NCBI GenBank assembly: GCA_036961355.1
Contig: JBALVL010000012.1
Coordinates: forward strand, 5,954-69,953
Reading direction: 5' to 3'
Length of the DNA stretch: 64,000 bases
DNA from: Motiliproteus sp.
GTDB taxonomy: Bacteria; Pseudomonadota; Gammaproteobacteria; Pseudomonadales; Balneatricaceae
Shown here in pieces: positions 1-64,000 of the stretch. The notes below the pieces were generated by a model that was not told the DNA's origin, did no database searches, and worked only from the letters and a program-made list of their open reading frames with translations. Every line of letters starts with the position of its first letter. Within the stretch, counting starts at the first letter, position 1. The position numbers and the translations under genes are program-made.

Positions 1-258
1 CCTGATATTGTTGTTTGGCCATCAACCGATCATCGGTATCGCGCCACCGTTATTGTATTAACAATATGCTGCCTGGCCCTGGGTCCAAGTGCTTCTGCAC
101 CCGCCTGTAACTTGCGGGAGGGGGAGCAAACTCTTTTATCTAAACGGCCATCGGCAAGCTTGCTATTATCAAACTCTTCAGTAGTCTCTATCCGGCTACC
201 TCGGTAGTCTTGATCCGCTGATTGCGGTTGGTATCGTCAAACGGAGTCAGGCTTGGTA

Positions 259-1005
259 GTGAAATACATCCTATTTTTATTTTTGTTTTTGTCAAAACCG
301 TTATGAGCTGAAGAAATTGTTCTCGCCGCGGACCCTTGGTGTCCCTATAACTGTGTCCCCGATTCAAACCATCCCGGTTACTTCGTCGAGCTGGCAACCT
401 TAGCGTTTGAGCAGCATGGTCATACGGTTAAGTATGTCAATATGCCGTGGAGCCGAGCCATTCGAATGGCTAGGAAAGGAGTGATTGACGGTATCATCGG
501 TACTGGCAGGGAGGAGACGCCCGATTTTATCTACCCTCAATATTCCCATATAGATGTAAAACACAGCTTTTATACCCTCAAACAAAGCGAGTGGCACTAC
601 GGCAGTGTCGCTTCTCTGGGCTCCGTCAGGTTGGGGGTTCTAAATGACTATTCCTATGGCGATTTTCTGGAGGAATACCTTCAGGTTAATGAAAATAACA
701 TTGACCGGCTCATTGTTGTTTATAACGATGAGGGGCTGCCTCAACTGGTACGGTTGTTAAAAGCGGGGCGTATCGATGCCTTCATCGAAGAACGCGGTGT
801 GGTTAATGACTACGTGCGTAACCGGCCTGAGGATGATTTTCTTAAATTCGCGGGAGTGGGTTCTCCGGAGCAAGTCTCGATCGCGTTCTCGCCCGTCAAG
901 CCAACCTCTCAAAAGTATGCTCAGCTATTGAGCGATGCTTTTGTGGCCATTGAGGGTACCGAGTTGCACCTGAAGTTATTACAAAAATATCAGTTAGTGG
1001 ATTAA
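259..1005 (+). pseudogene. Family-3 (PBP2-type, amino-acid-ABC-like) periplasmic solute-binding protein, interrupted by an in-frame TGA in the signal peptide
   Basis: Listed ORF 442..1005 stays open upstream in the same frame back to codon 307 (AEEIVLAADPWCPYNCVPDSNHPGYFVELATLAFEQHGHTVKYVN-MPWSRAI...), which looks like a mature SBP N-terminus. Directly upstream in the same frame, GTG259 encodes a signal-peptide-like VKYILFLFLFLSKPL that ends at TGA 304-306. Confidence 0.55.
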
Positions 1006-1112
1006 CTTAAAGACTGCAGCTACCCCCTACACTGCGGAGATCATACACAGGCGTTGCCGGCCTTGTTGTTGGTGCCTTCAGCACCCCCCCCACTCCCCAA
1101 AAAAAGTGGCTG

Positions 1113-1862
1113 TTAGGCGGTATTTCCGCCGTCAATAGGAATGGCGGTACCGGTAATTTGTGCGGCGCTATCCGATGCGAGGTAAACGCACAATGCGGCA
1201 ACTTCATCGGGGAGGGTTATTCGTCCGGTGGGGCTGTCCGCGTGATTTTCCTGCATCGCAACTCGGTAATCGATACCGCGTTGTTCGGCCTCGGTCTGCA
1301 ACATCGGTGTGTCAACGTCGCCGGGGCAGATGGCGTTGATGCGGATCTTCTCTTTGGCATGGTCGAGTGCCATCGCTTTGGTCAGAAGAACCAACCCACC
1401 TTTGCTGGCGCAATAGGCTGCAGCGAGTTGACCGCCTTGCAGGCCCCAATCCGAGGCGATGTTTAATATCGTTCCCCCGCGTTGTTTCATATGGGGAATG
1501 GCCGCCCTAGAGGTGAAGAATGGCGCGTTTAAATTGACGGCCATCGTTTCCTGCCATTGATGATCGGTGGTTTCTTCTGCGGTGGCGCGATGTATGACGC
1601 CCGCGCAGTTGATCAACGTGTCCAGTCGGCCATAGTGAGCGATGGTGAACTCGATGAGTTCATTGCAGGCGGAGCTCAGGCAAAGGTCACCGGTCCAGGT
1701 GATCGAGTCCGTCAGTGTATCCGCAACCTGTTGAAGACGAGGCTGATCACGACCCGCCACCACAACACGGTATCCTTGCTGGCTAAACTTGACGGCTGTT
1801 GCGGCACCGATACCGGAGCTTGCTCCTGTGATGATGACGACTTTTTTTATGGCCTGGTTCAT
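1113..1862 (-). CDS. SDR-family (short-chain dehydrogenase/reductase) oxidoreductase
   Basis: TGASSGIG cofactor motif and YCASKGG (YxxxK) catalytic motif. Start placed at internal Met MNQAIKKVVIITG (ATG ending at 1862), preceded by TAAGGAATCAAGGT as an RBS. The longer ORF start at 1931 is less likely. Confidence 0.85.
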   Translation of the reverse strand: MNQAIKKVVIITGASSGIGAATAVKFSQQGYRVVVAGRDQPRLQQVADTLTDSITWTGDLCLSSACNELIEFTIAHYGRLDTLINCAGVIHRATAEETTDHQWQETMAVNLNAPFFTSRAAIPHMKQRGGTILNIASDWGLQGGQLAAAYCASKGGLVLLTKAMALDHAKEKIRINAICPGDVDTPMLQTEAEQRGIDYRVAMQENHADSPTGRITLPDEVAALCVYLASDSAAQITGTAIPIDGGNTA

Positions 1863-1956
1863 ACCTTGATTCCTTAGCTGCTGCGATCTGTGGATCGGCC
1901 GCCTAACGGGTAATTCGTTGTTGTTTGTCACCTGCGTGATTTAGGTTGTTTCCTGC

Positions 1957-3681
1957 TTAACGATACAGCGGTGGCAGCACGGTCGGTTCGCGTGAGGTTG
2001 TTGGCTGCTGCTGGCGACATTCACCCACAACCTGCAGCAGTTGGCCGCCATCGAAATCAGAGCGTTTTTGGTCGCCGTATAACGCCAAATCAAGTCGTCT
2101 TGTTTGCTCGGCTAAGGGTGCGTTATCGAGCATTGATGGCTCGGCGTATTGATACCAGCCGGTCAGTGCGTTTCGAATACGTTGCCAGTCTCCCTGACGA
2201 CATGCCGTTTCAAGCTGCTGATACGCTTGGCGCTCGTTATCGGTTGTTGTCTGATCTGCATCGCGGGTGGCTGGCTTTGGTTGATTCTGTGGGGCCCGGG
2301 GAGTGCGGGCTCGGGCTCGCAGCCACAGCGCTGCGAGTAAGGCACAAAGCAGTGCCCAGGCTATGTTGGTTAAAAGCAGTTTGTTGGCGCTTGCATCGGA
2401 CCGATCTGGCTCAGCTATGGCGTTGGCGTCGGTCGCGACTGGGATGGGGGGCGGTGATGCTGAACTGTCCGTTGCAGAACCTTGCGCTGAATCGATGCCG
2501 TTGTCTGCAGCAAGTATCTCAATGGTCTGCTCTGCGATGCGTGCGATTTGAGGGCGGTCATTAACGGTATCCCACCAGCGGATTTCGATCGCGGGCAGGG
2601 TGATCGTTCCCGCTCGTGTCGGCACGAGAACGTAGCTTTCGACCTGGCTGGCGAAGAGCCCAACGGCACTTTTTTTCTGATCGAGCTTAGCGGGCTCCGG
2701 GTAGTGCTTAACACCCGACTGGGATGCAAACTTCAATTCGGGTAATCGGTTTGCCTGCAGGCCCTGTGCGTCAATCTGTAACTGGCGGCTGATGGGGGTG
2801 CCGACCCGGTAACCGTCGTCGGGTTGGCTGAGTGTCTGTTTCAGGCTGAGGCTGCTGGCGGGTAGCCAGTTGTTGCCGTAGCCCGTCGGCTGCGTTTTTA
2901 CGTTGATTATTTGCGGCTCAGTCTTGCGCTGCAGCGGCTGGCCGCGCCGACCACCGTACTGGCTGCGGGGTTGATCTTTGAGCGCAGCCATCTGCAGGCT
3001 GGGCAGAATTAGAGAGCCCGCCTGTCGGGGGATGATGGCGTAGTTTAATTGGTAGATCTGATAACGGCGGCCGTTCTGCACCTTTTGAAATTGTTGTTCG
3101 CCGAGCGGGATCAGATCGGCGTTTTCCAGCGATAAACGTTCAAGTTCCAGGTTGGTTAAGCCAACCGCTGTCTGCAGCTGTAGTGAGACGAGGATCTGCT
3201 GGCCGACGTAGACATCGTGACTGTTGACGGTCAGTTGTAACGTCACCTCTTCGCTGGCTAGTGGTTCTTCCTCTGACGGCCGCGACGATGGTTGCGCCGC
3301 TGTCACAGTCAGCAGCAACGGTTGGCTACGGGCACCGTTAAAGCTAAAGGAGGGGATGATAATCTCACCGGAAACGAGGGGTTCTAGCTGCAGATTCCAT
3401 TCGGTAGAGGCTTCGGCGTTGCCATTGATGGCGCGAACCTGAGTGCTCTTACTGCGGTTGAGGATCTGAAACTTTTCCGTCAGGGCGGTTAGGTCGGGCT
3501 GACCGGTGGCGGACCGCGAATCGATCCGTAACGTCAGGGTCAGGGTTTCATCGATTGAGACGGTGCTGCGGTCGATGCTGGCCGTGAAGGTTGCGGCATG
3601 GCTAAGATTGCTCCCGAGTGCCGTCCACAGCAACAGAAGGGCGGTAAGCAGGTTCATGTTGGATGCTTTGATCATCACCAT
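1957..3681 (-). CDS. BatD-family protein (last gene of the Bat/MoxR operon)
   Basis: 574-aa ORF with an N-terminal signal peptide (NLLTALLLLWTALGSNLSHA) and a C-terminal TM segment (LLLTNIAWALLCALLAALW). It sits after the VWA-TPR gene and overlaps its stop. Alternative starts at 3675 and 3657. Confidence 0.7.
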   Translation of the reverse strand: MVMIKASNMNLLTALLLLWTALGSNLSHAATFTASIDRSTVSIDETLTLTLRIDSRSATGQPDLTALTEKFQILNRSKSTQVRAINGNAEASTEWNLQLEPLVSGEIIIPSFSFNGARSQPLLLTVTAAQPSSRPSEEEPLASEEVTLQLTVNSHDVYVGQQILVSLQLQTAVGLTNLELERLSLENADLIPLGEQQFQKVQNGRRYQIYQLNYAIIPRQAGSLILPSLQMAALKDQPRSQYGGRRGQPLQRKTEPQIINVKTQPTGYGNNWLPASSLSLKQTLSQPDDGYRVGTPISRQLQIDAQGLQANRLPELKFASQSGVKHYPEPAKLDQKKSAVGLFASQVESYVLVPTRAGTITLPAIEIRWWDTVNDRPQIARIAEQTIEILAADNGIDSAQGSATDSSASPPPIPVATDANAIAEPDRSDASANKLLLTNIAWALLCALLAALWLRARARTPRAPQNQPKPATRDADQTTTDNERQAYQQLETACRQGDWQRIRNALTGWYQYAEPSMLDNAPLAEQTRRLDLALYGDQKRSDFDGGQLLQVVGECRQQQPTTSREPTVLPPLYR

Positions 3682-5531
3682 CGTGTCTCTTCCGGGGGTT
3701 GCCAGCGGCCTTGGCGATAGGCTTCGAGCTTCTGTTGGTATTGGTATTGGAACTTGCGTCGTAGCAATCCGCCGGGATCGTCGGGCAGCTGCCTGAGCCA
3801 GCGTTCCAATTCGGCGTCTTTTTCTGGGTCGGTAGCCGATGCTTGAGCGGCAGCGTCGGACGGCTCTGTCGATTGTTGTTCGTTTTCGTTTTGCTGCGCT
3901 GTTTTATCGGCCTGGGCTTGGGACTGTTCTTCCGCGTCGTTGCTGGCAGCCGGGTCAGACGGGTTTGAATTTGAACTGTCTGAATCTGAACCCTGGTCGG
4001 AAGGTTGGTTGCTGTTTTGCTCTTGACCCTCTTGCGGGTCGTTTTGTTGGTCGGGGTTATTCTCTGATGACTCCCCCGACTCGGACCCCGCTTGCTGATC
4101 GCTGTCAGCGCCGTCTCCAGACTGTTTGTCGTTGTTATCTTGTTTGTTTTGTTGCGCTAACAAACGCTCGACCAGTTGTTGGTTAAATCGGGCATCGTCG
4201 AGCGTTGGATCGATTTTCAGCGCCTGTTGGTAGGATTCAATCGCCTGCTCCAGTTCGCCTGTCTGGGCCAGAGCGTTGCCGCGGTTATACGCCGACCGGC
4301 CATCGTTTTGACTCTTTAGCTGCTCGGCAGCCTGATCGTATTGTTCGTCTCGGTACAGTGAGGCAGCCCGCCATTGGCTGTCGGTAAACTGTTCGGCGGC
4401 CTGCTGGTAGTCGCCTTGTTGTAGCTGTTGCTGGGCTTGCTGGTTATCGGTTTGCCACAGGTCACCCCACTGCCAGGCAAGCGCAGGTTCAGAATAGAGC
4501 GGCGGTAATAACAGCAGGCAATACAGCCAACCACGACGGTGGCTGACAGCAGCGAGGGGCAGCAGTAGCAGCACCAGCCAGGGGCCGAACTCCTGCCACA
4601 GATCGAAACGCTGCTGCAGCGCCTTAAAATTATTGAGATCGAGTTCCGAGACCGACGGTTGAAGCTGTTCAATAACGGCTGCGCTGTCGCTGTCATCGGC
4701 GCTGAGGGTTCGGTAGATGCCACCGCTCGCGGTGGCTAGCCTTTGCAACGGTTGGGGCTGCAGACGTGCCAGTTGAAGCTCCCCAGCGCTATTACGGACA
4801 AAGCTGCCATCGCTGAGTGGAATAGGGGCACCTTGAACCGTACCGACGCCGATGATCGACAGGGTGTAATGGCTATCGCGCAGAAGTCGCCCGATCGTGT
4901 CGCCAGCCGCTGCCGTGATGCCATCGGTGATCAACACCAGCTTGCCACGTTGCTGGCCGGCGTCCTGGAGCATCGTCAACGCCAGTTTGACGGCATCTTC
5001 GCTCTGGCTACCACGTAACGGCATGATCTCCGGTGACAGTGACGGCACCAACGACAGCAGGGTTTGCCGGTCGTCGCTGAGCGGCGCCAGCAGATGGGCA
5101 TCACCGGCGTAAACCACCAAACCGGTCAGTCCGGACTGACGGCTATTGATCAGGTCGATCAGTCGGTGGCGTGCGTGGGTTAGTCGATTGGGTGTCAGAT
5201 CTTGCGCCATCATCGACGGTGACAAGTCTAAAATCAGCACCACCGCATCCTGCGAGCTGTATACCGGTTGTGGTAACTTCTGCCAGGTCGGGCCGGACAT
5301 GGCCACAATGGCGATCAACCAAGCGAGTAGCAGCATCAACAGCGGCCAGCGTTTGTGCACACCGGTCTGGCCTTCGAGCAGGTGTTGCAGCAGCTCGGGC
5401 CTGATCAGACGCTGCCATTGTCCGCTGTTGCTGCTGTAGCGCCACAGCAATAGAGTCAGCAGCAGGCTGATGGGCAGCAGCAATAACCAATAGGGGCGCA
5501 GTAACTGAAAGTTATTGATCGCGTCGATCAT
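3675..5531 (-). CDS. VWA-domain protein with C-terminal TPR and an acidic low-complexity tail (BatB/BatC-like)
   Basis: N-terminal TM helices, VWA MIDAS-type DLSPSM motif, TPR-like region (AYNRGNALAQTGELEQAIESYQQALKIDP), long D/S/Q/N-rich tail. Start chosen at MIDAINNF, where its ATG overlaps the upstream stop as ATGA (5528-5531). Confidence 0.8.
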   Translation of the reverse strand: MIDAINNFQLLRPYWLLLLPISLLLTLLLWRYSSNSGQWQRLIRPELLQHLLEGQTGVHKRWPLLMLLLAWLIAIVAMSGPTWQKLPQPVYSSQDAVVLILDLSPSMMAQDLTPNRLTHARHRLIDLINSRQSGLTGLVVYAGDAHLLAPLSDDRQTLLSLVPSLSPEIMPLRGSQSEDAVKLALTMLQDAGQQRGKLVLITDGITAAAGDTIGRLLRDSHYTLSIIGVGTVQGAPIPLSDGSFVRNSAGELQLARLQPQPLQRLATASGGIYRTLSADDSDSAAVIEQLQPSVSELDLNNFKALQQRFDLWQEFGPWLVLLLLPLAAVSHRRGWLYCLLLLPPLYSEPALAWQWGDLWQTDNQQAQQQLQQGDYQQAAEQFTDSQWRAASLYRDEQYDQAAEQLKSQNDGRSAYNRGNALAQTGELEQAIESYQQALKIDPTLDDARFNQQLVERLLAQQNKQDNNDKQSGDGADSDQQAGSESGESSENNPDQQNDPQEGQEQNSNQPSDQGSDSDSSNSNPSDPAASNDAEEQSQAQADKTAQQNENEQQSTEPSDAAAQASATDPEKDAELERWLRQLPDDPGGLLRRKFQYQYQQKLEAYRQGRWQPPEETRW

Positions 5532-6583
5532 CGCGGTCTCCGCCATGGCTGAGCACCGCGTAACAGCTTCACGACTGCCAGGGCTAGCGATAGCAGTAAC
5601 GCCAGACTCAGTGGCCAGTGGAACAGGGTTTGTTGTGGCTGGATCATCTGTTCCGATTGTTGGCTGGGTTCCAGTTGGTCCAGTAGCTGGTAGATCTGCT
5701 GCAACTGGTCGATATTCCGGGCCCGAAAATATCGACCGCCGGTAGACGAGGCGATCTCGGTCAGGGTGGCTTCATCAAGGTCGGCCGACGGGTTGACCGT
5801 GCGGCGACCAAACAGGCTGCGGACCTGCATCTCATCGGCACCAAATCCCAGCGTGTAGATTTTAATTCCTTGCTCTGCCGCTTTGGCGGCAGCTTCCAAG
5901 GGGGTTACCTGACCCTCGGTATTGGCACCGTCGGTTAGCAGAATCAGCACGCGCTGCTCGTTCTGCGCTTCAACCTGAGTGGTATCGGCTACTGGCGGCG
6001 CTGTTGCTGCTGACTGCTCGGCGCGTAGCCGTTTAACCGCCAGTCCAATAGCATCACCGATGGCGGTTTTGTCGCCAGCAAAGCCGATCTGGGCCTCTTG
6101 CAACTGTTGATTGAGGCTGCTGTGGTCGAAGGTCAGCGGGGTCTGCATATAGGCGTTGGAACCGAACAGTATCAACCCCAAACGATCCCCCGATCGACGT
6201 TCGATAAACGGTTGCAGCACCGCTTTCACGGCGACCAGACGGTTGACCGGATCGCTCTCTAGCTGCATATCTTCTGCTTTCATACTGCCCGAGATATCGA
6301 CGGCAAGCATCAGATTACGACCCGATTGCGCCAGCGGCTGCGGTTCGCCTAACCATAACGGGCGGGCTGCCGCGATCAGCAGTAATAGCCAGATTAACCA
6401 CAGTAATGAACCGTTGAGCGGTCTGCCCCGCACCTCAGACGCGGAGGTTGTTTGCCGATTGAGTTGGTCGTAAAAGGGCACCTGCAGAGCGGCTTGCTGT
6501 TGCTCAAAAGGCTTGCTAAAGCGCCTGATCAACCAAGGGAGCGGGAGTAACAGCAGTAGCCAGGGCCAGGCGAGTGTTAACAC
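5528..6583 (-). CDS. VWA-domain protein (BatA-like)
   Basis: N-terminal TM segment, DISGSM MIDAS motif, LLTDGANT, C-terminal TM segment. GTG start overlaps the upstream gene's stop. Confidence 0.8.
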   Translation of the reverse strand: MLTLAWPWLLLLLPLPWLIRRFSKPFEQQQAALQVPFYDQLNRQTTSASEVRGRPLNGSLLWLIWLLLLIAAARPLWLGEPQPLAQSGRNLMLAVDISGSMKAEDMQLESDPVNRLVAVKAVLQPFIERRSGDRLGLILFGSNAYMQTPLTFDHSSLNQQLQEAQIGFAGDKTAIGDAIGLAVKRLRAEQSAATAPPVADTTQVEAQNEQRVLILLTDGANTEGQVTPLEAAAKAAEQGIKIYTLGFGADEMQVRSLFGRRTVNPSADLDEATLTEIASSTGGRYFRARNIDQLQQIYQLLDQLEPSQQSEQMIQPQQTLFHWPLSLALLLSLALAVVKLLRGAQPWRRPR

Positions 6584-7350
6584 ACCTCCTCCTCCTGCTG
6601 CTGTTTGATTATGCTGCCGGGGCGCTGATACCGGCTGTTATCTTGTGTCGATGACGGGCCAGGCGTTGCAACCGTTTTGGCTGTCGATTTAGGCTGGATT
6701 TTGGGTTTTAGTCTTGAGCGGCGATGTCGCTTGATCCACTGTTTTACCAGTTGCTGCAATTGAACAAGCTCGTCACCGCAGATATCGCTGCCCGGTTGAT
6801 AAAGGCTGGTGGCCAACCGCTGGCCGAGCGGTTCATTGAAGGCTTCTATGCGGCTGCTAGCGTAGAGAAAATCGAGCCAAGACTGACCGCTTAACGCCGC
6901 CAGCGCTTGTGCCTGGTCGTGACTATTTTCGTAGTGAGTCGGGGCAAAACCCTGCAAGGCGGTGCGTTTGAGTATCTGGTTGAGTTGCTGGGTGGCTGGA
7001 AGGTTCGAAGGTTGCTTCGATGCTTTGGTTAGAGAGGTTTCAGCGGCCTGGTCGGCGGCCAGCTGGCCGAGCTCGCGCAGCGCCAGGCGACGGTAACGGT
7101 TTCGCAAACGGTGACGCCTTAGCGTGATCCCCAGCCATACCATGGCCCCGCTGATGATCAACCCCAGTAGCCACCAGCCCGGAGCCGGTGGCCAAATTCC
7201 GATGGGGTCGGGCAGTTGTATATCGCGCAGTTGATCCAGTGACGCGGCTCCGGGGGCATCTCCTGCCACAGGGCTAACGGGGGGCGTCGTACCCGCCGAT
7301 ATCGTTGATGGCGGGGTCGTGTTAACGGCAGTTTCAACGGCGCTTTTCAT
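6577..7350 (-). CDS. DUF4381-like membrane protein
   Basis: Motif LPDPIGIWPPAPGWWLLGLII followed by RRHRLRNRYRR, in the position between DUF58 and VWA genes. Start at MKSAVETAV (ATG 7348-7350) with a GGAGA RBS, immediately after the DUF58 stop. Confidence 0.65.
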   Translation of the reverse strand: MKSAVETAVNTTPPSTISAGTTPPVSPVAGDAPGAASLDQLRDIQLPDPIGIWPPAPGWWLLGLIISGAMVWLGITLRRHRLRNRYRRLALRELGQLAADQAAETSLTKASKQPSNLPATQQLNQILKRTALQGFAPTHYENSHDQAQALAALSGQSWLDFLYASSRIEAFNEPLGQRLATSLYQPGSDICGDELVQLQQLVKQWIKRHRRSRLKPKIQPKSTAKTVATPGPSSTQDNSRYQRPGSIIKQQQEEEVC

Positions 7351-7351
7351 G

Positions 7352-8281
7352 TTATCTCCGCTTGCCGTACAGGCGGGCAAGCAGCGGTTGCAGCGGCTGC
7401 CCGGTACTCAGGCTGACCAGCGACATATTGAATTGGCCACAATGGATCTTCAACTGTTCTAACCGTTGCTCGATCAGGTCTTGCTGGTTATCTGAACCGG
7501 TCAGAAAGTGCCGTTGCTGACCATCGGTGACCCAGAGTTGTTGGGTGCGGGGGAGCTGCTGTTCCAGCGGGTCGTGCAGCATAAACAAGGTTAGGTCGGC
7601 ATGTCGGCTGAGCTGGTACAGCAGTTTGACCGAGCGCGAATCGAGATCATGAAAATCGCTGGCGATATACAGACCGCTGCCGGGGCGGCAGATCGGCAGC
7701 AGTTTCTCCAGCATTTTGTACAGCGGTTGGGATGGTTGCGTCGGGCAGGGACTGTCGAGTTCGGCAGCGAACTGATGGAGTAATTGAACCCAGTTCAACG
7801 CCGCGTGTTTGCTGCGTTTGGGACGAATCTCCCGGTGTTGTTGATCACCAAAAACCAGCCCGCCCACCCGGTCACGGTTGGCCAGCGCGATCCACCCCAA
7901 TGCGCTCATCAGACTGCTGCATAACACCGATTTGAAACAGTGCTGCGAGCCAAAAAACATCGACGAGCGCAGGTCGGCTGCCAGTAACACCGGGCGTTCC
8001 TGCTCTTCGTGATAGACCTTGGTATGCGGCTGCTGGCTGCGGGCAGTGACCCGCCAGTCGATCGAGCGGATATCATCACCGGCCTGGTAGGGTCTCACCT
8101 CATCAAAGTCGATACCCCGGCCGCGTCGGCGGGTCTGCCACTCGCCACTTAAAGCGGCGCTGCGGCGTGAACGCCGGACCAGTTTTAGATCGGCACAGCG
8201 GCGATGCCAGCCGATTAGCTGGTCGAGTTCGGGGTAGGCGCCTTGCAGTGGCAATTCGGTAGCGTCTGGTTGAGCGATCAT
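7352..8281 (-). CDS. DUF58-domain protein (MoxR-associated, VWA-like)
   Basis: 309 aa with RRRGRGIDFDEVRPYQAGDDIRSIDWRVTAR, the signature region of DUF58 proteins that follow MoxR ATPases. Confidence 0.8.
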   Translation of the reverse strand: MIAQPDATELPLQGAYPELDQLIGWHRRCADLKLVRRSRRSAALSGEWQTRRRGRGIDFDEVRPYQAGDDIRSIDWRVTARSQQPHTKVYHEEQERPVLLAADLRSSMFFGSQHCFKSVLCSSLMSALGWIALANRDRVGGLVFGDQQHREIRPKRSKHAALNWVQLLHQFAAELDSPCPTQPSQPLYKMLEKLLPICRPGSGLYIASDFHDLDSRSVKLLYQLSRHADLTLFMLHDPLEQQLPRTQQLWVTDGQQRHFLTGSDNQQDLIEQRLEQLKIHCGQFNMSLVSLSTGQPLQPLLARLYGKRR

Positions 8282-8322
8282 TGGGGCACGGTTCTATAGA
8301 TTCTAAACATGATGTCGGGCGC

Positions 8323-9285
8323 TCAGGCTACCGGCACCTGTTGCAGCAGTGTCTCGATCACCGTCTCGACATCGAGGCCATTCGCTTCTGCTTCAAAACT
8401 GAGCAGTAAACGGTGGCGTAACACATCGGCGCAGATCTGCCGGACATCATCGGGCGTGACGTAGTCCCGACCTTGCAACCAGGCATGAGCTTTGGCGCAG
8501 CGGCAAAGTGCGATAGTGGCACGCGGGCTGGCGCCGTATTCGATCCAGTTATCGAGTTCAGCAGAATAAAGACCGGGATCGCGACTGGCGATCACCAACT
8601 CCACGATATATTGCTCCACCGGCTCGGATAAGTAGACCTCCAGCACTTGCTGACGTGCTTGCATCAGTGCCTGTTGCGGCAGTTTTTGTGGCGGTTGTGC
8701 CGCCGTGGTATTAGCCGCTTCGTCGAGTGCCAAGCGCAGGATGGCACGCTCAGCGTCCCGGTCGGGATAACCAACATTTACTTGCATCAAAAAGCGATCA
8801 AGCTGCGCTTCGGGCAGCGGGTAGGTGCCCTCCTGTTCGATCGGGTTCTGAGTCGCCATCACCAAAAACAGCTCGGGCAGCGGGTAGCTGTTGCTGCCGA
8901 TGCTGACCTGGCCTTCGGCCATCGCTTCAAGCAGCGCCGACTGAACCTTGGCCGGTGCGCGGTTGATCTCATCGGCCAACACCAAATTATGGAAAATGGG
9001 GCCGGGCTGAAAGGTAAATGTGCCGTCTTCGGGACGGTAGATATCGCTGCCGGTGACGTCGGCGGGTAACAGGTCGGGGGTGAATTGAATGCGGTGGAAA
9101 TCCCCCTCGATGCCCTGCGATAATGCTTTGATGGCGCGGGTTTTAGCCAGCCCCGGCGCGCCTTCTACCAGCAGGTGGCCGTCGGCCAGCAGTGCGATCA
9201 GTAGGCGTTCGACCAAAACTTTCTGGCCGATGATTTGGGATTCAAGCCACTGTTGCAGGCTCTGTAGTTGAGTCAGTGTGCTCAT
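8323..9285 (-). CDS. moxR: MoxR-family AAA+ ATPase
   Basis: Walker A GAPGLAKT, Walker B LVLADEINRA, length 320 aa, first gene of the DUF58/VWA operon. Confidence 0.9.
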   Translation of the reverse strand: MSTLTQLQSLQQWLESQIIGQKVLVERLLIALLADGHLLVEGAPGLAKTRAIKALSQGIEGDFHRIQFTPDLLPADVTGSDIYRPEDGTFTFQPGPIFHNLVLADEINRAPAKVQSALLEAMAEGQVSIGSNSYPLPELFLVMATQNPIEQEGTYPLPEAQLDRFLMQVNVGYPDRDAERAILRLALDEAANTTAAQPPQKLPQQALMQARQQVLEVYLSEPVEQYIVELVIASRDPGLYSAELDNWIEYGASPRATIALCRCAKAHAWLQGRDYVTPDDVRQICADVLRHRLLLSFEAEANGLDVETVIETLLQQVPVA

Positions 9286-9980
9286 CGCTTTGTTACAAGC
9301 TCCATGGCTATCGTAGGTTTCAGGCTGGTTGTTTAGTTCGGATTGTTGTTTTGATTCAGGTTCTTGCGGTTGTGGTTATGACCGCTCTTTTGGCAATTGG
9401 TTGCGATGCCGTATGGTGAAGCAGTGTGCTGAAAAAACAAGCACATCGAGGCAGTATTTTTCAATCGGCTAGATCGTAGAGCCCGCTTAGAGATGATCCT
9501 TGGTTAAACGGGTATTTGTTGGCTGATCGACTGCTAGACTGGTTTGCAATATAGGGTTGGCATGAGAGCAGTCGCGTAAATGCGGTATCGACCGATATAG
9601 TTAAGGTTTGGCTCGGTAAGTGCGGCCTGTGCAGAGGTGCTTAAAGTAGCAGATCTACCAACGGATATTACAACGTACTGATCTGACGGATGCGGTGGAT
9701 GGAACTCATCTTGCCGCGCTGAGTGGTGAAGCGGACAGAAGGGTATCGTTCTGGTGGAGTCTACGCCGATGATTCGACATAGCTGTCGAACCCTAACCAA
9801 GAACTGATCCGTAAGCTGGAAACAGCGACCCAGATGCGAGAGCAACAGCATCGATGAAACCGGTGCTTCTGCGAATGTATAAACAATCGGATTGATGACG
9901 GTTGTCAGCAAGTTCACCCAGATGACTTCGTTTCTAATAACTCACAGGCTATTTTACCTGTTCATCTGAATGCTAAGTAG

Positions 9981-11444
9981 GTGGCTTCTTTGCGTAAGAT
10001 CTTTGCGGTTCCCGGCACTGTTATTCTCACATTGGGTACCAGTGTGATAATTGTTCTTCTATTGCTGCTGTTATGGAATGAGCGCACTAAAGATCTCAAT
10101 CTTGCTAGGGCGAATGCGACGTATGTTGCTGAGTTGATGGGGGCAAATGTGCGCAGAACTGTTGATGAATTAGCTGACCAACTCTACGGAACCCGAAGCG
10201 CAGCACTTCTACTTGCACCCGAAGCAACTCCCAAGCAACAGCAACAGACTATCAACGCCCTGGCGACCGACTTGTTGGAGCGCAAACCTTTCATCCGAAC
10301 GTTCTTTATCGTATCGCCTCAAGGCGACATCACCCAATGGAATCGTGATCAACCCCGGCCGTCGGTGGCGGATCGTGAATATGTCCAGCACCACGTCGAT
10401 CACCCAGAGAGCGGTCTGTATATTTCTCAGCCGATCCGCTCTAAGTTGGATGATCAGTGGATTATCCTAGCTAGCCTGCCTTTACGCTCCCCCCAAGGAG
10501 AGTTAACAGGCGTCGTCGCTATCAGCATCGAGCCTGAGGTTCTTGCCCCAAGGTATCTGCAATCTATCCCTTCTACGGGCTTTGATCTGGGTATTTTGAA
10601 GGCGGATAGCCAGGTAATCTGGTCAAACACCCATGAGACGGGTGAACGTTTCATCTCGTCCGCAGTTTCTGACTCCCCTTGGCTGGAACTGAAAGGTTCC
10701 GGCAACCTAGAAACCCTGTCCATTGGCAATCAAGGACTACGGCTTGTGGGGTACCAACAGTTTGAACAATCATCCATCTATATAGTTGCCTCGTTGTCGG
10801 TTGATAGCGTCCTCAAAAATTGGAGAATGCAGCGGAACATTGCGGGGTTCTCGGTTTTCTTTCTTGTGGTGATGAGTGTTGGTGTCGGTCGGCGTTTAGT
10901 TGCGGGTCACAACCGGTTACTGGAACAACACCAGAAACTGGAGTTATTGGCAACTCGAGATGCACTGACGGGGTTGCCCAATCGACGGTTTTTATGGGAT
11001 CAGGCCAAGCGATTGATCGCCTCGGCTCAGCGCCATCGATTTTCGCTGGCTGTAATCATGCTCGATATCGATCATTTTAAACGGGTTAATGACAGTTATG
11101 GCCACGATGTCGGTGATCGGGTCCTTATATCATTAGCGAATCTGATTGGAGGGGTCGCCCGCGAAACCGACCTGACCTGTCGGCTCGGTGGTGAAGAGTT
11201 TGCCATCGTTTTCTCGCACACCAGTGATCAACAAGCGACCGTGATTGCTGAACGGATTCGGGAGCAGGTGAAGTTGTTATCTTTTGACACGGAGCAGGAC
11301 TCTTTTGGAATAACCGTCAGTGTTGGTGTTTCAACGCTTGTTGATAATCTGGATATCGCACTGAAAAGTGCCGATGAGGCGCTTTATGTTGCCAAAAACA
11401 GCGGCCGTGATCGGGTGATTAACGCCGATCAACGACAGAGTTAA
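9981..11444 (+). CDS. Diguanylate cyclase with an N-terminal periplasmic (Cache-like) sensor
   Basis: Two TM segments flank a ~270-aa periplasmic region. C-terminal GGDEF domain with RLGGEEFAIVF active site and an RxxD-like I-site context. Confidence 0.85.
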   Translation: MASLRKIFAVPGTVILTLGTSVIIVLLLLLLWNERTKDLNLARANATYVAELMGANVRRTVDELADQLYGTRSAALLLAPEATPKQQQQTINALATDLLERKPFIRTFFIVSPQGDITQWNRDQPRPSVADREYVQHHVDHPESGLYISQPIRSKLDDQWIILASLPLRSPQGELTGVVAISIEPEVLAPRYLQSIPSTGFDLGILKADSQVIWSNTHETGERFISSAVSDSPWLELKGSGNLETLSIGNQGLRLVGYQQFEQSSIYIVASLSVDSVLKNWRMQRNIAGFSVFFLVVMSVGVGRRLVAGHNRLLEQHQKLELLATRDALTGLPNRRFLWDQAKRLIASAQRHRFSLAVIMLDIDHFKRVNDSYGHDVGDRVLISLANLIGGVARETDLTCRLGGEEFAIVFSHTSDQQATVIAERIREQVKLLSFDTEQDSFGITVSVGVSTLVDNLDIALKSADEALYVAKNSGRDRVINADQRQS

Positions 11445-11742
11445 GGCTGTATTTTAAGATGTTTGGCTAATTTGAAGTTTTTGTACGGAATCTGCAGCGA
11501 GTAGATTTCGAATACATTCTACTTTTTCATCCTACTGTTCTTCGAATGGATTACCCATAAAGCGGTTCTGTGATTAGAAAAACAACACTCTCTCTTCTAA
11601 GATAATAGAGTCTCAGAAGGTTGCTGAGTCGGGTAGTTGGTCGATTAGAAACCGAAAGCAGACTCTTCATCTCTGATAGTACTGCGACCGACGTTAACGC
11701 AACCGTTGTCGCGCGATCGACTCATACCCTTTATCACTCGTA

Positions 11743-12384
11743 GTGGATATCGAGCGCTCTGCAACTCCTGAGGGAGAGTGGCCCGTGGACAGAGCCGTAT
11801 CGGCTTTCTGTACCGAATCCAAACCAGCGCGCAGCCTGTCTTGGCTACGATTGCTGCCTATGCTGCTGCTCTGTTGCCTCGTTAGTTTTTTCTTCCGTTC
11901 AGCCTTGGCGGATGATGCGCCATCCGTTTCGCGGACCGACTACTCAACGTTGGATCTACAGGTTCGGACTCTGAAAAAGGAGGTTCTGGCGATCAATCGT
12001 GAACTGCGGTTGCTGGAGGAGGAGATGCTATACCCCTCGGCGCAGCAGTTGGTGATGTTGTTATCGGTGCTACCGCAACCGGATTTTAAACTCGCTGAAA
12101 TAAGCATCATGCTCGATGGCGTGGTGCTTGCGCTGCACCGCTACAGCGATGCCGAGAACGCGGCTTTGGCCAAGGGCGGAACGCATCGGCCCTACATGGG
12201 CAGGCTCAAACAGGGAGCGCATCAGTTAACGGTTTCTATATCCGGAAGGACTGCCGAGGGCGACACATTCCAACGGGCGATCCGGCAGCCAGTTGATAAG
12301 CAGCAAACCGCACGTTATATAGAGCTGAGGGTAGAACCTGCCCTGTTCTCAGATGTGCCACTGCTAAATATCTATCAGTGGTAA
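11743..12384 (+). CDS. Hypothetical secreted coiled-coil protein, first gene of the TPR/ExbBD/TonB-like operon
   Basis: Signal-like LLPMLLLCCLVSFFFRSALA, heptad-like LKKEVLAINRELRLLEEEMLYP. Stop is 8 nt before the next gene. GTG start is uncertain. Confidence 0.5.
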   Translation: MDIERSATPEGEWPVDRAVSAFCTESKPARSLSWLRLLPMLLLCCLVSFFFRSALADDAPSVSRTDYSTLDLQVRTLKKEVLAINRELRLLEEEMLYPSAQQLVMLLSVLPQPDFKLAEISIMLDGVVLALHRYSDAENAALAKGGTHRPYMGRLKQGAHQLTVSISGRTAEGDTFQRAIRQPVDKQQTARYIELRVEPALFSDVPLLNIYQW

Positions 12385-12391
12385 CGCGGTC

Positions 12392-14476
12392 ATGCTGACG
12401 CTGCTACGTAAATCGGGATGGCGATGCCATCTGTTGGTCGCCATGCTTGGCGGTTCTGTATTTGGCGGCTCTATGCTGAATGGCTCTATGCCGGGTTCAT
12501 CTATGCAGGCAAGGGCAGATGAGGCGCCCGGCCCAACGCGACTGCAACAGTTGCTCTCAGGTGAAGCGCTGTACCGATCGCAACTCAACGACTATCTCTC
12601 GGCGATCCCCCAGCTGCAGTTGGCGCACGAGGAGGGCCTGCTAACGGACTCCTCTGCTGAAAGTGAAGTTCTGCTGACCCGACTCAAACTGGGTTACGGG
12701 TTGCGAGGGGAGGCCGATAGTGAATTTCGAGCCCTGCTCGACGAGCGTATCGACCCACAGCTCAGAAACCGTGCCTGGTATGAACTGGCTCGCAGCTTTT
12801 ACCAGCAGCGCAATCCGTCGTCGGCCAAGGCGGTGCTCGATAACATTCAAGGATCGGTGCCTGACGATATTCGCGGTGACCATCAATTACTCCAGTCACA
12901 TGTGCTGATCGCGTTAGGGCAACATCAACAGGCGGCTCAGGCCCTCGAGAGCTGGAGAGGGGCGAAGTCATTGCGTGGTTATGGCTACTACAACCGAGGT
13001 ATCGCGCTGATGCTGGCAGGGCGGGATACCGATGCGTTGGTATCGCTCAAGCGCGTGGTCGATCTGCCCGCGGAATCGGAAGAGTTACTGGCCTTAAGGG
13101 ATAAAGCCAGTGTCACCATCGGATATACGCTGGCACGTCAGGGTGACTTGCCGCAAGCTCGGAAGTATCTGCAACGTGTCCGCCTGCGTGGTCCCTCGTC
13201 AAACAAGGCGCTATTGGCGAGCGGTTGGATTGCGCAGCAGCAGGGCCAAACCAAACAGGCGTTAGCACCTTGGATGGAGCTACGTAAAAGGGCGTTGTCA
13301 GATCCTGCGGTGCAGCAGTCGTTGCTGGCGGTGCCATCGTTATACCAACAGTCGGCTCCGGCTTCGGCGGTGAAGGACTATGAAGCCGCCGTTACCGCTT
13401 TCTCCCGTGAGTTGGATTCAATTGATCAAGCGACAGCATCGCTGCAGCAGGGGCATAACCTCGGTGAACTGTTGGCTGCCGAACCCGTAAAGACGACAGT
13501 AACGGCGGTGTCCGGAACATCCGACTCTGGACTCCCTAAGCCCGGTTTATCTGCCCTTGGAGCTTCTGCATCTAGATTGTCTGAACCTGGATTGTCTGAA
13601 CCTGGATTGTCTGAACCAACATCCTCCCAGCGGATGGGGTCGTTATTGGCCAGTCGTATTTTTCAGCAGACGGCGCGCGGGCGCAGTGACTTGCGTGCGA
13701 TGATCGATAATCTGGACGAAGGGCTCAGAAGTGTCGATGCGCTGGCTCGGTTAACCCGACCCGGCTCTGATCGAATCGCTGATGAGGTGGTGACGGAGGA
13801 GTATCGGACCCGCTCGACACCAGGTACGGCAGCTATCCCCGGTGCGAGCGTCGGCAGATCACAAGCCGTGCCGGTTAATCCGCTGGTTGGTAGCGGCCTG
13901 TCAATCAGGAACCGTTTTTTGGGTTTACCGACTGGCTATCCGGGGGACTTTCCCGATTCGGAAGTTATCGCTTTGCCGGAGTCATCGCAGGAACTTCCCG
14001 ATTCTTACGCCTTCAATCTCCCCGGAGGTGGCTCAATCATCATTCCTAATCGGGGTGATTGGCATCGCAATCCGACAGGCAAATGGCGGGCTCACAACAA
14101 CAGCGTGCCTGAACTATCAGCGCTAGCGGTTGCCCCGGCCAACCCCCAACCCCTCAGCCAACCCCAGCCGTTGAGTCCTTCACTGGCCGAGCTGGTTACG
14201 GCGTTGAGTGAAACCCGCATACGAATACGGCGTATCGTCAGTCGTGCCAAGCTTGGGTCTCGTCCGGGCGGCCAGCTGGATGAACATATCGCATCGTTAC
14301 GGCAGCGGATTGTGCTGCTGCGGGACCGTACTGTCGTTGCTGTTGAACACTACGAACAGCACGCACGCAACTTGGCGCTGGAGGAACTCCAGCGAAGTCA
14401 TGATCAACTGCAACATAACCTCAGACAGGCCCGGCTTGAATTGGCCAAAAGTTATGACTCAGCCAATGCGCATTAA
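12392..14476 (+). CDS. Secreted TPR-repeat protein (GltE/AglT-like by context)
   Basis: 694 aa with an N-terminal hydrophobic leader, TPR-like helical repeats in the first ~330 aa, a (LSEPG)x3 repeat and a C-terminal coiled coil. Confidence 0.65.
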   Translation: MLTLLRKSGWRCHLLVAMLGGSVFGGSMLNGSMPGSSMQARADEAPGPTRLQQLLSGEALYRSQLNDYLSAIPQLQLAHEEGLLTDSSAESEVLLTRLKLGYGLRGEADSEFRALLDERIDPQLRNRAWYELARSFYQQRNPSSAKAVLDNIQGSVPDDIRGDHQLLQSHVLIALGQHQQAAQALESWRGAKSLRGYGYYNRGIALMLAGRDTDALVSLKRVVDLPAESEELLALRDKASVTIGYTLARQGDLPQARKYLQRVRLRGPSSNKALLASGWIAQQQGQTKQALAPWMELRKRALSDPAVQQSLLAVPSLYQQSAPASAVKDYEAAVTAFSRELDSIDQATASLQQGHNLGELLAAEPVKTTVTAVSGTSDSGLPKPGLSALGASASRLSEPGLSEPGLSEPTSSQRMGSLLASRIFQQTARGRSDLRAMIDNLDEGLRSVDALARLTRPGSDRIADEVVTEEYRTRSTPGTAAIPGASVGRSQAVPVNPLVGSGLSIRNRFLGLPTGYPGDFPDSEVIALPESSQELPDSYAFNLPGGGSIIIPNRGDWHRNPTGKWRAHNNSVPELSALAVAPANPQPLSQPQPLSPSLAELVTALSETRIRIRRIVSRAKLGSRPGGQLDEHIASLRQRIVLLRDRTVVAVEHYEQHARNLALEELQRSHDQLQHNLRQARLELAKSYDSANAH

Positions 14477-17400
14477 CTTCGATCCGAATCCCTCGCGCTT
14501 ACGTTTTAAGGAACGTCTGAGGGATCGTTTGAGGCTAGGGACTGTTGCTGTGCTTATCATCGGAATTTTTGTTATGGCCGGCTGTACAGGGGCTCCGGCG
14601 CGTCATACAGATGGAGGTTCGACGGCATCACAGACGCTTGCCGATCTGCCATTAAGCGCCACTCAGGCGGTTTATACAGCGGCTGATTCAGAGGGTATTG
14701 ATGATACCAGCCACAAAGCGATTGCGGGCTATCGTGACTTTTTAGCACGCTACCCTGACTCAGCGGACAGGCCGGAGATACTGCGTCGAATGGCTGATCT
14801 GATGGTCGATGTCGGTGAAGCGGCAGCTATTGATACTGCCATAGATCCCATCGTTTTTAGTCAAGGCGCGCCAAAAGGAGCAGGGTTAATAGGCACTGCA
14901 ACCGAGACAACGAACCATCGTTTTGACGAACCGATAGCGATCTACCAAGGTTTACTGAGTAGTGATCCACAAAACCCTGCCAACGACGAAATTCTTTATC
15001 AACTTGCCAGGGCGCAGCAGAACAATGGCCAAGCGTCGCAGGCACTGATAACGCTCGAACTTTTAACCACCCAATACCCAGCTACTGAAAACCGGAACGA
15101 CGGCAATAGGATCTATGCGGATACTCAGTTTCGACGGGCGGAGATTTTTTTTGCAGAGCGGGACTTTGTACAGGCTGAGAAAGGTTACGCCGACGTGGTC
15201 GCGTTGGGTGACTCGGTGCAACTCTATCAGCAGGCTCAGTATAAGTTGGGGTGGAGTTTGTTTAAGCAGCAGCGTTACCAAAGTGCGCTGCTGCCATTTA
15301 CCCAGATACTGGACCGTCAGTTGATTCGGGTGATTGATACGCAACAAGCGGCTGATCCGCGAGCAGATCCCCGTGTCGCGCTTGCCGGGCTTTCCCGGAC
15401 TGAGCAGGAACAAGTTGCCGACATTTTTCGTGGGCTGAGTCTGAGCTTTTCCTATCTGGCCGGACCCGATTCAATTGTTGAGTTCTTCGATCAGCGGGGC
15501 GAGCGTAATTACCAGGTGCTGCTCTATGCCGATCTTGCGGCGCTCTACCAACGCAATGAATTGCTGGCCGATGCAGCCCGTACCTGGTTGGCGTTGGTGG
15601 CACGCGATCCGGATGGGCCGATGGCACCGACGGCTTATATCAAAGCGATCGATCTTTACCAGCAAGCGGGATCGTCGCAACCGTTGTGGCAGGCGCGCGC
15701 TGACTTTGCCCGCCACTACCGTTGGGATCAAGACTACTGGGTCAGCCACTCTGCCAACCCGCCAGCGGAGCTGGTGGAGGCGCTGCAGCTTGAGTTGGTG
15801 CAGTTGTCCGGTTATCACCATCGTCGTGCCTTGGCTAGCGACGAGGTGGAGGTGTATCAGCAGGCGGAGCGTTGGTACCGTCAATATCTAGCTCAGTTTG
15901 GAGAGGCCGAAGAGGGGCCAGAGATCAACTATCAACTGGCCGAATTGCTGTATCAACGCGGTGATTACCAAGGCGCTGTAAATGAGTATGAGCGGGTTGC
16001 ATATGACCGAGGCGATCTCGATTTGGCTGCTAAGGCCGGGCGGTCGGCTTTGCAGGCGTACCAGCGTTTAGCCGAGATAGAAGGAAACAGAGAAGGCGAG
16101 ACGAACCGAAGTGCTGCTGAAGCCACGCACGCTAACGTAGGGCTTAATGTAGAAATGAGTGAACGCCTGAACAGGAGCCGGATCCGATTTGTTATGTCCT
16201 TTCCTCAACATCAAGACGCCGCTGCGGTATGGACCCAGACCGGTTATGAATTGTTGCAACAGGGGGAGGCCGATGCAGTAGTGGCGCTGAGCGAAAACCT
16301 TAAGCAGCAGCGCAACGCTTTACAGGACAAGGATTTTCAGGGAGAGGATTTACAGGATAAGGGTTTACAGGATAACGATTTTCAAGACAAGGCGTTGCCG
16401 CCAAAGCTGCAGCAAGCCGACCGGGTTTTGTGGGCGCAGGCTCAATACGAGCGGGGTGAATTTGGGCTAGCCGAGCAAGGGTATCGTCAGGCTTTGACCA
16501 ACGCGAAAATCGATCGCTCGCAGTATCTGGTGTTGCAGCAGGGGATTGCCCTTTCACTTTACCGCCAGGCCCAAACAGCCCTTCAACGTGGAGATCAACG
16601 GCTAGCGGCAACGTTGTTCCTGAAGGTAGCTGCTGTGCCACATTTGACCAGTACGAATAAAGAGGAGACCAGTGCGAAGCAAGGGGAGGTCAGCTCGAAT
16701 CAAGAGGAGTTCGACTCGATGATGCCGATCGATGCGCAACTGCAAGCGGCGACGCTGTTGCTCGGACTGGAAGAGTGGAGTGACGCGGTTCGGGTGCTGG
16801 AACGATTACAACTGGCGCACCCGCCACCAAGTCTGGACCCGCAGCGGCAGTTGTCAGTCACCAAAAAGCTGGCCTTTGCTTATCATCGTAGCGCTCGCTA
16901 CGCCGAGGCGGCCACGGAGTATCAGCGGCTGGGACTAGCTAAGCAGGGGGGAGGGGAACAGGGACAGCCGGACCTGCGTCCTCAGGCCTTGCTACGATCG
17001 GCTGAGTTGTTCTTAAATGCGGGTCAGGTGGCCGGAGCCATAACTGTCCTTGAGGCTTATGTGGAACGTTTTCCGAAGCCGGTGGGTGAAGCAACCCAGG
17101 CGATGTTGCAGTTGGCCAACCTGTCTTACGATCGGGGTGATTTGACTGCCCAGCGGCGCTGGTTAAACCGGATCGTAAAGGCAGACCGGGTTGATGGCGA
17201 TGCGACCAGCACAGTGGTTGCTGCCAACGCGACATTACAGCTGGCTGACCCGCCGCGGCTTAATTTTGAGCAGATTGAGCTGGTTGAACCACTGCAGCAG
17301 AGTCTGACTAAAAAACTGTCGGCGATGGAGCAGGCGTTGGCAGCGTTAGCGTCAGCATCCACCTACCGTGTTGCTTCGGTCAGTAACGCTGTGCGTTACC

Positions 17401-18224
17401 GCGAGGCGGCGATCTATCATCAGTTTTATCGTTCGCTGCTCGACTCTGAACGGCCCGCAGGGCTTAACCGCGAAGAGACCGATCATTACAACCGGCTGCT
17501 GGCGTCACAGGCGGAGCCTTTCAAGCAGAAATCGATACTGTTGTATCAGGCCCAAATGCGTCGTACACCGGCTGAGCCGCTTGATAACTGGACACAACTG
17601 AGTTTGGCAGCCTTGACTTCGCTGAACCCGCAGCAGTATGCCAAACCCGAGCGTAGCGACCCCTGGTGGCGGTCCGAGCAGGTTGAACCTTCCCTTTGTG
17701 TTGAGGTTAGCCGCTGGCATGGTTGTGCGGCAGGTGGTCGACCCGAGCTGCGAGCCCAGTCGCTACCCAAACCTCTGCCCAAGCCGTTCAGAGAGATGTC
17801 GGAGCAAATTGCGCAGCAGCAGTTTGCTGAAGCTGAGGCGTTGTTAGCGAAAAGTGCACAGCAGGGACATTACCCTGATCAATTGCTCGAATACATCGGT
17901 GATGCCGCGCAGCGTGGCGACTTTGACGGCGTCAATGAGTTGTTGCAGTGGTTGCCTGAGTTGGATGCTGGCAAATCCATCGCCTACACTCAGCTTGGTA
18001 TTCAACTTCGCCAAGCGGGGTATCTGTCTCGGGCTAGGATGGCTTATCAGCGCGCTTTGGAGGTCAAGCCGGATTACCCCTTGGCACACCTGAATCTTGG
18101 CATCCTGTGTGAGCTTTATCTGCAGGTGACCGAGTGTGCGATGAATCATTACGGTGCCTTTCAACGCCTCTCGGTGGTGGCCGATCCGCAGGTAAATCGA
18201 TGGCTTGAGGGGTTACAACGATGA
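14454..18224 (+). CDS. Very large TPR-repeat lipoprotein (GltD/AgmU-like by context)
   Basis: ATG 14454 gives MTQPMRINF...LGTVAVLIIGIFVMAGC, a lipobox. About 1250 aa of TPR-like repeats (for example YQLARAQQNNGQASQALITLELL, AYTQLGIQLRQAGYLSRARMAYQRALEVKPDYPLAHLNLGI). The listed start at 14208 overlaps the previous gene and is rejected. Confidence 0.75.
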   Translation: MTQPMRINFDPNPSRLRFKERLRDRLRLGTVAVLIIGIFVMAGCTGAPARHTDGGSTASQTLADLPLSATQAVYTAADSEGIDDTSHKAIAGYRDFLARYPDSADRPEILRRMADLMVDVGEAAAIDTAIDPIVFSQGAPKGAGLIGTATETTNHRFDEPIAIYQGLLSSDPQNPANDEILYQLARAQQNNGQASQALITLELLTTQYPATENRNDGNRIYADTQFRRAEIFFAERDFVQAEKGYADVVALGDSVQLYQQAQYKLGWSLFKQQRYQSALLPFTQILDRQLIRVIDTQQAADPRADPRVALAGLSRTEQEQVADIFRGLSLSFSYLAGPDSIVEFFDQRGERNYQVLLYADLAALYQRNELLADAARTWLALVARDPDGPMAPTAYIKAIDLYQQAGSSQPLWQARADFARHYRWDQDYWVSHSANPPAELVEALQLELVQLSGYHHRRALASDEVEVYQQAERWYRQYLAQFGEAEEGPEINYQLAELLYQRGDYQGAVNEYERVAYDRGDLDLAAKAGRSALQAYQRLAEIEGNREGETNRSAAEATHANVGLNVEMSERLNRSRIRFVMSFPQHQDAAAVWTQTGYELLQQGEADAVVALSENLKQQRNALQDKDFQGEDLQDKGLQDNDFQDKALPPKLQQADRVLWAQAQYERGEFGLAEQGYRQALTNAKIDRSQYLVLQQGIALSLYRQAQTALQRGDQRLAATLFLKVAAVPHLTSTNKEETSAKQGEVSSNQEEFDSMMPIDAQLQAATLLLGLEEWSDAVRVLERLQLAHPPPSLDPQRQLSVTKKLAFAYHRSARYAEAATEYQRLGLAKQGGGEQGQPDLRPQALLRSAELFLNAGQVAGAITVLEAYVERFPKPVGEATQAMLQLANLSYDRGDLTAQRRWLNRIVKADRVDGDATSTVVAANATLQLADPPRLNFEQIELVEPLQQSLTKKLSAMEQALAALASASTYRVASVSNAVRYREAAIYHQFYRSLLDSERPAGLNREETDHYNRLLASQAEPFKQKSILLYQAQMRRTPAEPLDNWTQLSLAALTSLNPQQYAKPERSDPWWRSEQVEPSLCVEVSRWHGCAAGGRPELRAQSLPKPLPKPFREMSEQIAQQQFAEAEALLAKSAQQGHYPDQLLEYIGDAAQRGDFDGVNELLQWLPELDAGKSIAYTQLGIQLRQAGYLSRARMAYQRALEVKPDYPLAHLNLGILCELYLQVTECAMNHYGAFQRLSVVADPQVNRWLEGLQR

Positions 18225-18235
18225 GGCGGAATTGT

Positions 18236-18338
18236 CTATGAGGGATAGGCTATGAGGTATGCAGCTATGAGGTATGCAGTCATGAGGGATAGGCCATGCG
18301 GTATGCAGCTATGAGGTCTTTATCCATGCGCTATGCAG
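18236..18338 (+). repeat. Seven degenerate 14-15-bp tandem units (CyATGmGGTATGCAG), each carrying an ATG
   Basis: Read directly: ctatgagggatagg / ctatgaggtatgcag / ctatgaggtatgcag / tcatgagggatagg / ccatgcggtatgcag / ctatgaggtctttat / ccatgcgctatgcag. Lies between the giant TPR gene's stop (18224) and the small secreted ORF. Confidence 0.85.
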
Positions 18339-18667
18339 CGTCCAGCTTGCTGTTTGTGGTGCTGTTTTTAGCGTTGTTGTTGAATTGCGTCCCTTTGGCG
18401 CAGGGGCAGGAAGATCAGGCGTCAGCCGGTCGTCAGCAGGCGCAAGCAAACAGCAACTCGCTGGAGCAGCAACCAATAGCGATTCGGGGCAACAAGGCCT
18501 TGCCCAAGACCCTGTTTATCGCGCCCTGGAAACAGTTGGGGTCACCGCTGGGTAGTGATCCTTTCGCGGCGCCTGCTGCTGAGCAGCCGGTACCGTTGGA
18601 GCGGGACCTGTTTCTCAAAGAGTTGGAGGTTTATCACGATGGCGTTCCCGCCGAAGACTCCTGGTAG
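18296..18667 (+). CDS. Small secreted protein (GltF-like position); start ambiguous among repeated ATGs
   Basis: Signal peptide MRYAASSLLFVVLFLALLLNCVPLAQG. In-frame candidate starts at 18296, 18311 and 18326. Confidence 0.5.
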   Translation: MRYAAMRSLSMRYAASSLLFVVLFLALLLNCVPLAQGQEDQASAGRQQAQANSNSLEQQPIAIRGNKALPKTLFIAPWKQLGSPLGSDPFAAPAAEQPVPLERDLFLKELEVYHDGVPAEDSW

Positions 18668-18789
18668 TTGTCGGCATCGTAGTTATCAGTTTCGGATGGA
18701 ATCAACACTTATTTGCCGGGCTCGTTGCTGTTGTTGGAACCTATATTGGGACCTAACTAACGCTGTGCCGCCAATCAGAGGGAGATTGT

Positions 18790-19449
18790 ATGGACAAACT
18801 CTACGCAGTATTGGGCTTCTTTCAGTCCGGCGGCCTGTTTATGTACCCGATTGCATTCATCCTAGCGCTGGGGGTCGCTATTGCGATCGAGCGTTATATC
18901 TATCTATCGGTGGCCGAGAACCGTAACCGTAAAGTTTGGAAACAGGTGGTGCCGCTGGTGGAGCAGGGGCATGTTGAGCGAGCCTGGGAGTTGGTGCTGG
19001 GTTCGAACTCGGTGATGAGCCAGGTATTAGGTTATGGCTTGCAGTGCGCACAGTCACCCAGCAGCAAGGATGCAGTACAGCGGGCAATGGAGGAGGGGGC
19101 GCTAGAATTTCTTCCTCGACTGGAGAAGCGCACGCATTACCTAGCGACCTTTGCCAATGTGGCTACGCTGTTGGGACTTTTGGGAACCATCATGGGTTTG
19201 ACTGAGGCGTTCTCGACGCTGTCCGATGTGGGCTCGGGTGACCGGGCGCAGGTGTTGTCGGCCAGTATCTCGCTGGCGATGAATACGACGGCTTTTGGTT
19301 TGATGGTTGCGATTCCGATGTTGCTGGTCCACGCCTATATGCAAACCAAGGTGACGCAGGTGTTAGACGGCTTGCAGATGGCGTCGATCAAACTGCCTAA
19401 AATGCTGGACGTTGAGCTGAAGAGCTTGGATATCAGCCATGATAGCTAG
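18790..19449 (+). CDS. exbB: MotA/TolQ/ExbB proton-channel family protein
   Basis: 219 aa, three TM segments, conserved C-terminal region LATFANVATLLGLLGTIMGL...ALSASISLAMNTTAFGLMVAIPMLL. Confidence 0.85.
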   Translation: MDKLYAVLGFFQSGGLFMYPIAFILALGVAIAIERYIYLSVAENRNRKVWKQVVPLVEQGHVERAWELVLGSNSVMSQVLGYGLQCAQSPSSKDAVQRAMEEGALEFLPRLEKRTHYLATFANVATLLGLLGTIMGLTEAFSTLSDVGSGDRAQVLSASISLAMNTTAFGLMVAIPMLLVHAYMQTKVTQVLDGLQMASIKLPKMLDVELKSLDISHDS

Positions 19450-19975
19450 ATATCACAGTCGTCTGAGGCGTGATGCTGAGTCGGTAGATGTGACCGCATT
19501 TCTTAGCCTGATGGTGATTCTGATCCCTTTCTTGCTGATCTCGACGGTACTGTCGCAACTGGCGATTATCGATCTGCAGGTTGCACAGGGTGAGTCTCAA
19601 GCCGCCGATGTCAGCGATCCACTAGGGTTGCAGCTGGTGGTTCGCTCGACGGTGATTGAACTTGATCACCAACAACGACAACAGCCGTTGCTGATTGATC
19701 GAGCGCAGGGGGAGAAGGCGTGGCAGTTGTTGGCCCAGCAGTTGCTCGAGCTTAAGCAGCGCTACCCGCAAAGTACTGCGGCGACAGTTTTGCTGGAATC
19801 ACAAGTGAGCTACGAGGTGTTGATTCGGGTTGTCGACTTGGTTCGCCTTCAATCGAGCACTCTAGGGTCTGAGCCAGTCGCGGCGTCTGCGTCCGCCCAG
19901 CAACAGCCGCTGTTTCCGGATCTGACGCTGGGTGAAGTCTCAACCCGCAGCGCAGCAGGGAAGGGTTCACCGTGA
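19439..19975 (+). CDS. exbD: ExbD/TolR-family biopolymer transport protein
   Basis: N-terminal VDVTAFLSLMVILIPFLLI TM helix typical of ExbD/TolR. Overlaps the exbB stop by 11 nt. Confidence 0.8.
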   Translation: MIARYHSRLRRDAESVDVTAFLSLMVILIPFLLISTVLSQLAIIDLQVAQGESQAADVSDPLGLQLVVRSTVIELDHQQRQQPLLIDRAQGEKAWQLLAQQLLELKQRYPQSTAATVLLESQVSYEVLIRVVDLVRLQSSTLGSEPVAASASAQQQPLFPDLTLGEVSTRSAAGKGSP

Positions 19976-20556
19976 ACCTGACCCTAGCTGAACAGGTACG
20001 CCTGCGACGGCACAGGCGCAGCGGTCTAACAACGCCGCTGAATCTGGTCGCGCTGATGGATGTGTTTACCATCCTGGTGTTTTTCTTTTTAGCGCACTCC
20101 TCCAGTACCGCCCTTAGCGCGGCCGATCAGCAGATCCGTTTACCCGAATCGGTGGCACAACAGCCGCCTCAACCTGCGCTGGTGGTGACGATCACGACGC
20201 GGCAGCTGTTATTGGAGGGTCAGATGGTTGATACGCTGGCGGCGGTGCAAGCATCAGCTGACAGCGCGATACCGGCGCTGGTGCAAGCGTTGGCGGCTGA
20301 GCTTGGGGTTGCAAGGGGAGAGCGTTCTGGGTCATCAAGAGGAGAGAGTAGCGAGTCAACAACAGCAGCGAACACCCAGGCAAGTACCGCGGGTGAAATC
20401 CTGCCCCGTCGCGAAGTCACAATCATGGCTGACTTGTCGATACCGTTTCGGGTGATAAAAAAAGTGATGTTGAGCTGCCAGCAAGCTGGCTACCAACAGA
20501 TTTCGCTGTCGGTGGTACAAAAATCGGTAGCTCAACGATCGGGAGGAACATTGTGA
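19972..20556 (+). CDS. exbD: ExbD/TolR-family biopolymer transport protein (second copy)
   Basis: TPLNLVALMDVFTILVFFFL TM helix. GTG start overlaps the preceding stop as GTGA (19972-19975). Confidence 0.8.
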   Translation: MNLTLAEQVRLRRHRRSGLTTPLNLVALMDVFTILVFFFLAHSSSTALSAADQQIRLPESVAQQPPQPALVVTITTRQLLLEGQMVDTLAAVQASADSAIPALVQALAAELGVARGERSGSSRGESSESTTAANTQASTAGEILPRREVTIMADLSIPFRVIKKVMLSCQQAGYQQISLSVVQKSVAQRSGGTL

Positions 20557-20663
20557 GCGACAGAAGAGGTGGCTTGGTAGATCGGATGTATTGCCAGTAT
20601 TGGCCGTATCGATGTACTAAATCGTTAATTAAGCAGCATGAGCCACAGCAGGGATAAGCGCTG

Positions 20664-21839
20664 ATGGTATCACTGCAAGGGTCCATTACTGTTGGTGCGG
20701 GGGGTGAAAAAGAAGACCGCCTGTTCCATCAATTGTTGGTGTTTACGCTGGCTCTGTTGTTGCTGGCGGGTGTGATCGTACCATTGATAAAACTGCCGTT
20801 ACCGCTGGAGACCGCGCTTGATATGCCGCGACGTGTCGTTCAAATTATCGCGGGTGTGAGAAGCCCGTTTATGCGTCAACAAACGCCGCTTGGTAACCCC
20901 ACCACAGCTGCTATATCCCCGCCAAAAAATACAGCAGAGCCTGCCGTCGTAACCGCACCAACACCAATACCGAAAGTAGCATCGAAACCAATATCTAAAT
21001 TAGTAACGCAGCCCGTCCAGGTGCCAGTAAAGGTCCCCGCAAAATCTACAGCTAAAACGAAAACGAATACAATTGCGCGTACGGTTGAGAAGCCCCAACC
21101 TCCTGCCGTGCCCGCTTCTAATCTTCCAACTTCTGATCCTCAAAACAGAGCGGATGTTCGTCCAAAACCGACAACGGTAAAGCCTGCGCGCAAAAAGGTG
21201 GAACAGACCGGTTTGCTGGCATTCAACGAGACGCTGGCCAAGTTGAGTCAGATACCGATCGCCGAATCGGAAGTCAGCCGATCTGAAACCAACCTCAGTT
21301 CTGCCGTTTTTGATGATAAAACCGTAACATCTTCTGATGCTCTGACCGCCGGGGTGACGTCCGATAGTGGCCTCACCGATTCGGCGAATTTGCTCACGCT
21401 GGCTGCGTTACAGCAGCGGTTGCTGACCCCCGAATCGTCATCTATGGCGGCTGGTGGCGAAGCGGGAACCGGAACCGGACCACAACGTGTGGCGGGTGCA
21501 CCGATAGTGGCGGGACTTTCAGCGGCAAAATACAACAAGGTCAGTAACCGGCGTAGCGAGGAGCAGATTCAGGGGGTGCTCAATCGGCATAAACATACCA
21601 TCTACAAACTCTACAACCGCGAACTGATAGCGGCGCCGGGCTTACAGGGCAAGGTGGTGGTTAGTGTCACCATCACCCCTTCCGGGCGAGTCAGCCGTAG
21701 TCTGATCATCGACAGCGAACTGGCCTCTTCCTCTTTGGAGAGCGGGTTGCTGCGGTTGATCGCAGCAATCGATTTTGGTGCCATCGCCAAGTCACCCACG
21801 GTTACCACTCGGGTGCCTATCGATTTCTTTCCGCAGTAA
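20664..21839 (+). CDS. TonB-like / AgmX-PglI-C-terminal-domain energy-transducer protein
   Basis: One N-terminal TM helix (LLVFTLALLLLAGVIVPLI), a long P/A/K/T-rich linker (PTPIPKVASKPISKLVTQPVQVPVKVPAKS...), and a C-terminal module IYKLYNRELIAAPGLQGKVVVSVTITPSGRVSRSLII that resembles TonB-C/AgmX folds. Confidence 0.7.
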   Translation: MVSLQGSITVGAGGEKEDRLFHQLLVFTLALLLLAGVIVPLIKLPLPLETALDMPRRVVQIIAGVRSPFMRQQTPLGNPTTAAISPPKNTAEPAVVTAPTPIPKVASKPISKLVTQPVQVPVKVPAKSTAKTKTNTIARTVEKPQPPAVPASNLPTSDPQNRADVRPKPTTVKPARKKVEQTGLLAFNETLAKLSQIPIAESEVSRSETNLSSAVFDDKTVTSSDALTAGVTSDSGLTDSANLLTLAALQQRLLTPESSSMAAGGEAGTGTGPQRVAGAPIVAGLSAAKYNKVSNRRSEEQIQGVLNRHKHTIYKLYNRELIAAPGLQGKVVVSVTITPSGRVSRSLIIDSELASSSLESGLLRLIAAIDFGAIAKSPTVTTRVPIDFFPQ

Positions 21840-21918
21840 CCGATCCCGCTGTTCTGTTCCCTGTGCTGCCCCGTGTTCTGTTCGATATCTTTCGGCCCGC
21901 TCTAACGGCGACCGGAGC

Positions 21919-22902
21919 TCAGGAATCGAGCGGGCTACGATTGTGGGGGAGCATAAAGTTGATATCCGGGCCGGTCGGTACGATACGGGTTGGGTTGATG
22001 GTGTCGTGACTGCCGTAATAGTGCGCCTTGATGTTATCTAACTTCACCGTCTCGGCAATGCCGGGTATCTGGTAAAGATCGCGCAGATAGCCCCAGAGAT
22101 TGGGATAATCGACGATACGGCGTTTATTACACTTGAAGTGCCCCACATAGACGGCATCAAAACGTACCAAGGTGGTAAACAGCCGCCAGTCGGCTTCTGT
22201 CACCTGGCTGCCGGTTAAATATCGCTGGCTGGCCAGCCGTTGTTCCAGACTGTCGAGCGCATCGAACAGGTCGGTAACCGCTTCATCATAGGCTTCCTGG
22301 GTGGTGGCAAATCCAGCCCGGTAAACCCCGTTGTTGATCCGTGGATAGATATCATCATTGAGCGGGTCGATCTCTGCCCGCAGGGCTTGCGGGTAATAGT
22401 CACCGGGCTTGGCACCGATCGAATCGAAGGCGCTGTTCAGCATCCGTATGATCTCTGACGACTCATTACTGACGATGGTGTTCAGTTTTTTATCCCAGAG
22501 TATCGGCACGGTGACCCGACCGGTGTAATCGGCCTGCGCCAGGGTATATAGCTGGTGCAGATGAGTCTTGTTATTGACCGTGTCGGCGATCACATCGTCA
22601 CCGGGGTCGAAACTCCAGCCGTCGTCTCCCATAAAAGCATTAACCACCGAAACGGTGATCATTGCTTGTAACCCTTTCAGGGACCTGAAGATGAGGGTCC
22701 GGTGGGCCCAGGGACAAGCCATCGACACGTACAGGTGATAACGTCCGGCTTCGGCTTTAAAGCCGCTATCTCCGGTCGGGCCAGCAGAGCCGTCGTGGGT
22801 TATCCAGTGGCGAAAGCTTGGCGCCTTGCGCTCGAACCGTCCGTTAGTCGATTTGGTGTCGTACCAATCGTTGTGCCATTGACCGTCTACTAATAATCCC
22901 AT
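21919..22902 (-). CDS. yqjG: Glutathionyl-hydroquinone reductase / omega(Xi)-class GST (YqjG family)
   Basis: CPWAHRTLIFR active-site motif, ~327 aa. Start set at MGLLVDGQW (ATG 22900-22902), preceded by an AGGAG RBS. Confidence 0.85.
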   Translation of the reverse strand: MGLLVDGQWHNDWYDTKSTNGRFERKAPSFRHWITHDGSAGPTGDSGFKAEAGRYHLYVSMACPWAHRTLIFRSLKGLQAMITVSVVNAFMGDDGWSFDPGDDVIADTVNNKTHLHQLYTLAQADYTGRVTVPILWDKKLNTIVSNESSEIIRMLNSAFDSIGAKPGDYYPQALRAEIDPLNDDIYPRINNGVYRAGFATTQEAYDEAVTDLFDALDSLEQRLASQRYLTGSQVTEADWRLFTTLVRFDAVYVGHFKCNKRRIVDYPNLWGYLRDLYQIPGIAETVKLDNIKAHYYGSHDTINPTRIVPTGPDINFMLPHNRSPLDS

Positions 22903-22912
22903 GCGGGCCACT

Positions 22913-23030
22913 CCTAAAAATTGGTGTTGTAAAACTGGAGTTGTAAAATTGGCTGTTTTGAAAATAGCGGCTTGTTAAATTAACCGCTTTTAAAATTAGT
23001 CACCCTTAAAATTGACCGTTTTGAAAGTCG
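22913..23030. repeat. About eight degenerate ~15-16-bp units with phased A/T tracts (TTGTAAAAyTGG-like), spanning the pirin stop codon and the pirin-yqjG spacer
   Basis: A-tracts seen at about 22916, 22931, 22945, 22961, 22976, 22992, 23008 and 23023. On the minus strand, the pirin 3' end CAAAACGGTCAATTTTAA recurs downstream as CAAAACAGCCAATTTTAC. Confidence 0.6.
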
Positions 23031-23908
23031 CTGTAAGCCTGCATCACCTCAGCTTTGGTGTTCATCACAAAGGGGCCACCGCGGGCGACGGGTTCGTTAA
23101 GTGGCTGACCGGCGACCAGCAGAAATCGGCTGGTTTCACGGCCACGGACTGTTATCCGATCACCCTCGGTTAACACCGCCAGCGTGCGCGGGCCCACTCT
23201 GCTGTTGCCATCTCCGATCTCAACTTTGCCATCAACGACGTAAAGAAAGGCGTTGTGGTCGACCGGCAAATGCTGCTCGAAGTGATCTCCGGCCTGTAAC
23301 TGGATATCCATGTAGGTGGGGCTGACGTGAGGGTTCTTTACCGGTCCTTCGGTGCCTTGACGGGTGCGCCCTGCAATGACACGAATCTGGGTGCCGCTAT
23401 CCCATTGCTCCACGGCTGTCTGGCTGGCGGGAAACTCCTGATAGGCGGGTTGGCTCATCTTAGCGCTGCGGGGCAAGTTCACCCATAACTGGAAGCCCAT
23501 CAACAGACCGTTTTCCTGCTCCGGCATTTCGGAGTGGACAATACCTTTACCGGCCGTCATCCACTGCACACCGCCCGGTTCTATAACCCCTTCGTGACCC
23601 GCGCTGTCTTTGTGGCGCATTCGTCCGGCCAGTAGATAAGTCACGGTTTCAAAGCCACGATGGGGGTGGCTGGGAAATCCGCCGATGTAGTCCTCGGGCT
23701 GATCGGATTCAAAGGCATCCAACAATAGGAAGGGGTCTAATATATTGAGCTCAGGGCTGCCTATCACGCGAGTTAATTTGACTCCATCGCCATCGGAGGC
23801 CCGTTGACCTGAGGTGGTAAAACTAAGTTCCCGGGTCTTCGTCGAAGACGTTTGTTGATGGCTGTTTGTGTGATTGTTGCTGCTATTGATGGTGCTGTCA
23901 GTGGTCAT
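23006..23908 (-). CDS. Pirin-family protein (quercetin 2,3-dioxygenase-like bicupin)
   Basis: Cupin metal motif GFPSHPHRGFETVTYLLAG plus IVHSE; 300 aa. Confidence 0.9.
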   Translation of the reverse strand: MTTDSTINSSNNHTNSHQQTSSTKTRELSFTTSGQRASDGDGVKLTRVIGSPELNILDPFLLLDAFESDQPEDYIGGFPSHPHRGFETVTYLLAGRMRHKDSAGHEGVIEPGGVQWMTAGKGIVHSEMPEQENGLLMGFQLWVNLPRSAKMSQPAYQEFPASQTAVEQWDSGTQIRVIAGRTRQGTEGPVKNPHVSPTYMDIQLQAGDHFEQHLPVDHNAFLYVVDGKVEIGDGNSRVGPRTLAVLTEGDRITVRGRETSRFLLVAGQPLNEPVARGGPFVMNTKAEVMQAYSDFQNGQF

Positions 23909-24037
23909 AGCGTATCTCCAAATTCTTTGAGGCCGGGAAGTCTTGGCACCGGATTGTTGGCTTGTGAATTGGCTTGTGAATATGAGTCTAGAATACGTGT
24001 TGACCGATAAGGAACAAACAGCGATATTGTCAAATTA

Positions 24038-24058
24038 TTGTTCTTATATTTAGAACAA
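24038..24058. promoter_or_regulatory. Candidate LysR-type operator: TTGTTCT-N7-AGAACAA perfect inverted repeat
   Basis: TTGTTCTTATATTTAGAACAA lies in the pirin/LysR divergent spacer, 16 nt upstream of the LysR ATG. A third GGAACAA copy is at 24011-24017. Confidence 0.4.
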
Positions 24059-24073
24059 AAAAAGGAGGTGGTT

Positions 24074-24982
24074 ATGGGGCAATTGGAGGATATGCAGGTT
24101 TTCATCCGGGTGGTGGAGGCCGGAGGTATCAGCCGGGCGGCCGAGCAGTTGGGTGTTGCCAAGTCGGCTGTCAGTCGGCGCTTAAGCGAACTGGAAGCCC
24201 GATTGGGCACGCGCTTAATCAACCGCACGACCCGCACCTCCAGTTTTACCGAAGCCGGTCGCGGTTATTATGAACGGGCGCTCAAGGTGCTGGACGACGT
24301 CACCGAGATGAATGCGGAGACTGCTGAAGCGAATACGGCGCTGTCCGGTACCTTACGGGTTGCTGTGCCCCTCTCTTTTGGCTTGATGCATCTGAGCCCC
24401 GCCATCGACCTGTTTGCCAAACAACATCCCCAGCTGGCTATTCAGATCGATTTTTCCGATCGTCAGGTCGACATTGTCGAGGAGGGGTTTGATCTTGCCT
24501 TTCGTATTGCCGACTTGAAAGACTCCAGTATTCAGGCCCGCAGAATCTCGCTGGTACGCTTTGTTCTGGTCGCCAGTCCTGACTATCTCAAGCGACAGGG
24601 CACACCGCGGTTACCGGGGGATCTAAAGCAGCACGATATTCTCAAGTACGCCGGTTCCAGCACCTCTCTTTGGCGCATCACCACTGCCGAGGGTGATGAA
24701 AACGCGTTGACACTGCCGAGTAAAATGATCGCCAATAACGGCGATTTCCTTAAAAACATGGCCCTCGCAGGACACGGCATCGCCATGTTGCCAACTTTTT
24801 TAGCGTGGCAGGAATTAGCCTCGGGCGAGCTGGTGACGGTCCTTGCCGATTGCTCGGTACCCGATTCCAGCGCCTATGCGGTGTATTCGCAAACACGTTA
24901 TCTGCCACAGCGGGCAAGGTTGCTGATCGATTTTATGGCCGAACGGTTTGGCGATAATCCCTATTGGGATCAGGCGATCTAA
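24074..24982 (+). CDS. LysR-family transcriptional regulator
   Basis: N-terminal wHTH MQVFIRVVEAGGISRAAEQLGVAKSAVSRRLSELE. Start at MGQLEDM with an AGGAGG RBS. Divergent from the pirin gene. Confidence 0.9.
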   Translation: MGQLEDMQVFIRVVEAGGISRAAEQLGVAKSAVSRRLSELEARLGTRLINRTTRTSSFTEAGRGYYERALKVLDDVTEMNAETAEANTALSGTLRVAVPLSFGLMHLSPAIDLFAKQHPQLAIQIDFSDRQVDIVEEGFDLAFRIADLKDSSIQARRISLVRFVLVASPDYLKRQGTPRLPGDLKQHDILKYAGSSTSLWRITTAEGDENALTLPSKMIANNGDFLKNMALAGHGIAMLPTFLAWQELASGELVTVLADCSVPDSSAYAVYSQTRYLPQRARLLIDFMAERFGDNPYWDQAI

Positions 24983-24985
24983 GAC

Positions 24986-25045
24986 GTTGGGGTAGGGATA
25001 GTAGGGATAGTAGGGGTAGGGATAGCCACTGTAGGGCAGGGGATA
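24986..25045 (+). repeat. G-tract-rich GTAGGGATA tandem repeat (G-quadruplex-prone on the plus strand)
   Basis: GGGGTAGGGATAGTAGGGATAGTAGGGGTAGGGATAGCCACTGTAGGGCAGGGGATA: seven G3-4 runs, with loops of 2-6 nt among the first five runs and between the last two (one 12-nt gap in between). Lies between convergent genes. Confidence 0.75.
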
Positions 25046-25116
25046 CGGTCTCTTGGTTAGTTAAAGGGGCTTACTTCCATGCCCGCCCCTCCTTCCACAC
25101 ACGCAGAAGGCCGTTA

Positions 25117-26661
25117 TTAACGGCGGGCATCGTACCCGGAGTACTCGATACCGGCCATTCTGGCGACCTCATAATGCCAGCTGGCGAGGTCTTCTTTGCT
25201 AAATTGATTAACGTGGGAGTGGCCACAGGCGCGCGCCATCACCTCGATTAACTCGGTTGACGCGGTGAGAAAGTTGGACAAGCGTTCTGCGCCGACATCG
25301 ACCTGCATCCGTGCACGTAACTCGGGTTTCTGGGTCGCAATACCCGCCGGGCAGTTGTTGGTGTTGCAGATTCGAGCCGCGATGCAACCGATCGCCTGCA
25401 TCGCACTGTTGGCCAGCGCAACGCCATCCGCGCCCAACGCTAGCGCTTTAATATAATCGCTAGGTACACGCAGACCTCCGGTGATGATCAGGGTCACCCG
25501 ACCACTCTTACCGCGTTTATCCAGATAATGCCGGGCCCGTGCCAGTGCCGGTATCGTCGGTACACTAATGTGATCGCGAAATAACGCAGGCGCGGCCCCT
25601 GTTCCGCCGCCGCGGCCATCCAGAATAATGTAATCGGCACTGGCCCGTAGCGCGAACTCAATGTCGCGTTCAATATGATTGGCGCTTAGTTTAAAACCTA
25701 TAGGAATACCGCCACTAATCTCGCGGACCCGATCGGCAAAGTGTTTGAAGTCTTGGGGGCTGTGCATATCTTCAAAGGTCGGTGGGGAGATCGCTTCCGT
25801 GCCGGCTTCGATGCAACGAACACTGGCGATTTTTGCGGTGTTTTTGGCACCCGGAAGATGGCCGCCGGTGCCGGTTTTAGCTCCCTGACCGCCTTTAAAA
25901 TGAAACGCCTGTACTTTTTCAAGCAAGGCTTCGCGATAACCAAATTTGGCGCTGGCCAGCTCGTAGAAATAGCGGCTATTGGCCTGTTGCTCTTCGGGTA
26001 ACATGCCGCCTTCCCCCGAGCAGATGCCGGTGCCTGCTAATTCGGCGCCGCGGGCCAGTGCGACTTTGGCTTCCTCTGATAACGACCCAAAACTCATATC
26101 TGAAACAAACAACGGCATCGCCAGTCGAAGCGGTTTCTTACACTCAGGGCCAATAATTAACTCGGTATTGACCGCAACGTCTTCGAGAAGCGGCTGGTGG
26201 TGCAGTTGCGCGGCCATGATCTGGATATCATCCCACTGCGGCAAGTCGACACGCGGAACCCCCATCGCGGTCATCGGTCCATGGTGGCCGGATTTGCTCA
26301 GGCCCTCGCGTGCCAGTTGGTGGATCTGTTCCACGGTGGGTTCTTCGCGGGTGGACTTGGCGGTGGGGATTTGACTGCCGCCTGCCTCAACCCCGGGTCC
26401 CTCAAGGCCAACTTGCGCTGCAGTGAATCTCTTGTGGGTACCATCACAGTAGGGTGAGTTGCCGGTATGTTTGCAGGCGCATAACCACGCCTCGCCATTC
26501 TCCTCCGATACGATGACCTTTGGGGTGAAGCCGCTCCCTACGTGAGAGCCATCACAAAAGGGTTGGCTCTTGGAACGCCCGCAGGTGCAGAAGTGGTACT
26601 CCAAGCCTTTGCTTAATTCCACTTTGACCGGTTTGTTATCGGCAATCATTGGATTTTTCAT
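25117..26661 (-). CDS. Fusion protein: two N-terminal CDGSH iron-sulfur motifs plus an FMN-binding glutamate-synthase (GltB domain 2)-related domain
   Basis: CTCGRSKSQPFCDGSH and CACKHTGNSPYCDGTH in the first ~80 aa. The remainder has GltS-FMN-domain hallmarks (FKGGQGAKTGTGGHLPG, IILDGRGGGTGAAP, ITGGLR). Confidence 0.85.
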   Translation of the reverse strand: MKNPMIADNKPVKVELSKGLEYHFCTCGRSKSQPFCDGSHVGSGFTPKVIVSEENGEAWLCACKHTGNSPYCDGTHKRFTAAQVGLEGPGVEAGGSQIPTAKSTREEPTVEQIHQLAREGLSKSGHHGPMTAMGVPRVDLPQWDDIQIMAAQLHHQPLLEDVAVNTELIIGPECKKPLRLAMPLFVSDMSFGSLSEEAKVALARGAELAGTGICSGEGGMLPEEQQANSRYFYELASAKFGYREALLEKVQAFHFKGGQGAKTGTGGHLPGAKNTAKIASVRCIEAGTEAISPPTFEDMHSPQDFKHFADRVREISGGIPIGFKLSANHIERDIEFALRASADYIILDGRGGGTGAAPALFRDHISVPTIPALARARHYLDKRGKSGRVTLIITGGLRVPSDYIKALALGADGVALANSAMQAIGCIAARICNTNNCPAGIATQKPELRARMQVDVGAERLSNFLTASTELIEVMARACGHSHVNQFSKEDLASWHYEVARMAGIEYSGYDARR

Positions 26662-26819
26662 GCTGTATCCTCACGTCTGCTGACTAAGCCCTGTTAAGGG
26701 GCCCCAACCACCACGAGAACAACGTCATTTCATCTCGTCAGAGAAGTTCAGTGTAGTCACTGCTCACCGAAGAATGGCTAGGGGCTCGCTGATTTTTCCA
26801 GCAGAGCTTGGGGCGATTA

Positions 26820-26841
26820 CCGGGGGATAGCCGGGGGATAG
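26820..26841 (+). repeat. CCGGGGGATAG x2 tandem repeat, related to the GGGATAG repeat at 24986-25045
   Basis: ccgggggatagccgggggatag read directly. Same orientation as the downstream repeat; the two arrays bracket gene 25117..26661. Confidence 0.7.
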
Positions 26842-27229
26842 CCCGAGCGGAAGAGATCAAACAGGTGTCAGATGGGCGAGTGCCGCCTTTCTCATTGCCG
26901 AGCCAGACCGCATTGATGTCTGGATTCGAAAGGCGATTGTGATGAATAGGATGGTTAAAAACGGTGAGAATTGGGAGGTAAATATGGCTTAATTATCTTG
27001 CTGGGAAGCCACAGTCACTTGTTGGGGAAGGCCCAATTAAGTCCTTCCTTACCGCCGCAACCAGATGCTTCGCCAGTAAGACCAACAGTCTTAATGATTA
27101 GTCCATTAAGCCGGCCTAATCAGACAAAAACGTTGTGTTCCTGTCATCCGGATCATTAGCGACAGAAACACAGGCCACCACCCCAGCAGCGGAAGCAGGG
27201 AAACGCCCCTGTTTACAGAACTCCAAGCT

Positions 27230-27826
27230 TTAATCACGAACCAGTATCGATTCCAGCTCAGCAAAACTTTGTACGATACCCGTTGGTTGGATTTTGATAC
27301 CGAGAAGGCGGCCAATATGGGTAATGGAAAAAAGACCACAGACCCTGCCTCCCCCATTTGAGTCACTTTCCATCACTAGTGCGTGCTGACGGGAGGAATC
27401 ACGGAGCGTGGTAACAATATCCCCCACCTGAGCATTGCAAACATCCTCAAAGGTCAGCGCCTCGATCTGCTCGCGGGGTGTCATGATGTTCGCAACTAGG
27501 ATCTGATCACGTGACAAGCGCTCTTGTGAGGCATAAACCACCGGCTTTTCTCCCATTACATCACGGGAGGTGATGACGCCTACCAGCATCGTATGGTTGT
27601 CGACCACCAATAACATGCGCACCTCTGCGGAGATCATACGCTGTAGTGCATCATCAATGGCCAGCTGAGGTGAGACCGTAATGGCTTTTACTATTTTTAG
27701 ATCGGTCATCACACTGATAGCAGGATCTGTGGGTTTGATCTTATCTTCGGTGGTTGATCCACTTTGATAGACAGGGGTATTTTCAGGGAGAGAGATGTTG
27801 TTGAGTTTCTTAAAGACTTCGTTCAT
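27230..27826 (-). CDS. CBS-domain pair protein
   Basis: 198 aa with two CBS-like modules (VMTDLKIVKAITVSPQLAIDDALQRMISAEVRMLLVVD..., IMTPREQIEALTFED...QHALVME). Confidence 0.75.
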   Translation of the reverse strand: MNEVFKKLNNISLPENTPVYQSGSTTEDKIKPTDPAISVMTDLKIVKAITVSPQLAIDDALQRMISAEVRMLLVVDNHTMLVGVITSRDVMGEKPVVYASQERLSRDQILVANIMTPREQIEALTFEDVCNAQVGDIVTTLRDSSRQHALVMESDSNGGGRVCGLFSITHIGRLLGIKIQPTGIVQSFAELESILVRD

Positions 27827-28076
27827 CTGGTACCTCGCTGTTGAATGTATCTACGGCTCGATGAGATGGATAGCTATTAACCTGACCCTCGCTCGACAGT
27901 ATTATTCTAGTAATTAAATCTAGACTAGCTGATGAGAATGGATAACTGAAATGAGCAGTTGAAATGAAGGTATTTAGAAACTAAATAGTCTGGTTTGGTT
28001 GTATTACGCCATCGTTATGTGAATTCCCGAGTAGCAACGGTCTGCTTTGAGGCGGTAGAAAGCTGTTCCATAAAAT

Positions 28077-29624
28077 TTATTTGAGTAGCCGTTCTAGGTG
28101 CGAGACACCCAGCTCAAGGTTGCTTTCGGACACGCCACTAAAACCTAAAAGAAGCCCCTGTTGACCCTGTGTCTCATGGTTCTTTGATGCACAGTCCTTT
28201 GATACATTGCCTTCTAATACTCCGTCCGTTGACAGATAGTGCTTTGATAAAGCCGGCGCACTAATGCCTTGCTTGAGCAGTTGCTGTTCAAGCCAAATAT
28301 CGTCCCTTGCGGGGTCATGGGACGTTAAGCGGGCGAGAAGACTCATGCCACAGTCGGGTAGTTCGCTGGTTAACCGGTCGCCCAATTTGTTGGATAACGC
28401 AGAATGGAGGAAATCACGTCGTTGCTGGTAGCAGCGACGCATTCGGCGTAGATGGCTGGCGAACCGGCGATGCGCCAGAAAATCCGCCAGTGCTGGCTGT
28501 ATCGGCACCGAAGCCAGGCTGCCTAAGTGCTCTTGTGCGCTCTGGAATGAGGTTATTAAGTTTCTGGGTACGATCAGATAACCAATGCGAAGGGTACGAA
28601 ATAACAATTTGGAAAAGCTGCCAACCAATATCACCGATTGCTGCTGCGGGGGGTATAGCTGGGTCGACAGGTTAAAAAGCGGCACCAATGGGGTTTTGTG
28701 ATATTGAAACTCTGAATCGTAGTCGTCTTCCACCAACCAGCACTGATGCTGGCGACTGTACTCTAACCAATCTAATCGACGTTCGGTGGACATCGTCACC
28801 CCTAAGGGGTACTGACGAGCCGGTGTCATCCAGGCCAGCTTCACTTTCTCATCGGGAACCGCCATGCCCTGTATATCCACCGGAGAGTAACGTATGTCCG
28901 CACCTTGAGCTGTTAGGCCATGCCGTAGCGGGGGGTAACACGGGTTCTCCAATGACACTTTGTCGCCGACAGCCAGCATTGCCTTGGCGATGAGTGCCAG
29001 CGCATCGCGGTTGCCTGCGGTGATAATCACCTGGTCTGGGTGGCATTCCACGTCGCGTACCGCTTTGATGTACCGGGTAACCGCCTGCCGTAAGGGCAGA
29101 TAGCCACCCAGGTGAAACTCTCTTAACAACGCAGGATCCGGGCGCCGCCACACCCTGCTCAGGCTACGAGACCATTCAGCAAAAGGAAATTGCTCGACAT
29201 CAGGTCCCGCATCGAAAATACCGCGGTTTTTTATCGCCTCGATCGCAACTTTTTTATCGGAACAGTCCGAAGGGGTAATACTGACAGTAGGGTAGTCCGC
29301 AGCGGAATTGCCGAGAGTGGTAACAAAAATACCCGCTCCGGGACGCGTGACCAACAAGCCTTCGGCAATCAGTTGGTTGTAAACATTGAGTGCGGATGTA
29401 CGGGAAATACTGAGCAACAAGGCCAGTTTACGACTGGAGGGAAGCTGTTCACCCGACGCCAGCCGCTGGCTGTGGATCAGGTTGCGAATCTGTGCCGCTA
29501 ACTGCTGGTAGAGCGGCTTAGCGTCATCGGAATTAACGTTGATATTGAGCGTGGCTAAATCATCTTCAAAGCTCAAAATTGGTACCTTAAAAATGAATAA
29601 AACTGGATGTTTAAGGAATACCAA
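28077..29624 (-). CDS. MocR/PdxR-type regulator (GntR HTH fused to a PLP-dependent aminotransferase-fold domain)
   Basis: N-terminal GntR wHTH (PLYQQLAAQIRNLIHSQRLASGEQLPSSRKLALLLSISRTSALNVYNQLIAEGLLVTRPGAGIFV), then a ~380-aa AAT-like domain (SFSKLLFRTLRIGYLIVP contains the PLP-lysine context). Exact start uncertain. Confidence 0.85.
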   Translation of the reverse strand: MVFLKHPVLFIFKVPILSFEDDLATLNINVNSDDAKPLYQQLAAQIRNLIHSQRLASGEQLPSSRKLALLLSISRTSALNVYNQLIAEGLLVTRPGAGIFVTTLGNSAADYPTVSITPSDCSDKKVAIEAIKNRGIFDAGPDVEQFPFAEWSRSLSRVWRRPDPALLREFHLGGYLPLRQAVTRYIKAVRDVECHPDQVIITAGNRDALALIAKAMLAVGDKVSLENPCYPPLRHGLTAQGADIRYSPVDIQGMAVPDEKVKLAWMTPARQYPLGVTMSTERRLDWLEYSRQHQCWLVEDDYDSEFQYHKTPLVPLFNLSTQLYPPQQQSVILVGSFSKLLFRTLRIGYLIVPRNLITSFQSAQEHLGSLASVPIQPALADFLAHRRFASHLRRMRRCYQQRRDFLHSALSNKLGDRLTSELPDCGMSLLARLTSHDPARDDIWLEQQLLKQGISAPALSKHYLSTDGVLEGNVSKDCASKNHETQGQQGLLLGFSGVSESNLELGVSHLERLLK

Positions 29625-29660
29625 ATTGTGGCTACCATAACAACAGTTTGTTGGGGCATC

Positions 29661-29755
29661 TGTACCTTGGAGCGCGTGTACCTTGGAAAATCGATGCCTC
29701 CAAAAGAAAGAACCTCGGCAAGCCAGTGCCTTGGAGCGCTTGTTCCTTGTGATAA
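29661..29755. promoter_or_regulatory. Four TGTnCCTTGG direct repeats (two tandem pairs, 64 bp apart) in the MocR/GNAT divergent spacer
   Basis: tgtaccttggagcgc (29661), tgtaccttggaaaat (29677), gtgccttggagcgc (29726), tgttccttgtg (29741). Confidence 0.4.
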
Positions 29756-29804
29756 GCCTGACTTAAACGACACCGACTAAATCTTGATAGGAATGGAGTC
29801 ACAA

Positions 29805-30554
29805 ATGGTAGATAGCAACTTAGCGCCTAATGCTCAGGTTAATGTTCAGACTCATATTCAGACAAACGATCTAGGGCAGCCAACGGGTCTGGCGCTGGAT
29901 CACTGGGTCGCTCGGACTCGGCCTTTACGTACCACCATGACGGGCCGGTATTGCCGGGTTGAGACGCTGTCCCCCGAAGTCCACGGCGCGCAGCTATATA
30001 GCGCATTCGCCGCTGATAATGAGAGTAGAAACTGGACCTATCTGCCTTATGGGCCGTTCGATACGCTGGATGAGTTTAACCAGTGGCTGCGGACCAGTTG
30101 TTGTGGTGAAGATCCGTTGTTTTACGCCATCGTTGATAATAAAACGGATGAAGCGGTGGGCATCGCCAGCTATTTACGGATTGAGCCGGGGGTCGGTGTT
30201 ATCGAGGTGGGGCATATTCACTTTTCTCCCCGGTTGCAGCAAACGCCGTTGGCGACCGAGGTGATGTTTCTGATGATGCAACGGGTGTTCGATGAACTGG
30301 GGTATCGGCGCTACGAGTGGAAATGTGATAACTGTAACGAAGCATCGAAGCGAGCGGCACTGCGACTCGGCTTGAGTTTTGAAGGGATCTTCCGACAAGC
30401 GACGATGTATAAAGGCCGCAACCGCGATACCGCCTGGTTCTCGATTCTGGATTCTGAGTGGCCCCAACAAAAAGCGGCTTTTCAACGCTGGCTGACACCG
30501 GACAACTTTGATGCAGCAGGGGTGCAGAAACGTAGCTTACAAGAGTGCTTTTAA
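29805..30554 (+). CDS. GNAT-family N-acetyltransferase (RimJ/RimL-like)
   Basis: GIASYLRIEPGVGVIEVGHIHFSPRLQQTPLATEVMFLMMQRVFDELGYRRYEWKCDNCNEASKRAALRLGLSFEGIFRQ. ATG 29805 has a GGAG RBS; the listed ORF start at 29784 is also possible. Confidence 0.8.
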   Translation: MVDSNLAPNAQVNVQTHIQTNDLGQPTGLALDHWVARTRPLRTTMTGRYCRVETLSPEVHGAQLYSAFAADNESRNWTYLPYGPFDTLDEFNQWLRTSCCGEDPLFYAIVDNKTDEAVGIASYLRIEPGVGVIEVGHIHFSPRLQQTPLATEVMFLMMQRVFDELGYRRYEWKCDNCNEASKRAALRLGLSFEGIFRQATMYKGRNRDTAWFSILDSEWPQQKAAFQRWLTPDNFDAAGVQKRSLQECF

Positions 30555-30598
30555 TTGATAAGCGCAACAAGGTCTCAACGAGTGTAGGAGTTTAGAAT

Positions 30599-31048
30599 AT
30601 GACATTTTCAATAGCGGCACTGCAGCCTGCCGATCGAGAGGCGTGGCAGAAACTCTACTACGGCTACGCGGATTTTTATGGCATGCCGATGGATCAACAG
30701 ATTCTTGATCGGGTCTGGAGTTGGATTTTTTCTCCCGAGCAGCGTTTTTTTGCCTTGATCGCCCGGGACGAGGAGGGCAATGGCGTTGGCCTGATGCACT
30801 ATCGCGAAATGCTATCGCCGCTGCGGGGAGCCAAGGTGGGTTTTCTGGATGACCTGTTTGTCGATCCGGCTTGCCGGGGTAGCGGTTTGGTTGACGAGTT
30901 ATTCCTGCGCCTGAAACAGGAAGCGCAAGCCCATAATTGGCCTTTTGTTCGCTGGGTCACGGCTGACGACAACTACAGGGGCCGTGCAGCGTATGACCGG
31001 CTGGCAGATAAGACCCATTGGTTGACCTACCAGATGTCCGCTGATTAA
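30599..31048 (+). CDS. GNAT-family N-acetyltransferase
   Basis: 149 aa with an acetyl-CoA-binding motif region LDDLFVDPACRGSGLVDELF. Confidence 0.85.
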   Translation: MTFSIAALQPADREAWQKLYYGYADFYGMPMDQQILDRVWSWIFSPEQRFFALIARDEEGNGVGLMHYREMLSPLRGAKVGFLDDLFVDPACRGSGLVDELFLRLKQEAQAHNWPFVRWVTADDNYRGRAAYDRLADKTHWLTYQMSAD

Positions 31049-31295
31049 GGGGAGCTTCCCCCTCCCTAAAAAATTGAACCTGTTTTGATCGTTAACTCTT
31101 GACCTGATCGCCATAGGGCTTCTTGGTGCGTCGGTTTTTCTGCCAACCCACCCATACAAGCCCGTATAGCTTGGTATTATTTACCACCAATAAATTGGCG
31201 ACAGGTTTAAAGCAAGGTATGCACAGGGGTAGTTGGCTGTATTAATAGCATGTTATAACTATGTGAAAAGCAGCCAAAATAGGGATATTTTTCAC

Positions 31296-31634
31296 ATGGA
31301 TAAAGCGTTAGAAGCTATTCAACGTCTTCCAGCTAAATACAAGAATAAAATCGTTGTTCATCTCATTCCGGGTGATCCCAGCCGACTCGCAGCCGCTCTG
31401 GACGCAGCATTAGATTGCTTTAGTGATCTTCAAATGAGGTCAGGCCAAAGTATGGCTAAAGAGCAAAAGGACCATTGCGATACATTGGCGTTGATTCGCT
31501 CTGAACTCGCAGCCGAGTTGTTACGACTTGAAGGATTTGATTTTGCTGCGGCCAAGGCTCGTGGCAAAGCGGAAGTCGATGCTCCCAAGGAGAAAAAGCA
31601 GAAGGAGTGGAAGCAGCCGGTCGTATCGAATTAA
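31296..31634 (+). CDS. Hypothetical protein (orphan, in a visibly more AT-rich stretch)
   Basis: ORF 31233..31634. Start more plausibly at MDKALEAIQRLP. No recognisable motif; lysine-rich C-terminus. Confidence 0.35.
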   Translation: MDKALEAIQRLPAKYKNKIVVHLIPGDPSRLAAALDAALDCFSDLQMRSGQSMAKEQKDHCDTLALIRSELAAELLRLEGFDFAAAKARGKAEVDAPKEKKQKEWKQPVVSN

Positions 31635-32006
31635 CCAGCGATGTATTGATATAAATACATTCGAGAAATGCAGTGCTCGAACGTGGCTTATTTAGCACCG
31701 GGTTTCAGGCCAAGCGAAACCGTTCCGGACCCTGCGCGGTGGTCTGATCTTGGTGTTGCTTGGCCTGGACCGCAACTGATGTAATTTGCATTGGATATGT
31801 ATTAGCGATCTCCCTCCGCGTCCCATTGACCTGTGCTGCTCAATTACTTTGTTGAATTGATTAAGGCCCCTCACATCTCCACTGCTTTGAAAAATAAAAA
31901 AGAGTTAGAGGTTCATTCTGGCTGGGCCGATCATCCAGGGGAATCCTCTCCGGTCATGCATCACATACCAGACAATGAGTGCAATGACTTGGCGTATTGT
32001 TATTAG

Positions 32007-33887
32007 TTAACCGATTCGGAAGCGGGCGGTGACCTGTTTTAGATTGACCGCGTGTTGCGCTACCTGTTGGGTCGTTTCGACGATGGCGCCAGATTCACTC
32101 GAACTGCGATTAACCGCGCCAGATACCTGCTCCATATTCTGGGCGATCTCTTTGACGGTGCTGGCCAGTTCTTCAATTGCGACCGCAATTTGCTGGGTTC
32201 GGTCGGACGTGCTTTCCACCTGTCCTTCGATAGCGCTAACGGCATTAGCAGCCTCAGCGCCGAATTTACTACCGCGCTCAACATGCTCGCGGCTGCTCTC
32301 TATTGATGCGATCGCTTGCTGAGTGCCTTGCTGCATCTCATTGACGATTTGGGTGATTTCGTTGGAGGCACCGACAGTTTTTTCAGCCAAACTTCTGACC
32401 TCATCGGCGACAACGGCAAAGCCTCGGCCGGCTTCACCGGCGCGGGCAGCTTCGATAGCGGCGTTAAGTGCGAGGAGGTTAGTTTGATCGGCTACGCTCT
32501 TGATAACGTCGATAACCACATCGATTTTTTCTGAACGGCGACCCAATTCCTGCATCTGTTCGACATTTTCATTAACCACTTCGGACACTTCATTGAGCGC
32601 ATGCAGTGCCCGCGAGATGACCTGTCCACCCTCGTTGGCGGCCTGATGCGCTTGCTTGGAAGCATTGTGAACTTCAGACGTGGTCTGGGAGATTTCGCTG
32701 ACGGTTGCATTCATCTGCTCGGTCGCTGCTGCCATTGACGTGGTTTGTTCCGAGGTGAAACGATTACCTTCGGCGATGGTTGCTACCGCGTGAGACAGGG
32801 ATTCTGACATGCCGCCGAGTTCGTTGCTGGTGCTCGTGACATGGCCGACCACATCGTGCAGGTCGGTAGTCATCTGGTTGACGGCATCGGCGAGTTGACC
32901 AAATTCATCGTCGCTGTTCTTTTCAACCTTGACGGTCAGGTCGCCGCCTGCGATCAACTTAAGTGCTTCCACAGTGCGCGTTAAGCCGCGGGTGGCTCCC
33001 AGTCCGGTCACACTCAGCAGTCCGGTAACCAATACCAACACGGCTACGCCAACACCAGTGATCAGCTGTTTGGAGATCGACGCGGCATCGTTGGCCTGAG
33101 TTGTGGCAGTGGCTATCAGTTCATTCTCAAGGTAGTGCTCCGCGCTAGTGCTATCGATGAATATCTGTTCCAAGTGATGTTTTAGTTCGGCCGTTTGGCG
33201 CGCGATTGTGCCATAGGTGGCGACAACGGCATTAAAGTCGACCAGATACTGATCGCAGGTCGGCACAAATTTGTCGAAGTTAAAGTCGATTAGCTTTTGT
33301 TTCAGATTGGCTAGACTCGCCCGTGTTTGCGCGGCCGCTTGCGGGGATGCTTCGATAAAGAAGTCTTTTTCATGCTGACGCACCTGCTGCATCAAAGCTT
33401 TCAGGGCTGAAAAAGTATTGGTTTCTTCGTTTAACTGGTTAGCAGACTTGTTCAGTTGTCCCAGCTGACCTGATTGGGAGTCGAAGCCGAGCATGATGCT
33501 GCTGGCCAGCCATTGCTCGAGGGTGGCGAGGTAGTCGGTGGTGGTTTGCAGTACCGGATTAATCTTGACGTCGATATCGACGTTTTGTTGGCGTGATGCG
33601 GCATCGCGCAGGGACTGCAACGGCCCGCTATCGATTAGTCCGATTTCGGTTTGATACTGATCAACAGCTGAACTGGTCAGACTACTGCGATGATCGTTGA
33701 GTTTAAACAGCTTGATCTCCAGCTCAATCAGCGCACCGGAAATATCACTCAATTGGCTAACCTGATTGGAGGTGCTTAACACCGAATTGAGCGCCATGAT
33801 TGCGGTGATGGCTAGAATCAGAGTGCCGGAGGCGGCTAAGATGATCGCCAGTCCAATTTTTCGACGAAAATTCAGGTTGAGATTCAT
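32007..33887 (-). CDS. Methyl-accepting chemotaxis protein
   Basis: Two TM segments, HAMP region, and the conserved signalling domain ([39 protein letters not shown]). Confidence 0.9.
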
Positions 33888-34041
33888 ACTGCTGATCCTG
33901 TTTTTATATTGAGATAATCCCTTTGGAGCTGGCTTATTACTTTGCTCAGTTCCATTGTGAATTTTCTGTCTGATAGGTCGTTTGTTGGTGCAGATGGCTA
34001 TGGTCGATCAGCGATGCTGTGTTGTTAACGCTGAGAACCGT

Positions 34042-34218
34042 CTAAAAATCGTACTCCGAGCAGTGCCAGATACCGCGGGTGTGATGTGGCTGGCTCTGAT
34101 TGACGATCACTTTCTGCTCGGTCTTTTTACTTCGGATATCAAAATCGCGCGGCCGTCCGGTATTGCTGTAGTCATACTGCGGTTCGGCTTTGCGGGCCGG
34201 TTGTTGAGTGTGATTCAT
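34042..34218 (-). CDS. Small hypothetical protein downstream of pyk
   Basis: ORF 34042..34236. The internal ATG (MNHTQQPARKAEPQYDYS...) is preceded by a strong GAGGAG RBS. No family recognised. Confidence 0.3.
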   Translation of the reverse strand: MNHTQQPARKAEPQYDYSNTGRPRDFDIRSKKTEQKVIVNQSQPHHTRGIWHCSEYDF

Positions 34219-34253
34219 CGCTTTCTCCTCAGTCATCTATCGGTTCGATTCGG

Positions 34254-35702
34254 CTAGCGGATCTGTTGCCCGACTCGGACGATTTTCAGGGTGTTGGTGC
34301 CGCCGTGAGCTTTGACGTAATCGCCCTTGGTGATGATCACCAGGTCGCCGTCGGCAACCACGCCACGTTTTTTAAGTTCGTCGACGGCGCGCTGATTGAT
34401 CGCCTCGTTGGCGATCTGATCGCTGTCGAACGGCATCGGCTTGACGCCGCGAAACATCGTCACCCGGTTTAAAGTGCGTGGCAGATTGGAGAAGGCGTAG
34501 ATCGGCTGGCCCGAGCTGATCCGTGACATCAGCAGCGGTGTGTCACCGCTCTCGGTCATGCAGATGATCGCCTTGACCCCGGACAGGTGGTTGGCGGCGT
34601 ACATCGCCGACAGTGCGATCGACTCATCAATATCTTCGAACGCTTCACTGAGCCGGTGTTTGGAAGTGTGTGAGTTGGGCTGCTTTTCGGCCCCCAGAAT
34701 CACCCGTGCCATCGCCTCGACCGTCTCTATCGGGTAGGCACCGGCGGCAGTTTCGGCCGACAACATCACTGCGTCGGTGCCGTCGAGTACCGCGTTGGCC
34801 ACGTCGAACACCTCGGCGCGGGTCGGCATCGGTTGGGTGATCATGGTTTCCATCATCTGGGTGGCGGTGATCACCACCCGGTTGAGGGCACGCGAGCGGT
34901 TGATGATGTGCTTCTGCACTCCGATCAACTCGGCGTCGCCGATCTCGACGCCCAGGTCGCCGCGCGCCACCATTACCGCATCAGAGGCCAGGATGATGGC
35001 GTCGAGTACCGCATCGTCGGCAACCGCCTCGGCGCGTTCGATCTTGGAGACCAGCCCGGCTTGACCGCCAGCTTCGTTCATTAACTTGCGCGCCAGGTGC
35101 ATATCGTCGGCATCGCGCGGAAATGAGACCGCCAGATAATCGACTCCGATCTTGGCCGCGGTGTGGATGTCCTGTCTGTCTTTGTCGGTTAGCGCCGCTG
35201 CCGACAAGCCGCCCCCTTGGCGGTTGATGCCTTTGTTGTTGGACAGGGGGCCACCGATTGTCACTTCGCAGTTGAGACGGTTTGCTTCAACCGTCTTGAC
35301 CTCAAGCACAACACGTCCGTCATCCAGCAGTAGGATGTCGCCCGGGCTGCTATCGGTTACGAGGTCTTCATAGTCGATCCCAACCTGGCTCACATCACCT
35401 GAATTCTTGTCGAGGCTGGCGTCTAAGGAAAAAGTCTGGCCTTTCCGTAGTTCCACCTTGCCATCGGCAAAGCGGGCGATGCGGATTTTGGGGCCTTGCA
35501 GGTCGCCCAAGATGGCGACAAAACGCCCCAGCTTATGGGCGTACTCGCGCACCAGGTCGGCACGCTGCTGATGGTCCTCGGCGCTGCCGTGGGAGAAGTT
35601 TAGCCGCACCACGTTTACGCCGGCACGGATCAGTTTTTCGATCGCTTCGGGGCTGCTGGTGGCAGGTCCTAGGGTGGCGACAATCTTGGTTCTACGCTTC
35701 AT
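34254..35702 (-). CDS. pyk: Pyruvate kinase
   Basis: [19 protein letters not shown]..., [17 protein letters not shown]; 482 aa. Its start overlaps the gap stop. Confidence 0.95.
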
Positions 35703-36730
35703 CGTACAATCTCCAGAGATGGGGCCTCGGCAGCGATCAAGGCCAGGGTGTTATCCAGCATCCGGTTGGAGAACCCCCACTCGTTGTCGTACCAGGCCAT
35801 CACTTTAACCAGCCGGCCGTTAACGCGGGTCTGAGTAGCATCGAAACTCGATGAGGCCGGGTCGTGGTTAAAATCGATCGACACCAGCGGTTGTTTGTTG
35901 CAGGCCAAAATCCCCTTCAGATAGCCATTGGAGGCCTCTTCGATGATGGCGTTGACCTCGTCGATCGTGGTGTCACGATCGGCCAAAAAGGTCAGGTCGA
36001 CCAGCGATACGTTGATGGTTGGCACCCGGACCGCCATGCCGTCTAGACGGCCGTTCAGCTCGGGCAGCACAAGTCCCACCGCTGCGGCCGCGCCGGTCTT
36101 AGTTGGAATCATCGACTGGGTCGCTGAGCGCGCCCGATACAGATCGCTGTGATAGACGTCGCTGAGGTTTTGATCGTTAGTGTAAGAATGGATGGTGGTC
36201 ATCAGACCGTTGACGATACCCAACGCATCGTTGAGCGGCTTGGCGATCGGGGCCAAGCAGTTGGTGGTGCACGACGCGTTGGAGATGATCTGGTGCTCGG
36301 CGGTCAGCACCTCATGGTTGATACCGTAAACTACGGTGGCATCGGCGCCAGCCGCGGGGGCTGAGATGATTACCTTGCGAGCACCTGCGTCGATATGCGC
36401 CGCCGCTTTATCGCGACTGGTAAACAGGCCAGTACACTCGTACACCACATCGACGTTGAGATCACCCCAGGGTAGGTCGGCCGGGTTGCGTTCGGAAAAG
36501 GTACGGATCCGATCGCCATTGACCACCAGATCACTGCCATCGACCGTGACGGTGCCGCCAAAACGGCCGTGTACCGAATCGTATTGGGTCAGGTGGGCGT
36601 TGATCTGGGCATCGCCCAAATCATTGATCGCGACAATGGATATGGCCTCGGTTTTATTCGACTCGTACAGCGCCCGAAGGATGTTGCGCCCGATGCGTCC
36701 GTAACCGTTGATAGCAACACGAATGGCCAT
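35699..36730 (-). CDS. gap: Type I glyceraldehyde-3-phosphate dehydrogenase
   Basis: [13 protein letters not shown] motif, catalytic [23 protein letters not shown]. Confidence 0.95.
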
Positions 36731-36749
36731 GGTTCTGTCCCGTTTGTGT

Positions 36750-36769
36750 ACTACATGTCGTCATGTAGT
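36750..36769. promoter_or_regulatory. ACTACATG-N4-CATGTAGT inverted repeat in the gap 5' region
   Basis: Perfect 8-bp arms read directly, 20-40 nt upstream of the gap ATG (minus strand). Confidence 0.3.
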
Positions 36770-36773
36770 TTAT

Positions 36774-36793
36774 ATATGTTAGCGCTAACATAT
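36774..36793. promoter_or_regulatory. Perfect 20-bp palindrome ATATGTTAGCGCTAACATAT (LacI/GntR-type operator candidate)
   Basis: Read directly in the gap/AEC divergent spacer. The 10-mer AGCGCTAACA recurs at 36897-36906 and 39306-39315. Confidence 0.5.
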
Positions 36794-36927
36794 TATTGAA
36801 ACTCTCTGCTGTCAATGGCGGTGTTTACTGAGTTGTGGCTATGGAATAGGCTTCGGTAGTTTGAATTTGTGCGTTATAGTTACGAATTAATAAGGTAGCG
36901 CTAACACAAAAAGGTGCGATATACGCG

Positions 36928-37815
36928 ATGTTTGAACAGTTGGTCGGTGTGGTAATGCCCATTTTTTTATGCGTGATGATCGGGTTCATATGGTGCCGAA
37001 CCGGGCAGCCCTTTGCCGGTGAAACAATTACACCATTGGTGTTGAATGTGGGTACTCCTGCGCTCGTTGTATGGAGTTTGTCATCCGCATCGATCGATTT
37101 TTTTACCTTTGTGAAAATGGTTTTTGCTTGTCTCTGTGTGCTGCTACTGACAGCCGCACTGGCGTGGTTAGTGATCAAGCTGACCAAGCAGAATCAGCGT
37201 CTATTTTTGCCCGCGTTGATTTTTTCCAATGTTGGCACAGTCGGAATTCCCATCTGCTTGTTTATGTACGGTGAGCAGGGTGTGGCTTTGACGTTGGGGT
37301 TTGTGACGGTGATGACGCTGGGTCATATCACCGTAGGTGTGATGATGATGACCGGTAAGCCGTTATCGGGTGTCGGAGTGAAGCAGTTGCTGACTCAGCC
37401 GTTGGTGTTGGCAACGCTGGCGGGTGTGGTGCTGATGCTAACCGGACTGCAGTTACCGGGCTGGATCAATTCAACCCTGGGTCTGTTGGCCGGGATAGCG
37501 GTACCGCTGATGCTAATTGCGCTGGGTGTGGCTTTGGCTAGCTTACGCGTCAGGGCATGGGGGAAAAGTACGGTGTTTGGCTTGGTCCGGTTGGTGATCG
37601 GCCTGCTGGTCGGGGTGCTGGTGGCTGAGCTGTTTGGGCTCACTGGGGCGGAACGGGGTGTGGTGATTATTGAGTCAACCATGCCTGTTGGCGTGATGAA
37701 CTATATGTTGGCCGAGCGATACAGCAGTTCGGTTAACGATATGGCAAGCCTGGTGGTGATCTCCACATTCCAGGCGTTTTTGTGTTTACCGCTGTTGGTC
37801 TACTTTCTGCGTTGA
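36928..37815 (+). CDS. AEC-family (auxin efflux carrier-like) transporter
   Basis: 295 aa, about 9-10 hydrophobic helices, typical AEC length and organisation. Confidence 0.8.
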   Translation: MFEQLVGVVMPIFLCVMIGFIWCRTGQPFAGETITPLVLNVGTPALVVWSLSSASIDFFTFVKMVFACLCVLLLTAALAWLVIKLTKQNQRLFLPALIFSNVGTVGIPICLFMYGEQGVALTLGFVTVMTLGHITVGVMMMTGKPLSGVGVKQLLTQPLVLATLAGVVLMLTGLQLPGWINSTLGLLAGIAVPLMLIALGVALASLRVRAWGKSTVFGLVRLVIGLLVGVLVAELFGLTGAERGVVIIESTMPVGVMNYMLAERYSSSVNDMASLVVISTFQAFLCLPLLVYFLR

Positions 37816-37884
37816 CCGATACTTTGTGTTCGGTCTATGGGTGGCACGATCTGTTGGGGTACGGTGGTTAGCTTCAAACGCTTG

Positions 37885-38916
37885 TTAGCGGGTGCTTTCC
37901 CGGTCAAGAATTGAGAAGCCAACATCAACACTCTTCGAGAATGGCTTATCTTCGATCCGGTCTAGCAAACATTGGGCCGCTTGTTTGCCCATCTCAAAGC
38001 GTGGAATAGCCACCGTCGTTAATGCAGGGTTTATCGCTTTAGAAAATTCAAGGTCATTAAACCCTGCTATCGCCAGCTGTTGCGGAACTTGAATCCCACG
38101 GCGCTGACATTCAAAGATGGCTCCGGCGGCAAGGTCATCGTTGCTAAGAAACAGTGCGTCAATTTCGTTATGTTTCGAAATCAGTTCGGTCATCATGTCT
38201 GCACCGCGCTGAAATGAAGTATTCGCCAGGCTGGTCAGGATATACCTGTCGGGGTCTTGATCATGGGCGATCATCGATTGCCGGTAGCCTTGCATCCGTC
38301 GTTGGGCGCGTTCGTCCATTCTGGCACCGATAAAACCGATTTTTTTGTAACCTTTACCAAAGAGGTGCTCGGTGATGGCGTGGCCAGCATCGAAATGTGA
38401 AATTCCGACGCTCATGTCCAAGGGGTTATCAGTCAATTCCATCACTTGAACGATCGGGATATTGATATTTTGGAGTCGCTTTTTAGTCTTGGGCGACTGG
38501 TCTATACCGGTGATGATGATGCCATCGGGGTTTTGTTCAAGCATGGTTTCGACCAGTTCATCTTCCTGGGTGATCGAGTAGTGGGAATTGGCTAGCAGAA
38601 TCCGATACCCGGCGGGTACCAATGAATCATGGATACCGTCTAGCAGGTCGGAGAACACAGCATTGGATAACGAAGGGAAGATAACCGAAATTATTTTGGA
38701 TTCAGCTGAGGCTAATGAACGCGCTGCTTGGTTGGGTATATAGCCCAGCTCTTGTACAGCGAGGGTGATTTTTGCGCGCAGTTTGTTTGAAACTCGATCG
38801 GGGTGTTTAAGGGCCCTTGATACGGTGATGGCGCTGACGCCAGCACGCTCGGCCACTTCGGCCAACGTCACTCTACCGCTGCTGCGTCTGGACGGTGTGG
38901 ATCTGCTGTTTTCCAT
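37885..38916 (-). CDS. LacI-family transcriptional repressor (GntR/PtxS-like)
   Basis: HTH VTLAEVAERAGVSAITVSRALKHPDRVS plus a periplasmic-binding-fold core. Start at MENSRS (38916) preferred over the ORF start at 38976. Confidence 0.9.
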   Translation of the reverse strand: MENSRSTPSRRSSGRVTLAEVAERAGVSAITVSRALKHPDRVSNKLRAKITLAVQELGYIPNQAARSLASAESKIISVIFPSLSNAVFSDLLDGIHDSLVPAGYRILLANSHYSITQEDELVETMLEQNPDGIIITGIDQSPKTKKRLQNINIPIVQVMELTDNPLDMSVGISHFDAGHAITEHLFGKGYKKIGFIGARMDERAQRRMQGYRQSMIAHDQDPDRYILTSLANTSFQRGADMMTELISKHNEIDALFLSNDDLAAGAIFECQRRGIQVPQQLAIAGFNDLEFSKAINPALTTVAIPRFEMGKQAAQCLLDRIEDKPFSKSVDVGFSILDRESTR

Positions 38917-39471
38917 GATCGAGTCCCTGAGTGTTTTGGTCGTAGTGCCAAAGACGATGACACGCATTTTAGGCAATTTTGTTACGTTTGCAAAATTTTT
39001 GGTAGCGGTGTCATTGGTTGGTTTCTGTTCGCGTTTAGTTGCTGATTATAAACCGGTATTTGATTCCGTTTAGATCATTTTTTTGGCTATTTCGATGGTT
39101 TGTATTAATCATTAGTCTCGATTGTTAAGGCAAGTGGCCTGTCATAGCGGTGCGGGGGAAGCCTTTCGGTCGGTTGTGTTCGCCGCTTGGTTTTGGCCGG
39201 TCGTTTCGCATTCATGCCTTGAAAGGAGTGGGGTTAAATGCCCTAACAGTTGACGGTAGGGCTGCTCTGTTGATGTTAAGAGGGCGTTATTTATCGATGT
39301 TTGACAGCGCTAACATTTGTGTTATTGTTTTGTCGTAACTTTAGAAAACACTGTGTTTTTGGCGGTATTAATTGAATGGTAGCGCAATCAAGAAAACAAT
39401 CGGTGGCTGTTGGTTGAATACTCTCTCCCGTACGTTGGGGCGCATAACATATAACAATAAGGTGATAGAAG

Positions 39472-40512
39472 ATGACTACGAAGTTTCTTAACAAGGTCAA
39501 AGTTGGTTGCTGTGCGGTCGCACTCGCGTCGGGTGTGATGGCTGTTAATGCTCAAGCCGCCGCTCAATATGACTGGACCATCCAGACCTCAGCGCAAGCG
39601 GGCGATAATTTTTTCAAAATTGAAAAGGAGTGGGCTGAGCGTGTAAACGTGATGTCTGGCGGGCGAATCAATATCAATCTGGTCGCGGTTAACTCGGTGG
39701 TTCAGTACAACGAAACGCTGGAAGCGGTTGGTGCTGGAATCTTGCAAGGCCACCTGACAGATCCGTCTTACTTCAGTGGTAAGGATCCTGCCTTTGCCAT
39801 GTTGGGCAACCTGGTTGGTGCTTGGAGTCATCCGTCTCAGATGGTTAAGTTCATGGAGTACGGCGGCGGTAAAGAGGTTTACAACAAGTTAGTAAACCCA
39901 TACGGCTTGCAGTTTATCGGTGCAGCATCGACCGGTGTTGAGGCTTTTGTTGCCAAGAAACCGATCCGTACCATGGCCGATTTCAAAGGCGTTAAGATGC
40001 GCGCCCCCGAAGGAATGGTGCAGGAAGTGTTCGCCGCAGTTGGCGCAACACCGGTTAACCTGCCTGGCTCTGAAGTTTACACCTCGCTTGATAAGGGTGT
40101 GATCGACGCTGCTGACTACACCGTGTTTTCCACCAACCACGCCCAGGGTCTGCACAAGTTTGCCAAGTACCCGCTGTACCCGGGTTTCCACTCTATGCCG
40201 ACACTGTCTGTTTCTCTGAACAAAGGTATTTGGGATGGTCTGCCCAAGGATCTGCAGGAGATCATGAGTGTATCGGTACGTGACTTTAGCCGTGACATCG
40301 TTCAGCGGTTGGAGATGGAAGATAAGAAAGTTGTAGTTGAAGCGATGGCTGATCCAAGCATCGAAGTGATCAACTGGTCTGATACTGAACGTAACAAGTT
40401 CCGCGGTGTTGCTCAGAGCCAGTGGGCAAAGTGGGCCGAGCGTTCGCCAATGGCCGGTGAAGTATACGAAGCAGTATCTGCACACCTGGTTAGCCAAGGT
40501 CTGATCAACTAA
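39472..40512 (+). CDS. dctP: TRAP transporter substrate-binding protein (DctP family)
   Basis: Signal peptide ending NAQAAA, 346 aa, followed by small and large TRAP permease genes. Confidence 0.9.
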   Translation: MTTKFLNKVKVGCCAVALASGVMAVNAQAAAQYDWTIQTSAQAGDNFFKIEKEWAERVNVMSGGRININLVAVNSVVQYNETLEAVGAGILQGHLTDPSYFSGKDPAFAMLGNLVGAWSHPSQMVKFMEYGGGKEVYNKLVNPYGLQFIGAASTGVEAFVAKKPIRTMADFKGVKMRAPEGMVQEVFAAVGATPVNLPGSEVYTSLDKGVIDAADYTVFSTNHAQGLHKFAKYPLYPGFHSMPTLSVSLNKGIWDGLPKDLQEIMSVSVRDFSRDIVQRLEMEDKKVVVEAMADPSIEVINWSDTERNKFRGVAQSQWAKWAERSPMAGEVYEAVSAHLVSQGLIN

Positions 40513-40530
40513 TACTGTTGCTCTTACTAT

Positions 40531-40558
40531 CCCCGGCGCGCCTGCGCCGGGGTTTCTT
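40531..40558 (+). terminator. Intra-operon hairpin/attenuator after the SBP gene
   Basis: CCCCGGCGC-gcct-GCGCCGGGG followed by TTTCTT. Placement after the binding-protein gene is typical for setting SBP:permease stoichiometry. Confidence 0.55.
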
Positions 40559-40582
40559 CCTAATAAAAAGAGGTAGCCTGCT

Positions 40583-41230
40583 ATGCAGGAACAGCCTACG
40601 TCCGGTAAGTCCGCGTCTGCATCTTTGCTAACTGATCCATCTGTTGAGGGTTCACACGCGATCACGCTGGATAATCCTGATTACGATCATCTTGAAGATG
40701 TGGTTTTTAGTAACTGCCTAGATCGCTGGGTCGACAAGCTCGGCAATGTGGTCGCGTTGGCCTTTATGGTCAGTGTTGTCATCAGTTTTTATGAGATCGT
40801 CAGTCGTTATCTGTTTGATGCACCGACCATGTGGGTGCATGAAACGGTCATCATGATCTGCGCGCTCTGTATGGCCTATGGCGGCTCTTACTGTCTGGCT
40901 CGCGACAGTCATATCCGTATCAGAATTCTTTATGATTTTTGCGGCGCGCGCGGTAAGCGTGTGCTCGACATCTTTAACGGTGTCGTTTCGTTGTTTTACT
41001 GCGTCCTTATCGCTTATGCCGCCTCTATCATGGCCGAGAAGTCGCTGTTTACGCCGCTGGGTGATTTTCGGATGGAAACAACAGGTTCGGCCTGGGATCC
41101 GATCTACCCCGCGTTAATTAAGGGCGGTCTATTCCTTATTTTGGTGTTGATGGGCATCCAGTGCCTGTTACATCTTTTAAAAGCCATCTTCGGCAAGAGC
41201 CGGCAAGAGAGCGGTGTAAACGATGTTTGA
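40583..41230 (+). CDS. dctQ: TRAP transporter small permease (DctQ)
   Basis: 215 aa, four TM helices, positioned between dctP and dctM. Confidence 0.85.
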   Translation: MQEQPTSGKSASASLLTDPSVEGSHAITLDNPDYDHLEDVVFSNCLDRWVDKLGNVVALAFMVSVVISFYEIVSRYLFDAPTMWVHETVIMICALCMAYGGSYCLARDSHIRIRILYDFCGARGKRVLDIFNGVVSLFYCVLIAYAASIMAEKSLFTPLGDFRMETTGSAWDPIYPALIKGGLFLILVLMGIQCLLHLLKAIFGKSRQESGVNDV

Positions 41231-42554
41231 ATTATCCTCTATCGGTATCGAGATGGCGTCCTATCTGATGATAGGTAGCATCCTTGCTTTGCTAGTGACC
41301 GGCCTGCCTCTGGCATTTATTACCGGCCTGGTCGCCCTGGTGTTTGCACTGGGGTGGTTTGGTCCGATGTCTATCCCGTTGGTGACGACCCGGATCTACA
41401 GTTTTATCAATGAATATGTGCTGATCGCGATCCCGATGTTTGTACTGATGGCCTCGATACTCGACCGGTCAGGGATCGCCCGGGATCTGTACAACACGAT
41501 GCGGGTGTTTGCTGGCCAGCTACGCGGCGGCGTGGCCGTGCAGACACTGGTTGTGGCTATTTTTCTGGCAGCGATGTCCGGCATCATCGGCGGTGAAATT
41601 GTGTTGTTGGGCCTGCTGGCGTTACCGCAGATGCTGCGACTCGGTTATGACCAGCGGTTATCGATCGGCACCGTCTGCGCCGGTGGCTCACTCGGTACTA
41701 TGGTGCCACCGAGCATTGTATTGATCATCTATGGTTTGACCGCCAACGTTTCGATCAGCGAGCTGTTTGTTGCCACTATCTTCCCGGCGATGCTGCTGGG
41801 ATCGCTCTACATCGCTTATATCCTGATCCGCTGTTATATCAACCCCAGCATGGGGCCAGCAGCACCCAAAGAGGAGCTGGATATCAGCTGGGCTGTGAAG
41901 GCCAAGATGATCAAGGGTGTGATCTTGCCGGTGCTGGTTGCCATCTGGGTACTGGGCAGTATCTACGCCGGTATCGCCTCGGTTACCGAAGCGGCCTGTA
42001 TGGGTGTGGTTGGTGTGGTGTTATCGACCTGGATCCGTAAAGAACTGACCTGGACGATGATCCGCGACAGTCTGCGGCAGACGCTGAATACCTGCGGCAT
42101 GATCATCTGGATCGGTATCGGTGCCAGCGCGCTGGTGGGTGTTTACAACCTGATGGGAGGCAACCGTTTCATCGAGTCGGTGATTCTGGGGCTGGATGTG
42201 GCGCCGATCGTGGTGATTTTGATCATGATGGCGATCCTGCTGGTTCTCGGTCTGTTTATGGACTGGATCGGTATCGCACTGCTGACCATGCCGATCTTCG
42301 TCCCCATCATCATCTCGCTCGGGTACAACCCGATCTGGTTCGGCATCCTGTTCTCGATGAACATGCAGGTGTCCTATATCAGTCCACCGTTTGGTCCCGC
42401 GGCGTTCTATCTCAAAAGTGTGGCGCCGCCCTCGATCACCCTAAAAGAGATCTTCTTGTCGATGTGGCCGTTCATCATCCTGCAGCTGATCGCGCTGTCG
42501 CTGGTGTTGACCTTCCCGGGTATCGCCCTGTGGCTGCCCGGCATCGAATACTGA
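41223..42554 (+). CDS. dctM: TRAP transporter large permease (DctM)
   Basis: 443 aa polytopic protein; overlaps the dctQ stop. Confidence 0.9.
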   Translation: MFELSSIGIEMASYLMIGSILALLVTGLPLAFITGLVALVFALGWFGPMSIPLVTTRIYSFINEYVLIAIPMFVLMASILDRSGIARDLYNTMRVFAGQLRGGVAVQTLVVAIFLAAMSGIIGGEIVLLGLLALPQMLRLGYDQRLSIGTVCAGGSLGTMVPPSIVLIIYGLTANVSISELFVATIFPAMLLGSLYIAYILIRCYINPSMGPAAPKEELDISWAVKAKMIKGVILPVLVAIWVLGSIYAGIASVTEAACMGVVGVVLSTWIRKELTWTMIRDSLRQTLNTCGMIIWIGIGASALVGVYNLMGGNRFIESVILGLDVAPIVVILIMMAILLVLGLFMDWIGIALLTMPIFVPIIISLGYNPIWFGILFSMNMQVSYISPPFGPAAFYLKSVAPPSITLKEIFLSMWPFIILQLIALSLVLTFPGIALWLPGIEY

Positions 42555-42715
42555 TTTTTTGGTAGAGAGGGGGATTGGATAGTCGTTGAGTCGGCTGTTC
42601 AATCCTGCCGCCGAATCGATTACCAACTCCATTAATTAATCCAACTGCGCCATGACGTGAGCGCGGTTGTTATGGCCCGTGTGATACAGAGCCTACAGGG
42701 ATAAGGAAGACAGTT

Positions 42716-43624
42716 ATGAATACTCTCGAGACGCAAACCGACCGTGTTGCGGTGATCGGCCTGGGCTCCATGGGCATGGGTGTTGCCCAGTCGCTGGTTC
42801 GCGCGGGTATCGCAACCCGTGGTAGCGACCTCAATCAGGCCGCCTTGCAGAGCTTTACCGACGTGGGCGGCTATGCGGCTACGGGTCTTGCCGATGCGGT
42901 GGTCGGTTGTAATATTGTGATCCTGATGCTGGTTAACTCAGACCAGTGCGATAGCGTGTTGTTTGGCGACGGCGGTATCGCCGGTGAGATGGCCGAGGGT
43001 GCGGTGGTTGTGCTGGGTAGTACCACCTCGGCCAGTTACGCCAAACAGCTCGACCAAAAGCTGCAGGCGCTGGGTTTGAGTTTGATCGATGCCCCGGTTA
43101 GCGGTGGTGCGGTCAAAGCGATGAGCGGCGACTTGTCGATCATGGCCTCCGGTGCGCCGCAGGCGTTTGATTGCTGTGCTGCCGTGTTTGATGCCATCTC
43201 AGCCAAACTCTACCGGGTGGGTGAAGATGTCGGTGGCGGAGCCACGGTTAAGATGATCAACCAGTTGCTGGCCGGTGTACATATCGCCGCTGCCGCCGAA
43301 GCGATGGCACTGGGGATCAGAGCTAATCTGGACCCCGAAATGGTTTATGAAATCATCAGCAACAGCGCCGGCGCATCCTGGATGTTCCAGAACCGGGTGC
43401 CGCATATCCTTGAAGGGGATTATACGCCTAAGAGTACGGTTGATATTTTTGTTAAGGATCTGGGTATCGTCACCGATGCCGGTCAGGAGTTGAAATTCCC
43501 GTTACCGGTTGCCGCCAGTGCGCTGCAGCAGTTCTTGTCTGCCAGCGCTGCCGGTTACGGCAAAGAGGACGATGCGGCGGTGATCAAGGTCTATCCGGGC
43601 ATCGACCTGCCCAAGCAAGCATAA
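42716..43624 (+). CDS. ltnD: Beta-hydroxyacid dehydrogenase, L-threonate dehydrogenase-like (YgbJ/LtnD)
   Basis: VAVIGLGSMGMGVA Rossmann motif, 3-hydroxyisobutyrate-DH family length. Same first position as E. coli ygbJ in a ygbJKLM-type gene order. Confidence 0.7.
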   Translation: MNTLETQTDRVAVIGLGSMGMGVAQSLVRAGIATRGSDLNQAALQSFTDVGGYAATGLADAVVGCNIVILMLVNSDQCDSVLFGDGGIAGEMAEGAVVVLGSTTSASYAKQLDQKLQALGLSLIDAPVSGGAVKAMSGDLSIMASGAPQAFDCCAAVFDAISAKLYRVGEDVGGGATVKMINQLLAGVHIAAAAEAMALGIRANLDPEMVYEIISNSAGASWMFQNRVPHILEGDYTPKSTVDIFVKDLGIVTDAGQELKFPLPVAASALQQFLSASAAGYGKEDDAAVIKVYPGIDLPKQA

Positions 43625-43634
43625 GGAGCGGGTT

Positions 43635-44900
43635 ATGTCTGTACTGTTAGGCTGTATTGCCGACGATTTTACCGGTGCCACCGACCTGGCCAGTTTTCTG
43701 GTCGCCTCGGGGATGCGTACCGTCCAGTTGATGGGGGCTCCCACCGAGCCGGTTGATCTGAGCGAAGCCGATGCGGTGGTGATTGCGCTTAAATCACGTA
43801 CCCAGGCCACTCAGACTGCCGTGGCCGATTCGCTGCAGGCGCTGTCGTGGCTACAGCAGCATGATTGCCAGCAGTATTATTTCAAGTATTGCTCGACCTT
43901 CGATTCAACCGCGCAGGGCAATATCGGACCGGTGGCCGATGCGCTGTTAGCCGCGCTGGGTGAAACCTTTACCATCGCCTGTCCGTCGCTGCCGGTGAAC
44001 GGCCGGACGGTCTATAACGGTTACCTGTTTGTTAACGGCGTGTTGCTCAATGAGAGTGGCATGGAACATCATCCGCTGACGCCGATGCGCGACGCCAATC
44101 TGGTCCGGGTGCTGGGCGCGCAGACCGACGCCAAGGTCGGGCTGGTCGATCATACGGTGCTTGCCCAAGGGGTGGAATCCACCCGGCAGCAGTTGACTCA
44201 GTTAGCACAAGAGCACCGTTATGCCATCGTTGATACGCTGGACCGTGATGATCTGGTCACCATCGGTCACGCCTGTAGTGAGCTGAAATTGCTCACCGGC
44301 GGCTCCGGTCTGGCGATCGGTTTGGCCGATAATTTCGAAGCCAAGGGGCTGTTTAGCAAAAGCCTGAATTCGGCGCAGCTCAGTCCGGTTGCTGGTGATG
44401 CCGTGGTGTTGTCCGGCAGCTGCTCCAAGGCGACCCGCGAGCAGGTAGCGGTATTCCAGGCCGATCATCCCTCATTAAAGATCGATCCGTTGTTGCTGCA
44501 TAACGGCCTGCAGAGCGCCGAGCAGGTCGAACGCTGGTTTATTGAACACCGCGATCAGGGCCCTGTGTTGATCTATGCCACCGACCACCCCGATGCGATC
44601 AAACGCAGTCAGGCCGATCTGGGGGTAGAGGCCGCCGGTGAGTTGGTCGAGCAGCTAATGGCCGATGTGGTAAAGCGTCTGGATACGCTGGGTGTGACAA
44701 AATTTATCGTAGCGGGCGGCGAAACCTCGGGATCGGTGGTGCAGGCACTGTCGGTTTCTGCGCTTAAGATCGGACCCAGTATCGCTGCTGGCGTGCCGCT
44801 GACCCAGACCTTGGGTAGCGCACCAAAATTGCTGGCGTTGAAATCGGGCAACTTTGGTGACAAAGATTTCTTCGCTAAAGCGTTGGAGATGATGCCATGA
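43635..44900 (+). CDS. otnK: Four-carbon acid-sugar kinase (3-oxo-tetronate kinase, YgbK/OtnK family)
   Basis: N-terminal LGCIADDFTGATDLA motif of the DUF1537/four-carbon acid sugar kinase family; 421 aa. Confidence 0.8.
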   Translation: MSVLLGCIADDFTGATDLASFLVASGMRTVQLMGAPTEPVDLSEADAVVIALKSRTQATQTAVADSLQALSWLQQHDCQQYYFKYCSTFDSTAQGNIGPVADALLAALGETFTIACPSLPVNGRTVYNGYLFVNGVLLNESGMEHHPLTPMRDANLVRVLGAQTDAKVGLVDHTVLAQGVESTRQQLTQLAQEHRYAIVDTLDRDDLVTIGHACSELKLLTGGSGLAIGLADNFEAKGLFSKSLNSAQLSPVAGDAVVLSGSCSKATREQVAVFQADHPSLKIDPLLLHNGLQSAEQVERWFIEHRDQGPVLIYATDHPDAIKRSQADLGVEAAGELVEQLMADVVKRLDTLGVTKFIVAGGETSGSVVQALSVSALKIGPSIAAGVPLTQTLGSAPKLLALKSGNFGDKDFFAKALEMMP

Positions 44901-45580
44901 GTGCCCGTCAGGTAGCGGTTGATGAAGATCGATTGCGTGAACGGATCGCCTATCATGGGCGCTCGATTTTCGAGCGAGGTCTGACCGCCGGCAGTTCGGG
45001 CAATATCAGCGTTCGTCTCGACGATGGTTGGCTGATGACCCCGACCAACTGCTGTCTGGGTAATCTCGATCCGGCCGATATCTCCCGCCTCGACGCGCAG
45101 GGTGTGCTGTTGTCGGGTAAAGCGCCGTCCAAAGAGTTTTTTCTGCACCAGGCCTTTTTGAGTAAACGCCCTCAAGACGGTGCGGTGGTGCATCTACATT
45201 CGACCTACGCCACCGCAGTTTCCTGCCTGCCCGATATCGATCCGATGGACGTTTTGCCGCCGCTAACGCCGTATTCGATCATGCGTTTCGGCAAGGTTGC
45301 GTTGAATCCATACCACCGCCCGGGTGATAAAAAATTGGGCGATGAGATCTTAAAAGTGGCCGCCGATTACAGTGCGGTGTTGCTGTCCAACCATGGCCCG
45401 ATTGTCGCGGCCAAGGATTTGGACGCGGCGGTCTATGCCGCCGAAGAGCTGGAAGAAACCGCCAAACTGTTTATGTTGCTGCAAGGCCAGCGGCCGCGTT
45501 TGCTTAATGCTGAGCAGGTAGCCGAGTTGAACCAGACGTTCGTTAACAAGGGGGCCGATGATGCCAAATCTTGCTGCTAA
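44897..45580 (+). CDS. otnC: Class II aldolase/adducin-family decarboxylase (3-oxo-tetronate 4-phosphate decarboxylase, YgbL/OtnC)
   Basis: GSSGNISVRL and VVHLHS metal-binding motifs; overlaps the otnK stop. Confidence 0.8.
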   Translation: MSARQVAVDEDRLRERIAYHGRSIFERGLTAGSSGNISVRLDDGWLMTPTNCCLGNLDPADISRLDAQGVLLSGKAPSKEFFLHQAFLSKRPQDGAVVHLHSTYATAVSCLPDIDPMDVLPPLTPYSIMRFGKVALNPYHRPGDKKLGDEILKVAADYSAVLLSNHGPIVAAKDLDAAVYAAEELEETAKLFMLLQGQRPRLLNAEQVAELNQTFVNKGADDAKSCC

Positions 45581-46343
45581 TTTATCGATGCTGTTTACCG
45601 AGCTGCCATTCCTGGAGCGGTTTGAGGCCGCCTCTAAGGCTGGCTTTAGCGCGGTCGAGTATCTGTTCCCGTACGACTATGATCCCGAGCTATTGCAGCA
45701 GCTGTTGGCGCGACACAACCTGACCCAGGCGTTGTTTAACGCGCCTCCTGGCGACTGGGATGCCGGCGAGCGCGGCATCGCCTGTCTGCCGGGCCGCGAA
45801 GCCGAGTTTGAGCAAGGTATCGACCGTGCGCTGGCCTATGCGGCGGTGCTGGGTAACCAGCGTATCCACATCATGGCGGGATTGCTGCCGGTAACCTTGA
45901 GCGCAGATGAGGCGAATATTTGTTATGTGCGTAACCTGCGTTACGCCGCGCACAAGGCGCAAGAGGTCGGTATCACACTGCTGGTTGAGCCGATCAACAA
46001 CGTCGATATGCCGGGTTACTTTGTAAATTATCAGGAACAGGGCGTCGCCCTGATCGGCTTGATCGATGAACCCAATGTCCGGCTGCAGTTTGACTGCTAT
46101 CACTGTCAGATGATGCAGGGTGACGTTGTCGCTACCTTTAATAAACTGTTGCCCTATATCGGCCATGTTCAGATCGCCGGTGTACCGGGACGGCATGAGC
46201 CCGATGTGGGCGAACTCAATTACCGTTATATCTTTGATGCGTTCGAGGCGGCCGGGTATCACGGTTACGTCGGTTGCGAATACAAACCCAAAGCGTCGAC
46301 CGTTGACGGACTGGCTTGGCTTGACCGACTTGCGCTGCGATAG
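45558..46343 (+). CDS. otnI: Hydroxypyruvate-isomerase-family TIM-barrel (2-oxo-tetronate isomerase, YgbM/OtnI)
   Basis: AANLSMLFTELPFLERF N-terminus and VQIAGVPGRHEP; 261 aa. Confidence 0.8.
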   Translation: MMPNLAANLSMLFTELPFLERFEAASKAGFSAVEYLFPYDYDPELLQQLLARHNLTQALFNAPPGDWDAGERGIACLPGREAEFEQGIDRALAYAAVLGNQRIHIMAGLLPVTLSADEANICYVRNLRYAAHKAQEVGITLLVEPINNVDMPGYFVNYQEQGVALIGLIDEPNVRLQFDCYHCQMMQGDVVATFNKLLPYIGHVQIAGVPGRHEPDVGELNYRYIFDAFEAAGYHGYVGCEYKPKASTVDGLAWLDRLALR

Positions 46344-46361
46344 GCCGGATCGGGGCTGACG

Positions 46362-46883
46362 ATGTTAAACACACCCTTTTCCATCCTGGTGATGGGCGTC
46401 TCCGGCTCGGGCAAGTCCCATGTCGGTCGCCTGCTTGCCGAGCGCTGCCAGGCGAAATTTATCGATGCCGACGATTATCACAGTGCTGCCAATGTCGCTA
46501 AGATGGCGCGTCTTGAGCCGTTGGACGATGCCGACCGGGCCGATTGGCTGGCAACACTGGCCGAGCTGTATCGTCAGTCGCGTGCCGACGGTGAGCCGCT
46601 GGTGATCGGCTGTTCGGCGTTGAAAGCTAGCTACCGCGGGCTGTTGCGCGGTGGTGCGCCGGACCTGCGTATTGTCTACCTTGACGGCGACTACGAGCTG
46701 TTGAGCCAACGTCTGGCCAGTCGCCAGAGCCATTTCTTTGGCGGCGACTCAATGCTACGCAGCCAGCTTGAAACACTGGAACCGCCGCCGCAAAACGAAG
46801 CGATATGGTTGAGTATCAGCCAACCTCCCTTGCAGATAGTCGAGCAGGCCGTTACGGCTCTGACCGCCTCTTTTAATAGCTAA
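46362..46883 (+). CDS. gntK: Gluconokinase-family (GntK/IdnK-type) sugar-acid kinase
   Basis: ILVMGVSGSGKSHVG P-loop, FIDADDYHSAANVAKM, CSALKASYR; 173 aa. Confidence 0.85.
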   Translation: MLNTPFSILVMGVSGSGKSHVGRLLAERCQAKFIDADDYHSAANVAKMARLEPLDDADRADWLATLAELYRQSRADGEPLVIGCSALKASYRGLLRGGAPDLRIVYLDGDYELLSQRLASRQSHFFGGDSMLRSQLETLEPPPQNEAIWLSISQPPLQIVEQAVTALTASFNS

Positions 46884-47050
46884 TCGCATCGCTAATCTAA
46901 TAGGACGTTGAGCTGGCTAGGTGCCATCTAGTCGATCCGTTTCAATACACAACCAGCTGTTCTTTAACGGTAACTAAGGCAGTCTGACGCACCACGCTAG
47001 ATTTTTTTTGCTGGATTTTTGGCGTGACCGCCTCACGGGTGTACAGCGGG

Positions 47051-47146
47051 ATTGGACGGCAGACGCCCGAGAGTTGAACAGAAAAGATTATGGATTGAGG
47101 TTGTCGATGTTAAGCCTGGAAAGAGATGGCTCCTCGAGCAGGACTC
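47051..47146. repeat. Direct repeat copy A (96 bp, identical to 58401-58496); its last 20 nt are a copy of the tRNA-Asn 3' end
   Basis: Base-by-base comparison: attggacggcagacgcccgagagttgaacagaaaagattatggattgaggttgtcgatgttaagcctggaaagagatggctcctcgagcaggactc is present at both sites, with mismatches immediately outside. Confidence 0.9.
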
Positions 47147-47311
47147 AAGTCGTATCACCAGTTACTTAACTGAGTTTTAGTCTGAAAGTGGAGGTGCGGT
47201 AGCCCGTATAAGTGCTTTCATGACTGGATCTCTCATGACTTCCCCGTACGACGCATCAGCGCAAACAACCTATGAGGCGTGCAGCAGAGCGCCGAATCTG
47301 GCGCCATGAAT

Positions 47312-49297
47312 TCATCGTGGGCAGAGGTATTCGTCATCGGGCAGCTGCAGCGCATGCTGCTTAATTTTACGGTGCATGGTTGATCTGCTGATTCCCATCG
47401 CTTTTGCGGCCCGGGTGACGACCCAGCGATGTTCGACCAGAGCTTGCAGAATAAGCTCTTTTTCCGAGGTGGCTGGTGTCGTGCCAAGGGGCAGATTGTG
47501 GGGCAGGGAGGCAACACGCGACGGCACCGGAGGGTGGTCGTCGAATATGCTGGACTGGGCTCGGAGCTCTTCGGGGAGGTCGTCGATTCCGATCTGTTCG
47601 CCGTCGCACAGGCACAGGGCTAACTGGAGTACGTTTTTCAGTTGTCGGATGTTGCCGGGCCAGTGGTAGCTCAGCAGTAGATTCTGCGCCGGTGGCGCTA
47701 AGGTGATTGACCTCTCTAGGCCCTCTTCATGACAGATCAGATCGATCAGTTTACTGAACAGAGCCAGCTTATCCTGTCGGTCGCGTAGAGCGGGCAGAGG
47801 GATGTCGACACCGCTAATGCGATAGTAGAGGTCTTCGCGGAATTTTCCCTGAGCCACATAATCTTTCAGGTTACGGTGAGTGGCACAGATAACATGCAGA
47901 TCAATCTTGACCGGTTTTACCTGGCCAAGAGGAGTGATCTCGCGTTCTGCCAGCACCCGCAGCAGTCGAGCTTGCAGTTCGAGTGGCATATCTCCGATCT
48001 CATCGAGAAACAGAGTGCCTCCTTCGCTGGCCTGAATCTTACCGGTTTTGCCGCCCTTCAGACCGCCGGTGAAGGTGCCAGAGCCGTATCCGAAGAGTTC
48101 GCTTTCGATCAATGATTCGGGAATGGCGGCGCAGTTCAGGGTGACGAAGGGTTTGTCACACCGGGCGCTGCTTTGGTGAATGGCCTGTGCCCAGACCTCT
48201 TTGCCGGTGCCCGTTTCTCCCCGCAACAGGATGCTGATATCGTGATTCAGTACGCGGTGGCAAATAAGTGCTTTTTGCTGCAGTGCTTCCTCCGAGCCCG
48301 CCACCTGTAGCAGCGGTGAATCGGCAATCTCCCGTAGGCAGGCTGTTTTGCTCTGGCTGGCGGGGGGATCAACCCTGACTGGTTGTGACTGCGGCGCTTG
48401 GTAGGTCAGGCAAAGTGGTGCCGACAGCTTGTTACCCGTTATCAGGACGGGGTTACAGCCTGCAGCCACTACGCGCTCCAGTGTTTCGCCAGTCAGCTCC
48501 TCGAGGGATTGATTGACGATCTGGGTGCGTTGTTGCAGCCCCAACAACATCAAGGCCGCGCTGGTGGCTGCGCTGATACGACCGCCACCATCAACAGCAA
48601 GCAGGCCGGTAAAGCCATTGCCAAAGGTGGGGCTAGCGGCGGATATCGCTACCAGATAAAGCTCGGCGTAGGCTCTTCTGAACAGCACCGCTTCAATCTG
48701 ATCTGCGGTCTCACATACCAGATGCAGTGCCAACCCCTGTGCCAATTTTCGGCCCTGCGCAAAAGTCGATACATCGATAGTGCCGAACGGTGTTCCGTCT
48801 GGGGCAATCAACGGTGCGGCGGAACAGCTAAAGCGTTTGAGCGACTCGCCGAAATGCTCATCGGCGTAAACGGTTAGTGCCCGTCCCGTTTCCAGGCAAG
48901 TGCCGACGCCATTGGTGCCGATTACGGACTCGGTCCAAACAGACCCATGCTGCAATCCTTTCGAAGCGAGGTCGCGAACTACGCTGGAATCGAAATGGCT
49001 CTGTACCACGATCCCATTGGCGTCGGTAACCAAGATGCAGTAGCCCGCATCTTTAGCGACCACTCGCAGGTGATCAAAGATAGGTGACGTATGAATCAGA
49101 AATTCATCGAGGGGTTCTTTGCATCTTTTCACCTCGAATTCACTGAGGCGCGGGGGGGTGGTAGATCGATTGGGGTCTAAATGGTATTGATCCTGGCAGC
49201 GCTGCCACGAACTCTGAATGGATGATTCTCGGCATGGATTACCGGCCGCAAAGGTATTAGGCGGGGGCGGTCGCGGGGTGCCGTAAGGCTTAGCCAT
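47312..49297 (-). CDS. Sigma-54-dependent transcriptional activator (AcoR-like; GAF-type sensor + AAA+ + Fis HTH)
   Basis: GETGTGKE Walker A, GAFTGA-loop equivalent ELFGYGSGTFTGG, C-terminal HTH RWVVTRAAKAMGISRSTMHRKI; 661 aa. Confidence 0.9.
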   Translation of the reverse strand: MAKPYGTPRPPPPNTFAAGNPCRESSIQSSWQRCQDQYHLDPNRSTTPPRLSEFEVKRCKEPLDEFLIHTSPIFDHLRVVAKDAGYCILVTDANGIVVQSHFDSSVVRDLASKGLQHGSVWTESVIGTNGVGTCLETGRALTVYADEHFGESLKRFSCSAAPLIAPDGTPFGTIDVSTFAQGRKLAQGLALHLVCETADQIEAVLFRRAYAELYLVAISAASPTFGNGFTGLLAVDGGGRISAATSAALMLLGLQQRTQIVNQSLEELTGETLERVVAAGCNPVLITGNKLSAPLCLTYQAPQSQPVRVDPPASQSKTACLREIADSPLLQVAGSEEALQQKALICHRVLNHDISILLRGETGTGKEVWAQAIHQSSARCDKPFVTLNCAAIPESLIESELFGYGSGTFTGGLKGGKTGKIQASEGGTLFLDEIGDMPLELQARLLRVLAEREITPLGQVKPVKIDLHVICATHRNLKDYVAQGKFREDLYYRISGVDIPLPALRDRQDKLALFSKLIDLICHEEGLERSITLAPPAQNLLLSYHWPGNIRQLKNVLQLALCLCDGEQIGIDDLPEELRAQSSIFDDHPPVPSRVASLPHNLPLGTTPATSEKELILQALVEHRWVVTRAAKAMGISRSTMHRKIKQHALQLPDDEYLCPR

Positions 49298-49413
49298 CAG
49301 ACTTTCTCCTCCCCGGACAACAAGCTGAACGGGGGTTTTGTAATTATTATAATAACCCCATTAAACAGGATAGTTCGTACACATAGCAAGCGGCGGGCGT
49401 AACGGCACTCCGG

Positions 49414-49430
49414 TGCGACACACCGTCGCA
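49414..49430. promoter_or_regulatory. Candidate enhancer (UAS) palindrome TGCGACACACCGTCGCA
   Basis: 15 of 17 positions match TGCGACACAGTGTCGCA at 51981-51997. Lies about 155 bp upstream of a sigma-54-like element at 49583. Confidence 0.45.
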
Positions 49431-49582
49431 GCGTGGTTGAGTCAGACTGTCGCAGTCTTGTGTTTTTAGGCGGACATGGCCATCCAACAGGTCACCGATC
49501 ACGGTATTTCAATTCACCCTGCCCACGTAGAAATCTGGTTTATTAGCCTCCGTTGACTTTATCCGCGACTCATTCTACGAGT

Positions 49583-49597
49583 TGGCGCAGTTCTTGA
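49583..49597 (+). promoter_or_regulatory. Weak sigma-54-type promoter candidate (TGGCGC-N5-TTGA)
   Basis: TGGCGCAGTTCTTGA, about 70 nt upstream of ATG 49666. The -24 GG is present, but the -12 element is GA rather than GC. Confidence 0.35.
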
Positions 49598-49665
49598 TAG
49601 GTGCCTTCTGTCGGTATCGACCTGGTGCCGGATACTCCAATAATAAAATCTCGGAGATTCATATT

Positions 49666-50268
49666 ATGAGAAATAAACGAGGACATATTTTAGGCTCGAC
49701 TCTGGTCGGCATAATCATGTCGCTGTTGGTGGCTTTGCCCAGTCAAGCCGGTATCCCAGGGATGCGTGGTTCTCAGCATTTAGGGTTTACCGTTCCAAAC
49801 GCCCAGCAGGCGGTAGACTTCTTTGTCGATGTGATTGGCTGCGAGGCTTTTTACACGATAGGCCCCTTCGGCCCCTTCAACGACGACTGGATGACCGACA
49901 ACCTCAATGTAAATAAAGATGCGGTGATCAAGGTTGCTCATCTGTTGCGTTGTGGTAACGGCCCGTCGCTGGAGATCTTCGAATATAGCTCGCCGGACCA
50001 GCAGACCGCACTGCCTAAAAACAGCGATATTGGTGGCCATCATCTGGGGTTCTATGTGGATGATATGACAGCCGCCGTGAAGTACCTCGAAGACAACGGT
50101 GTCAAGGTACTGGCCAAGCCGCATACCTTTACCGATACCGGCATGGAGGGACTGACTTGGGTCTATTTCATGGCACCTTGGGGGATGCAATTGGAGATCG
50201 TGAGCTACCCCTATGGCCAGGGATATGAGCGTACAACCGGTCGGCGCATGTGGGATCCCCGCTACTGA
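49666..50268 (+). CDS. Secreted VOC-family (glyoxalase/bleomycin-resistance/dioxygenase fold) protein
   Basis: Start at MRNKRGHILGSTLVGIIMSLLVALPSQA (signal peptide, GGAGA RBS). VOC motifs HLGFTVP...GHHLGFYVDD...QLEIV. Confidence 0.8.
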   Translation: MRNKRGHILGSTLVGIIMSLLVALPSQAGIPGMRGSQHLGFTVPNAQQAVDFFVDVIGCEAFYTIGPFGPFNDDWMTDNLNVNKDAVIKVAHLLRCGNGPSLEIFEYSSPDQQTALPKNSDIGGHHLGFYVDDMTAAVKYLEDNGVKVLAKPHTFTDTGMEGLTWVYFMAPWGMQLEIVSYPYGQGYERTTGRRMWDPRY

Positions 50269-50336
50269 TCTGCACAATCACCATCGATACGTGATGGGAC
50301 TCCCCCCATCACGTTACTTAGCGGGGAGTCGATCTT

Positions 50337-51629
50337 ATGTTGGCACACAGTTTATCTGGGACCGGTTCGTTAACGGATAACAAACTACTGAACGTCGTCT
50401 TTAGCCTCCTTATATGGGCAGCGGCGACCCAAGCCCAAGCCCACTTCACCCATTTTGAACCGCGTATTATTCATGTGTCGCCGCAGCAAGGCGGTGTGCA
50501 GCTATTACTGCGGATGCCGTTACCGCTGCTATTGTTGGATGAAGACTGGCAGGGCGGCGACAGCGGTCAGGCTATCCCGTTTACACAGCGGGAGCGGGTA
50601 GGTGATCAATGGGTCTACCGGATTGATCCCGCCGACTTCGAACACCGCTTTGCAGAATTTGAACAACGGGTGTTGGCGGGATATACCCTGCATCGAGAAG
50701 GACAGCGACTCGAGGGCCTATCGTTGACCCATGTGCATATCTTCAACAGCGACCAACGCAAACCGTTTAGTACATTGGCCACAGCCGAGGCAGCCTTTGG
50801 TGTCGATAAGGTGCAGGTAGATGCTGGCGTGATCGAGCTGTTCGACAGCGGTATCGACCTGCGGTTATTTATCCCGGCTATCTCACTGGCGGGTTCATTT
50901 ACCATCGATAGTGATCTGGGCATCCGCCTGAACGCGATCGAGCGGCTAGCTAATATCCTCCAGGTGCATGATGGTCGCGGAGATTCTACGACCTTTAGTT
51001 CTATCGGTACGTTGCATACCACCTTTGCTGCGCAAGGGCATTCGATGGCATTCATCGGCCAGCTTAAAAGTGGCGTCATCCATATTCTGGCGGGGCTCGA
51101 TCATGTGCTGTTTGTGCTATTGATCGCTCTGGCTTCGGCCAATTGGTTGCAGACGCTGCAACGGGCGACTGCGTTTACCCTCGGGCACTCCGTGACTCTA
51201 GCGTTAGGGATGATCGGTTACGTCCCGGTAGGAAACTGGTTTATCCCCCTGATCGAAACCCTGATTGCGCTTACTATTCTCTACGGAGGGATCATGTTGG
51301 CTTACAAGCAGCAGCACCGTTTTGGCCTGTTGACGATGCTGTTTGTGGGGCTGATTCACGGATTCGGATTTTCCATTGTATTAAGCGAACTGGTATCTCA
51401 AACGGGAGGGTTAAACGTACTTAGCCTGATTGCGTTCAACCTCGGTATCGAGTTCGGCCAATTGGCAATCTATGCTGCCGTTGTGCTGTTGCTTTTGGCT
51501 TACCATCGCATGGCCTTCTTGCGGCATTTGGACTTGCCGGTATTCGTTTCGGCGGGTGCGGTACTGGTTTCCGCAAGCTGGATCTACGAGCGCGGCGGCC
51601 TGCTGTTGAGTGAGCTGCAATCCCTGTAG
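50337..51629 (+). CDS. HupE/UreJ-family membrane protein with a ~230-aa N-terminal periplasmic extension
   Basis: Signal peptide, then a soluble region, then a C-terminal polytopic part with HILAGLDHVLFVLLIAL (HupE/UreJ GxDH motif) and GHS...GLIHGFGF. Confidence 0.65.
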   Translation: MLAHSLSGTGSLTDNKLLNVVFSLLIWAAATQAQAHFTHFEPRIIHVSPQQGGVQLLLRMPLPLLLLDEDWQGGDSGQAIPFTQRERVGDQWVYRIDPADFEHRFAEFEQRVLAGYTLHREGQRLEGLSLTHVHIFNSDQRKPFSTLATAEAAFGVDKVQVDAGVIELFDSGIDLRLFIPAISLAGSFTIDSDLGIRLNAIERLANILQVHDGRGDSTTFSSIGTLHTTFAAQGHSMAFIGQLKSGVIHILAGLDHVLFVLLIALASANWLQTLQRATAFTLGHSVTLALGMIGYVPVGNWFIPLIETLIALTILYGGIMLAYKQQHRFGLLTMLFVGLIHGFGFSIVLSELVSQTGGLNVLSLIAFNLGIEFGQLAIYAAVVLLLLAYHRMAFLRHLDLPVFVSAGAVLVSASWIYERGGLLLSELQSL

Positions 51630-51980
51630 CCCTGCGCCCACTGACAATAACACCCACAGCCCTCGCGGTAATATCGAATTCAGCCCCGCGGTAATGCCGA
51701 ATAAGGGGGCTGTGGTGCTGTTTTCTAGCTTCCACTTCTGCCCAACCCTCGTCGGTCAATGCTTGCTGTTATGTCGGTGCAAGCCGCGCGTGTTAGTGCC
51801 TGACACACCGCTTAACGTTTACCCCCTCTGTCTGTGCTCGCCTAAGTTGTTGGGCCTTTATTGCCGCTTGCCCAATGGCCTTCTTTTTTATGACGGATGC
51901 CACAGGAGGCAACGCTCAGTCCGCCCTTTTATCGCGTTGAGGGTGCGACTGTCTCGCCGCGACACTCTGTTTCAGCGGGC

Positions 51981-51997
51981 TGCGACACAGTGTCGCA
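51981..51997. promoter_or_regulatory. Candidate enhancer (UAS) palindrome TGCGACACAGTGTCGCA
   Basis: Perfect GCGACAC-A-GTGTCGC palindrome about 65 bp upstream of the sigma-54 -24 element. Related half-sites GCGACTGTCTCGC and GCGACAC lie at 51944-51965. Confidence 0.5.
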
Positions 51998-52058
51998 TGA
52001 GCTATTGATCTGTCGATTAAATATATACAAACTCTTTAATATCAATTATTTGGGTTGT

Positions 52059-52074
52059 TGGCACGGGGGTTGCT
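52059..52074 (+). promoter_or_regulatory. Sigma-54 promoter (TGGCAC-N5-TTGCT)
   Basis: TTGGCACGGGGGTTGCT matches the -24/-12 consensus, 77 nt upstream of the E1-alpha ATG. A sigma-54 activator is encoded nearby. Confidence 0.7.
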
Positions 52075-52150
52075 ATATCCAATTAGAAGTTGGTGATTAC
52101 GCCCTTGGATTGGACAGGTATCTATAAATAAAATAAGAGGATTAGTTTTC

Positions 52151-53137
52151 ATGAAACCCAGCAAAGAGCAAAAAGTGTGGATGTACGAGCATATGCTTGT
52201 CAGTCGTTATTACGAAGAGGCCATCGAAAAGATCTACATGGAGGGTAAATCGCCCGCCTTCAATATGGCAGACGGTCCGATACCGGGAGAGATGCATCTC
52301 TCCAATGGGCAGGAGCCGTGTGCGGTCGGCGTCTGCGCCCACCTGACGGCGGAGGATATCGTGACCTCAACCCACCGTCCTCACCATGTAGCCATCGCCA
52401 AGGGAGTGGACCTCGACAAGATGACCGCCGAGATCTTTGGCAAGCAGACTGGCCTTAGTGGGGGCCGCGGCGGCCATATGCATATCTTCGATGCCAATGT
52501 GAACTTCTCCTGCTCCGGCATTATCGCGCAGGGGTTGGGGCCAGCGGCCGGTGCGGCCTTGTCGCGGCAGCTGCAGAACAAGCCCGGCGTGGCTGTAGCT
52601 TTCCTAGGTGAAGGGGCTGCCAACCAGGGGGCATTTCACGAAGCGCTCAATCTCGCCTCGGTGTGGAAGTTGCCAGTGGTGTTCGTGATCGAGGACAACG
52701 GCTGGGGTATTTCTGTCTCCAAGAAGGACTCCACTGCAATCGAGAGCAATGCGCGGCGAGCGGCAGCCTACGGCATGCCCGGACACCGCGTGGCCAACAA
52801 CGACCCCATCGCTGTCTTTGCGGCAGCCGGTGAGGCGATTGCTCGTGCCCGTGCTGGTGACGGCCCGTCCCTGTTGGAGATCGAAACCTCCCGTCTGGCA
52901 GGACACTTTATGGGTGACGCTGAGGGTTACCGACCCGAGGGCGAAAAAGATGCTCTGTTCGCCAAGGATCCGATCCCCGCGATGCGCGAATTACTGGCGG
53001 CTGAAGAGGGCTGGAGCGAAGACGATGACGCGAAGATGACCGCCAAGGCGCATCAGCGGGTAGATAAGGCTATCCAGTTTGCCCGCGATAGCGCGTACCC
53101 AGAGCCTGCTGAAGCGCTCGAAAAGGTGTTCGTCTGA
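52151..53137 (+). CDS. acoA: TPP-dependent dehydrogenase E1 alpha subunit (acetoin/2-oxoacid dehydrogenase type)
   Basis: GEGAANQGAFHEALNLASVWKLPVVFVIEDNGWGIS TPP-binding motif; 328 aa. Confidence 0.88.
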   Translation: MKPSKEQKVWMYEHMLVSRYYEEAIEKIYMEGKSPAFNMADGPIPGEMHLSNGQEPCAVGVCAHLTAEDIVTSTHRPHHVAIAKGVDLDKMTAEIFGKQTGLSGGRGGHMHIFDANVNFSCSGIIAQGLGPAAGAALSRQLQNKPGVAVAFLGEGAANQGAFHEALNLASVWKLPVVFVIEDNGWGISVSKKDSTAIESNARRAAAYGMPGHRVANNDPIAVFAAAGEAIARARAGDGPSLLEIETSRLAGHFMGDAEGYRPEGEKDALFAKDPIPAMRELLAAEEGWSEDDDAKMTAKAHQRVDKAIQFARDSAYPEPAEALEKVFV

Positions 53138-53196
53138 GACGATAACAATCGATTCCTTATTTCGTTTCCTGTGTCGGGATCAATGGAGAATTAACA

Positions 53197-54216
53197 ATGA
53201 GTGACGTAAAACAAAAAGAACGCAAGCTGACGATTGCCCGCGCTATGGCCGAGGCTGTGTCGCAAGAGATGCGCATCGATGAGCGGGTCTTCGTGATGGG
53301 AGAGGATATCGGTCCTTTGGGCGGCGTATTTGGTAATACTCGCGGCCTGTTCGAAGAGTTTGGTGCCAGTCGTGTGCGTGATACGCCGATTTCGGAAACC
53401 GCCTTTATTGGTGCTGCCGTAGGTGCGGCGGCTGATGGTATGCGGCCGGTCGTTGAATTGATGTTCGTGGATTTCTTTGGCGTCTGCATGGACGCAATCT
53501 ATAACCTGGCGGCCAAAAACAGCTACTTCTCTGGCGGGCATATCCCAGCACCGATGGTACTGATGACCTCCACTGGCGGCGGCTACAGCGATGCCGGGCA
53601 ACACTCCCAGTGTCTGCACGGCACCTTTGCCCATTTGCCGGGAATGAAGGTGGTCGCCCCCTCCAATGCTTACGATGCCAAGGGGCTGATGATCGCCGCC
53701 ATACGGGATCAAAACCCAGTCATCTTTATGTTCCATAAGGCGCTGCAAGGTATGGGTTGGCTCGGTACTGAACAGGGTGCCATCAACCATGTGCCCGAAG
53801 AGAGTTACTGCGTTGAAATCGGCAAGGCCAAGGTGGTTCGTGAGGGTTCCGATGTCACTATCGTCGGCATCACCTCCGGTGTTCATCACGGCCTCAAGGC
53901 CGCCGATCAACTTGCCGAGCAGGGCGTCAGCGCCGAAGTGCTGGATCTTCGCTCGCTGGTGCCGCTGGACCGTGAAAGCGTGCTGCGTTCGGTAGAAAAA
54001 ACCGGTCGCCTGATCGTGGTCGATGAAGATTATCAAAGCTATGGCATGAGCGGCGAGATCATCGCCACGGTTGCTGAGAGTGGCCTACCGCTGCATGCCG
54101 CACCTCAGCGTGTGGCCTATCCGGATATCCCGATTCCATTCTCTCGCCCGATGGAGCAATGGGCGCTGCCCAACGCTGCCAAAATTGTTCAAGCCTATCA
54201 ACAGATGAAGGGGTAG
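53197..54216 (+). CDS. acoB: Dehydrogenase E1 beta subunit
   Basis: VFVMGEDIG...RVRDTPISETAFIGAAVGAA...; 339 aa, directly after the E1 alpha gene. Confidence 0.9.
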   Translation: MSDVKQKERKLTIARAMAEAVSQEMRIDERVFVMGEDIGPLGGVFGNTRGLFEEFGASRVRDTPISETAFIGAAVGAAADGMRPVVELMFVDFFGVCMDAIYNLAAKNSYFSGGHIPAPMVLMTSTGGGYSDAGQHSQCLHGTFAHLPGMKVVAPSNAYDAKGLMIAAIRDQNPVIFMFHKALQGMGWLGTEQGAINHVPEESYCVEIGKAKVVREGSDVTIVGITSGVHHGLKAADQLAEQGVSAEVLDLRSLVPLDRESVLRSVEKTGRLIVVDEDYQSYGMSGEIIATVAESGLPLHAAPQRVAYPDIPIPFSRPMEQWALPNAAKIVQAYQQMKG

Positions 54217-54219
54217 CAG

Positions 54220-54453
54220 ATGAGTACCGATATTGTGATTGCACTGGATCTTTGGGAAGAGGATGAGGACGCGGTGATCACCACCTGGTTGGCCAGCGAT
54301 GGGGGCTTGGTCGAAGAGGGGGATGCGGTGGCAGAGGTGATGGTGCAGAAAGCGCAGCACGAAATACTCGCCTCTGCCTCGGGTACCTTGGCAATCGTCA
54401 AAGATGCCGATGAAACGGTCAGCAAAGGTGACCTTATTGGGCGCATCAGCTAA
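54220..54453 (+). CDS. Stand-alone lipoyl-attachment (biotin/lipoyl-type) domain protein
   Basis: 77 aa. VAEVMVQKAQHEILASASGTL gives a lipoyl-lysine context. Starts 4 nt after the E1 beta stop. Confidence 0.7.
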   Translation: MSTDIVIALDLWEEDEDAVITTWLASDGGLVEEGDAVAEVMVQKAQHEILASASGTLAIVKDADETVSKGDLIGRIS

Positions 54454-54474
54454 CCCCCAGCAGCGGAGTACTTT

Positions 54475-55158
54475 ATGAACATGATTGAAACACAGGATCA
54501 GGCTATTCCCCTGAAGGGGATGCGGGGCATGATCGCCGACAACATGCGTCGGAGTTTGGATGAGGCGGCGCAGCTCAGCCTCCATGCCGACTGCGACGTG
54601 ACCGCGTTGTTGGACCACAAGGGCCAGTTAGCCGCGCAGGAGATCAATGTCTCGGTGGAGGACCTGTTGTGCGAATACATCGTCAAGGCGCTGCAACGGC
54701 ATCCGGCGCTGAACGGCCGAGTCGAGGATAGGAATGTGCACCTCAGTCAGTCGATCCACCTCAGCGTAGCGATCGCTCTACCCGGCAATCTGCTGGTTGC
54801 TCCCACCATATTTAACGCGGACGAGTGCACATTATTGGAGCGTTCCGAGGCGCGTAAGGAGCTGATTAAGCGCGCCAAGGTAGGCAAGTTGAGTGTGGCC
54901 GAAATGACCAAAGGGACCTTTACGGTCAGCAACCTAGGCTTGTCCCGGGTGCGTTATTTCACCCCGATTATCAATATCCCCCAGATTGCGATTATCGGCA
55001 TCGGTCAGACCGTTAAGCGCCCCTGTGTCATGGCGGATGACAGTGTCGTAGTGCGGTCAATGATGGGGCTGTCGCTGACCTTCGACCACCGTGCGGTAGA
55101 TGGCGGACCAGCGGCGGATTTCCTGAGTACGCTGTGCGAGTTGATCGAGCAGGTATAG
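54475..55158 (+). CDS. 2-oxoacid dehydrogenase E2 acyltransferase, catalytic domain only
   Basis: 227 aa beginning directly with the catalytic domain. Active-site LSLTFDHRAVDGGPAADFL. No lipoyl or subunit-binding domain. Confidence 0.85.
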   Translation: MNMIETQDQAIPLKGMRGMIADNMRRSLDEAAQLSLHADCDVTALLDHKGQLAAQEINVSVEDLLCEYIVKALQRHPALNGRVEDRNVHLSQSIHLSVAIALPGNLLVAPTIFNADECTLLERSEARKELIKRAKVGKLSVAEMTKGTFTVSNLGLSRVRYFTPIINIPQIAIIGIGQTVKRPCVMADDSVVVRSMMGLSLTFDHRAVDGGPAADFLSTLCELIEQV

Positions 55159-55161
55159 GCG

Positions 55162-55932
55162 ATGAACTCCCTGATTAGAATCGACACAACGCAGTCATCT
55201 GTTGCCATTCAGGAGCCGGTGCTGTTGTCGCCACAAGAGGGTTTGCAGCAGGAACTAGAGCTGCTCGACCTAGTGGCGAATAACTGTCTCGAATATGGCT
55301 TTCGAATCTGGCGGTGTCGGCGTGCGATGGTGGTTCCCACATCCGTCAGTCGTAATCTCGGGTTCGAACTGGCATCGCGTGTATTGGCGGAAAAGGGCTG
55401 GCCTGTAATCATCCGTAAAACCGGTGGCGATTTGGTGCCTCAGTCTCCCGGGTTGCTCAATGTTTCCCTTGTGTTCCGGCAGCGCCGGCGCAAAGGCAGC
55501 ATTGACGCAAGCTATCAGGCGCTTTGCCGTCCCTTAATCGCCGCCTTTAAATCATTGGGCATCGATGCTTATTGCGCCTCTGTGCCAGGGGCCTTTTGTG
55601 ATGGTGATTACAACCTGGTTGTCGACGGTCAAAAACTGGCGGGAACGGCGCAACGCTGGCGTCGGATCACAGCGAGTGATGATGGCGACGGTGACTTTGC
55701 GGTGCTGGTGCATGCGGTAATCCTGTGCCGCGATGAGTTGCCCGAATTATGGGGTATCACTAATGACTTCTATCGTCATTGCAGTATTGATCGATATATC
55801 GAATACACCAAGCACGTTTCGGTTTCAGAGTTGTTGTCAGAACCTAAAGCTATTTCAGATCAGACGCTGATGTCTCATCTATCTAAAGTAATTTCCGAGA
55901 AAATAAAATTGCATTTTGATGTGTTGGAGTAA
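55162..55932 (+). CDS. Lipoate-protein ligase (LplA/BPL-LPL catalytic domain) family protein
   Basis: RKTGGDLVPQSPG and GQKLAGTAQRW resemble LplA/LipB-family catalytic motifs. Starts 4 nt after the E2 stop. Confidence 0.7.
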   Translation: MNSLIRIDTTQSSVAIQEPVLLSPQEGLQQELELLDLVANNCLEYGFRIWRCRRAMVVPTSVSRNLGFELASRVLAEKGWPVIIRKTGGDLVPQSPGLLNVSLVFRQRRRKGSIDASYQALCRPLIAAFKSLGIDAYCASVPGAFCDGDYNLVVDGQKLAGTAQRWRRITASDDGDGDFAVLVHAVILCRDELPELWGITNDFYRHCSIDRYIEYTKHVSVSELLSEPKAISDQTLMSHLSKVISEKIKLHFDVLE

Positions 55933-56016
55933 TCCAGTAATTGAGGATTATAACCCCGTGAAAATTTTTTAAATGACGTTGGTCCTGCACTAATAAGAAA
56001 ATATTGAGAGGCTGTT

Positions 56017-56598
56017 ATGAATAAAAATAAATATCAAAACAAAATTCAAAATATTGAACCCACTGAGGTCGATTCACCCTCATTTAGTCGAAGAAACTTC
56101 TTAACCAAAGGCTCCATGGTTTTAGCGGGAGCGGGTGTGTTCACACTGGGTGTGGGTGGTGCGCTCGTTTCCCCATCGGCCTGGGCCGCCAGTGCCGTTG
56201 GCGACCATGCCAGCGAGACGCTGCTGGCCATGGCGCGTGATATTTACCCGCACGATACGCTGGAGGATAAATATTATACCCAGGTGTTGTTACCTATGGG
56301 TGAAAGTGCCGCCACAGATAAAGACCTGGCGACCCTGCTTAAGGAAGGGACCAGCGAGTTGGATAGACGCACCAATGCCCGATTCGGCAAGGGTTATCTC
56401 AAGGTAGAGCAAGAAACTGACCGTGTCGAAATTCTTCGCGAGATGGAGTCTTCGGCTTTTTTTCAGAAAATTAAAGGCGCTTTGATGATGGGTATTTATA
56501 ACAACCCCGAACTTTGGCCAAGGTTTGGGTTTGGTGGTTCGTCGTGGGAACAAGGCGGATACATTGACCGCGGCTTCGATAAGAACGACTGGATCTGA
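56017..56598 (+). CDS. Gluconate 2-dehydrogenase subunit-3-family small subunit (Tat-exported)
   Basis: Twin-arginine signal SRRNFLTKGSMVLAGAGVF...AWA; 193 aa. Precedes the GMC flavoprotein. Confidence 0.8.
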   Translation: MNKNKYQNKIQNIEPTEVDSPSFSRRNFLTKGSMVLAGAGVFTLGVGGALVSPSAWAASAVGDHASETLLAMARDIYPHDTLEDKYYTQVLLPMGESAATDKDLATLLKEGTSELDRRTNARFGKGYLKVEQETDRVEILREMESSAFFQKIKGALMMGIYNNPELWPRFGFGGSSWEQGGYIDRGFDKNDWI

Positions 56599-56621
56599 TA
56601 ATAATAAGAGAGGAAGTAACA

Positions 56622-58202
56622 ATGGCTAATAAATTCGATTTAAATGATGACAGCCTGGTCGTTATTATCGGTTCGGGTGCGGGTGGCGGAACGCTTGCCA
56701 ATGAACTGGCGCAAAAAGGTATTCGTTCGGTGGTGCTCGAAGCCGGTAAACGCTTCAAGATGGAAGACATTGAGAACGACGAATGGAAGATGTTTGGCAA
56801 GATCTCCTGGCTGGATAAACGTAATTCTGAGGGGCCTGCCCGTCTGGCCAAAGATTTTCCTCATCTACCGGCCTGGATTGTGAAAGGCGTTGGTGGAGCA
56901 ACAATGCACTGGGCTGGCGTAGCGATGCGCTTCCAGGAGCACGAGTTCAAGATGAAAACGACCAATGGCACGATCCCCGGTGCGAACGTGCTGGATTGGC
57001 CGATTGATCTGAAAGAGCTGGCCCCTTACTACACTTTGGCCGAGGAGAAGATGGGGGTTTGCGGTACCGAGACCACCGGGATGCCATTCCACGCTAAGAG
57101 CAGTCACTACAAAGTGGTAGCAGAAGGGGCAAAACGCATTGGTGCCAAGTGTGAACAAGCTAACCTGGCGATCAATACGGAGAGCCGCGACGGGCGGCCT
57201 GCCTGTCAGGTTACTGGTTTTTGTATGCAGGGTTGCCGTGTTGGCGCCAAGTGGTCCACCATGTACACCGAAATTCCCAAAGCCGAGGCTACCGGTAATT
57301 GTGAAGTGCGTCCTCAGTCCATGGTGTTGCGAATTGAACACGATAAAACAGGTAAGGTGACCGGGGTGCTGTACGCCGATAAAGACGGCAATCAGCAGTT
57401 GCAAAAAGCCCGTGTTGTTGCCGTTGCAGGTAACTCCATCGAATCACCGCGGATGCTGCTGAATTCGGCGTCCAATCTGTTCCCCGATGGTTTGGCAAAC
57501 TCTTCCGGCCAGGTCGGTCAGAATTATATGACCCACACGACGGGTGGTGTTTACGCCGAATTTGAGAAGCCCGTGCACATGTACAAGAGCACCGTCGTTC
57601 CGGGTGTCGTTAAAGAGTGGCAAGATAATGATCCTTCTCGCGGCCACTATGCCGGTTATGAGCTTGAAATTCTTCACCTGGGGCTGCCCTTTATGTCAGC
57701 CTTTCTAAATCCAGGCGTCAGCGGCTGGGGTCGGGAGGTGTCAGAATCGCTACAGAATTACGATAAGATGGCCGGATTTTGGATCTGCGGTGAAGATATG
57801 GCCGTAGAGTCGAACAACATCACCCTGCACGGTTCGGAGAAAGACCAGTACGGTCTGCCCATTCCTGTGGTACACAAGACCGACCATATCAACGATACCC
57901 GCATGCGCAATCATGCCTACAAGACCTCGAAGGAGCTGTTCGAGTCTGTCGGCGCGCTGAAAGTTAATAACCTGCCAGCCTATCCCGCAAGTCACAACAT
58001 GGGCACCAACCGCATGAGTGAACGTGCACGTGACGGTGTCGTCAATAAATGGGGACAGAGCCACGATGTGAAAAACCTGTTTGTCTCTGACGGCAGTCAG
58101 TTTACCAGCAGCGGGACTGAGAACCCCACTCTGACCATTGTTGCGCTGACCATCAGGCAGGCTGAATTTATTGCTAAATCGATGAAAGAAAAACTTATCT
58201 AA
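56622..58202 (+). CDS. GMC-family FAD-dependent oxidoreductase (large subunit)
   Basis: VVIIGSGAGGGTLANELA FAD motif, C-terminal GMC region ...NLFVSDGSQFTSSGTENPTLTIVAL. Confidence 0.9.
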   Translation: MANKFDLNDDSLVVIIGSGAGGGTLANELAQKGIRSVVLEAGKRFKMEDIENDEWKMFGKISWLDKRNSEGPARLAKDFPHLPAWIVKGVGGATMHWAGVAMRFQEHEFKMKTTNGTIPGANVLDWPIDLKELAPYYTLAEEKMGVCGTETTGMPFHAKSSHYKVVAEGAKRIGAKCEQANLAINTESRDGRPACQVTGFCMQGCRVGAKWSTMYTEIPKAEATGNCEVRPQSMVLRIEHDKTGKVTGVLYADKDGNQQLQKARVVAVAGNSIESPRMLLNSASNLFPDGLANSSGQVGQNYMTHTTGGVYAEFEKPVHMYKSTVVPGVVKEWQDNDPSRGHYAGYELEILHLGLPFMSAFLNPGVSGWGREVSESLQNYDKMAGFWICGEDMAVESNNITLHGSEKDQYGLPIPVVHKTDHINDTRMRNHAYKTSKELFESVGALKVNNLPAYPASHNMGTNRMSERARDGVVNKWGQSHDVKNLFVSDGSQFTSSGTENPTLTIVALTIRQAEFIAKSMKEKLI

Positions 58203-58226
58203 TCTCCCGCCCTGCAGTTCTCTTTT

Positions 58227-58249
58227 GGCGCCTTAATGGCGCCTTTTTT
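58227..58249 (+). terminator. Rho-independent terminator
   Basis: GGCGCC-ttaat-GGCGCC followed by TTTTTT, 25 nt after the GMC stop. A-rich on the 5' side, so potentially bidirectional. Confidence 0.7.
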
Positions 58250-58400
58250 ATGCTTGATAAGATATCTATAGGTGACGCACATCGCGACAGTTTGCTGCGC
58301 TAGGGGGAGTATCGAGTCGAATTTATTGGAGTAAGTTACCCGAATGTGTATACCGGAAGGGGATTGCCAGCGCCTATAACTCACATGAGAACACGGCAGA

Positions 58401-58496
58401 ATTGGACGGCAGACGCCCGAGAGTTGAACAGAAAAGATTATGGATTGAGGTTGTCGATGTTAAGCCTGGAAAGAGATGGCTCCTCGAGCAGGACTC
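58401..58496. repeat. Direct repeat copy B (96 bp); overlaps the 3'-terminal 20 nt of tRNA-Asn
   Basis: Identical to 47051-47146 at a constant offset of 11,350 bp. Confidence 0.9.
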
Positions 58497-58552
58497 GAAC
58501 CTGCGACCAATAGATTAACAGTCTACTGCTCTACCAACTGAGCTATCGAGGA
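58477..58552 (-). tRNA. tRNA-Asn (anticodon GUU)
   Basis: Reverse complement is UCCUCGAUAGCUCAGUUGGUAGAGCAGUAGACUGUUAAUCUAUUGGUCGCAGGUUCGAGUCCUGCUCGAGGAGCCA. It folds as a cloverleaf by hand (7-bp acceptor, GCUC/GAGC D stem, GUAGA/UCUAU anticodon stem, CU-GUU-AA loop, GCAGG/CCUGC T stem, encoded CCA). Confidence 0.95.
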
Positions 58553-58605
58553 ATCATGACGGTTTGACAGAACTGATCTTGGTTAAGATAACCAAGCTGG
58601 AGCGG

Positions 58606-58681
58606 TGGCTCCTCGAGCAGGACTCGAACCTGCGACCAATAGATTAACAGTCTACTGCTCTACCAACTGAGCTATCGAGGA
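58606..58681 (-). tRNA. tRNA-Asn (anticodon GUU), second identical copy
   Basis: Same 76-nt sequence as 58477-58552, separated by a 53-bp spacer containing the hairpin CTTGGTTaagaTAACCAAG. Confidence 0.95.
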
Positions 58682-58831
58682 ATCGCTCAAACCGTGGGCG
58701 CGGATGTTATCGGCCTTTGGTGAGCTGGTCAAGCGGTGTTTTCCGATTCTTAACTTGGCTGTTAATACGACCGCATTGCGTGGCGATAGTCACCTATACT
58801 GCGCCCCTTCTTCTCGCTTGGAAAAATCTTG

Positions 58832-59731
58832 ATGTCAGCTTCGACACGCGGTGTGGCAGGGGCTATTACGGCCTTCTGTCTGTTTGCTTCGTTACCGGTC
58901 TATGTGCAGTTGTTACAGCCATTCTCAGGCTACGCTGCAACCGGTCAGCGTATTGTCTGGACGGTGATTTTGTTTAGCGTATTCCTATTGCTATTTGGGC
59001 GATCAGATCTGCGTCAGATCGGGGGGCATCTACGGCGTTCGCAAAGTTGGCCGGGTTATCTGCTGGGTAGTGCGCTGGTGGGGGTGCAGTTCTGGGCCTT
59101 TATCTGGGGACCGATGAACGGTATGACGTTGGACCTGTCGCTGGGCTATTTTATGTTACCGCTGGCGATGGTGGTTTGTGGTCGTCTGATTTACGGCGAA
59201 CGACTACGTCCGCTGCAGTGGTTAGCGGTAATGTTGGCACTGCTGGGCGTTCTGACGTCACTGCTGCAGTCCGGTGGTATCTCCTGGCTGGCGCTAGTGG
59301 TGGCGTTAGGCTATCCGCCCTATTTTATCCTTCGCCGTTACCAGTCACTGCCGGCCAAGCAGGCGTTTGGCATTGAAAATTTGCTGTTGTTACCGGTAGC
59401 GATCTGGGCGTGTATCTCTTTTGGCGGGGTGGCGCATCCGTTCGCTTATCCGTTGTCTGATATGGTGCTTTTTGCCGGTTTGGGTTTGTTGGGGGCGATC
59501 CCTATGTTGTTATGGATGGGCGCTAGTCGACTGTTACCGCTGGGGTTGTTGGGGTTGCTTGGGTATCTGGAACCGACACTGGTATTCTTCGTCGGTATCT
59601 TGCAGGGCGAACACGTATCTGCGGATGAACTGGTGCTGTATGGCATGATTGTGACAGCGCTGATGGTATTGGGTATCGACGCCGTACTGACGCTGCTAAA
59701 GCGCCGTCGGGCTGGTAGGTTAAGCTCTTGA
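58832..59731 (+). CDS. rarD: EamA/DMT-family transporter RarD
   Basis: ~299 aa, ten hydrophobic segments, RarD-like features (VYVQLLQP..., GLLGYLEPTLVFFVGI). Confidence 0.8.
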   Translation: MSASTRGVAGAITAFCLFASLPVYVQLLQPFSGYAATGQRIVWTVILFSVFLLLFGRSDLRQIGGHLRRSQSWPGYLLGSALVGVQFWAFIWGPMNGMTLDLSLGYFMLPLAMVVCGRLIYGERLRPLQWLAVMLALLGVLTSLLQSGGISWLALVVALGYPPYFILRRYQSLPAKQAFGIENLLLLPVAIWACISFGGVAHPFAYPLSDMVLFAGLGLLGAIPMLLWMGASRLLPLGLLGLLGYLEPTLVFFVGILQGEHVSADELVLYGMIVTALMVLGIDAVLTLLKRRRAGRLSS

Positions 59732-59756
59732 ATTGTTAAGCTCTTGAATTGTTAAG
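59719..59756 (+). repeat. 16-bp tandem duplication (GTTAAGCTCTTGAATT x2.4) spanning the rarD stop codon
   Basis: gttaagctcttgaatt / gttaagctcttgaatt / gttaag read directly. More gaactyTGAATT-like copies follow up to about 59800. Confidence 0.8.
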
Positions 59757-59817
59757 ATAGGTATTATTTTGAACTTTGAATTTCGAACTCTGAATTGACC
59801 GAGGCGTAAGAAAAGCG

Positions 59818-60651
59818 ATGTCCGTCCCCATCAAGCTGTTACTGATCGATGCGATGAATATGATCCGACGTATTCATGCTGCAGTACCCGGAGAGGGTGA
59901 GGCGGCGATGGAGGCGGCACTCACCACCTCGGGTCAGGTGGTGGGGCGGCTGCTGAACCGGTTTGAGCCAACACACGGGGTTTGTGCGTTTGACGGTTGG
60001 GAGAAGAGCTGGCGTCACCAGGAGTATCCAGAGTATAAGGCTGGCCGTAAACCGATGCCCGATACGCTCAAGGCGGGTCTGGATCAGTTTCATCAGTTGT
60101 TTCGTTACAAGGGCTTACTGAGCCTGACCTATACCGACCTGGAAGCGGATGACATCCTGACCACGCTGGCCGTCAAGACGCTCGACGCCGGGGGGCAGGT
60201 GGTGTTGGTGTCGACCGACAAAGGCTTTGCTCAGCTATTGGAACGCACCGCTGAGCAAGGTGCTGAGCGGTTACTGTTGTGGGACCACTTTGGCCGGCAG
60301 CAGATCGATCAAGATTTTGTTGAGCGCCGCTTCGGCGTGCAGCCGGTACAGTTGTGCGATTTCCTGGCGCTGTGTGGCGATACCACCAATCACATCCGGG
60401 GTGTCGACGGTATCGGGGCCAAAACTGCCGCCAAATTGCTGGCTCAGTACCGCTCACTGGAGGATATCTACGCCAATCTGGCGCAGCTGCCTGAAAAACA
60501 GGCGGCAAAGCTCGAGGGCCTTTGGAGCCAGGTCGAGCAGGCACGGCGGTTGGTTCGCTTACGCACTGACCTGCAACTCGATTGCACGTTGCGTGATTTT
60601 CGCCTCGGCGAGGTGATCGCGGCGCCGATTACCCGTTCAAACGCCGGATAA
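59818..60651 (+). CDS. xni: Flap endonuclease Xni (ExoIX, 5'-3' exonuclease family)
   Basis: LLLIDAMNMIRRIHA N-terminus, LEADDILTTLA, VSTDKGFAQL, H3TH region LCGDTTNHIRGVDGIGAKTAAKLL. Confidence 0.9.
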   Translation: MSVPIKLLLIDAMNMIRRIHAAVPGEGEAAMEAALTTSGQVVGRLLNRFEPTHGVCAFDGWEKSWRHQEYPEYKAGRKPMPDTLKAGLDQFHQLFRYKGLLSLTYTDLEADDILTTLAVKTLDAGGQVVLVSTDKGFAQLLERTAEQGAERLLLWDHFGRQQIDQDFVERRFGVQPVQLCDFLALCGDTTNHIRGVDGIGAKTAAKLLAQYRSLEDIYANLAQLPEKQAAKLEGLWSQVEQARRLVRLRTDLQLDCTLRDFRLGEVIAAPITRSNAG

Positions 60652-60891
60652 CTTTTATCGGTCATCTTTTGTGATGAAAGTCATCCCTTTTGCCGTTGTT
60701 ATTAACAACGCAAAAACGATTGTATCGTTCGATTAGAAATGGTTTTTCTTTTTGCGGTCGCGGCTTAGCCAAAACTGCTCCTTTAAGGGTGCTTTGAGCC
60801 CTTAACCTTGGGTATCAGTTTGGGGTAGAATCCGCTCTTTCGTAGTGGTTTCTTACAGGCCTTATGCCTTCGTGTCGACTTAGGGAAAATC

Positions 60892-62385
60892 ATGCTGTTC
60901 AACAAGCTGCCTGACGAGCTATTTTTGCCGTTGTCCGGTCAGAATCGCCAGATCTATCAAACGGTTTTGATCGAGCTGGCGGATCTGTTCTTTGATGAAG
61001 ATCTGATCGATCCGTTTATCCCCAAAGATCTGGTGCGCTCGACCATCGAAGAGGCGGTGGTTAAACACGGTATTCGTAGCTGGGCGCACGAGCCCGAGGA
61101 TGAGCCGGAAGGCCGGTCGGAAACAACCGAGCCGATGGCTATCCCCAAAACCAGCGCCGACTATACCAACCGGATCTATCGCCGCCTGGTTAAGACCGGC
61201 TGGCTCGACGAAGAGCAGCAGTTGTACCGTACCTATGTGCTGATGGCACCGTCGGTCAGCCATGTGTTGCGGACGTTGATCGATGTTGCCACCTTCCAGA
61301 AGAAGAGTTACGGCGGCGCGGTACTGAACGTACTGAGCTCGGTAGAGGCGGCGATTGCCGATCCTTCCGGACGGGGACTGACATTGCAAGAGGCGGCACG
61401 AACCTCGGCCAAATTCAGTGCTCACCTGACCGATATGCTGCTGGGACTGCGCGAGCTGCGCCAAAGCTTTGCCGAGTCGACCAACCCGCAGGATATCGTG
61501 CGCGGTTTCTTCGAACACTTTGTTGAAGCAATTCTGGTCTCCGACTACAAAACGCTCAAGACCCACAACAACCCGTTCCGGTTCCGGCGTCAGCTATTGT
61601 CGATGCTCAAAGAGCTGCAGTTTGACGAGGTTAAGCGCAACCAGTTGATCGACCACTATCAAGAGGTGTTGGAGCTGACCCATGCCGAGGCCGAGGCCAA
61701 GGTCGATCAGCATATTTCGCGCATCCTGCGGATCTTTGAATCGGTCGATGAGCGGCTGGCCGCGATCGATGATTTCCGTTACCGGTTGGAGAAGCGGGTT
61801 TCCGATACCGTGCGTTACATGGATAAGACCACGCCGGGCATGAGCGCACGGCTTTCCAGGCTGATTGCGAAGCTGGCTGAAATCGACGAGGCGCAGATTC
61901 CGACAGTGCAAACGTTAGAAAGTTACGCTTTTGTGTCGCCGCGTAGTATCCGTTCGGCACCACGTCGACGTACACCCCCGAGCCTGAAGATTATCCAGCA
62001 ACAGGTGATCGACCCCGAGGTGTTGGAGCGGCGTCATCGCTTTAAGGAGTACAAGGACCGTCGTCAGATCAATGGCGTCAAACTGGAAAATTATATCGAA
62101 GGTCAGCTGGGCAGCGCCGACAGTTTACGGGCCGAAGAGTTTCGGATCGATTCGATCGAAGATTACATCGCCTTTAGTTACGTGCGCCATATGGCGTCAT
62201 TGGGCAAGAAGGGCAAGAACCTGCACGGCAAATATCGGATCGAGTTCGATCCGGGCTATATCGCCGTCGCCGATGTGGTGGAGTGTCGGGGCTTCTCGCT
62301 TCATCGTGACAAGCAACTTGATCGTGATAAAAAAACACGCCAGACGAATACCGTAACCGAATCCAAAGGACAGACCGCATGCTAG
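60892..62385 (+). CDS. jetA: Wadjet/Mks system first component (JetA/MksF-like, kleisin-type)
   Basis: 497 aa, called mainly from context: first of three translationally coupled genes, followed by a JetB-like and an SMC-like ATPase gene. I did not recognise a definitive motif by eye. Confidence 0.5.
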
Positions 62386-63110
62386 GTGATCTTAAAAAAA
62401 TTCTCAGTCGTGTCGATCAAGTCGACGCCGAGGACTTCACACTGGCCGCCAACAAGCTGCTGGTTAGCCAGTTCTTGTACGCCGACAAACCTTCGCACCG
62501 GCCGCATTACTTTTTGATCACTAACCATATTGGTTATTTCAGTAACCTTTTTGAGGCGATCGGCTGGTCACTGACCCATCAGACGGACGAATCCTATGTC
62601 GGACTGATCCCCAAAGGCGAAGAGCGTTACCTGCGGTTGCGGCTCGACGAATCGCTGTTCCTGCTGTGTCTGCGCCAGCAGTACGAGCAGAAGCTGGAGA
62701 ATTTTGACGTCGAGGGCGGCAAAGCCTTTATCGCCTCTGATGATCTGTTGCGGCTGTACGAGAGCCTGACGGCGAAAGAGATCCCCAACGAGACTCGCTT
62801 TAAAGAGATTCTGAGTCTGTTTAGTCGCCACGGTGTGATCGAAAAAGGTAAACCGGCGGAGACCGAACCCAAGAATATTCCGTTGATGATCAACCCATCG
62901 ATCCGGCAGGTGGTGGTCGAGGATTGGGTCACGCAGCTCGAAGGGCTGGCCGACACGAATGAGGCGGAAGAGAGCGACGAGCAAGATGCGCTGGAGCAGG
63001 AGCAGCTAGCTCAGCAGGACGCAGAAACTGCGCCACCGGCTGTTGCAGCAGCGTCAGCGTCTGAGGCTGCTGAACCAGCGGCAGAAACAGAAGCGGAGAC
63101 CGCCCAATGA
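62379..63110 (+). CDS. jetB: Wadjet/Mks system second component (JetB/MksE-like, DUF4194-like)
   Basis: 243 aa with an acidic Ala/Glu-rich tail. Overlaps the upstream stop by 7 nt and the downstream start as ATGA. Confidence 0.55.
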
Positions 63111-64000
63111 AACTGTTAAACAAGATCGTACTGGTTAACTGGTATGTACTCGGCGCCGTAGAGATCCCGATTCGGGGCAACGTCGCGATTGTTGGCCCCA
63201 ACGGTTCGGGTAAGTCATCACTGCTGGATGCAATTCAAACGGTATTGGTCGGCGGTAACAAACGCTATCTGAGCTTTAACGCCAGTGCCGGACAAAAATC
63301 CGAGCGTAGCTTGCGTACCTATTGTCTTGGCTTTCTCGATGACAGTACCGGCAAAGGCAAACTGGCGCGCGAAGACTCGATTACCTACCTGGCGCTGGAG
63401 TTTAAAGACGAAGATTCGGGCCAGGTCGATACGGTAGGGCTGGCGATCAGTGCTTCGTTGTCATCACCCGATGAGGAGATCGAAGGGCGTTTTATCCTGC
63501 CCGACACCTCGGTCAGCCTTGATGACTTCACCGCCCAGGTTAATGGCGGGCGTATCCCCAAAAGTTGGAGCGATGTCCGTGATAGCCTGCGGCAACGCTG
63601 CCCGGCGATTACGCTGGAGAAGCGTACCAGTCGTTTCCTCAAGGAGATGATGGAGCTGCTGTCGGAAGATGGCAACATGCCGATCGATGGCGATAAATTC
63701 CTGAAAAACTTCCGCAATGCGATCAAATTTACCCCGATCGACAGCCCCACCCGCTTTGTTCGCGAGTATGTGCTGGATCAAAAGCTGGTGCAGGTCGGCG
63801 ATTTCCGCAAATCGCTGGAAGAGTACCGGGCGATGGAGGCCAAGACTAAAGAGGTGGCCGCCCGCATTGAAGAGCTGGATAAGGTACAAGAGCTGTGTGT
63901 TGGGGTGAAACGCAACGCCAAGAACAGCATTGAATACGAGTGGGTGGTACACGAATCCCGTTTTGAAGCGGCTGACCTGAAGAAGGAAGCGGTCGAGGAG
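63107..64000 (+). CDS. jetC: SMC-like ATPase (JetC/MksB-like), N-terminal ~298 codons; continues beyond the window
   Basis: Absent from the ORF track because it is open-ended. My translation from ATG 63107 is [50 protein letters not shown]... (Walker A), followed by a coiled-coil-like region ([26 protein letters not shown]), with no stop up to 64000. Confidence 0.75.

Follow-up and report, generated by a model that had tools for sequence, protein, structure and literature searches.

The Motiliproteus sp. window, which is the whole stretch of 64,000 nucleotides that was analysed, carries at 11743–21839 eight close-packed, same-strand genes, and the question that this locus raises is what kind of envelope machine they encode. 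The original prediction had listed two TPR proteins, an ExbB-type protein, two ExbD-type proteins and a protein with a TonB-C/AgmX-like C-terminus, and had compared the set to the core of the Myxococcus Agl-Glt machine. All eight ORFs were found on the plus strand, as had been claimed, and domain-model matches in g2, g3 and g5–g8 bore out this inventory. The genes, their parts and one neighbouring operon are listed below.

g1, 11743..12384, plus strand: secreted 213-aa protein composed of a signal peptide, a single long helix and a beta-sandwich at the C-terminus
g2, 12392..14476, plus strand: 694-aa TPR protein in the GltC position, with TPR Pfam matches
g3, 14454..18224, plus strand: 1256-aa TPR lipoprotein, GltD-like body plus GltE-like module
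g3 GltD-like body, 14454 to about 17669, plus strand
g3 disordered linker, about 17670–17768, plus strand
g3 GltE-like TPR module, about 17781–18221, plus strand
g4, 18296..18667, plus strand: small secreted protein of 123 aa, or about 112 aa from Met11 (ORF and signal segment)
g5, 18790..19449, plus strand: AglR-like protein of the TolQ/ExbB/MotA family (MotA_ExbB, PF01618, 99.1 bits)
g6, 19439..19975, plus strand: ExbD/TolR paralogue in the AglQ position (PF02472, 38.5 bits), one transmembrane segment
g7, 19972..20556, plus strand: ExbD/TolR paralogue in the AglS position (PF02472, 53.4 bits), one transmembrane segment
g8, 20664..21839, plus strand: GltG-like bitopic protein of 391 aa, one transmembrane segment
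g8 C-terminal domain, 21555–21827, plus strand: AgmX/PglI-type TonB-like domain, residues 298–388
Bat operon, 1957..9285, minus strand: MoxR-DUF58-DUF4381-BatA-BatB-BatD

Seven nucleotides, rather than the eight reported earlier, lie between the end of g1 (12384) and the start of g2 (12392). The earlier overlaps of 23 nt between g2 and g3 (14454..14476), 11 nt between g5 and g6 (19439..19449) and GTGA between g6 and g7 (19972..19975) were reproduced, the first for a g3 start at ATG 14454; ATG 14466 is an equally possible start. Start and stop codons overlap at all three of these junctions. A Kyte-Doolittle scan (19-residue mean ≥ 1.6) located hydrophobic signal segments at the N-termini of g1, g3 and g4; g5 has three transmembrane segments, and g6, g7 and g8 have a single one apiece.

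A single-locus "core complex" composed of gltC, gltD, gltE, gltG, aglR, aglQ, aglS and one extra gene was described in Gammaproteobacteria, one betaproteobacterium, Geobacter and Fibrobacter as ancestral to the Myxococcus gliding motor, with no function assigned (Luciano et al. 2011, PLoS Genet 7:e1002268; PMC3169522), and the account of this work in the original prediction, including core sets in non-gliding beta- and gammaproteobacteria, was accurate. Later papers, too, assign no function to it. The content, order and sizes of the genes fit Table S3 of that study for Cellvibrio, Marinobacter, Hahella, Saccharophagus, Shewanella and Teredinibacter, including one unlisted gene between gltE and aglR. 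Compared by order and size, the Motiliproteus genes correspond to the GltC-, GltD- and GltE-like genes, small unlisted gene, AglR, AglQ, AglS and GltG of published examples such as CJA_3312-3319, Maqu_1595-1602, Sde_2954-2961 and Sfri_1223-1230 (PMC3169522), which likewise form single operons with no receptor and with a GltG of about 320–390 aa that has no FHA domains. The locus is likely to be a full copy of this Agl-Glt core complex operon in its gammaproteobacterial form, working by a mechanism of the kind proposed below. The system type has been known since 2011.

The profile HMM comparison that had been suggested succeeded for the C-terminal domain of g8 and gave weak, generic results for the TPR proteins. 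This domain passed the curated AgmX/PglI model NF033768 (60.6 bits, cutoff 40), as its earlier description implied, and scored below the cutoffs of gliding_GltG (30.7 bits, cutoff 650), PF03544 TonB_C (18.4 bits, cutoff 24.6) and TIGR01352 (25.1 bits, cutoff 27.1). The g8 homologues of two related loci, L001 and L083, showed the same pattern of model scores and passed TIGR01352 (30.0 and 36.8 bits). The cytoplasmic N-terminus of g8 is short (about 23 aa) and has no FHA domain, and its transmembrane segment has no conserved SHLS-type His. The spacer (residues 70–185) consists of 18% Pro, 14% Thr and 11% each of Ala, Lys and Val; g8 is longer than its 2011 counterparts (391 aa versus 321–334) because of this longer spacer.

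For the TPR proteins, generic families (YbgF, BamD, PilW, Tgl) outscored the Myxococcus GltC and GltE models, which gave a non-significant 9.9 bits (NCBIfam gliding_GltC, with g2) and 17 bits (GltE). The GltG-like C-terminal domain is the only specific HMM link to Myxococcus, and since the TPR similarities are weak and generic, g2 and g3 are putatively assigned to GltC, GltD and GltE by synteny and published phylogenomics. The g2 protein had been likened to GltE; it sits instead in the GltC position, where its size fits the MXAN_2541 (GltC) homologues (550–692 aa in Table S3), GltE being 162–263 aa. It comprises an N-terminal TPR region (residues 50–340, approximately), low-complexity inserts and a conserved helical C-terminal region, and was kept in 76 of 80 related loci. 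Its earlier description as a secreted TPR protein held for the TPR repeats, matched by Pfam; no hydrophobic N-terminal segment exceeded the scan threshold, and g2 is presumably periplasmic.

The 1256-aa g3 protein has the TPR repeats (best model the YbgF/CpoB type, 82.7 bits) and the VMAGC lipobox, ending its signal segment, that had been described. For the identical MAG protein, the publicly annotated start of g3 is the Met of MAGC (1216 aa), and the signal peptide is lost. At least 565 homologues were found, mostly of about 930–950 aa and spanning approximately 80% of the query. The GltD-like body agrees with the earlier comparison with GltD, which had not seen that g3 additionally carries a GltE module, joined to the C-terminus. 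This fusion, which the 2011 core loci lack, is lineage-specific. It is real, because the final 80 aa of g3 are 43% identical to a separate 278-aa TPR protein of locus L081 (with LAAC, a lipobox-like motif, in its N-terminal region), the same fusion occurs in the independent assembly P0002 (66% identity), and the AF2 model (pLDDT 84.5) predicts a linker at about residues 1073–1105. In 69 of the 80 loci the GltD-like ORF ends near query residue 1068; in the other 11 it is fused. The lipobox is present on the GltD-like proteins of the window and its nearest relatives and lacking in the Steroidobacteraceae/Woeseiaceae clade, so that outer-membrane anchoring is not universal.

The small g4 gene had been taken for a GltF counterpart. 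GltF, however, belongs to the Myxococcales/Bdellovibrio-only gene group outside the core, and Table S3 passes over one locus tag from GltE to AglR in all of its gammaproteobacterial clusters (PMC3169522); g4 is this unlisted additional gene and is not demonstrably GltF. Despite its small size, a counterpart was found at the same position in 49/80 loci, and a 92-aa gene of L083 has 55% identity to g4. The conserved core reads I-x-G-N-x-x-LPK-x-LYI(V/A)PWK ... P(V/L)(D/E)RD(V/L)F-x-RE, and the family comprises 58 representative clusters, nearly all of 86–186 aa, with invariant G65, P70, P77 and W78.

The first gene, g1, is a conserved opening gene of the operon that is missing from the 2011 core-complex table. 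In 74 of the 80 loci the GltC-like gene is immediately preceded by a g1 homologue, and the six loci lacking it are truncated at or near a contig end. At least 8000 database clusters match g1, and those listed are named "hypothetical" or nameless and have no Pfam domain; searches of Pfam and NCBIfam with g1 itself gave no match. The AF2 model (pLDDT 82.8; helix 65–96, strands 102–212) had no match in the PDB at E ≤ 0.001. GTG 11785 is an alternative start, which the public annotation of 199 aa fits.

The stator genes follow the order AglR, MXAN_6861-like and MXAN_6860-like, as in Table S3. The top NCBIfam model for g5, the presumed pentameric channel, was TolQ (60.7 bits, equivalog cutoff 221) versus 39.5 bits for ExbB, and its nearest PDB relatives are TolQ chains; by sequence, the stator is nearer to TolQ than to ExbB. 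The g6 and g7 products are two divergent ExbD paralogues. The invariant transmembrane Asp is kept in g7 (Asp30; Asp in 60/60 aligned sequences). In g6, unlike the AglQ-position subunit of the 2011 loci, Ser23 replaces the canonical transmembrane Asp, and an Asp is located at position 17. Among 61 related-locus homologues aligned with the window protein, the canonical position held Asp in 35, Asn in 23 and Ser in 3 sequences, and Asp at position 17 occurs in precisely the three Ser-bearing proteins (window, L001 and L008).

The synteny comparison proposed earlier showed that practically all of the 80 loci with sufficiently long contigs share the gene order, an arrangement beyond chance. These loci were drawn from at least 561 species-level genomes encoding a GltD-like relative, and their hosts include Motiliproteus, Steroidobacteraceae, Woeseiaceae, Halioglobus, Oceanococcus, Thiodiazotropha, Acidiferrobacterales and an Alcaligenaceae MAG. 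The proximity of the Bat operon, separated from g1 by a dCache-GGDEF gene, is real in the window and is not conserved (Bat neighbour in 0/80 loci, GGDEF neighbour in 1/80); a GST neighbour is likewise not conserved. No TonB-dependent receptor, TolA, TolB or Pal gene was found within about 10 kb of the operon, in agreement with the original view, which set it apart from both classical TonB uptake loci and Tol-Pal.

Relationships to these systems nevertheless had to be weighed. The operon could be a Tol-Pal paralogue that stabilises the outer membrane or helps constriction, its TPR proteins being enlarged CpoB/YbgF-like regulators of peptidoglycan synthesis. Like TolQRA-TolB-Pal-CpoB, it has a PMF-driven stator of the 5:2 type, a bitopic transducer that spans the periplasm, a lipoprotein partner in the outer membrane and TPR repeats of the CpoB type; the characterised relatives with the highest scores for g5 and g7 are TolQ and TolR, YbgF/CpoB is the top TPR model both for g3 and in L081 (141 bits in the latter), in 6–7 stretches, and a 2025 M. 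xanthus model likens AglR5QS-GltG to TolQ5R2-TolA. The operon, however, has no TolA domain III, TolB or Pal homologue, its stator plug is heteromeric and its TPR scaffolds giant, and TolR (28.9 bits, cutoff 127), like TolQ, falls far below its equivalog cutoff, so that this explanation is unlikely. An extra TonB-ExbB-ExbD energiser (TonB2/TonB3-like) for receptors encoded elsewhere, with TtpD-like accessory TPR proteins, is rather improbable. The ExbB and ExbD Pfam families of g5–g7, the Pro-rich spacer of g8 with a C-terminal domain of TonB fold and the TIGR01352 scores of g8 and its homologues would suit it, as they would Vibrio TonB2/TtpC, and AglRQS-GltG was loosely termed a putative TonB-dependent transporter system in a 2020 preprint. 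Against it stand the two ExbD paralogues with no TtpC, ExbB equivalog scores far under their cutoffs, the better fit of the C-terminal domain to AgmX/PglI than to TonB, the transmembrane segment without the conserved His, and the invariable linkage to four periplasmic proteins (about 2300 aa in total); no receptor occurs in the window neighbourhood, and clustering of flanking ORFs of the 80 loci, performed without a domain-model scan, gave no recurrent receptor-like family.

The published, speculative hypothesis that the core is a basal secretion or surface-polymer device (Wartel 2013; Islam 2020), bringing a glycan or a protein to the cell surface or moving it along that surface, has a parallel in the core derivative Agl-Nfs, which moves Exo polymer strands of the spore coat. 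It is quite improbable here, as no gene for making or exporting polysaccharide, for an outer-membrane barrel or for an adhesin adjoins the operon in the window, and the same clustering revealed no such recurrent flanking family. With M. xanthus Agl-Glt/Agl-Nfs the operon shares a motor of the TolQR type that has two distinct TolR-like subunits, a TonB-like GltG with the AgmX/PglI C-terminal domain, and big periplasmic TPR proteins; the contact predicted there for GltE with the C-terminus of GltD is mirrored by the Motiliproteus fusion. It differs in that the curated Myxococcus equivalog cutoffs are not reached, the Motiliproteus genes form one operon versus three clusters in M. xanthus, and AglZ of the GltI, GltJ, AglZ platform is not in the operon. 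For all the homology of the core, a gliding-motility motor is hardly credible. The operon lacks cglB and the Myxococcales/Bdellovibrio-only gltA, B, F, H, I, J, K, including the GltA and GltB barrels; the FHA domains that tie GltG to that platform are lacking in g8; and the core is insufficient for motility (PMC3169522). The operon would not drive gliding because cytoplasmic-platform, outer-membrane barrel and adhesin genes are missing at the locus.

For the Agl-Glt core complex, the following mechanism is proposed, with all protein contacts carried over from the AlphaFold model of a distant homologue. An AglR-like pentamer around one AglQ-like and one AglS-like subunit, as in the AglR5-AglQ-AglS heteromer predicted by the 2025 M. 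xanthus model, would form a TolQ/TolR-type inner-membrane stator that converts proton flow into movement. [quoted passage not shown] The Pro/Lys-rich spacer, of about 110 residues, would traverse the peptidoglycan and, with the TonB-like domain, grasp the GltD-like TPR solenoid, around which the GltG linker is wrapped in the 2025 model; here the solenoid would be outer-membrane-anchored through its lipid, with the GltE module in the same chain. The GltC-like protein, g4 and the g1 beta-sandwich protein would round off the periplasmic assembly, in which g4 may bind the C-terminal domain through a beta-strand, like GltF, whose beta-strand augments that domain in the M. xanthus model. The g6 protein lacks the canonical proton-accepting Asp while D28 of M. 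xanthus AglQ is essential, an observation that speaks against this mechanism.

In conclusion, the output of the machine would be mechanical work on an outer-membrane-proximal scaffold, with a logic similar to that of Tol-Pal; its most probable role is to move or arrange some component of the envelope or cell surface, and not to import nutrients. The core is the ancestral module from which both Myxococcus machines, Agl-Glt for gliding and Agl-Nfs for the spore coat, were elaborated.

The eight-gene operon at 11743-21839 was found to be real, and its reading in the original prediction as a counterpart of the Myxococcus Agl-Glt core proved right, since its layout agrees gene for gene with that given for the ancestral core complex in Table S3 of Luciano et al. 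2011 (PMC3169522). The operon consists of the following genes.

11743-12384, + strand: g1, 213-aa protein of an unnamed family
12392-14476, + strand: g2, 694-aa GltC-like protein
14454-18224, + strand: g3, 1256-aa GltD-like protein with a GltE module, reading frame open from 14208
18296-18667, + strand: g4, 123-aa protein of an unnamed family
18790-19449, + strand: g5, 219-aa AglR-like protein
19439-19975, + strand: g6, 178-aa AglQ-like protein
19972-20556, + strand: g7, 194-aa AglS-like protein
20664-21839, + strand: g8, 391-aa GltG-like protein

The overlaps predicted between g2 and g3 (23 nt), g5 and g6 (11 nt) and g6 and g7 (GTGA) all exist, and g1 and g2 are tightly packed as predicted, with a spacer of 7 nt and not of 8 nt. 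Pfam searches identified TPR repeats in g2 and g3, a MotA_ExbB domain (PF01618, 99.1 bits) in g5, and ExbD domains (PF02472) in g6 and g7 at 38.5 and 53.4 bits, respectively. Hydropathy scanning found signal-type segments in g1, g3 and g4, with the segment of g3 terminating in VMAGC, and indicated that g5 spans the membrane three times and that g6, g7 and g8 each span it once; in g2 no hydrophobic segment exceeded the threshold used. Scans for promoters and terminators gave nothing exceeding shuffled expectation, and the AT-rich, non-coding stretch of 298 nt between g1 and the GGDEF gene upstream of it (11445-11742) had no detectable consensus promoter, terminator or Rfam element. The public annotation of g1 is 199 aa long, which fits a start at GTG 11785. 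For g3, the public record of the identical protein from the metagenome-assembled genome ('MAG: Motiliproteus sp.' TPR protein) is 1216 aa long, with the Met of the lipobox VMAGC as its first residue, and no exact database record was found for the product beginning at 14454. The annotated Met start strips the signal peptide from g3, and one of the ATG codons further upstream (14454 or 14466) is therefore more plausible.

Luciano et al. sorted the 14 M. xanthus genes for gliding into a set confined to Myxococcales and Bdellovibrionales and a second set composed of gltC, gltD, gltE, gltG, aglR, aglQ and aglS, which is found in a single locus in Gammaproteobacteria, one betaproteobacterium, Geobacter and Fibrobacter, together with one additional gene that has no myxobacterial homologue (PMC3169522). 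Table S3 of that study lists this layout for Cellvibrio, Hahella, Marinobacter, Saccharophagus, Shewanella and Teredinibacter, with homologues of GltC (550-692 aa), GltD (933-1016 aa) and GltE (162-263 aa) followed by one skipped locus tag, and then homologues of AglR (205-272 aa), MXAN_6861 (AglQ, 169-188 aa), MXAN_6860 (AglS, 162-185 aa) and GltG (321-334 aa) (PMC3169522). The window locus reproduces this gene order except for two differences, a fusion of GltD with GltE and the extra gene g1. The GltC-like protein of 694 aa is followed by the 1256-aa GltD-like protein carrying a GltE-like C-terminal module; g4 sits between this module and the aglR homologue, in the place of the skipped tag, as the additional gene; one TolQ/ExbB-like gene is followed by two different TolR/ExbD-like genes, adjacent and overlapping; and the last gene encodes a bitopic GltG homologue with a proline-rich spacer and an AgmX-type C-terminal domain. 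All of the genes lie in one locus, as they also do in the related loci L081, L083 and L084. The defining features of the core complex are thus present at the level of architecture and synteny. This type of system has been known from the literature since 2011, and the Motiliproteus locus is a further member of it.

Comparison by profile HMM with the Myxococcus proteins, which had been proposed as a check of the prediction, bore it out for the C-terminal domain of g8 and gave generic similarity only for the TPR proteins. The last 91 residues of g8 matched the AgmX/PglI C-terminal domain (NF033768, 60.6 bits against a cutoff of 40), preceded by a spacer rich in Pro, Thr, Ala, Lys and Val (Pro 18%); the domain had no sequence relatives in the PDB. 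The NCBIfam equivalog models built on the Myxococcus proteins all failed, with 30.7 bits against 650 for GltG, 9.9 against 450 for GltC and 17 against 225 for GltE, and no GltD model was among the NCBIfam matches listed for the TPR proteins. The latter scored higher to the models of YbgF/CpoB, BamD, PilW and Tgl than to those of GltC and GltE. At the level of sequence, a specific link to Myxococcus is therefore demonstrated solely for the C-terminal domain of g8.

The locus was also compared with three other known machines. As to the gliding motor, the cytoplasmic FHA domains by which Myxococcus GltG docks on its platform (PMC11761067) have no match in g8, where the transmembrane segment comes after about 23 residues, and neither the operon nor the surrounding ~10 kb contains the GltA/GltB barrels, GltK, GltH, GltF, GltI, GltJ or the CglB adhesin, homologues of which may lie elsewhere in the genome. 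The missing FHA domains and the absence from the operon of cglB and of the genes restricted to Myxococcales and Bdellovibrio argue against a gliding motor. A TonB-ExbB-ExbD system would account for the channel and stator domains and for a bitopic partner, but the scores fell below the respective thresholds for ExbB (TIGR02797, 39.5 bits against 206), ExbD (TIGR02803, 20.3 against 153) and, with g8, TonB (PF03544, 18.4 against 24.6; TIGR01352, 25.1 against 27.1), and no TonB-dependent receptor adjoins the operon in the window, although an unlinked one may exist. The g5 protein is nearer to TolQ than to ExbB. In the comparison with Tol-Pal, the equivalog cutoffs were again missed (TolQ, 60.7 bits against 221; TolR, 28.9 against 127), a YbgF-type TPR match reached 82.7 bits against 90.1, and TolA, TolB and Pal domains were not found in the locus. 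The predicted absence of a TonB-dependent receptor, tolA, tolB and pal from the vicinity of the operon in the window was thereby confirmed.

The distribution of the operon was surveyed in one genome per GTDB species by searching for relatives of g3, the GltD-like protein. At least 561 genomes encode such a relative, and the best 80 loci, most of them from MAGs, were kept. A phmmer survey of these 80 loci found the order g1-g2-g3-(g4)-g5-g6-g7-g8 wherever the contig was long enough, so that the synteny, a check proposed with the original prediction, was conserved in essentially all such loci. Most relatives of g3 in databases are 930-950 aa long and span approximately 80% of it, and the GltD-like reading frame ends near query residue 1068 in 69 of the 80 loci and runs on, as a fusion, in the other 11. 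In L081, a TPR protein of 278 aa is encoded separately, after the 939-aa GltD-like homologue; it has a lipobox-like motif (LAAC) in its N-terminal region and shares 43% identity with the end of g3 over its C-terminal 80 residues. The GltD- and GltE-like genes are also separate in Motiliproteus coralliicola, a cultured relative. The 66%-identical P0002, from an independent assembly, is fused in the same way and shares the junction sequence, which makes a sequencing frameshift unlikely. In at least two loci, L083 (9001-12228) and L008, from Halioglobus (~9854-12972), the GltD-like gene leads straight to a small g4-like gene and the GltE-like gene or module is apparently missing; lineages thus differ in whether they have GltE as a separate gene, as a fused module or not at all.

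The AlphaFold2 model of g3 (pLDDT 84.5) is an all-alpha solenoid connected by a disordered linker to a discrete C-terminal TPR module.

17670-17768, + strand: fusion linker of g3 (residues ~1073-1105), including ...SLCVEVSRWHGCAAGG..., with ...NCIEVSRWHGCTVND... as the P0002 equivalent

This linker could be a degenerate remnant of the signal peptide and lipobox of a once-separate GltE. In a Foldseek search, the g3 model matched eukaryotic TPR scaffolds of a generic kind, and the sole bacterial match of note, at a low TM-score, was the periplasmic scaffold of the Campylobacter flagellum (9hmf_K).

The first gene, g1, is missing from Table S3 of 2011, yet it is the conserved first gene in the related loci: a homologue precedes the GltC-like gene in 74/80 loci, and the remaining six are truncated at or close to a contig end. 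At least 8000 proteins matched in a g1 profile search, and its relatives among the matches listed were 'hypothetical' or unnamed, none with a Pfam domain. In the g1 model, which is confident (pLDDT 82.8), a signal helix and a second helix of 32 residues precede a beta-sandwich of eight strands. A known fold could not be assigned, as Foldseek gave generic beta-sandwich matches only (E > 0.001), and a profile search for PDB sequence relatives gave chance coiled-coil and immunoglobulin matches only.

The g4 family consists of small secreted proteins with an invariant G...P......PW core, contained in I-x-GN-x-x-LPK-x-LYIVPWK, and a second conserved segment, P-V-D-R-D-V-F-x-R-E, after the core. Profile searches found no relative of g4 in NCBIfam or Pfam, nor a PDB sequence relative. 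In a 2025 AlphaFold model of the Myxococcus machine, GltF adds a strand to the sheet in the C-terminal domain of GltG and binds GltC through its own C-terminal helix (PMC11761067). The layout of g4 is similar to that of GltF: its disordered N-terminus is followed by two conserved segments, the first hydrophobic and probably a strand, the second probably a helix. As the secondary structure of g4 was predicted from its sequence, the resemblance suggests a functional analogy and not a demonstrated homology.

The two ExbD-type paralogues differ in their transmembrane acidic residue. Among aligned sequences from the related loci, the paralogue in the AglS position has the transmembrane Asp in all 60, and the canonical site of the paralogue in the AglQ position (n = 62) is occupied by Asp in 35, Asn in 23 and Ser in three, with one gap. 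The 23 Asn-type sequences have no transmembrane acid. Ser is found in the window, M. coralliicola (L001) and Halioglobus, and the same three alone among the 62 carry an Asp six residues upstream; in g6 (19439-19975) these are Ser23 and Asp17. In M. xanthus, for which the predicted stator is AglR5-AglQ-AglS, the D28N substitution in AglQ abolished function. With Ser23 in its AglQ-position subunit, the stator of the window lineage therefore has at most one canonical protonatable Asp.

The genes on either side of the operon were also examined. Those upstream are as follows.

9981-11444, + strand: dCache-GGDEF diguanylate cyclase, directly upstream of g1 and on the same strand
1957-9285, minus strand: complete Bat operon, divergent from the GGDEF gene
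8323-9285, minus strand: MoxR AAA+ protein, Bat operon
7352-8281, minus strand: DUF58 protein, Bat operon
6577-7380, minus strand: DUF4381 protein, Bat operon
5528-6583, minus strand: BatA-like VWA protein, Bat operon
3675-5546, minus strand: BatB-like VWA and TPR protein, Bat operon
1957-3681, minus strand: BatD, Bat operon

Downstream of the operon, GST and pirin genes on the minus strand come before a + strand LysR gene. Elsewhere in the window, a jetA gene of the Wadjet anti-plasmid system was found at 60892-62385 (PF18982, 294.8 bits), overlapped downstream by a reading frame (62379-63110) that may be jetB; the system heads toward the window end. The sole Rfam matches were a tandem pair of tRNA-Asn(GTT) genes separated by 54 nt (58477-58681, minus strand).

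The suggested co-occurrence with the Bat/MoxR operon and the GGDEF gene was rejected on the basis of the survey, as it was seen in 0/80 and 1/80 loci, respectively. MoxR, DUF58, DUF4381, VWA, GST and pirin neighbours were each absent from all 80, and the proximity of the Bat operon is therefore incidental. When the flanking reading frames of the 80 loci were clustered, with no domain-model scan, no recurrent family looked like a receptor, barrel or polysaccharide gene. The sole widespread extra was a gene for an AhpC/TSA-type redoxin (thioredoxin fold, ~170 aa), located 0-30 nt upstream of the g1 homologue in 38 loci (L002, L003, L026 and L069 among them), and it was found also in L081 (5895-6404) and L084 (9362-9853). 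The taxa concerned are Steroidobacteraceae, Woeseiaceae, an Alcaligenaceae MAG and unclassified Gammaproteobacteria; the gene is absent upstream of g1 in the window and in M. coralliicola. The module has nine genes where GltE is separate and eight in the window, and the redoxin may be an accessory tenth.

A mechanism can be drawn by analogy with TolQRA and the Myxococcus model. Proton flow via the AglR-like pentamer would drive the AglQ/AglS-like plug and the associated transmembrane helix of g8, the spacer of which would span the peptidoglycan and, with the C-terminal domain, bind the GltD-like solenoid. In the window lineage this solenoid would be lipid-anchored and have GltE in the same chain, and the GltC-like protein, g4 and g1 would complete the periplasmic assembly. 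Published speculation regards the core complex as a basal transport or secretion device, and a literature search found no functional study of it in Gammaproteobacteria. Since no receptor gene was seen beside the operon, whose linkage to its periplasmic partners is invariable, we favour a Tol-Pal-like effect on some component close to the outer membrane over nutrient import. More tentatively, and as a possibility we would not yet call probable, the module, including the g1 and g4 families, might be an autonomous trans-envelope machine that is driven by the PMF and belongs to a third class alongside Tol-Pal and TonB, with an output of its own, such as moving or remodelling outer-membrane lipoproteins or surface polymers, and with a heteromeric stator working on the single canonical Asp of AglS, the Asp of the partner subunit having been lost or relocated (Asp17 here).

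The new points are modest: the conserved gene g1, the GltD-GltE fusion, the lack of the canonical Asp in the AglQ-type subunit, and the finding that linkage to the Bat operon and the GGDEF gene does not hold. Both the focal-adhesion gliding motor and the spore-coat machine of Myxococcus evolved from the core complex, and the module is widespread, many of the at least 561 genomes belonging to Gammaproteobacteria that abound in marine sediment and soil, for example Woeseiaceae and Steroidobacteraceae. The cultured strain Motiliproteus coralliicola C34 carries the same operon and, together with tractable species named in 2011 (Cellvibrio japonicus, Marinobacter), would make a direct genetic test possible. 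The natural GltD-GltE fusions support a predicted subunit contact and, if the module is indeed a third class of machine, would independently back the architecture that has been predicted for the periplasmic part of the Myxococcus focal-adhesion motor.

Follow-up and report, generated by a model that had tools for sequence, protein, structure and literature searches.

How did a self-regulated 11-kb module for the predicted breakdown of a small carbon compound come to lie between two perfect direct repeats, one of them running into a tRNA gene, in the chromosome of a marine bacterium? Here, we analyse the 64-kb stretch of DNA in which this islet (positions 47147-58400) is found, hereafter referred to as the window. 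In the reading we favour, at roughly even chances, the islet is an att-flanked element without a recombinase, akin to the cis-mobilizable elements (CIMEs) of Streptococcus, which arrived by a Campbell-type insertion, probably catalysed by a tRNA-Asn-specific tyrosine integrase that acted in trans or was since lost.

The two repeats are identical at 96 of 96 nt, with an offset of 11,350 bp and mismatched bases directly beyond both ends, as found by a repeat search and by direct string comparison. The repeat search stretches the match to 104 nt at 97%, with five of the eight bases of the left extension the same and all three mismatches transitions, which is not significant, and local alignments of the 400 nt beyond each end, scoring no higher than shuffled sequence, gave no homology outside the repeats. 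Since ARAGORN calls a tRNA-Asn gene at 58477-58552, the right repeat consists of the last 20 nt of this tRNA (58477-58496: the GAGT of the T-loop, the 3' T-stem, the 3' acceptor strand, the discriminator and the CCA) and the 76 nt downstream of it.

47051-47146, no strand assigned: left 96-bp direct repeat, attR-like; 76 nt of spacer native to the region downstream of tRNA-Asn, and the displaced 3' fragment of 20 nt
47127-47146, minus strand: orphan tRNA-Asn 3' fragment, from T-loop nt 57 to CCA, downstream of tRNA-Asn and oriented as the intact gene
58401-58496, no strand assigned: right 96-bp direct repeat, attL-like, overlapping the 3' end of the intact tRNA-Asn
58477-58552, minus strand: intact tRNA-Asn(GTT) copy 1, the target gene (ARAGORN; Rfam agrees)
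58606-58681, minus strand: tRNA-Asn(GTT) copy 2, identical to copy 1, 129 bp upstream in tandem and unoccupied (ARAGORN, Rfam)

The 20-mer of the tRNA 3' end occurs three times in the 64-kb window (0 expected by chance), namely in the two tRNAs and in the orphan, which gives no tRNA call of its own. An intact tDNA and its cognate 3'-terminal fragment, the latter downstream and in the same orientation, are found 11.35 kb apart in intergenic DNA, and this geometry passes all of the Islander filters (PMC4383910) except that for an integrase. The initial annotation had reported the exact repeat with its mismatched edges, the overlap of the right copy with the tRNA end and the orphan fragment plus 76-nt flank of the left copy, all of which were recovered here, and had taken them as the signature of a tRNA-targeted island, which the shared orientation, the downstream fragment and the block starting in the T-loop support. 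Its remark that the repeat is long for an att core was wrong, as the block is within the documented range of att identity blocks, up to about 250 bp (PMC10111431); an unusual feature of the block is its large share of spacer, 76 of the 96 nt lying outside the tRNA.

Between the repeats lies a complete, self-contained sigma-54 regulon. It comprises an AcoR-like activator, a secreted VOC enzyme accompanied by a HupE-like protein, an Aco-like E1/split-E2/LplA set and a Tat-exported two-subunit GMC dehydrogenase. Its features are given below together with their conservation in L133, a MAG labelled Halopseudomonas that carries the same module.

47312-49297, minus strand: AcoR/MimR-type sigma-54 activator (GAF, AAA+ sigma-54 interaction domain, HTH_8)
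49414-49430, no strand assigned: imperfect palindrome TGCGACACACCGTCGCA preceding the first promoter, a candidate UAS (activator-binding site), partly conserved in L133
49583-49598, plus strand: sigma-54-type -24/-12 element TGGCGCAGTTCTTGAT upstream of the VOC gene, identical in L133; the weaker of the two promoters
49666-50268, plus strand: 200-aa VOC/glyoxalase-family protein, signal peptide at the N terminus, true start codon ATG at 49666
50337-51629, plus strand: HupE/UreJ_2-family membrane protein, 430 aa (domain match)
51981-51997, no strand assigned: perfect palindrome TGCGACACAGTGTCGCA, candidate UAS upstream of the second promoter
52059-52074, plus strand: consensus sigma-54 promoter TGGCACGGGGGTTGCT upstream of E1 alpha
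52151-53137, plus strand: TPP-dependent 2-oxoacid/acetoin dehydrogenase E1 alpha (domain match)
53197-54216, plus strand: E1 beta (domain match)
54220-54453, plus strand: stand-alone lipoyl-domain protein, 77 aa (Biotin_lipoyl in orthologues)
54475-55158, plus strand: E2 acyltransferase, catalytic domain only (domain match)
55162-55932, plus strand: LplA/LipB-type lipoyl/octanoyl transferase-like protein (domain match)
56017-56598, plus strand: small dehydrogenase subunit with a twin-arginine signal (SRRNFL); Gluconate_2-dh3 (weak) in orthologues
56622-58202, plus strand: GMC-family FAD oxidoreductase, large subunit, 97.7% identical to the L133 protein
58227-58252, plus strand: intrinsic terminator, GGCGCC-TTAAT-GGCGCC then T6, where the L133 homology ends

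The E1 proteins score under the NCBIfam equivalog cut-offs. The L133 counterpart of the promoter at 52059-52074 is TGGTATGAGGGTTGC, with the GG-N10-GC spacing retained. A self-contained regulon with its own sigma-54 activator, two sigma-54-type promoters and a terminator near the islet edge had all been proposed from the first reading of this DNA, and each was confirmed. One promoter is consensus and the other weaker, both are conserved in L133, and the terminator has its hairpin at 58227-58243 plus a T-run. With its GAF/AAA+/HTH activator of the AcoR/MimR type, -24/-12 promoters, TPP-dependent E1 alpha and beta and E2 acyltransferase, the module resembles the aco operons under AcoR-type activators; unlike in these, the E2 is split into the 77-aa lipoyl protein and a catalytic-only protein, no E3 is found in the islet, and the LplA-like enzyme, the Tat-exported GMC dehydrogenase pair and the secreted VOC protein with its HupE-like partner are added.

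Comparison with other genomes shows horizontal transfer of the module as one piece. In L133 it forms a single collinear block of 11,010 bp, 88.2% identical to 47252-58252, with identical gene order, proteins 88-98% identical (88% for the activator), unrelated flanks and sharp homology breakpoints. In a congeneric Motiliproteus MAG (L034/L035) the module is more divergent (regulator 65%, HupE 62%), with another gene order and at another locus, and a congeneric contig (L047) keeps EamA-Xni-JetABC with no module beside EamA. In the collections searched, the species was represented by no other genome or metagenome contig, and neither an empty site nor a circular junction nor another occupied site was found. 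The module adjoins a tRNA 3' end also in L034/35 (tRNA-Leu) and in L073 (tRNA-Val), and flanking repeats are absent at both of these copies and at that of L133. Where the window/L133 alignment is mostly non-coding, its bins show just 80-82% identity; repeats dating back to the split of the cargo copies would be expected to differ at about 14 of the 76 non-tRNA nt, versus the 0 found. The repeats are therefore much younger than the cargo divergence, and either the integration itself or the latest event that homogenised them would be recent relative to the age of the cargo.

The conserved cargo stops short of the repeats, about 65-100 bp inside the left and about 115-145 bp inside the right one, and is separated from them by window-specific arms.

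47147-47238, no strand assigned: left arm, without L133 counterpart; the L133 homology fades in about 47213-47252
58256-58400, no strand assigned: right arm, without counterpart in the comparison with L133

In the left arm region, TCATGACT is present twice (47218-47240). Together the arms and repeat measure about 300 bp, comparable to a typical attP of about 250 bp (PMC4383910), and no arm-type repeats above chance were found in the reconstructed junction. The composition of the islet is indistinguishable from that of the host and is not a mark of foreign origin: the comparison of GC and k-mers with the flanks, run as the initial annotation had proposed, gave no anomaly (GC 0.539 vs 0.542, tetranucleotide distance within about 1 sd of the rest of the window). 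The absence of integrase, excisionase and transposase, likewise noted earlier, was borne out by Pfam and NCBIfam scans of about 46 larger ORFs across the 64-kb window, with no such domains in the islet ORFs nor in about 35 further ones. No integrase gene, pseudogene or fragment was found in the scanned ORFs, tblastn with a tRNA-Asn-associated integrase from L050 gave no match, and the islet contains no replication or partition genes.

Under the favoured reading, the islet would have entered the chromosome by a single crossover of a circle into the 3' end of the first of the two tandem tRNA-Asn genes. The circle would have consisted of 11.0 kb of transferred cargo (about 47240-58255: regulator, two sigma-54 operons and terminator) and a junction of roughly 300 bp, in which a 96-bp block, identical to the host site, lay between arms of 145 bp and 65-90 bp. 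Crossover within this block would regenerate the tRNA, push the native 3' fragment and spacer towards gntK and leave the two perfect repeats as its product. A tRNA-Asn-specific tyrosine integrase appears the most likely catalyst because the identity block starts in the T-loop, a known crossover sublocation; T-loop and T-stem-region sites are a major integrase crossover class, with 1836 of 3919 Islander islands (PMC4383910). The integrase, encoded neither in the islet nor in the scanned window ORFs, would have been supplied in trans by another element or lost, and the present structure would thus be the att-flanked, recombinase-less kind of element called CIME in streptococci. Against this reading count the lack of a recombinase in the scanned ORFs and of arm-type repeats above chance, the host-like composition, the lack of an empty site, circular junction or other occupied site in the collections searched and the repeat-less copies in L133, L034/35 and L073; so does that the 76 spacer nt of the block are dispensable for an integrase, and an origin by homologous recombination fits them equally well.

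So read, the islet is a fairly ordinary, stripped-down genomic island. It shares with the tyrosine-integrase tDNA islands of Islander/TIGER (PMC4383910) an intact tRNA with a displaced, direct, downstream 3' fragment precisely bounding the island, an identity block starting in the T-loop/T-stem region, a size within 2-200 kb and metabolic cargo, and differs from them in having no integrase or remnant, a block of mostly non-tRNA spacer, no compositional anomaly and no detectable arm-type sites. As in CIMEs, for example CIME-L3catR3 with ICESt3 (PMC6323972, PMC5704250), attL and attR are kept while integration and transfer genes were lost or never present, and any current mobility would be expected to depend on the integrase of a cognate element, by accretion and co-excision. 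However, CIMEs are described in Firmicutes and come from ICE families that have been identified and whose cognate integrase is known, whereas the islet resides in a marine gammaproteobacterium, has no known cognate ICE or integrase, and has repeats that are much longer than the att cores typical of CIMEs. The 3' end of a multi-copy tRNA-Asn is also the integration site of the asn-tRNA islands of Enterobacteriaceae (Yersinia High-Pathogenicity Island, ICEKp1), which have adaptive cargo, a P4-like integrase and short (about 17-bp) repeats, and of which immobilised derivatives are known; the islet has this site in common with them and no sequence relationship.

On balance unlikely, but the strongest of the alternatives, is a Campbell integration mediated by RecA with no site-specific recombinase, in which a circle already carrying the 96-bp host segment, looped out, for example, of a conspecific chromosome via the same repeats, would have entered an islet-less cell and integrated by one homologous crossover, and the repeats would now mediate RecA-dependent loss, amplification and re-integration. 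Efficient RecA recombination in E. coli requires a minimum of roughly 25 bp, and the perfect 96-bp repeat is well over this length; that 76 nt of it are lineage-specific spacer and not conserved tRNA, that neither recombinase nor arm-type sites were found and that the host-like composition points to a donor from within the lineage all speak for this route. It leaves unexplained, however, how the first repeat-module-repeat arrangement originated and why the identity block ends in the T-loop and matches the integrase signature (3' fragment, downstream, direct), and it presupposes an efficient means of transfer for a circle that has no replication functions.

That nothing was inserted, the module being ancestral beside tRNA-Asn and the left 96-bp copy a local duplication (for example a repair patch, or the remnant of a third tRNA-Asn unit whose remainder was replaced or deleted), we judge improbable. 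The tandem duplication of the tRNA-Asn genes, the equal composition of islet and flanks and the repeat-less copies beside tRNA-Leu and tRNA-Val elsewhere agree with it, but the same 11-kb unit lies in an unrelated context in L133 with sharp breakpoints, the spacer separating tRNA-Asn copies 1 and 2 differs from the 76-nt flank in the repeat, the repeats greatly postdate the divergence of the cargo copies, and a duplication would by chance have to end in the T-loop, be direct and sit exactly at the far end of the module. Finally, we consider it very improbable that in this apparently metagenome-assembled window a separate molecule or a second strain's path was threaded through the shared 96 bp: the sole 100% match of the flanking EamA and of the regulator is to protein labelled as from a Motiliproteus sp. 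MAG, and an insert between perfect repeats is the expected output of a misresolved de Bruijn graph node, but both novel junctions (orphan fragment-islet and islet-spacer) need real reads for such a path, the islet would not be able to persist as a separate replicon because it has no replication or partition genes, 96 bp is short enough for reads or read pairs to span, and the assembly did resolve the two tandem tRNA copies, which are 129 bp apart.

The islet lies between two exact copies of a 96-nt sequence, 47051-47146 and 58401-58496, at an offset of 11,350 and with mismatches directly beyond both ends of the pair, a claim of the initial annotation that we reproduced by repeat search and string comparison. 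The repeat search stretches the match to 104 nt at 97% identity by taking in eight left-hand bases of which five agree, which is not significant, and local alignment of the 400 nt past each repeat end was no better than for shuffled sequence, giving no homology outside the repeats. The right repeat consists of 76 nt downstream of the first of two identical tRNA-Asn genes plus the last 20 nt of that gene, GAGTCCTGCTCGAGGAGCCA, which span T-loop position 57, the 3' T-stem, the acceptor strand, the discriminator and CCA. Because the right repeat takes in the tRNA 3' end, the left repeat holds an orphan 3' fragment. This overlap and the orphan, both described earlier, were confirmed with ARAGORN and by reading the sequence.

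tRNA-Asn features at the islet borders
47127-47146, minus strand: orphan tRNA-Asn 3' fragment, 20 nt, in the same orientation as the intact gene and downstream of it
58477-58552, minus strand: tRNA-Asn(GTT), first copy (ARAGORN, Rfam agrees)
58606-58681, minus strand: tRNA-Asn(GTT), second copy, identical to the first (ARAGORN, Rfam agrees)

The tRNA 20-mer is found at three sites in the window, namely the two tRNAs and the orphan, against a chance expectation of none, and the window holds no third, degenerate att copy hinting at a tandem array. The orphan sits in a 428-bp gap between the end of a gntK-like gene at 46883 and the end of the regulator gene at 47312. Compared with the criteria of Islander, an intact tDNA and its cognate fragment bound the candidate on the same replicon, the fragment is a terminal 3' one, downstream and in the same orientation, the enclosed length of 11,350 bp falls within 2-200 kb, and the fragment is outside conserved coding domains. 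The tyrosine integrase that Islander expects within or overlapping an island has no counterpart here, as no islet ORF contains a Phage_integrase domain. The configuration passes every filter except this one, which we counted in favour of a tyrosine integrase.

The search for a recombinase covered more than the islet. Scans with Pfam and NCBIfam returned no integrase, excisionase, transposase or conjugation domain in the islet ORFs, for which the earlier statement that integrase, excisionase and transposase are lacking holds, and no recombinase domain in about 35 further larger ORFs across the 64-kb window. Six-frame translation of the non-coding islet ends gave fragments of 66 aa or less, judged by eye. 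The 11 islet ORFs all have regulatory or metabolic roles or no known function, and the islet in this respect agrees with CIMEs, the att-flanked, recombinase-less elements known from streptococci, in holding no integration, excision or conjugation genes. A unit bounded by a transposon or insertion sequence was rejected, with no transposase domain, no terminal inverted repeats above chance and a duplication of 96 bp. A tblastn search of the window with the tRNA-Asn-linked integrase of a viral contig, L050, gave no match; on that contig (2395-3728) a tRNA-Asn 3' fragment of ~44 nt, reaching the anticodon loop, adjoins a 420-aa tyrosine integrase, and is the att site of an unrelated tRNA-Asn-targeting phage with the anticodon-loop sublocation.

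Between the repeats lies the cargo, set off from them by short end arms.

Features of the cargo
47312-49297, minus strand: AcoR/MimR-type activator with GAF, sigma-54 AAA+ and HTH_8 domains (Pfam/NCBIfam)
49414-49430: palindromic candidate activator site (motif search)
49583-49598: -24/-12 element TGGCGCAGTTCTTGAT (motif search)
49666-50268: VOC/glyoxalase-family protein, secreted, with signal peptide (Pfam/NCBIfam, translation)
50337-51629: HupE/UreJ_2 membrane protein, 430 aa (Pfam/NCBIfam)
51981-51997: perfect palindrome TGCGACACAGTGTCGCA (motif search)
52059-52074: consensus sigma-54 promoter TGGCACGGGGGTTGCT (motif search)
52151-58202: E1 alpha, E1 beta, 77-aa lipoyl protein, catalytic-only E2, LplA/LipB-like protein, small subunit and GMC flavoprotein (scans, translations)
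58227-58252: strong terminator (motif search)

The domain scans and motif searches mapped an activator, two promoters and a terminator, and the self-contained sigma-54 regulon proposed from the initial reading is borne out; both sigma-54 promoters are also kept in a sister copy of the cargo, on contig L133 of a MAG labelled Halopseudomonas. The small subunit has a twin-arginine signal (SRRNFL), and the GMC flavoprotein is 526 aa long. We set aside the ORF at 51610-52008 as probably no gene, since it has no domain and is 65% identical over 74 aa inside a block otherwise 88-98% conserved. The operon has the parts of the acetoin-dehydrogenase type, with E1 alpha and beta, E2, a GAF sigma-54 activator and -24/-12 promoters (Pfam, motifs), whereas the module is without an E3 gene. 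All NCBIfam matches of the cargo proteins fall below equivalog cut-offs, neither an equivalog model nor a paper turned up for acetoin as the substrate, and a literature search on the cargo pathway yielded nothing specific. The extra GMC, VOC and HupE genes point to a pathway other than that for acetoin, or to an extension of it.

Two arrangements within the module recur elsewhere. The E2 is encoded in two pieces (54220-55158), a 77-aa protein in which the lipoyl domain stands alone and a 227-aa acyltransferase with the catalytic part only; the LplA/LipB-like gene follows, and the split recurs in the module loci L034-L040 and in L133 and is conserved across genera. Further, the VOC protein with its signal peptide is always paired with the 430-aa HupE/UreJ_2 protein, at 49666-51629 in the window and at 13772-15745 in L034/L035, two loci of congeneric Motiliproteus MAGs with a divergent module, while the place of the pair in the module varies between genomes. 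The HupE/UreJ_2 family is linked to Ni/Co uptake, and the pair may represent a metal-dependent periplasmic enzyme together with its own metal transporter.

Many marine Gammaproteobacteria have homologues of the module's genes, arranged in varying order and set in differing contexts. The nearest non-self homologue of the regulator, 88% identical, belongs to the MAG labelled Halopseudomonas sp. (GCA_036960405.1), and the regulator of a congeneric Motiliproteus MAG is just 65% identical to that of the window. Aligned to window 47252-58252, contig L133, part of JBALWS010000024.1, forms a single collinear block of 11,010 bp with 88.2% identity and the same gene order.

Protein identities between the window and L133
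Regulator: 88%
VOC: 95%
HupE-like: 90%
E1 alpha: 95%
E1 beta: 97%

The GMC proteins (1121-2701 in L133) are 97.7% identical; the L133 copy surfaced via the regulator search alone, the homologue search with the window GMC not having returned its L133 counterpart. Outside the 11,010-bp block the window and L133 are unrelated. The L133 flanks, which are lower in GC than the block, hold an ABC substrate-binding gene and dus on one side and a 105-aa ORF and a CHASE5 histidine kinase on the other, and no tRNA, flanking repeats or integrase were seen within the 1-2 kb that the contig shows to either side. The modules of L034/L035 are more divergent from the window (69-74% nucleotide identity), with the VOC-HupE pair following GMC and a porin gene, and lie at another locus, adjoining tRNA-Leu(CAA). 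The shared L133 block and the divergent, relocated L034/L035 module together mean that the 11-kb unit has been transferred horizontally, with sites differing between genomes; this comparison of contigs demonstrates that the cargo was transferred as one unit. A 1645-bp metagenome contig, L053 (Ga0326597_10355211), with an E1 beta 96% identical in amino acids and 85% in nucleotides to that of the islet, represents a third close relative of the cargo and is too short for context. Plasmid carriage of the module found no support, as only GMC homologues of about 65% were found, on alphaproteobacterial megaplasmids.

The alignment with L133 additionally provides a measure of relative age. Its mostly non-coding bins are 80-82% identical, and the 76-nt spacer part of the repeats has 0 differences versus about 14 expected if it were as old as the cargo split; the duplication, or its last homogenisation, would therefore be much younger than the divergence of the cargo. 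The islet shows no compositional anomaly relative to the rest of the window, with a GC of 0.539 versus 0.542 and a tetranucleotide distance within about 1 sd. Young repeats and host-like composition suggest that the islet arrived recently from a donor of similar composition that was probably a close relative, with an ancient acquisition the less probable alternative.

Homology with L133 fades at ~47213-47252 on the left and stops at ~58255, just past the terminator, on the right, which leaves window-specific arms of ~65-90 bp (from 47147) and ~115-145 bp (to 58400) between cargo and repeats. No known RNA families were found in the repeats or arms. Joining the right arm, the 96-bp block and the left arm in silico gives a junction of about 300 bp, similar in size to a typical attP of ~250 bp (PMC4383910). 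Arm-type direct or inverted repeats in this reconstructed junction did not exceed those in shuffled sequences. In IMG/VR, neither 22-23-mers taken from the arms nor a 24-mer of the repeat spacer had a match; the tRNA 20-mer hit phage tRNA arrays for the most part, and in addition a single integrase-linked fragment that is unrelated. Just downstream of the regulator gene, where the L133 homology fades, the tandem motif TCATGACT occurs twice, 15 nt apart (47218-47240); its counterpart in L133 (reverse complement, about 1700-1730) is CCATAACTGCGT, also twice, which is within chance expectation.

A single crossover between a circle, composed of the cargo, the arms and the 96-bp block, and a chromosome with gntK, spacer and tRNA-Asn would yield the present structure. 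We give roughly even chances to an integrase, acting in trans or since lost, as the agent that made the islet. A tyrosine integrase is favoured because the block starts in the T-loop and because of the Islander filters passed: the T-loop is a recognised crossover sublocation, as are the anticodon loop and the T/acceptor junction (PMC4383910), and a start of the identity block at T-loop position 57 is compatible with a crossover there, although in one genome the crossover point is unplaced within the 96 bp. An integrase is disfavoured because neither a gene nor a remnant is present, no arm-type sites were detected, and spacer, which no recombinase needs, makes up 76 of the 96 nt. The initial interpretation of the locus stands as regards the self-contained regulon, the att-like geometry and the missing recombinase, and gives way where the repeat was called unusually long for an att core, since identity blocks as long as about 250 bp have been documented (PMC10111431) and 96 bp falls within that range.

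The same features that count against an integrase, namely the absent gene or remnant, the undetected arm-type sites and the 76 of 96 nt of spacer, are consistent with Campbell integration by RecA, the circle having looped out of the chromosome of a conspecific cell, a scenario that we regard as a tentative second possibility; it leaves the first formation of the arrangement and the T-loop boundary unexplained. Local duplication without an insertion is improbable, set beside a cargo that occupies different sites in different genomes. Least credible is an assembly artefact, in which, the source evidently being a MAG, a misresolved graph would route a separate circle through a 96-bp node common to circle and chromosome: both novel junctions must be present in the reads, and the islet could not persist as a free replicon because it is without replication genes. 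The att-like relationship is real, assembly artefact or not.

A more far-reaching reading would have the islet as an active, recombinase-free metabolic cassette, an 11-kb regulon permanently coupled to a ~300-bp attP-like junction with a captured 96-bp host tRNA-Asn end, that moves between cells or tRNA-Asn copies via the hijacked tRNA-Asn-specific integrase of another element or by RecA alone. We consider this rather unlikely. If true, it would be a CIME-like hitchhiker in marine Gammaproteobacteria whose cargo is catabolic rather than related to resistance or virulence.

We place the element, a catabolic islet at tRNA-Asn with att-like flanks and no integrase, among the decayed or CIME-like tRNA islands. 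Att-flanked elements without recombination or transfer genes are known as CIMEs in the streptococcal literature and move through accretion with a cognate ICE (PMC6323972). A CIME has intact attL and attR, to which the perfect 96-bp direct repeats of the islet correspond, with a predicted att function. Should a trans-acting integrase be found, the CIME concept would reach beyond Firmicutes; otherwise the islet is one more decayed tRNA island. Here, a complete self-regulated catabolic pathway that can move between genera is parked in a tRNA gene with no recombinase of its own. Marine metabolic gene flow via such elements may be under-counted, because island finders that require an integrase (Islander, ICEfinder) miss them. 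Whatever their origin, perfect 96-bp direct repeats at a distance of 11 kb would, by established knowledge, allow RecA to delete or amplify the DNA between them, and the repeats predict an unstable pathway in this population, subject to loss or amplification by recombination.

Relatives of the insertion locus are distant. Among GTDB species genomes the best relative of gntK is 69% identical, in a Competibacteraceae MAG that shares no synteny and has no tRNA-Asn close by; for EamA the next relatives stand at ~70% identity, no relative of a flanking protein is at least 90% identical, and a 22-mer from the repeat had 0 exact matches in the metagenome collection. Tara contigs with EamA relatives (~70%) have a different context and no tRNA.

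Genes flanking the islet
Left, chromosomal functions: GAPDH, pyruvate kinase, methyl-accepting chemotaxis protein, TRAP transporter, four-carbon acid-sugar kinase cluster, gntK-like kinase
Left, detail of the sugar-acid cluster: LacI regulator, TRAP DctPQM, 3-hydroxyisobutyrate-dehydrogenase-like protein, four-carbon acid-sugar kinase, class II aldolase, xylose-isomerase-like TIM protein, gntK-like kinase
Right: EamA/RarD, Xni, Wadjet JetA system

The sugar-acid cluster (37885-46883), which ends with the gntK-like kinase, may itself be acquired DNA. On the right, the congeneric contig L047 keeps the order EamA-Xni-JetABC, with identities of 83% for Xni and 81% for JetA. To the left of its EamA, NUDIX and hydrolase genes take the place of tRNA-Asn, and the module is absent; synteny with the window, as read from the two contigs, breaks left of EamA, and L047 is not a clean empty site. 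The Wadjet anti-plasmid system (JetA, JetB, JetC-like), directly right of EamA-Xni at 60892-64000, is ~76% identical in nucleotides to that of L047 (4367-10024).

Homologous modules elsewhere also abut the 3' end of an opposite-strand tRNA, tRNA-Leu(CAA) at 15958-16042 in L034/L035 and tRNA-Val(GAC) at 12720-12794 in another module locus, L073; the 21-kb L034/L035 and L073 loci hold no tRNA-derived direct repeats. Between L034 and L035 (16100-21581) the module is identical and the sequence diverges just beyond tRNA-Leu(CAA), where L035 continues with gcvP-dsbB and L034 with a Tn7-like element (TnsD/TniQ, an AAA_22 TnsC-like protein and a large TnsB-like ORF) and three copies of AATAAAGATTGTGAAT at 16202-16329. 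The pattern resembles an insertion polymorphism, with a Tn7-like transposon as the tRNA-proximal insert.
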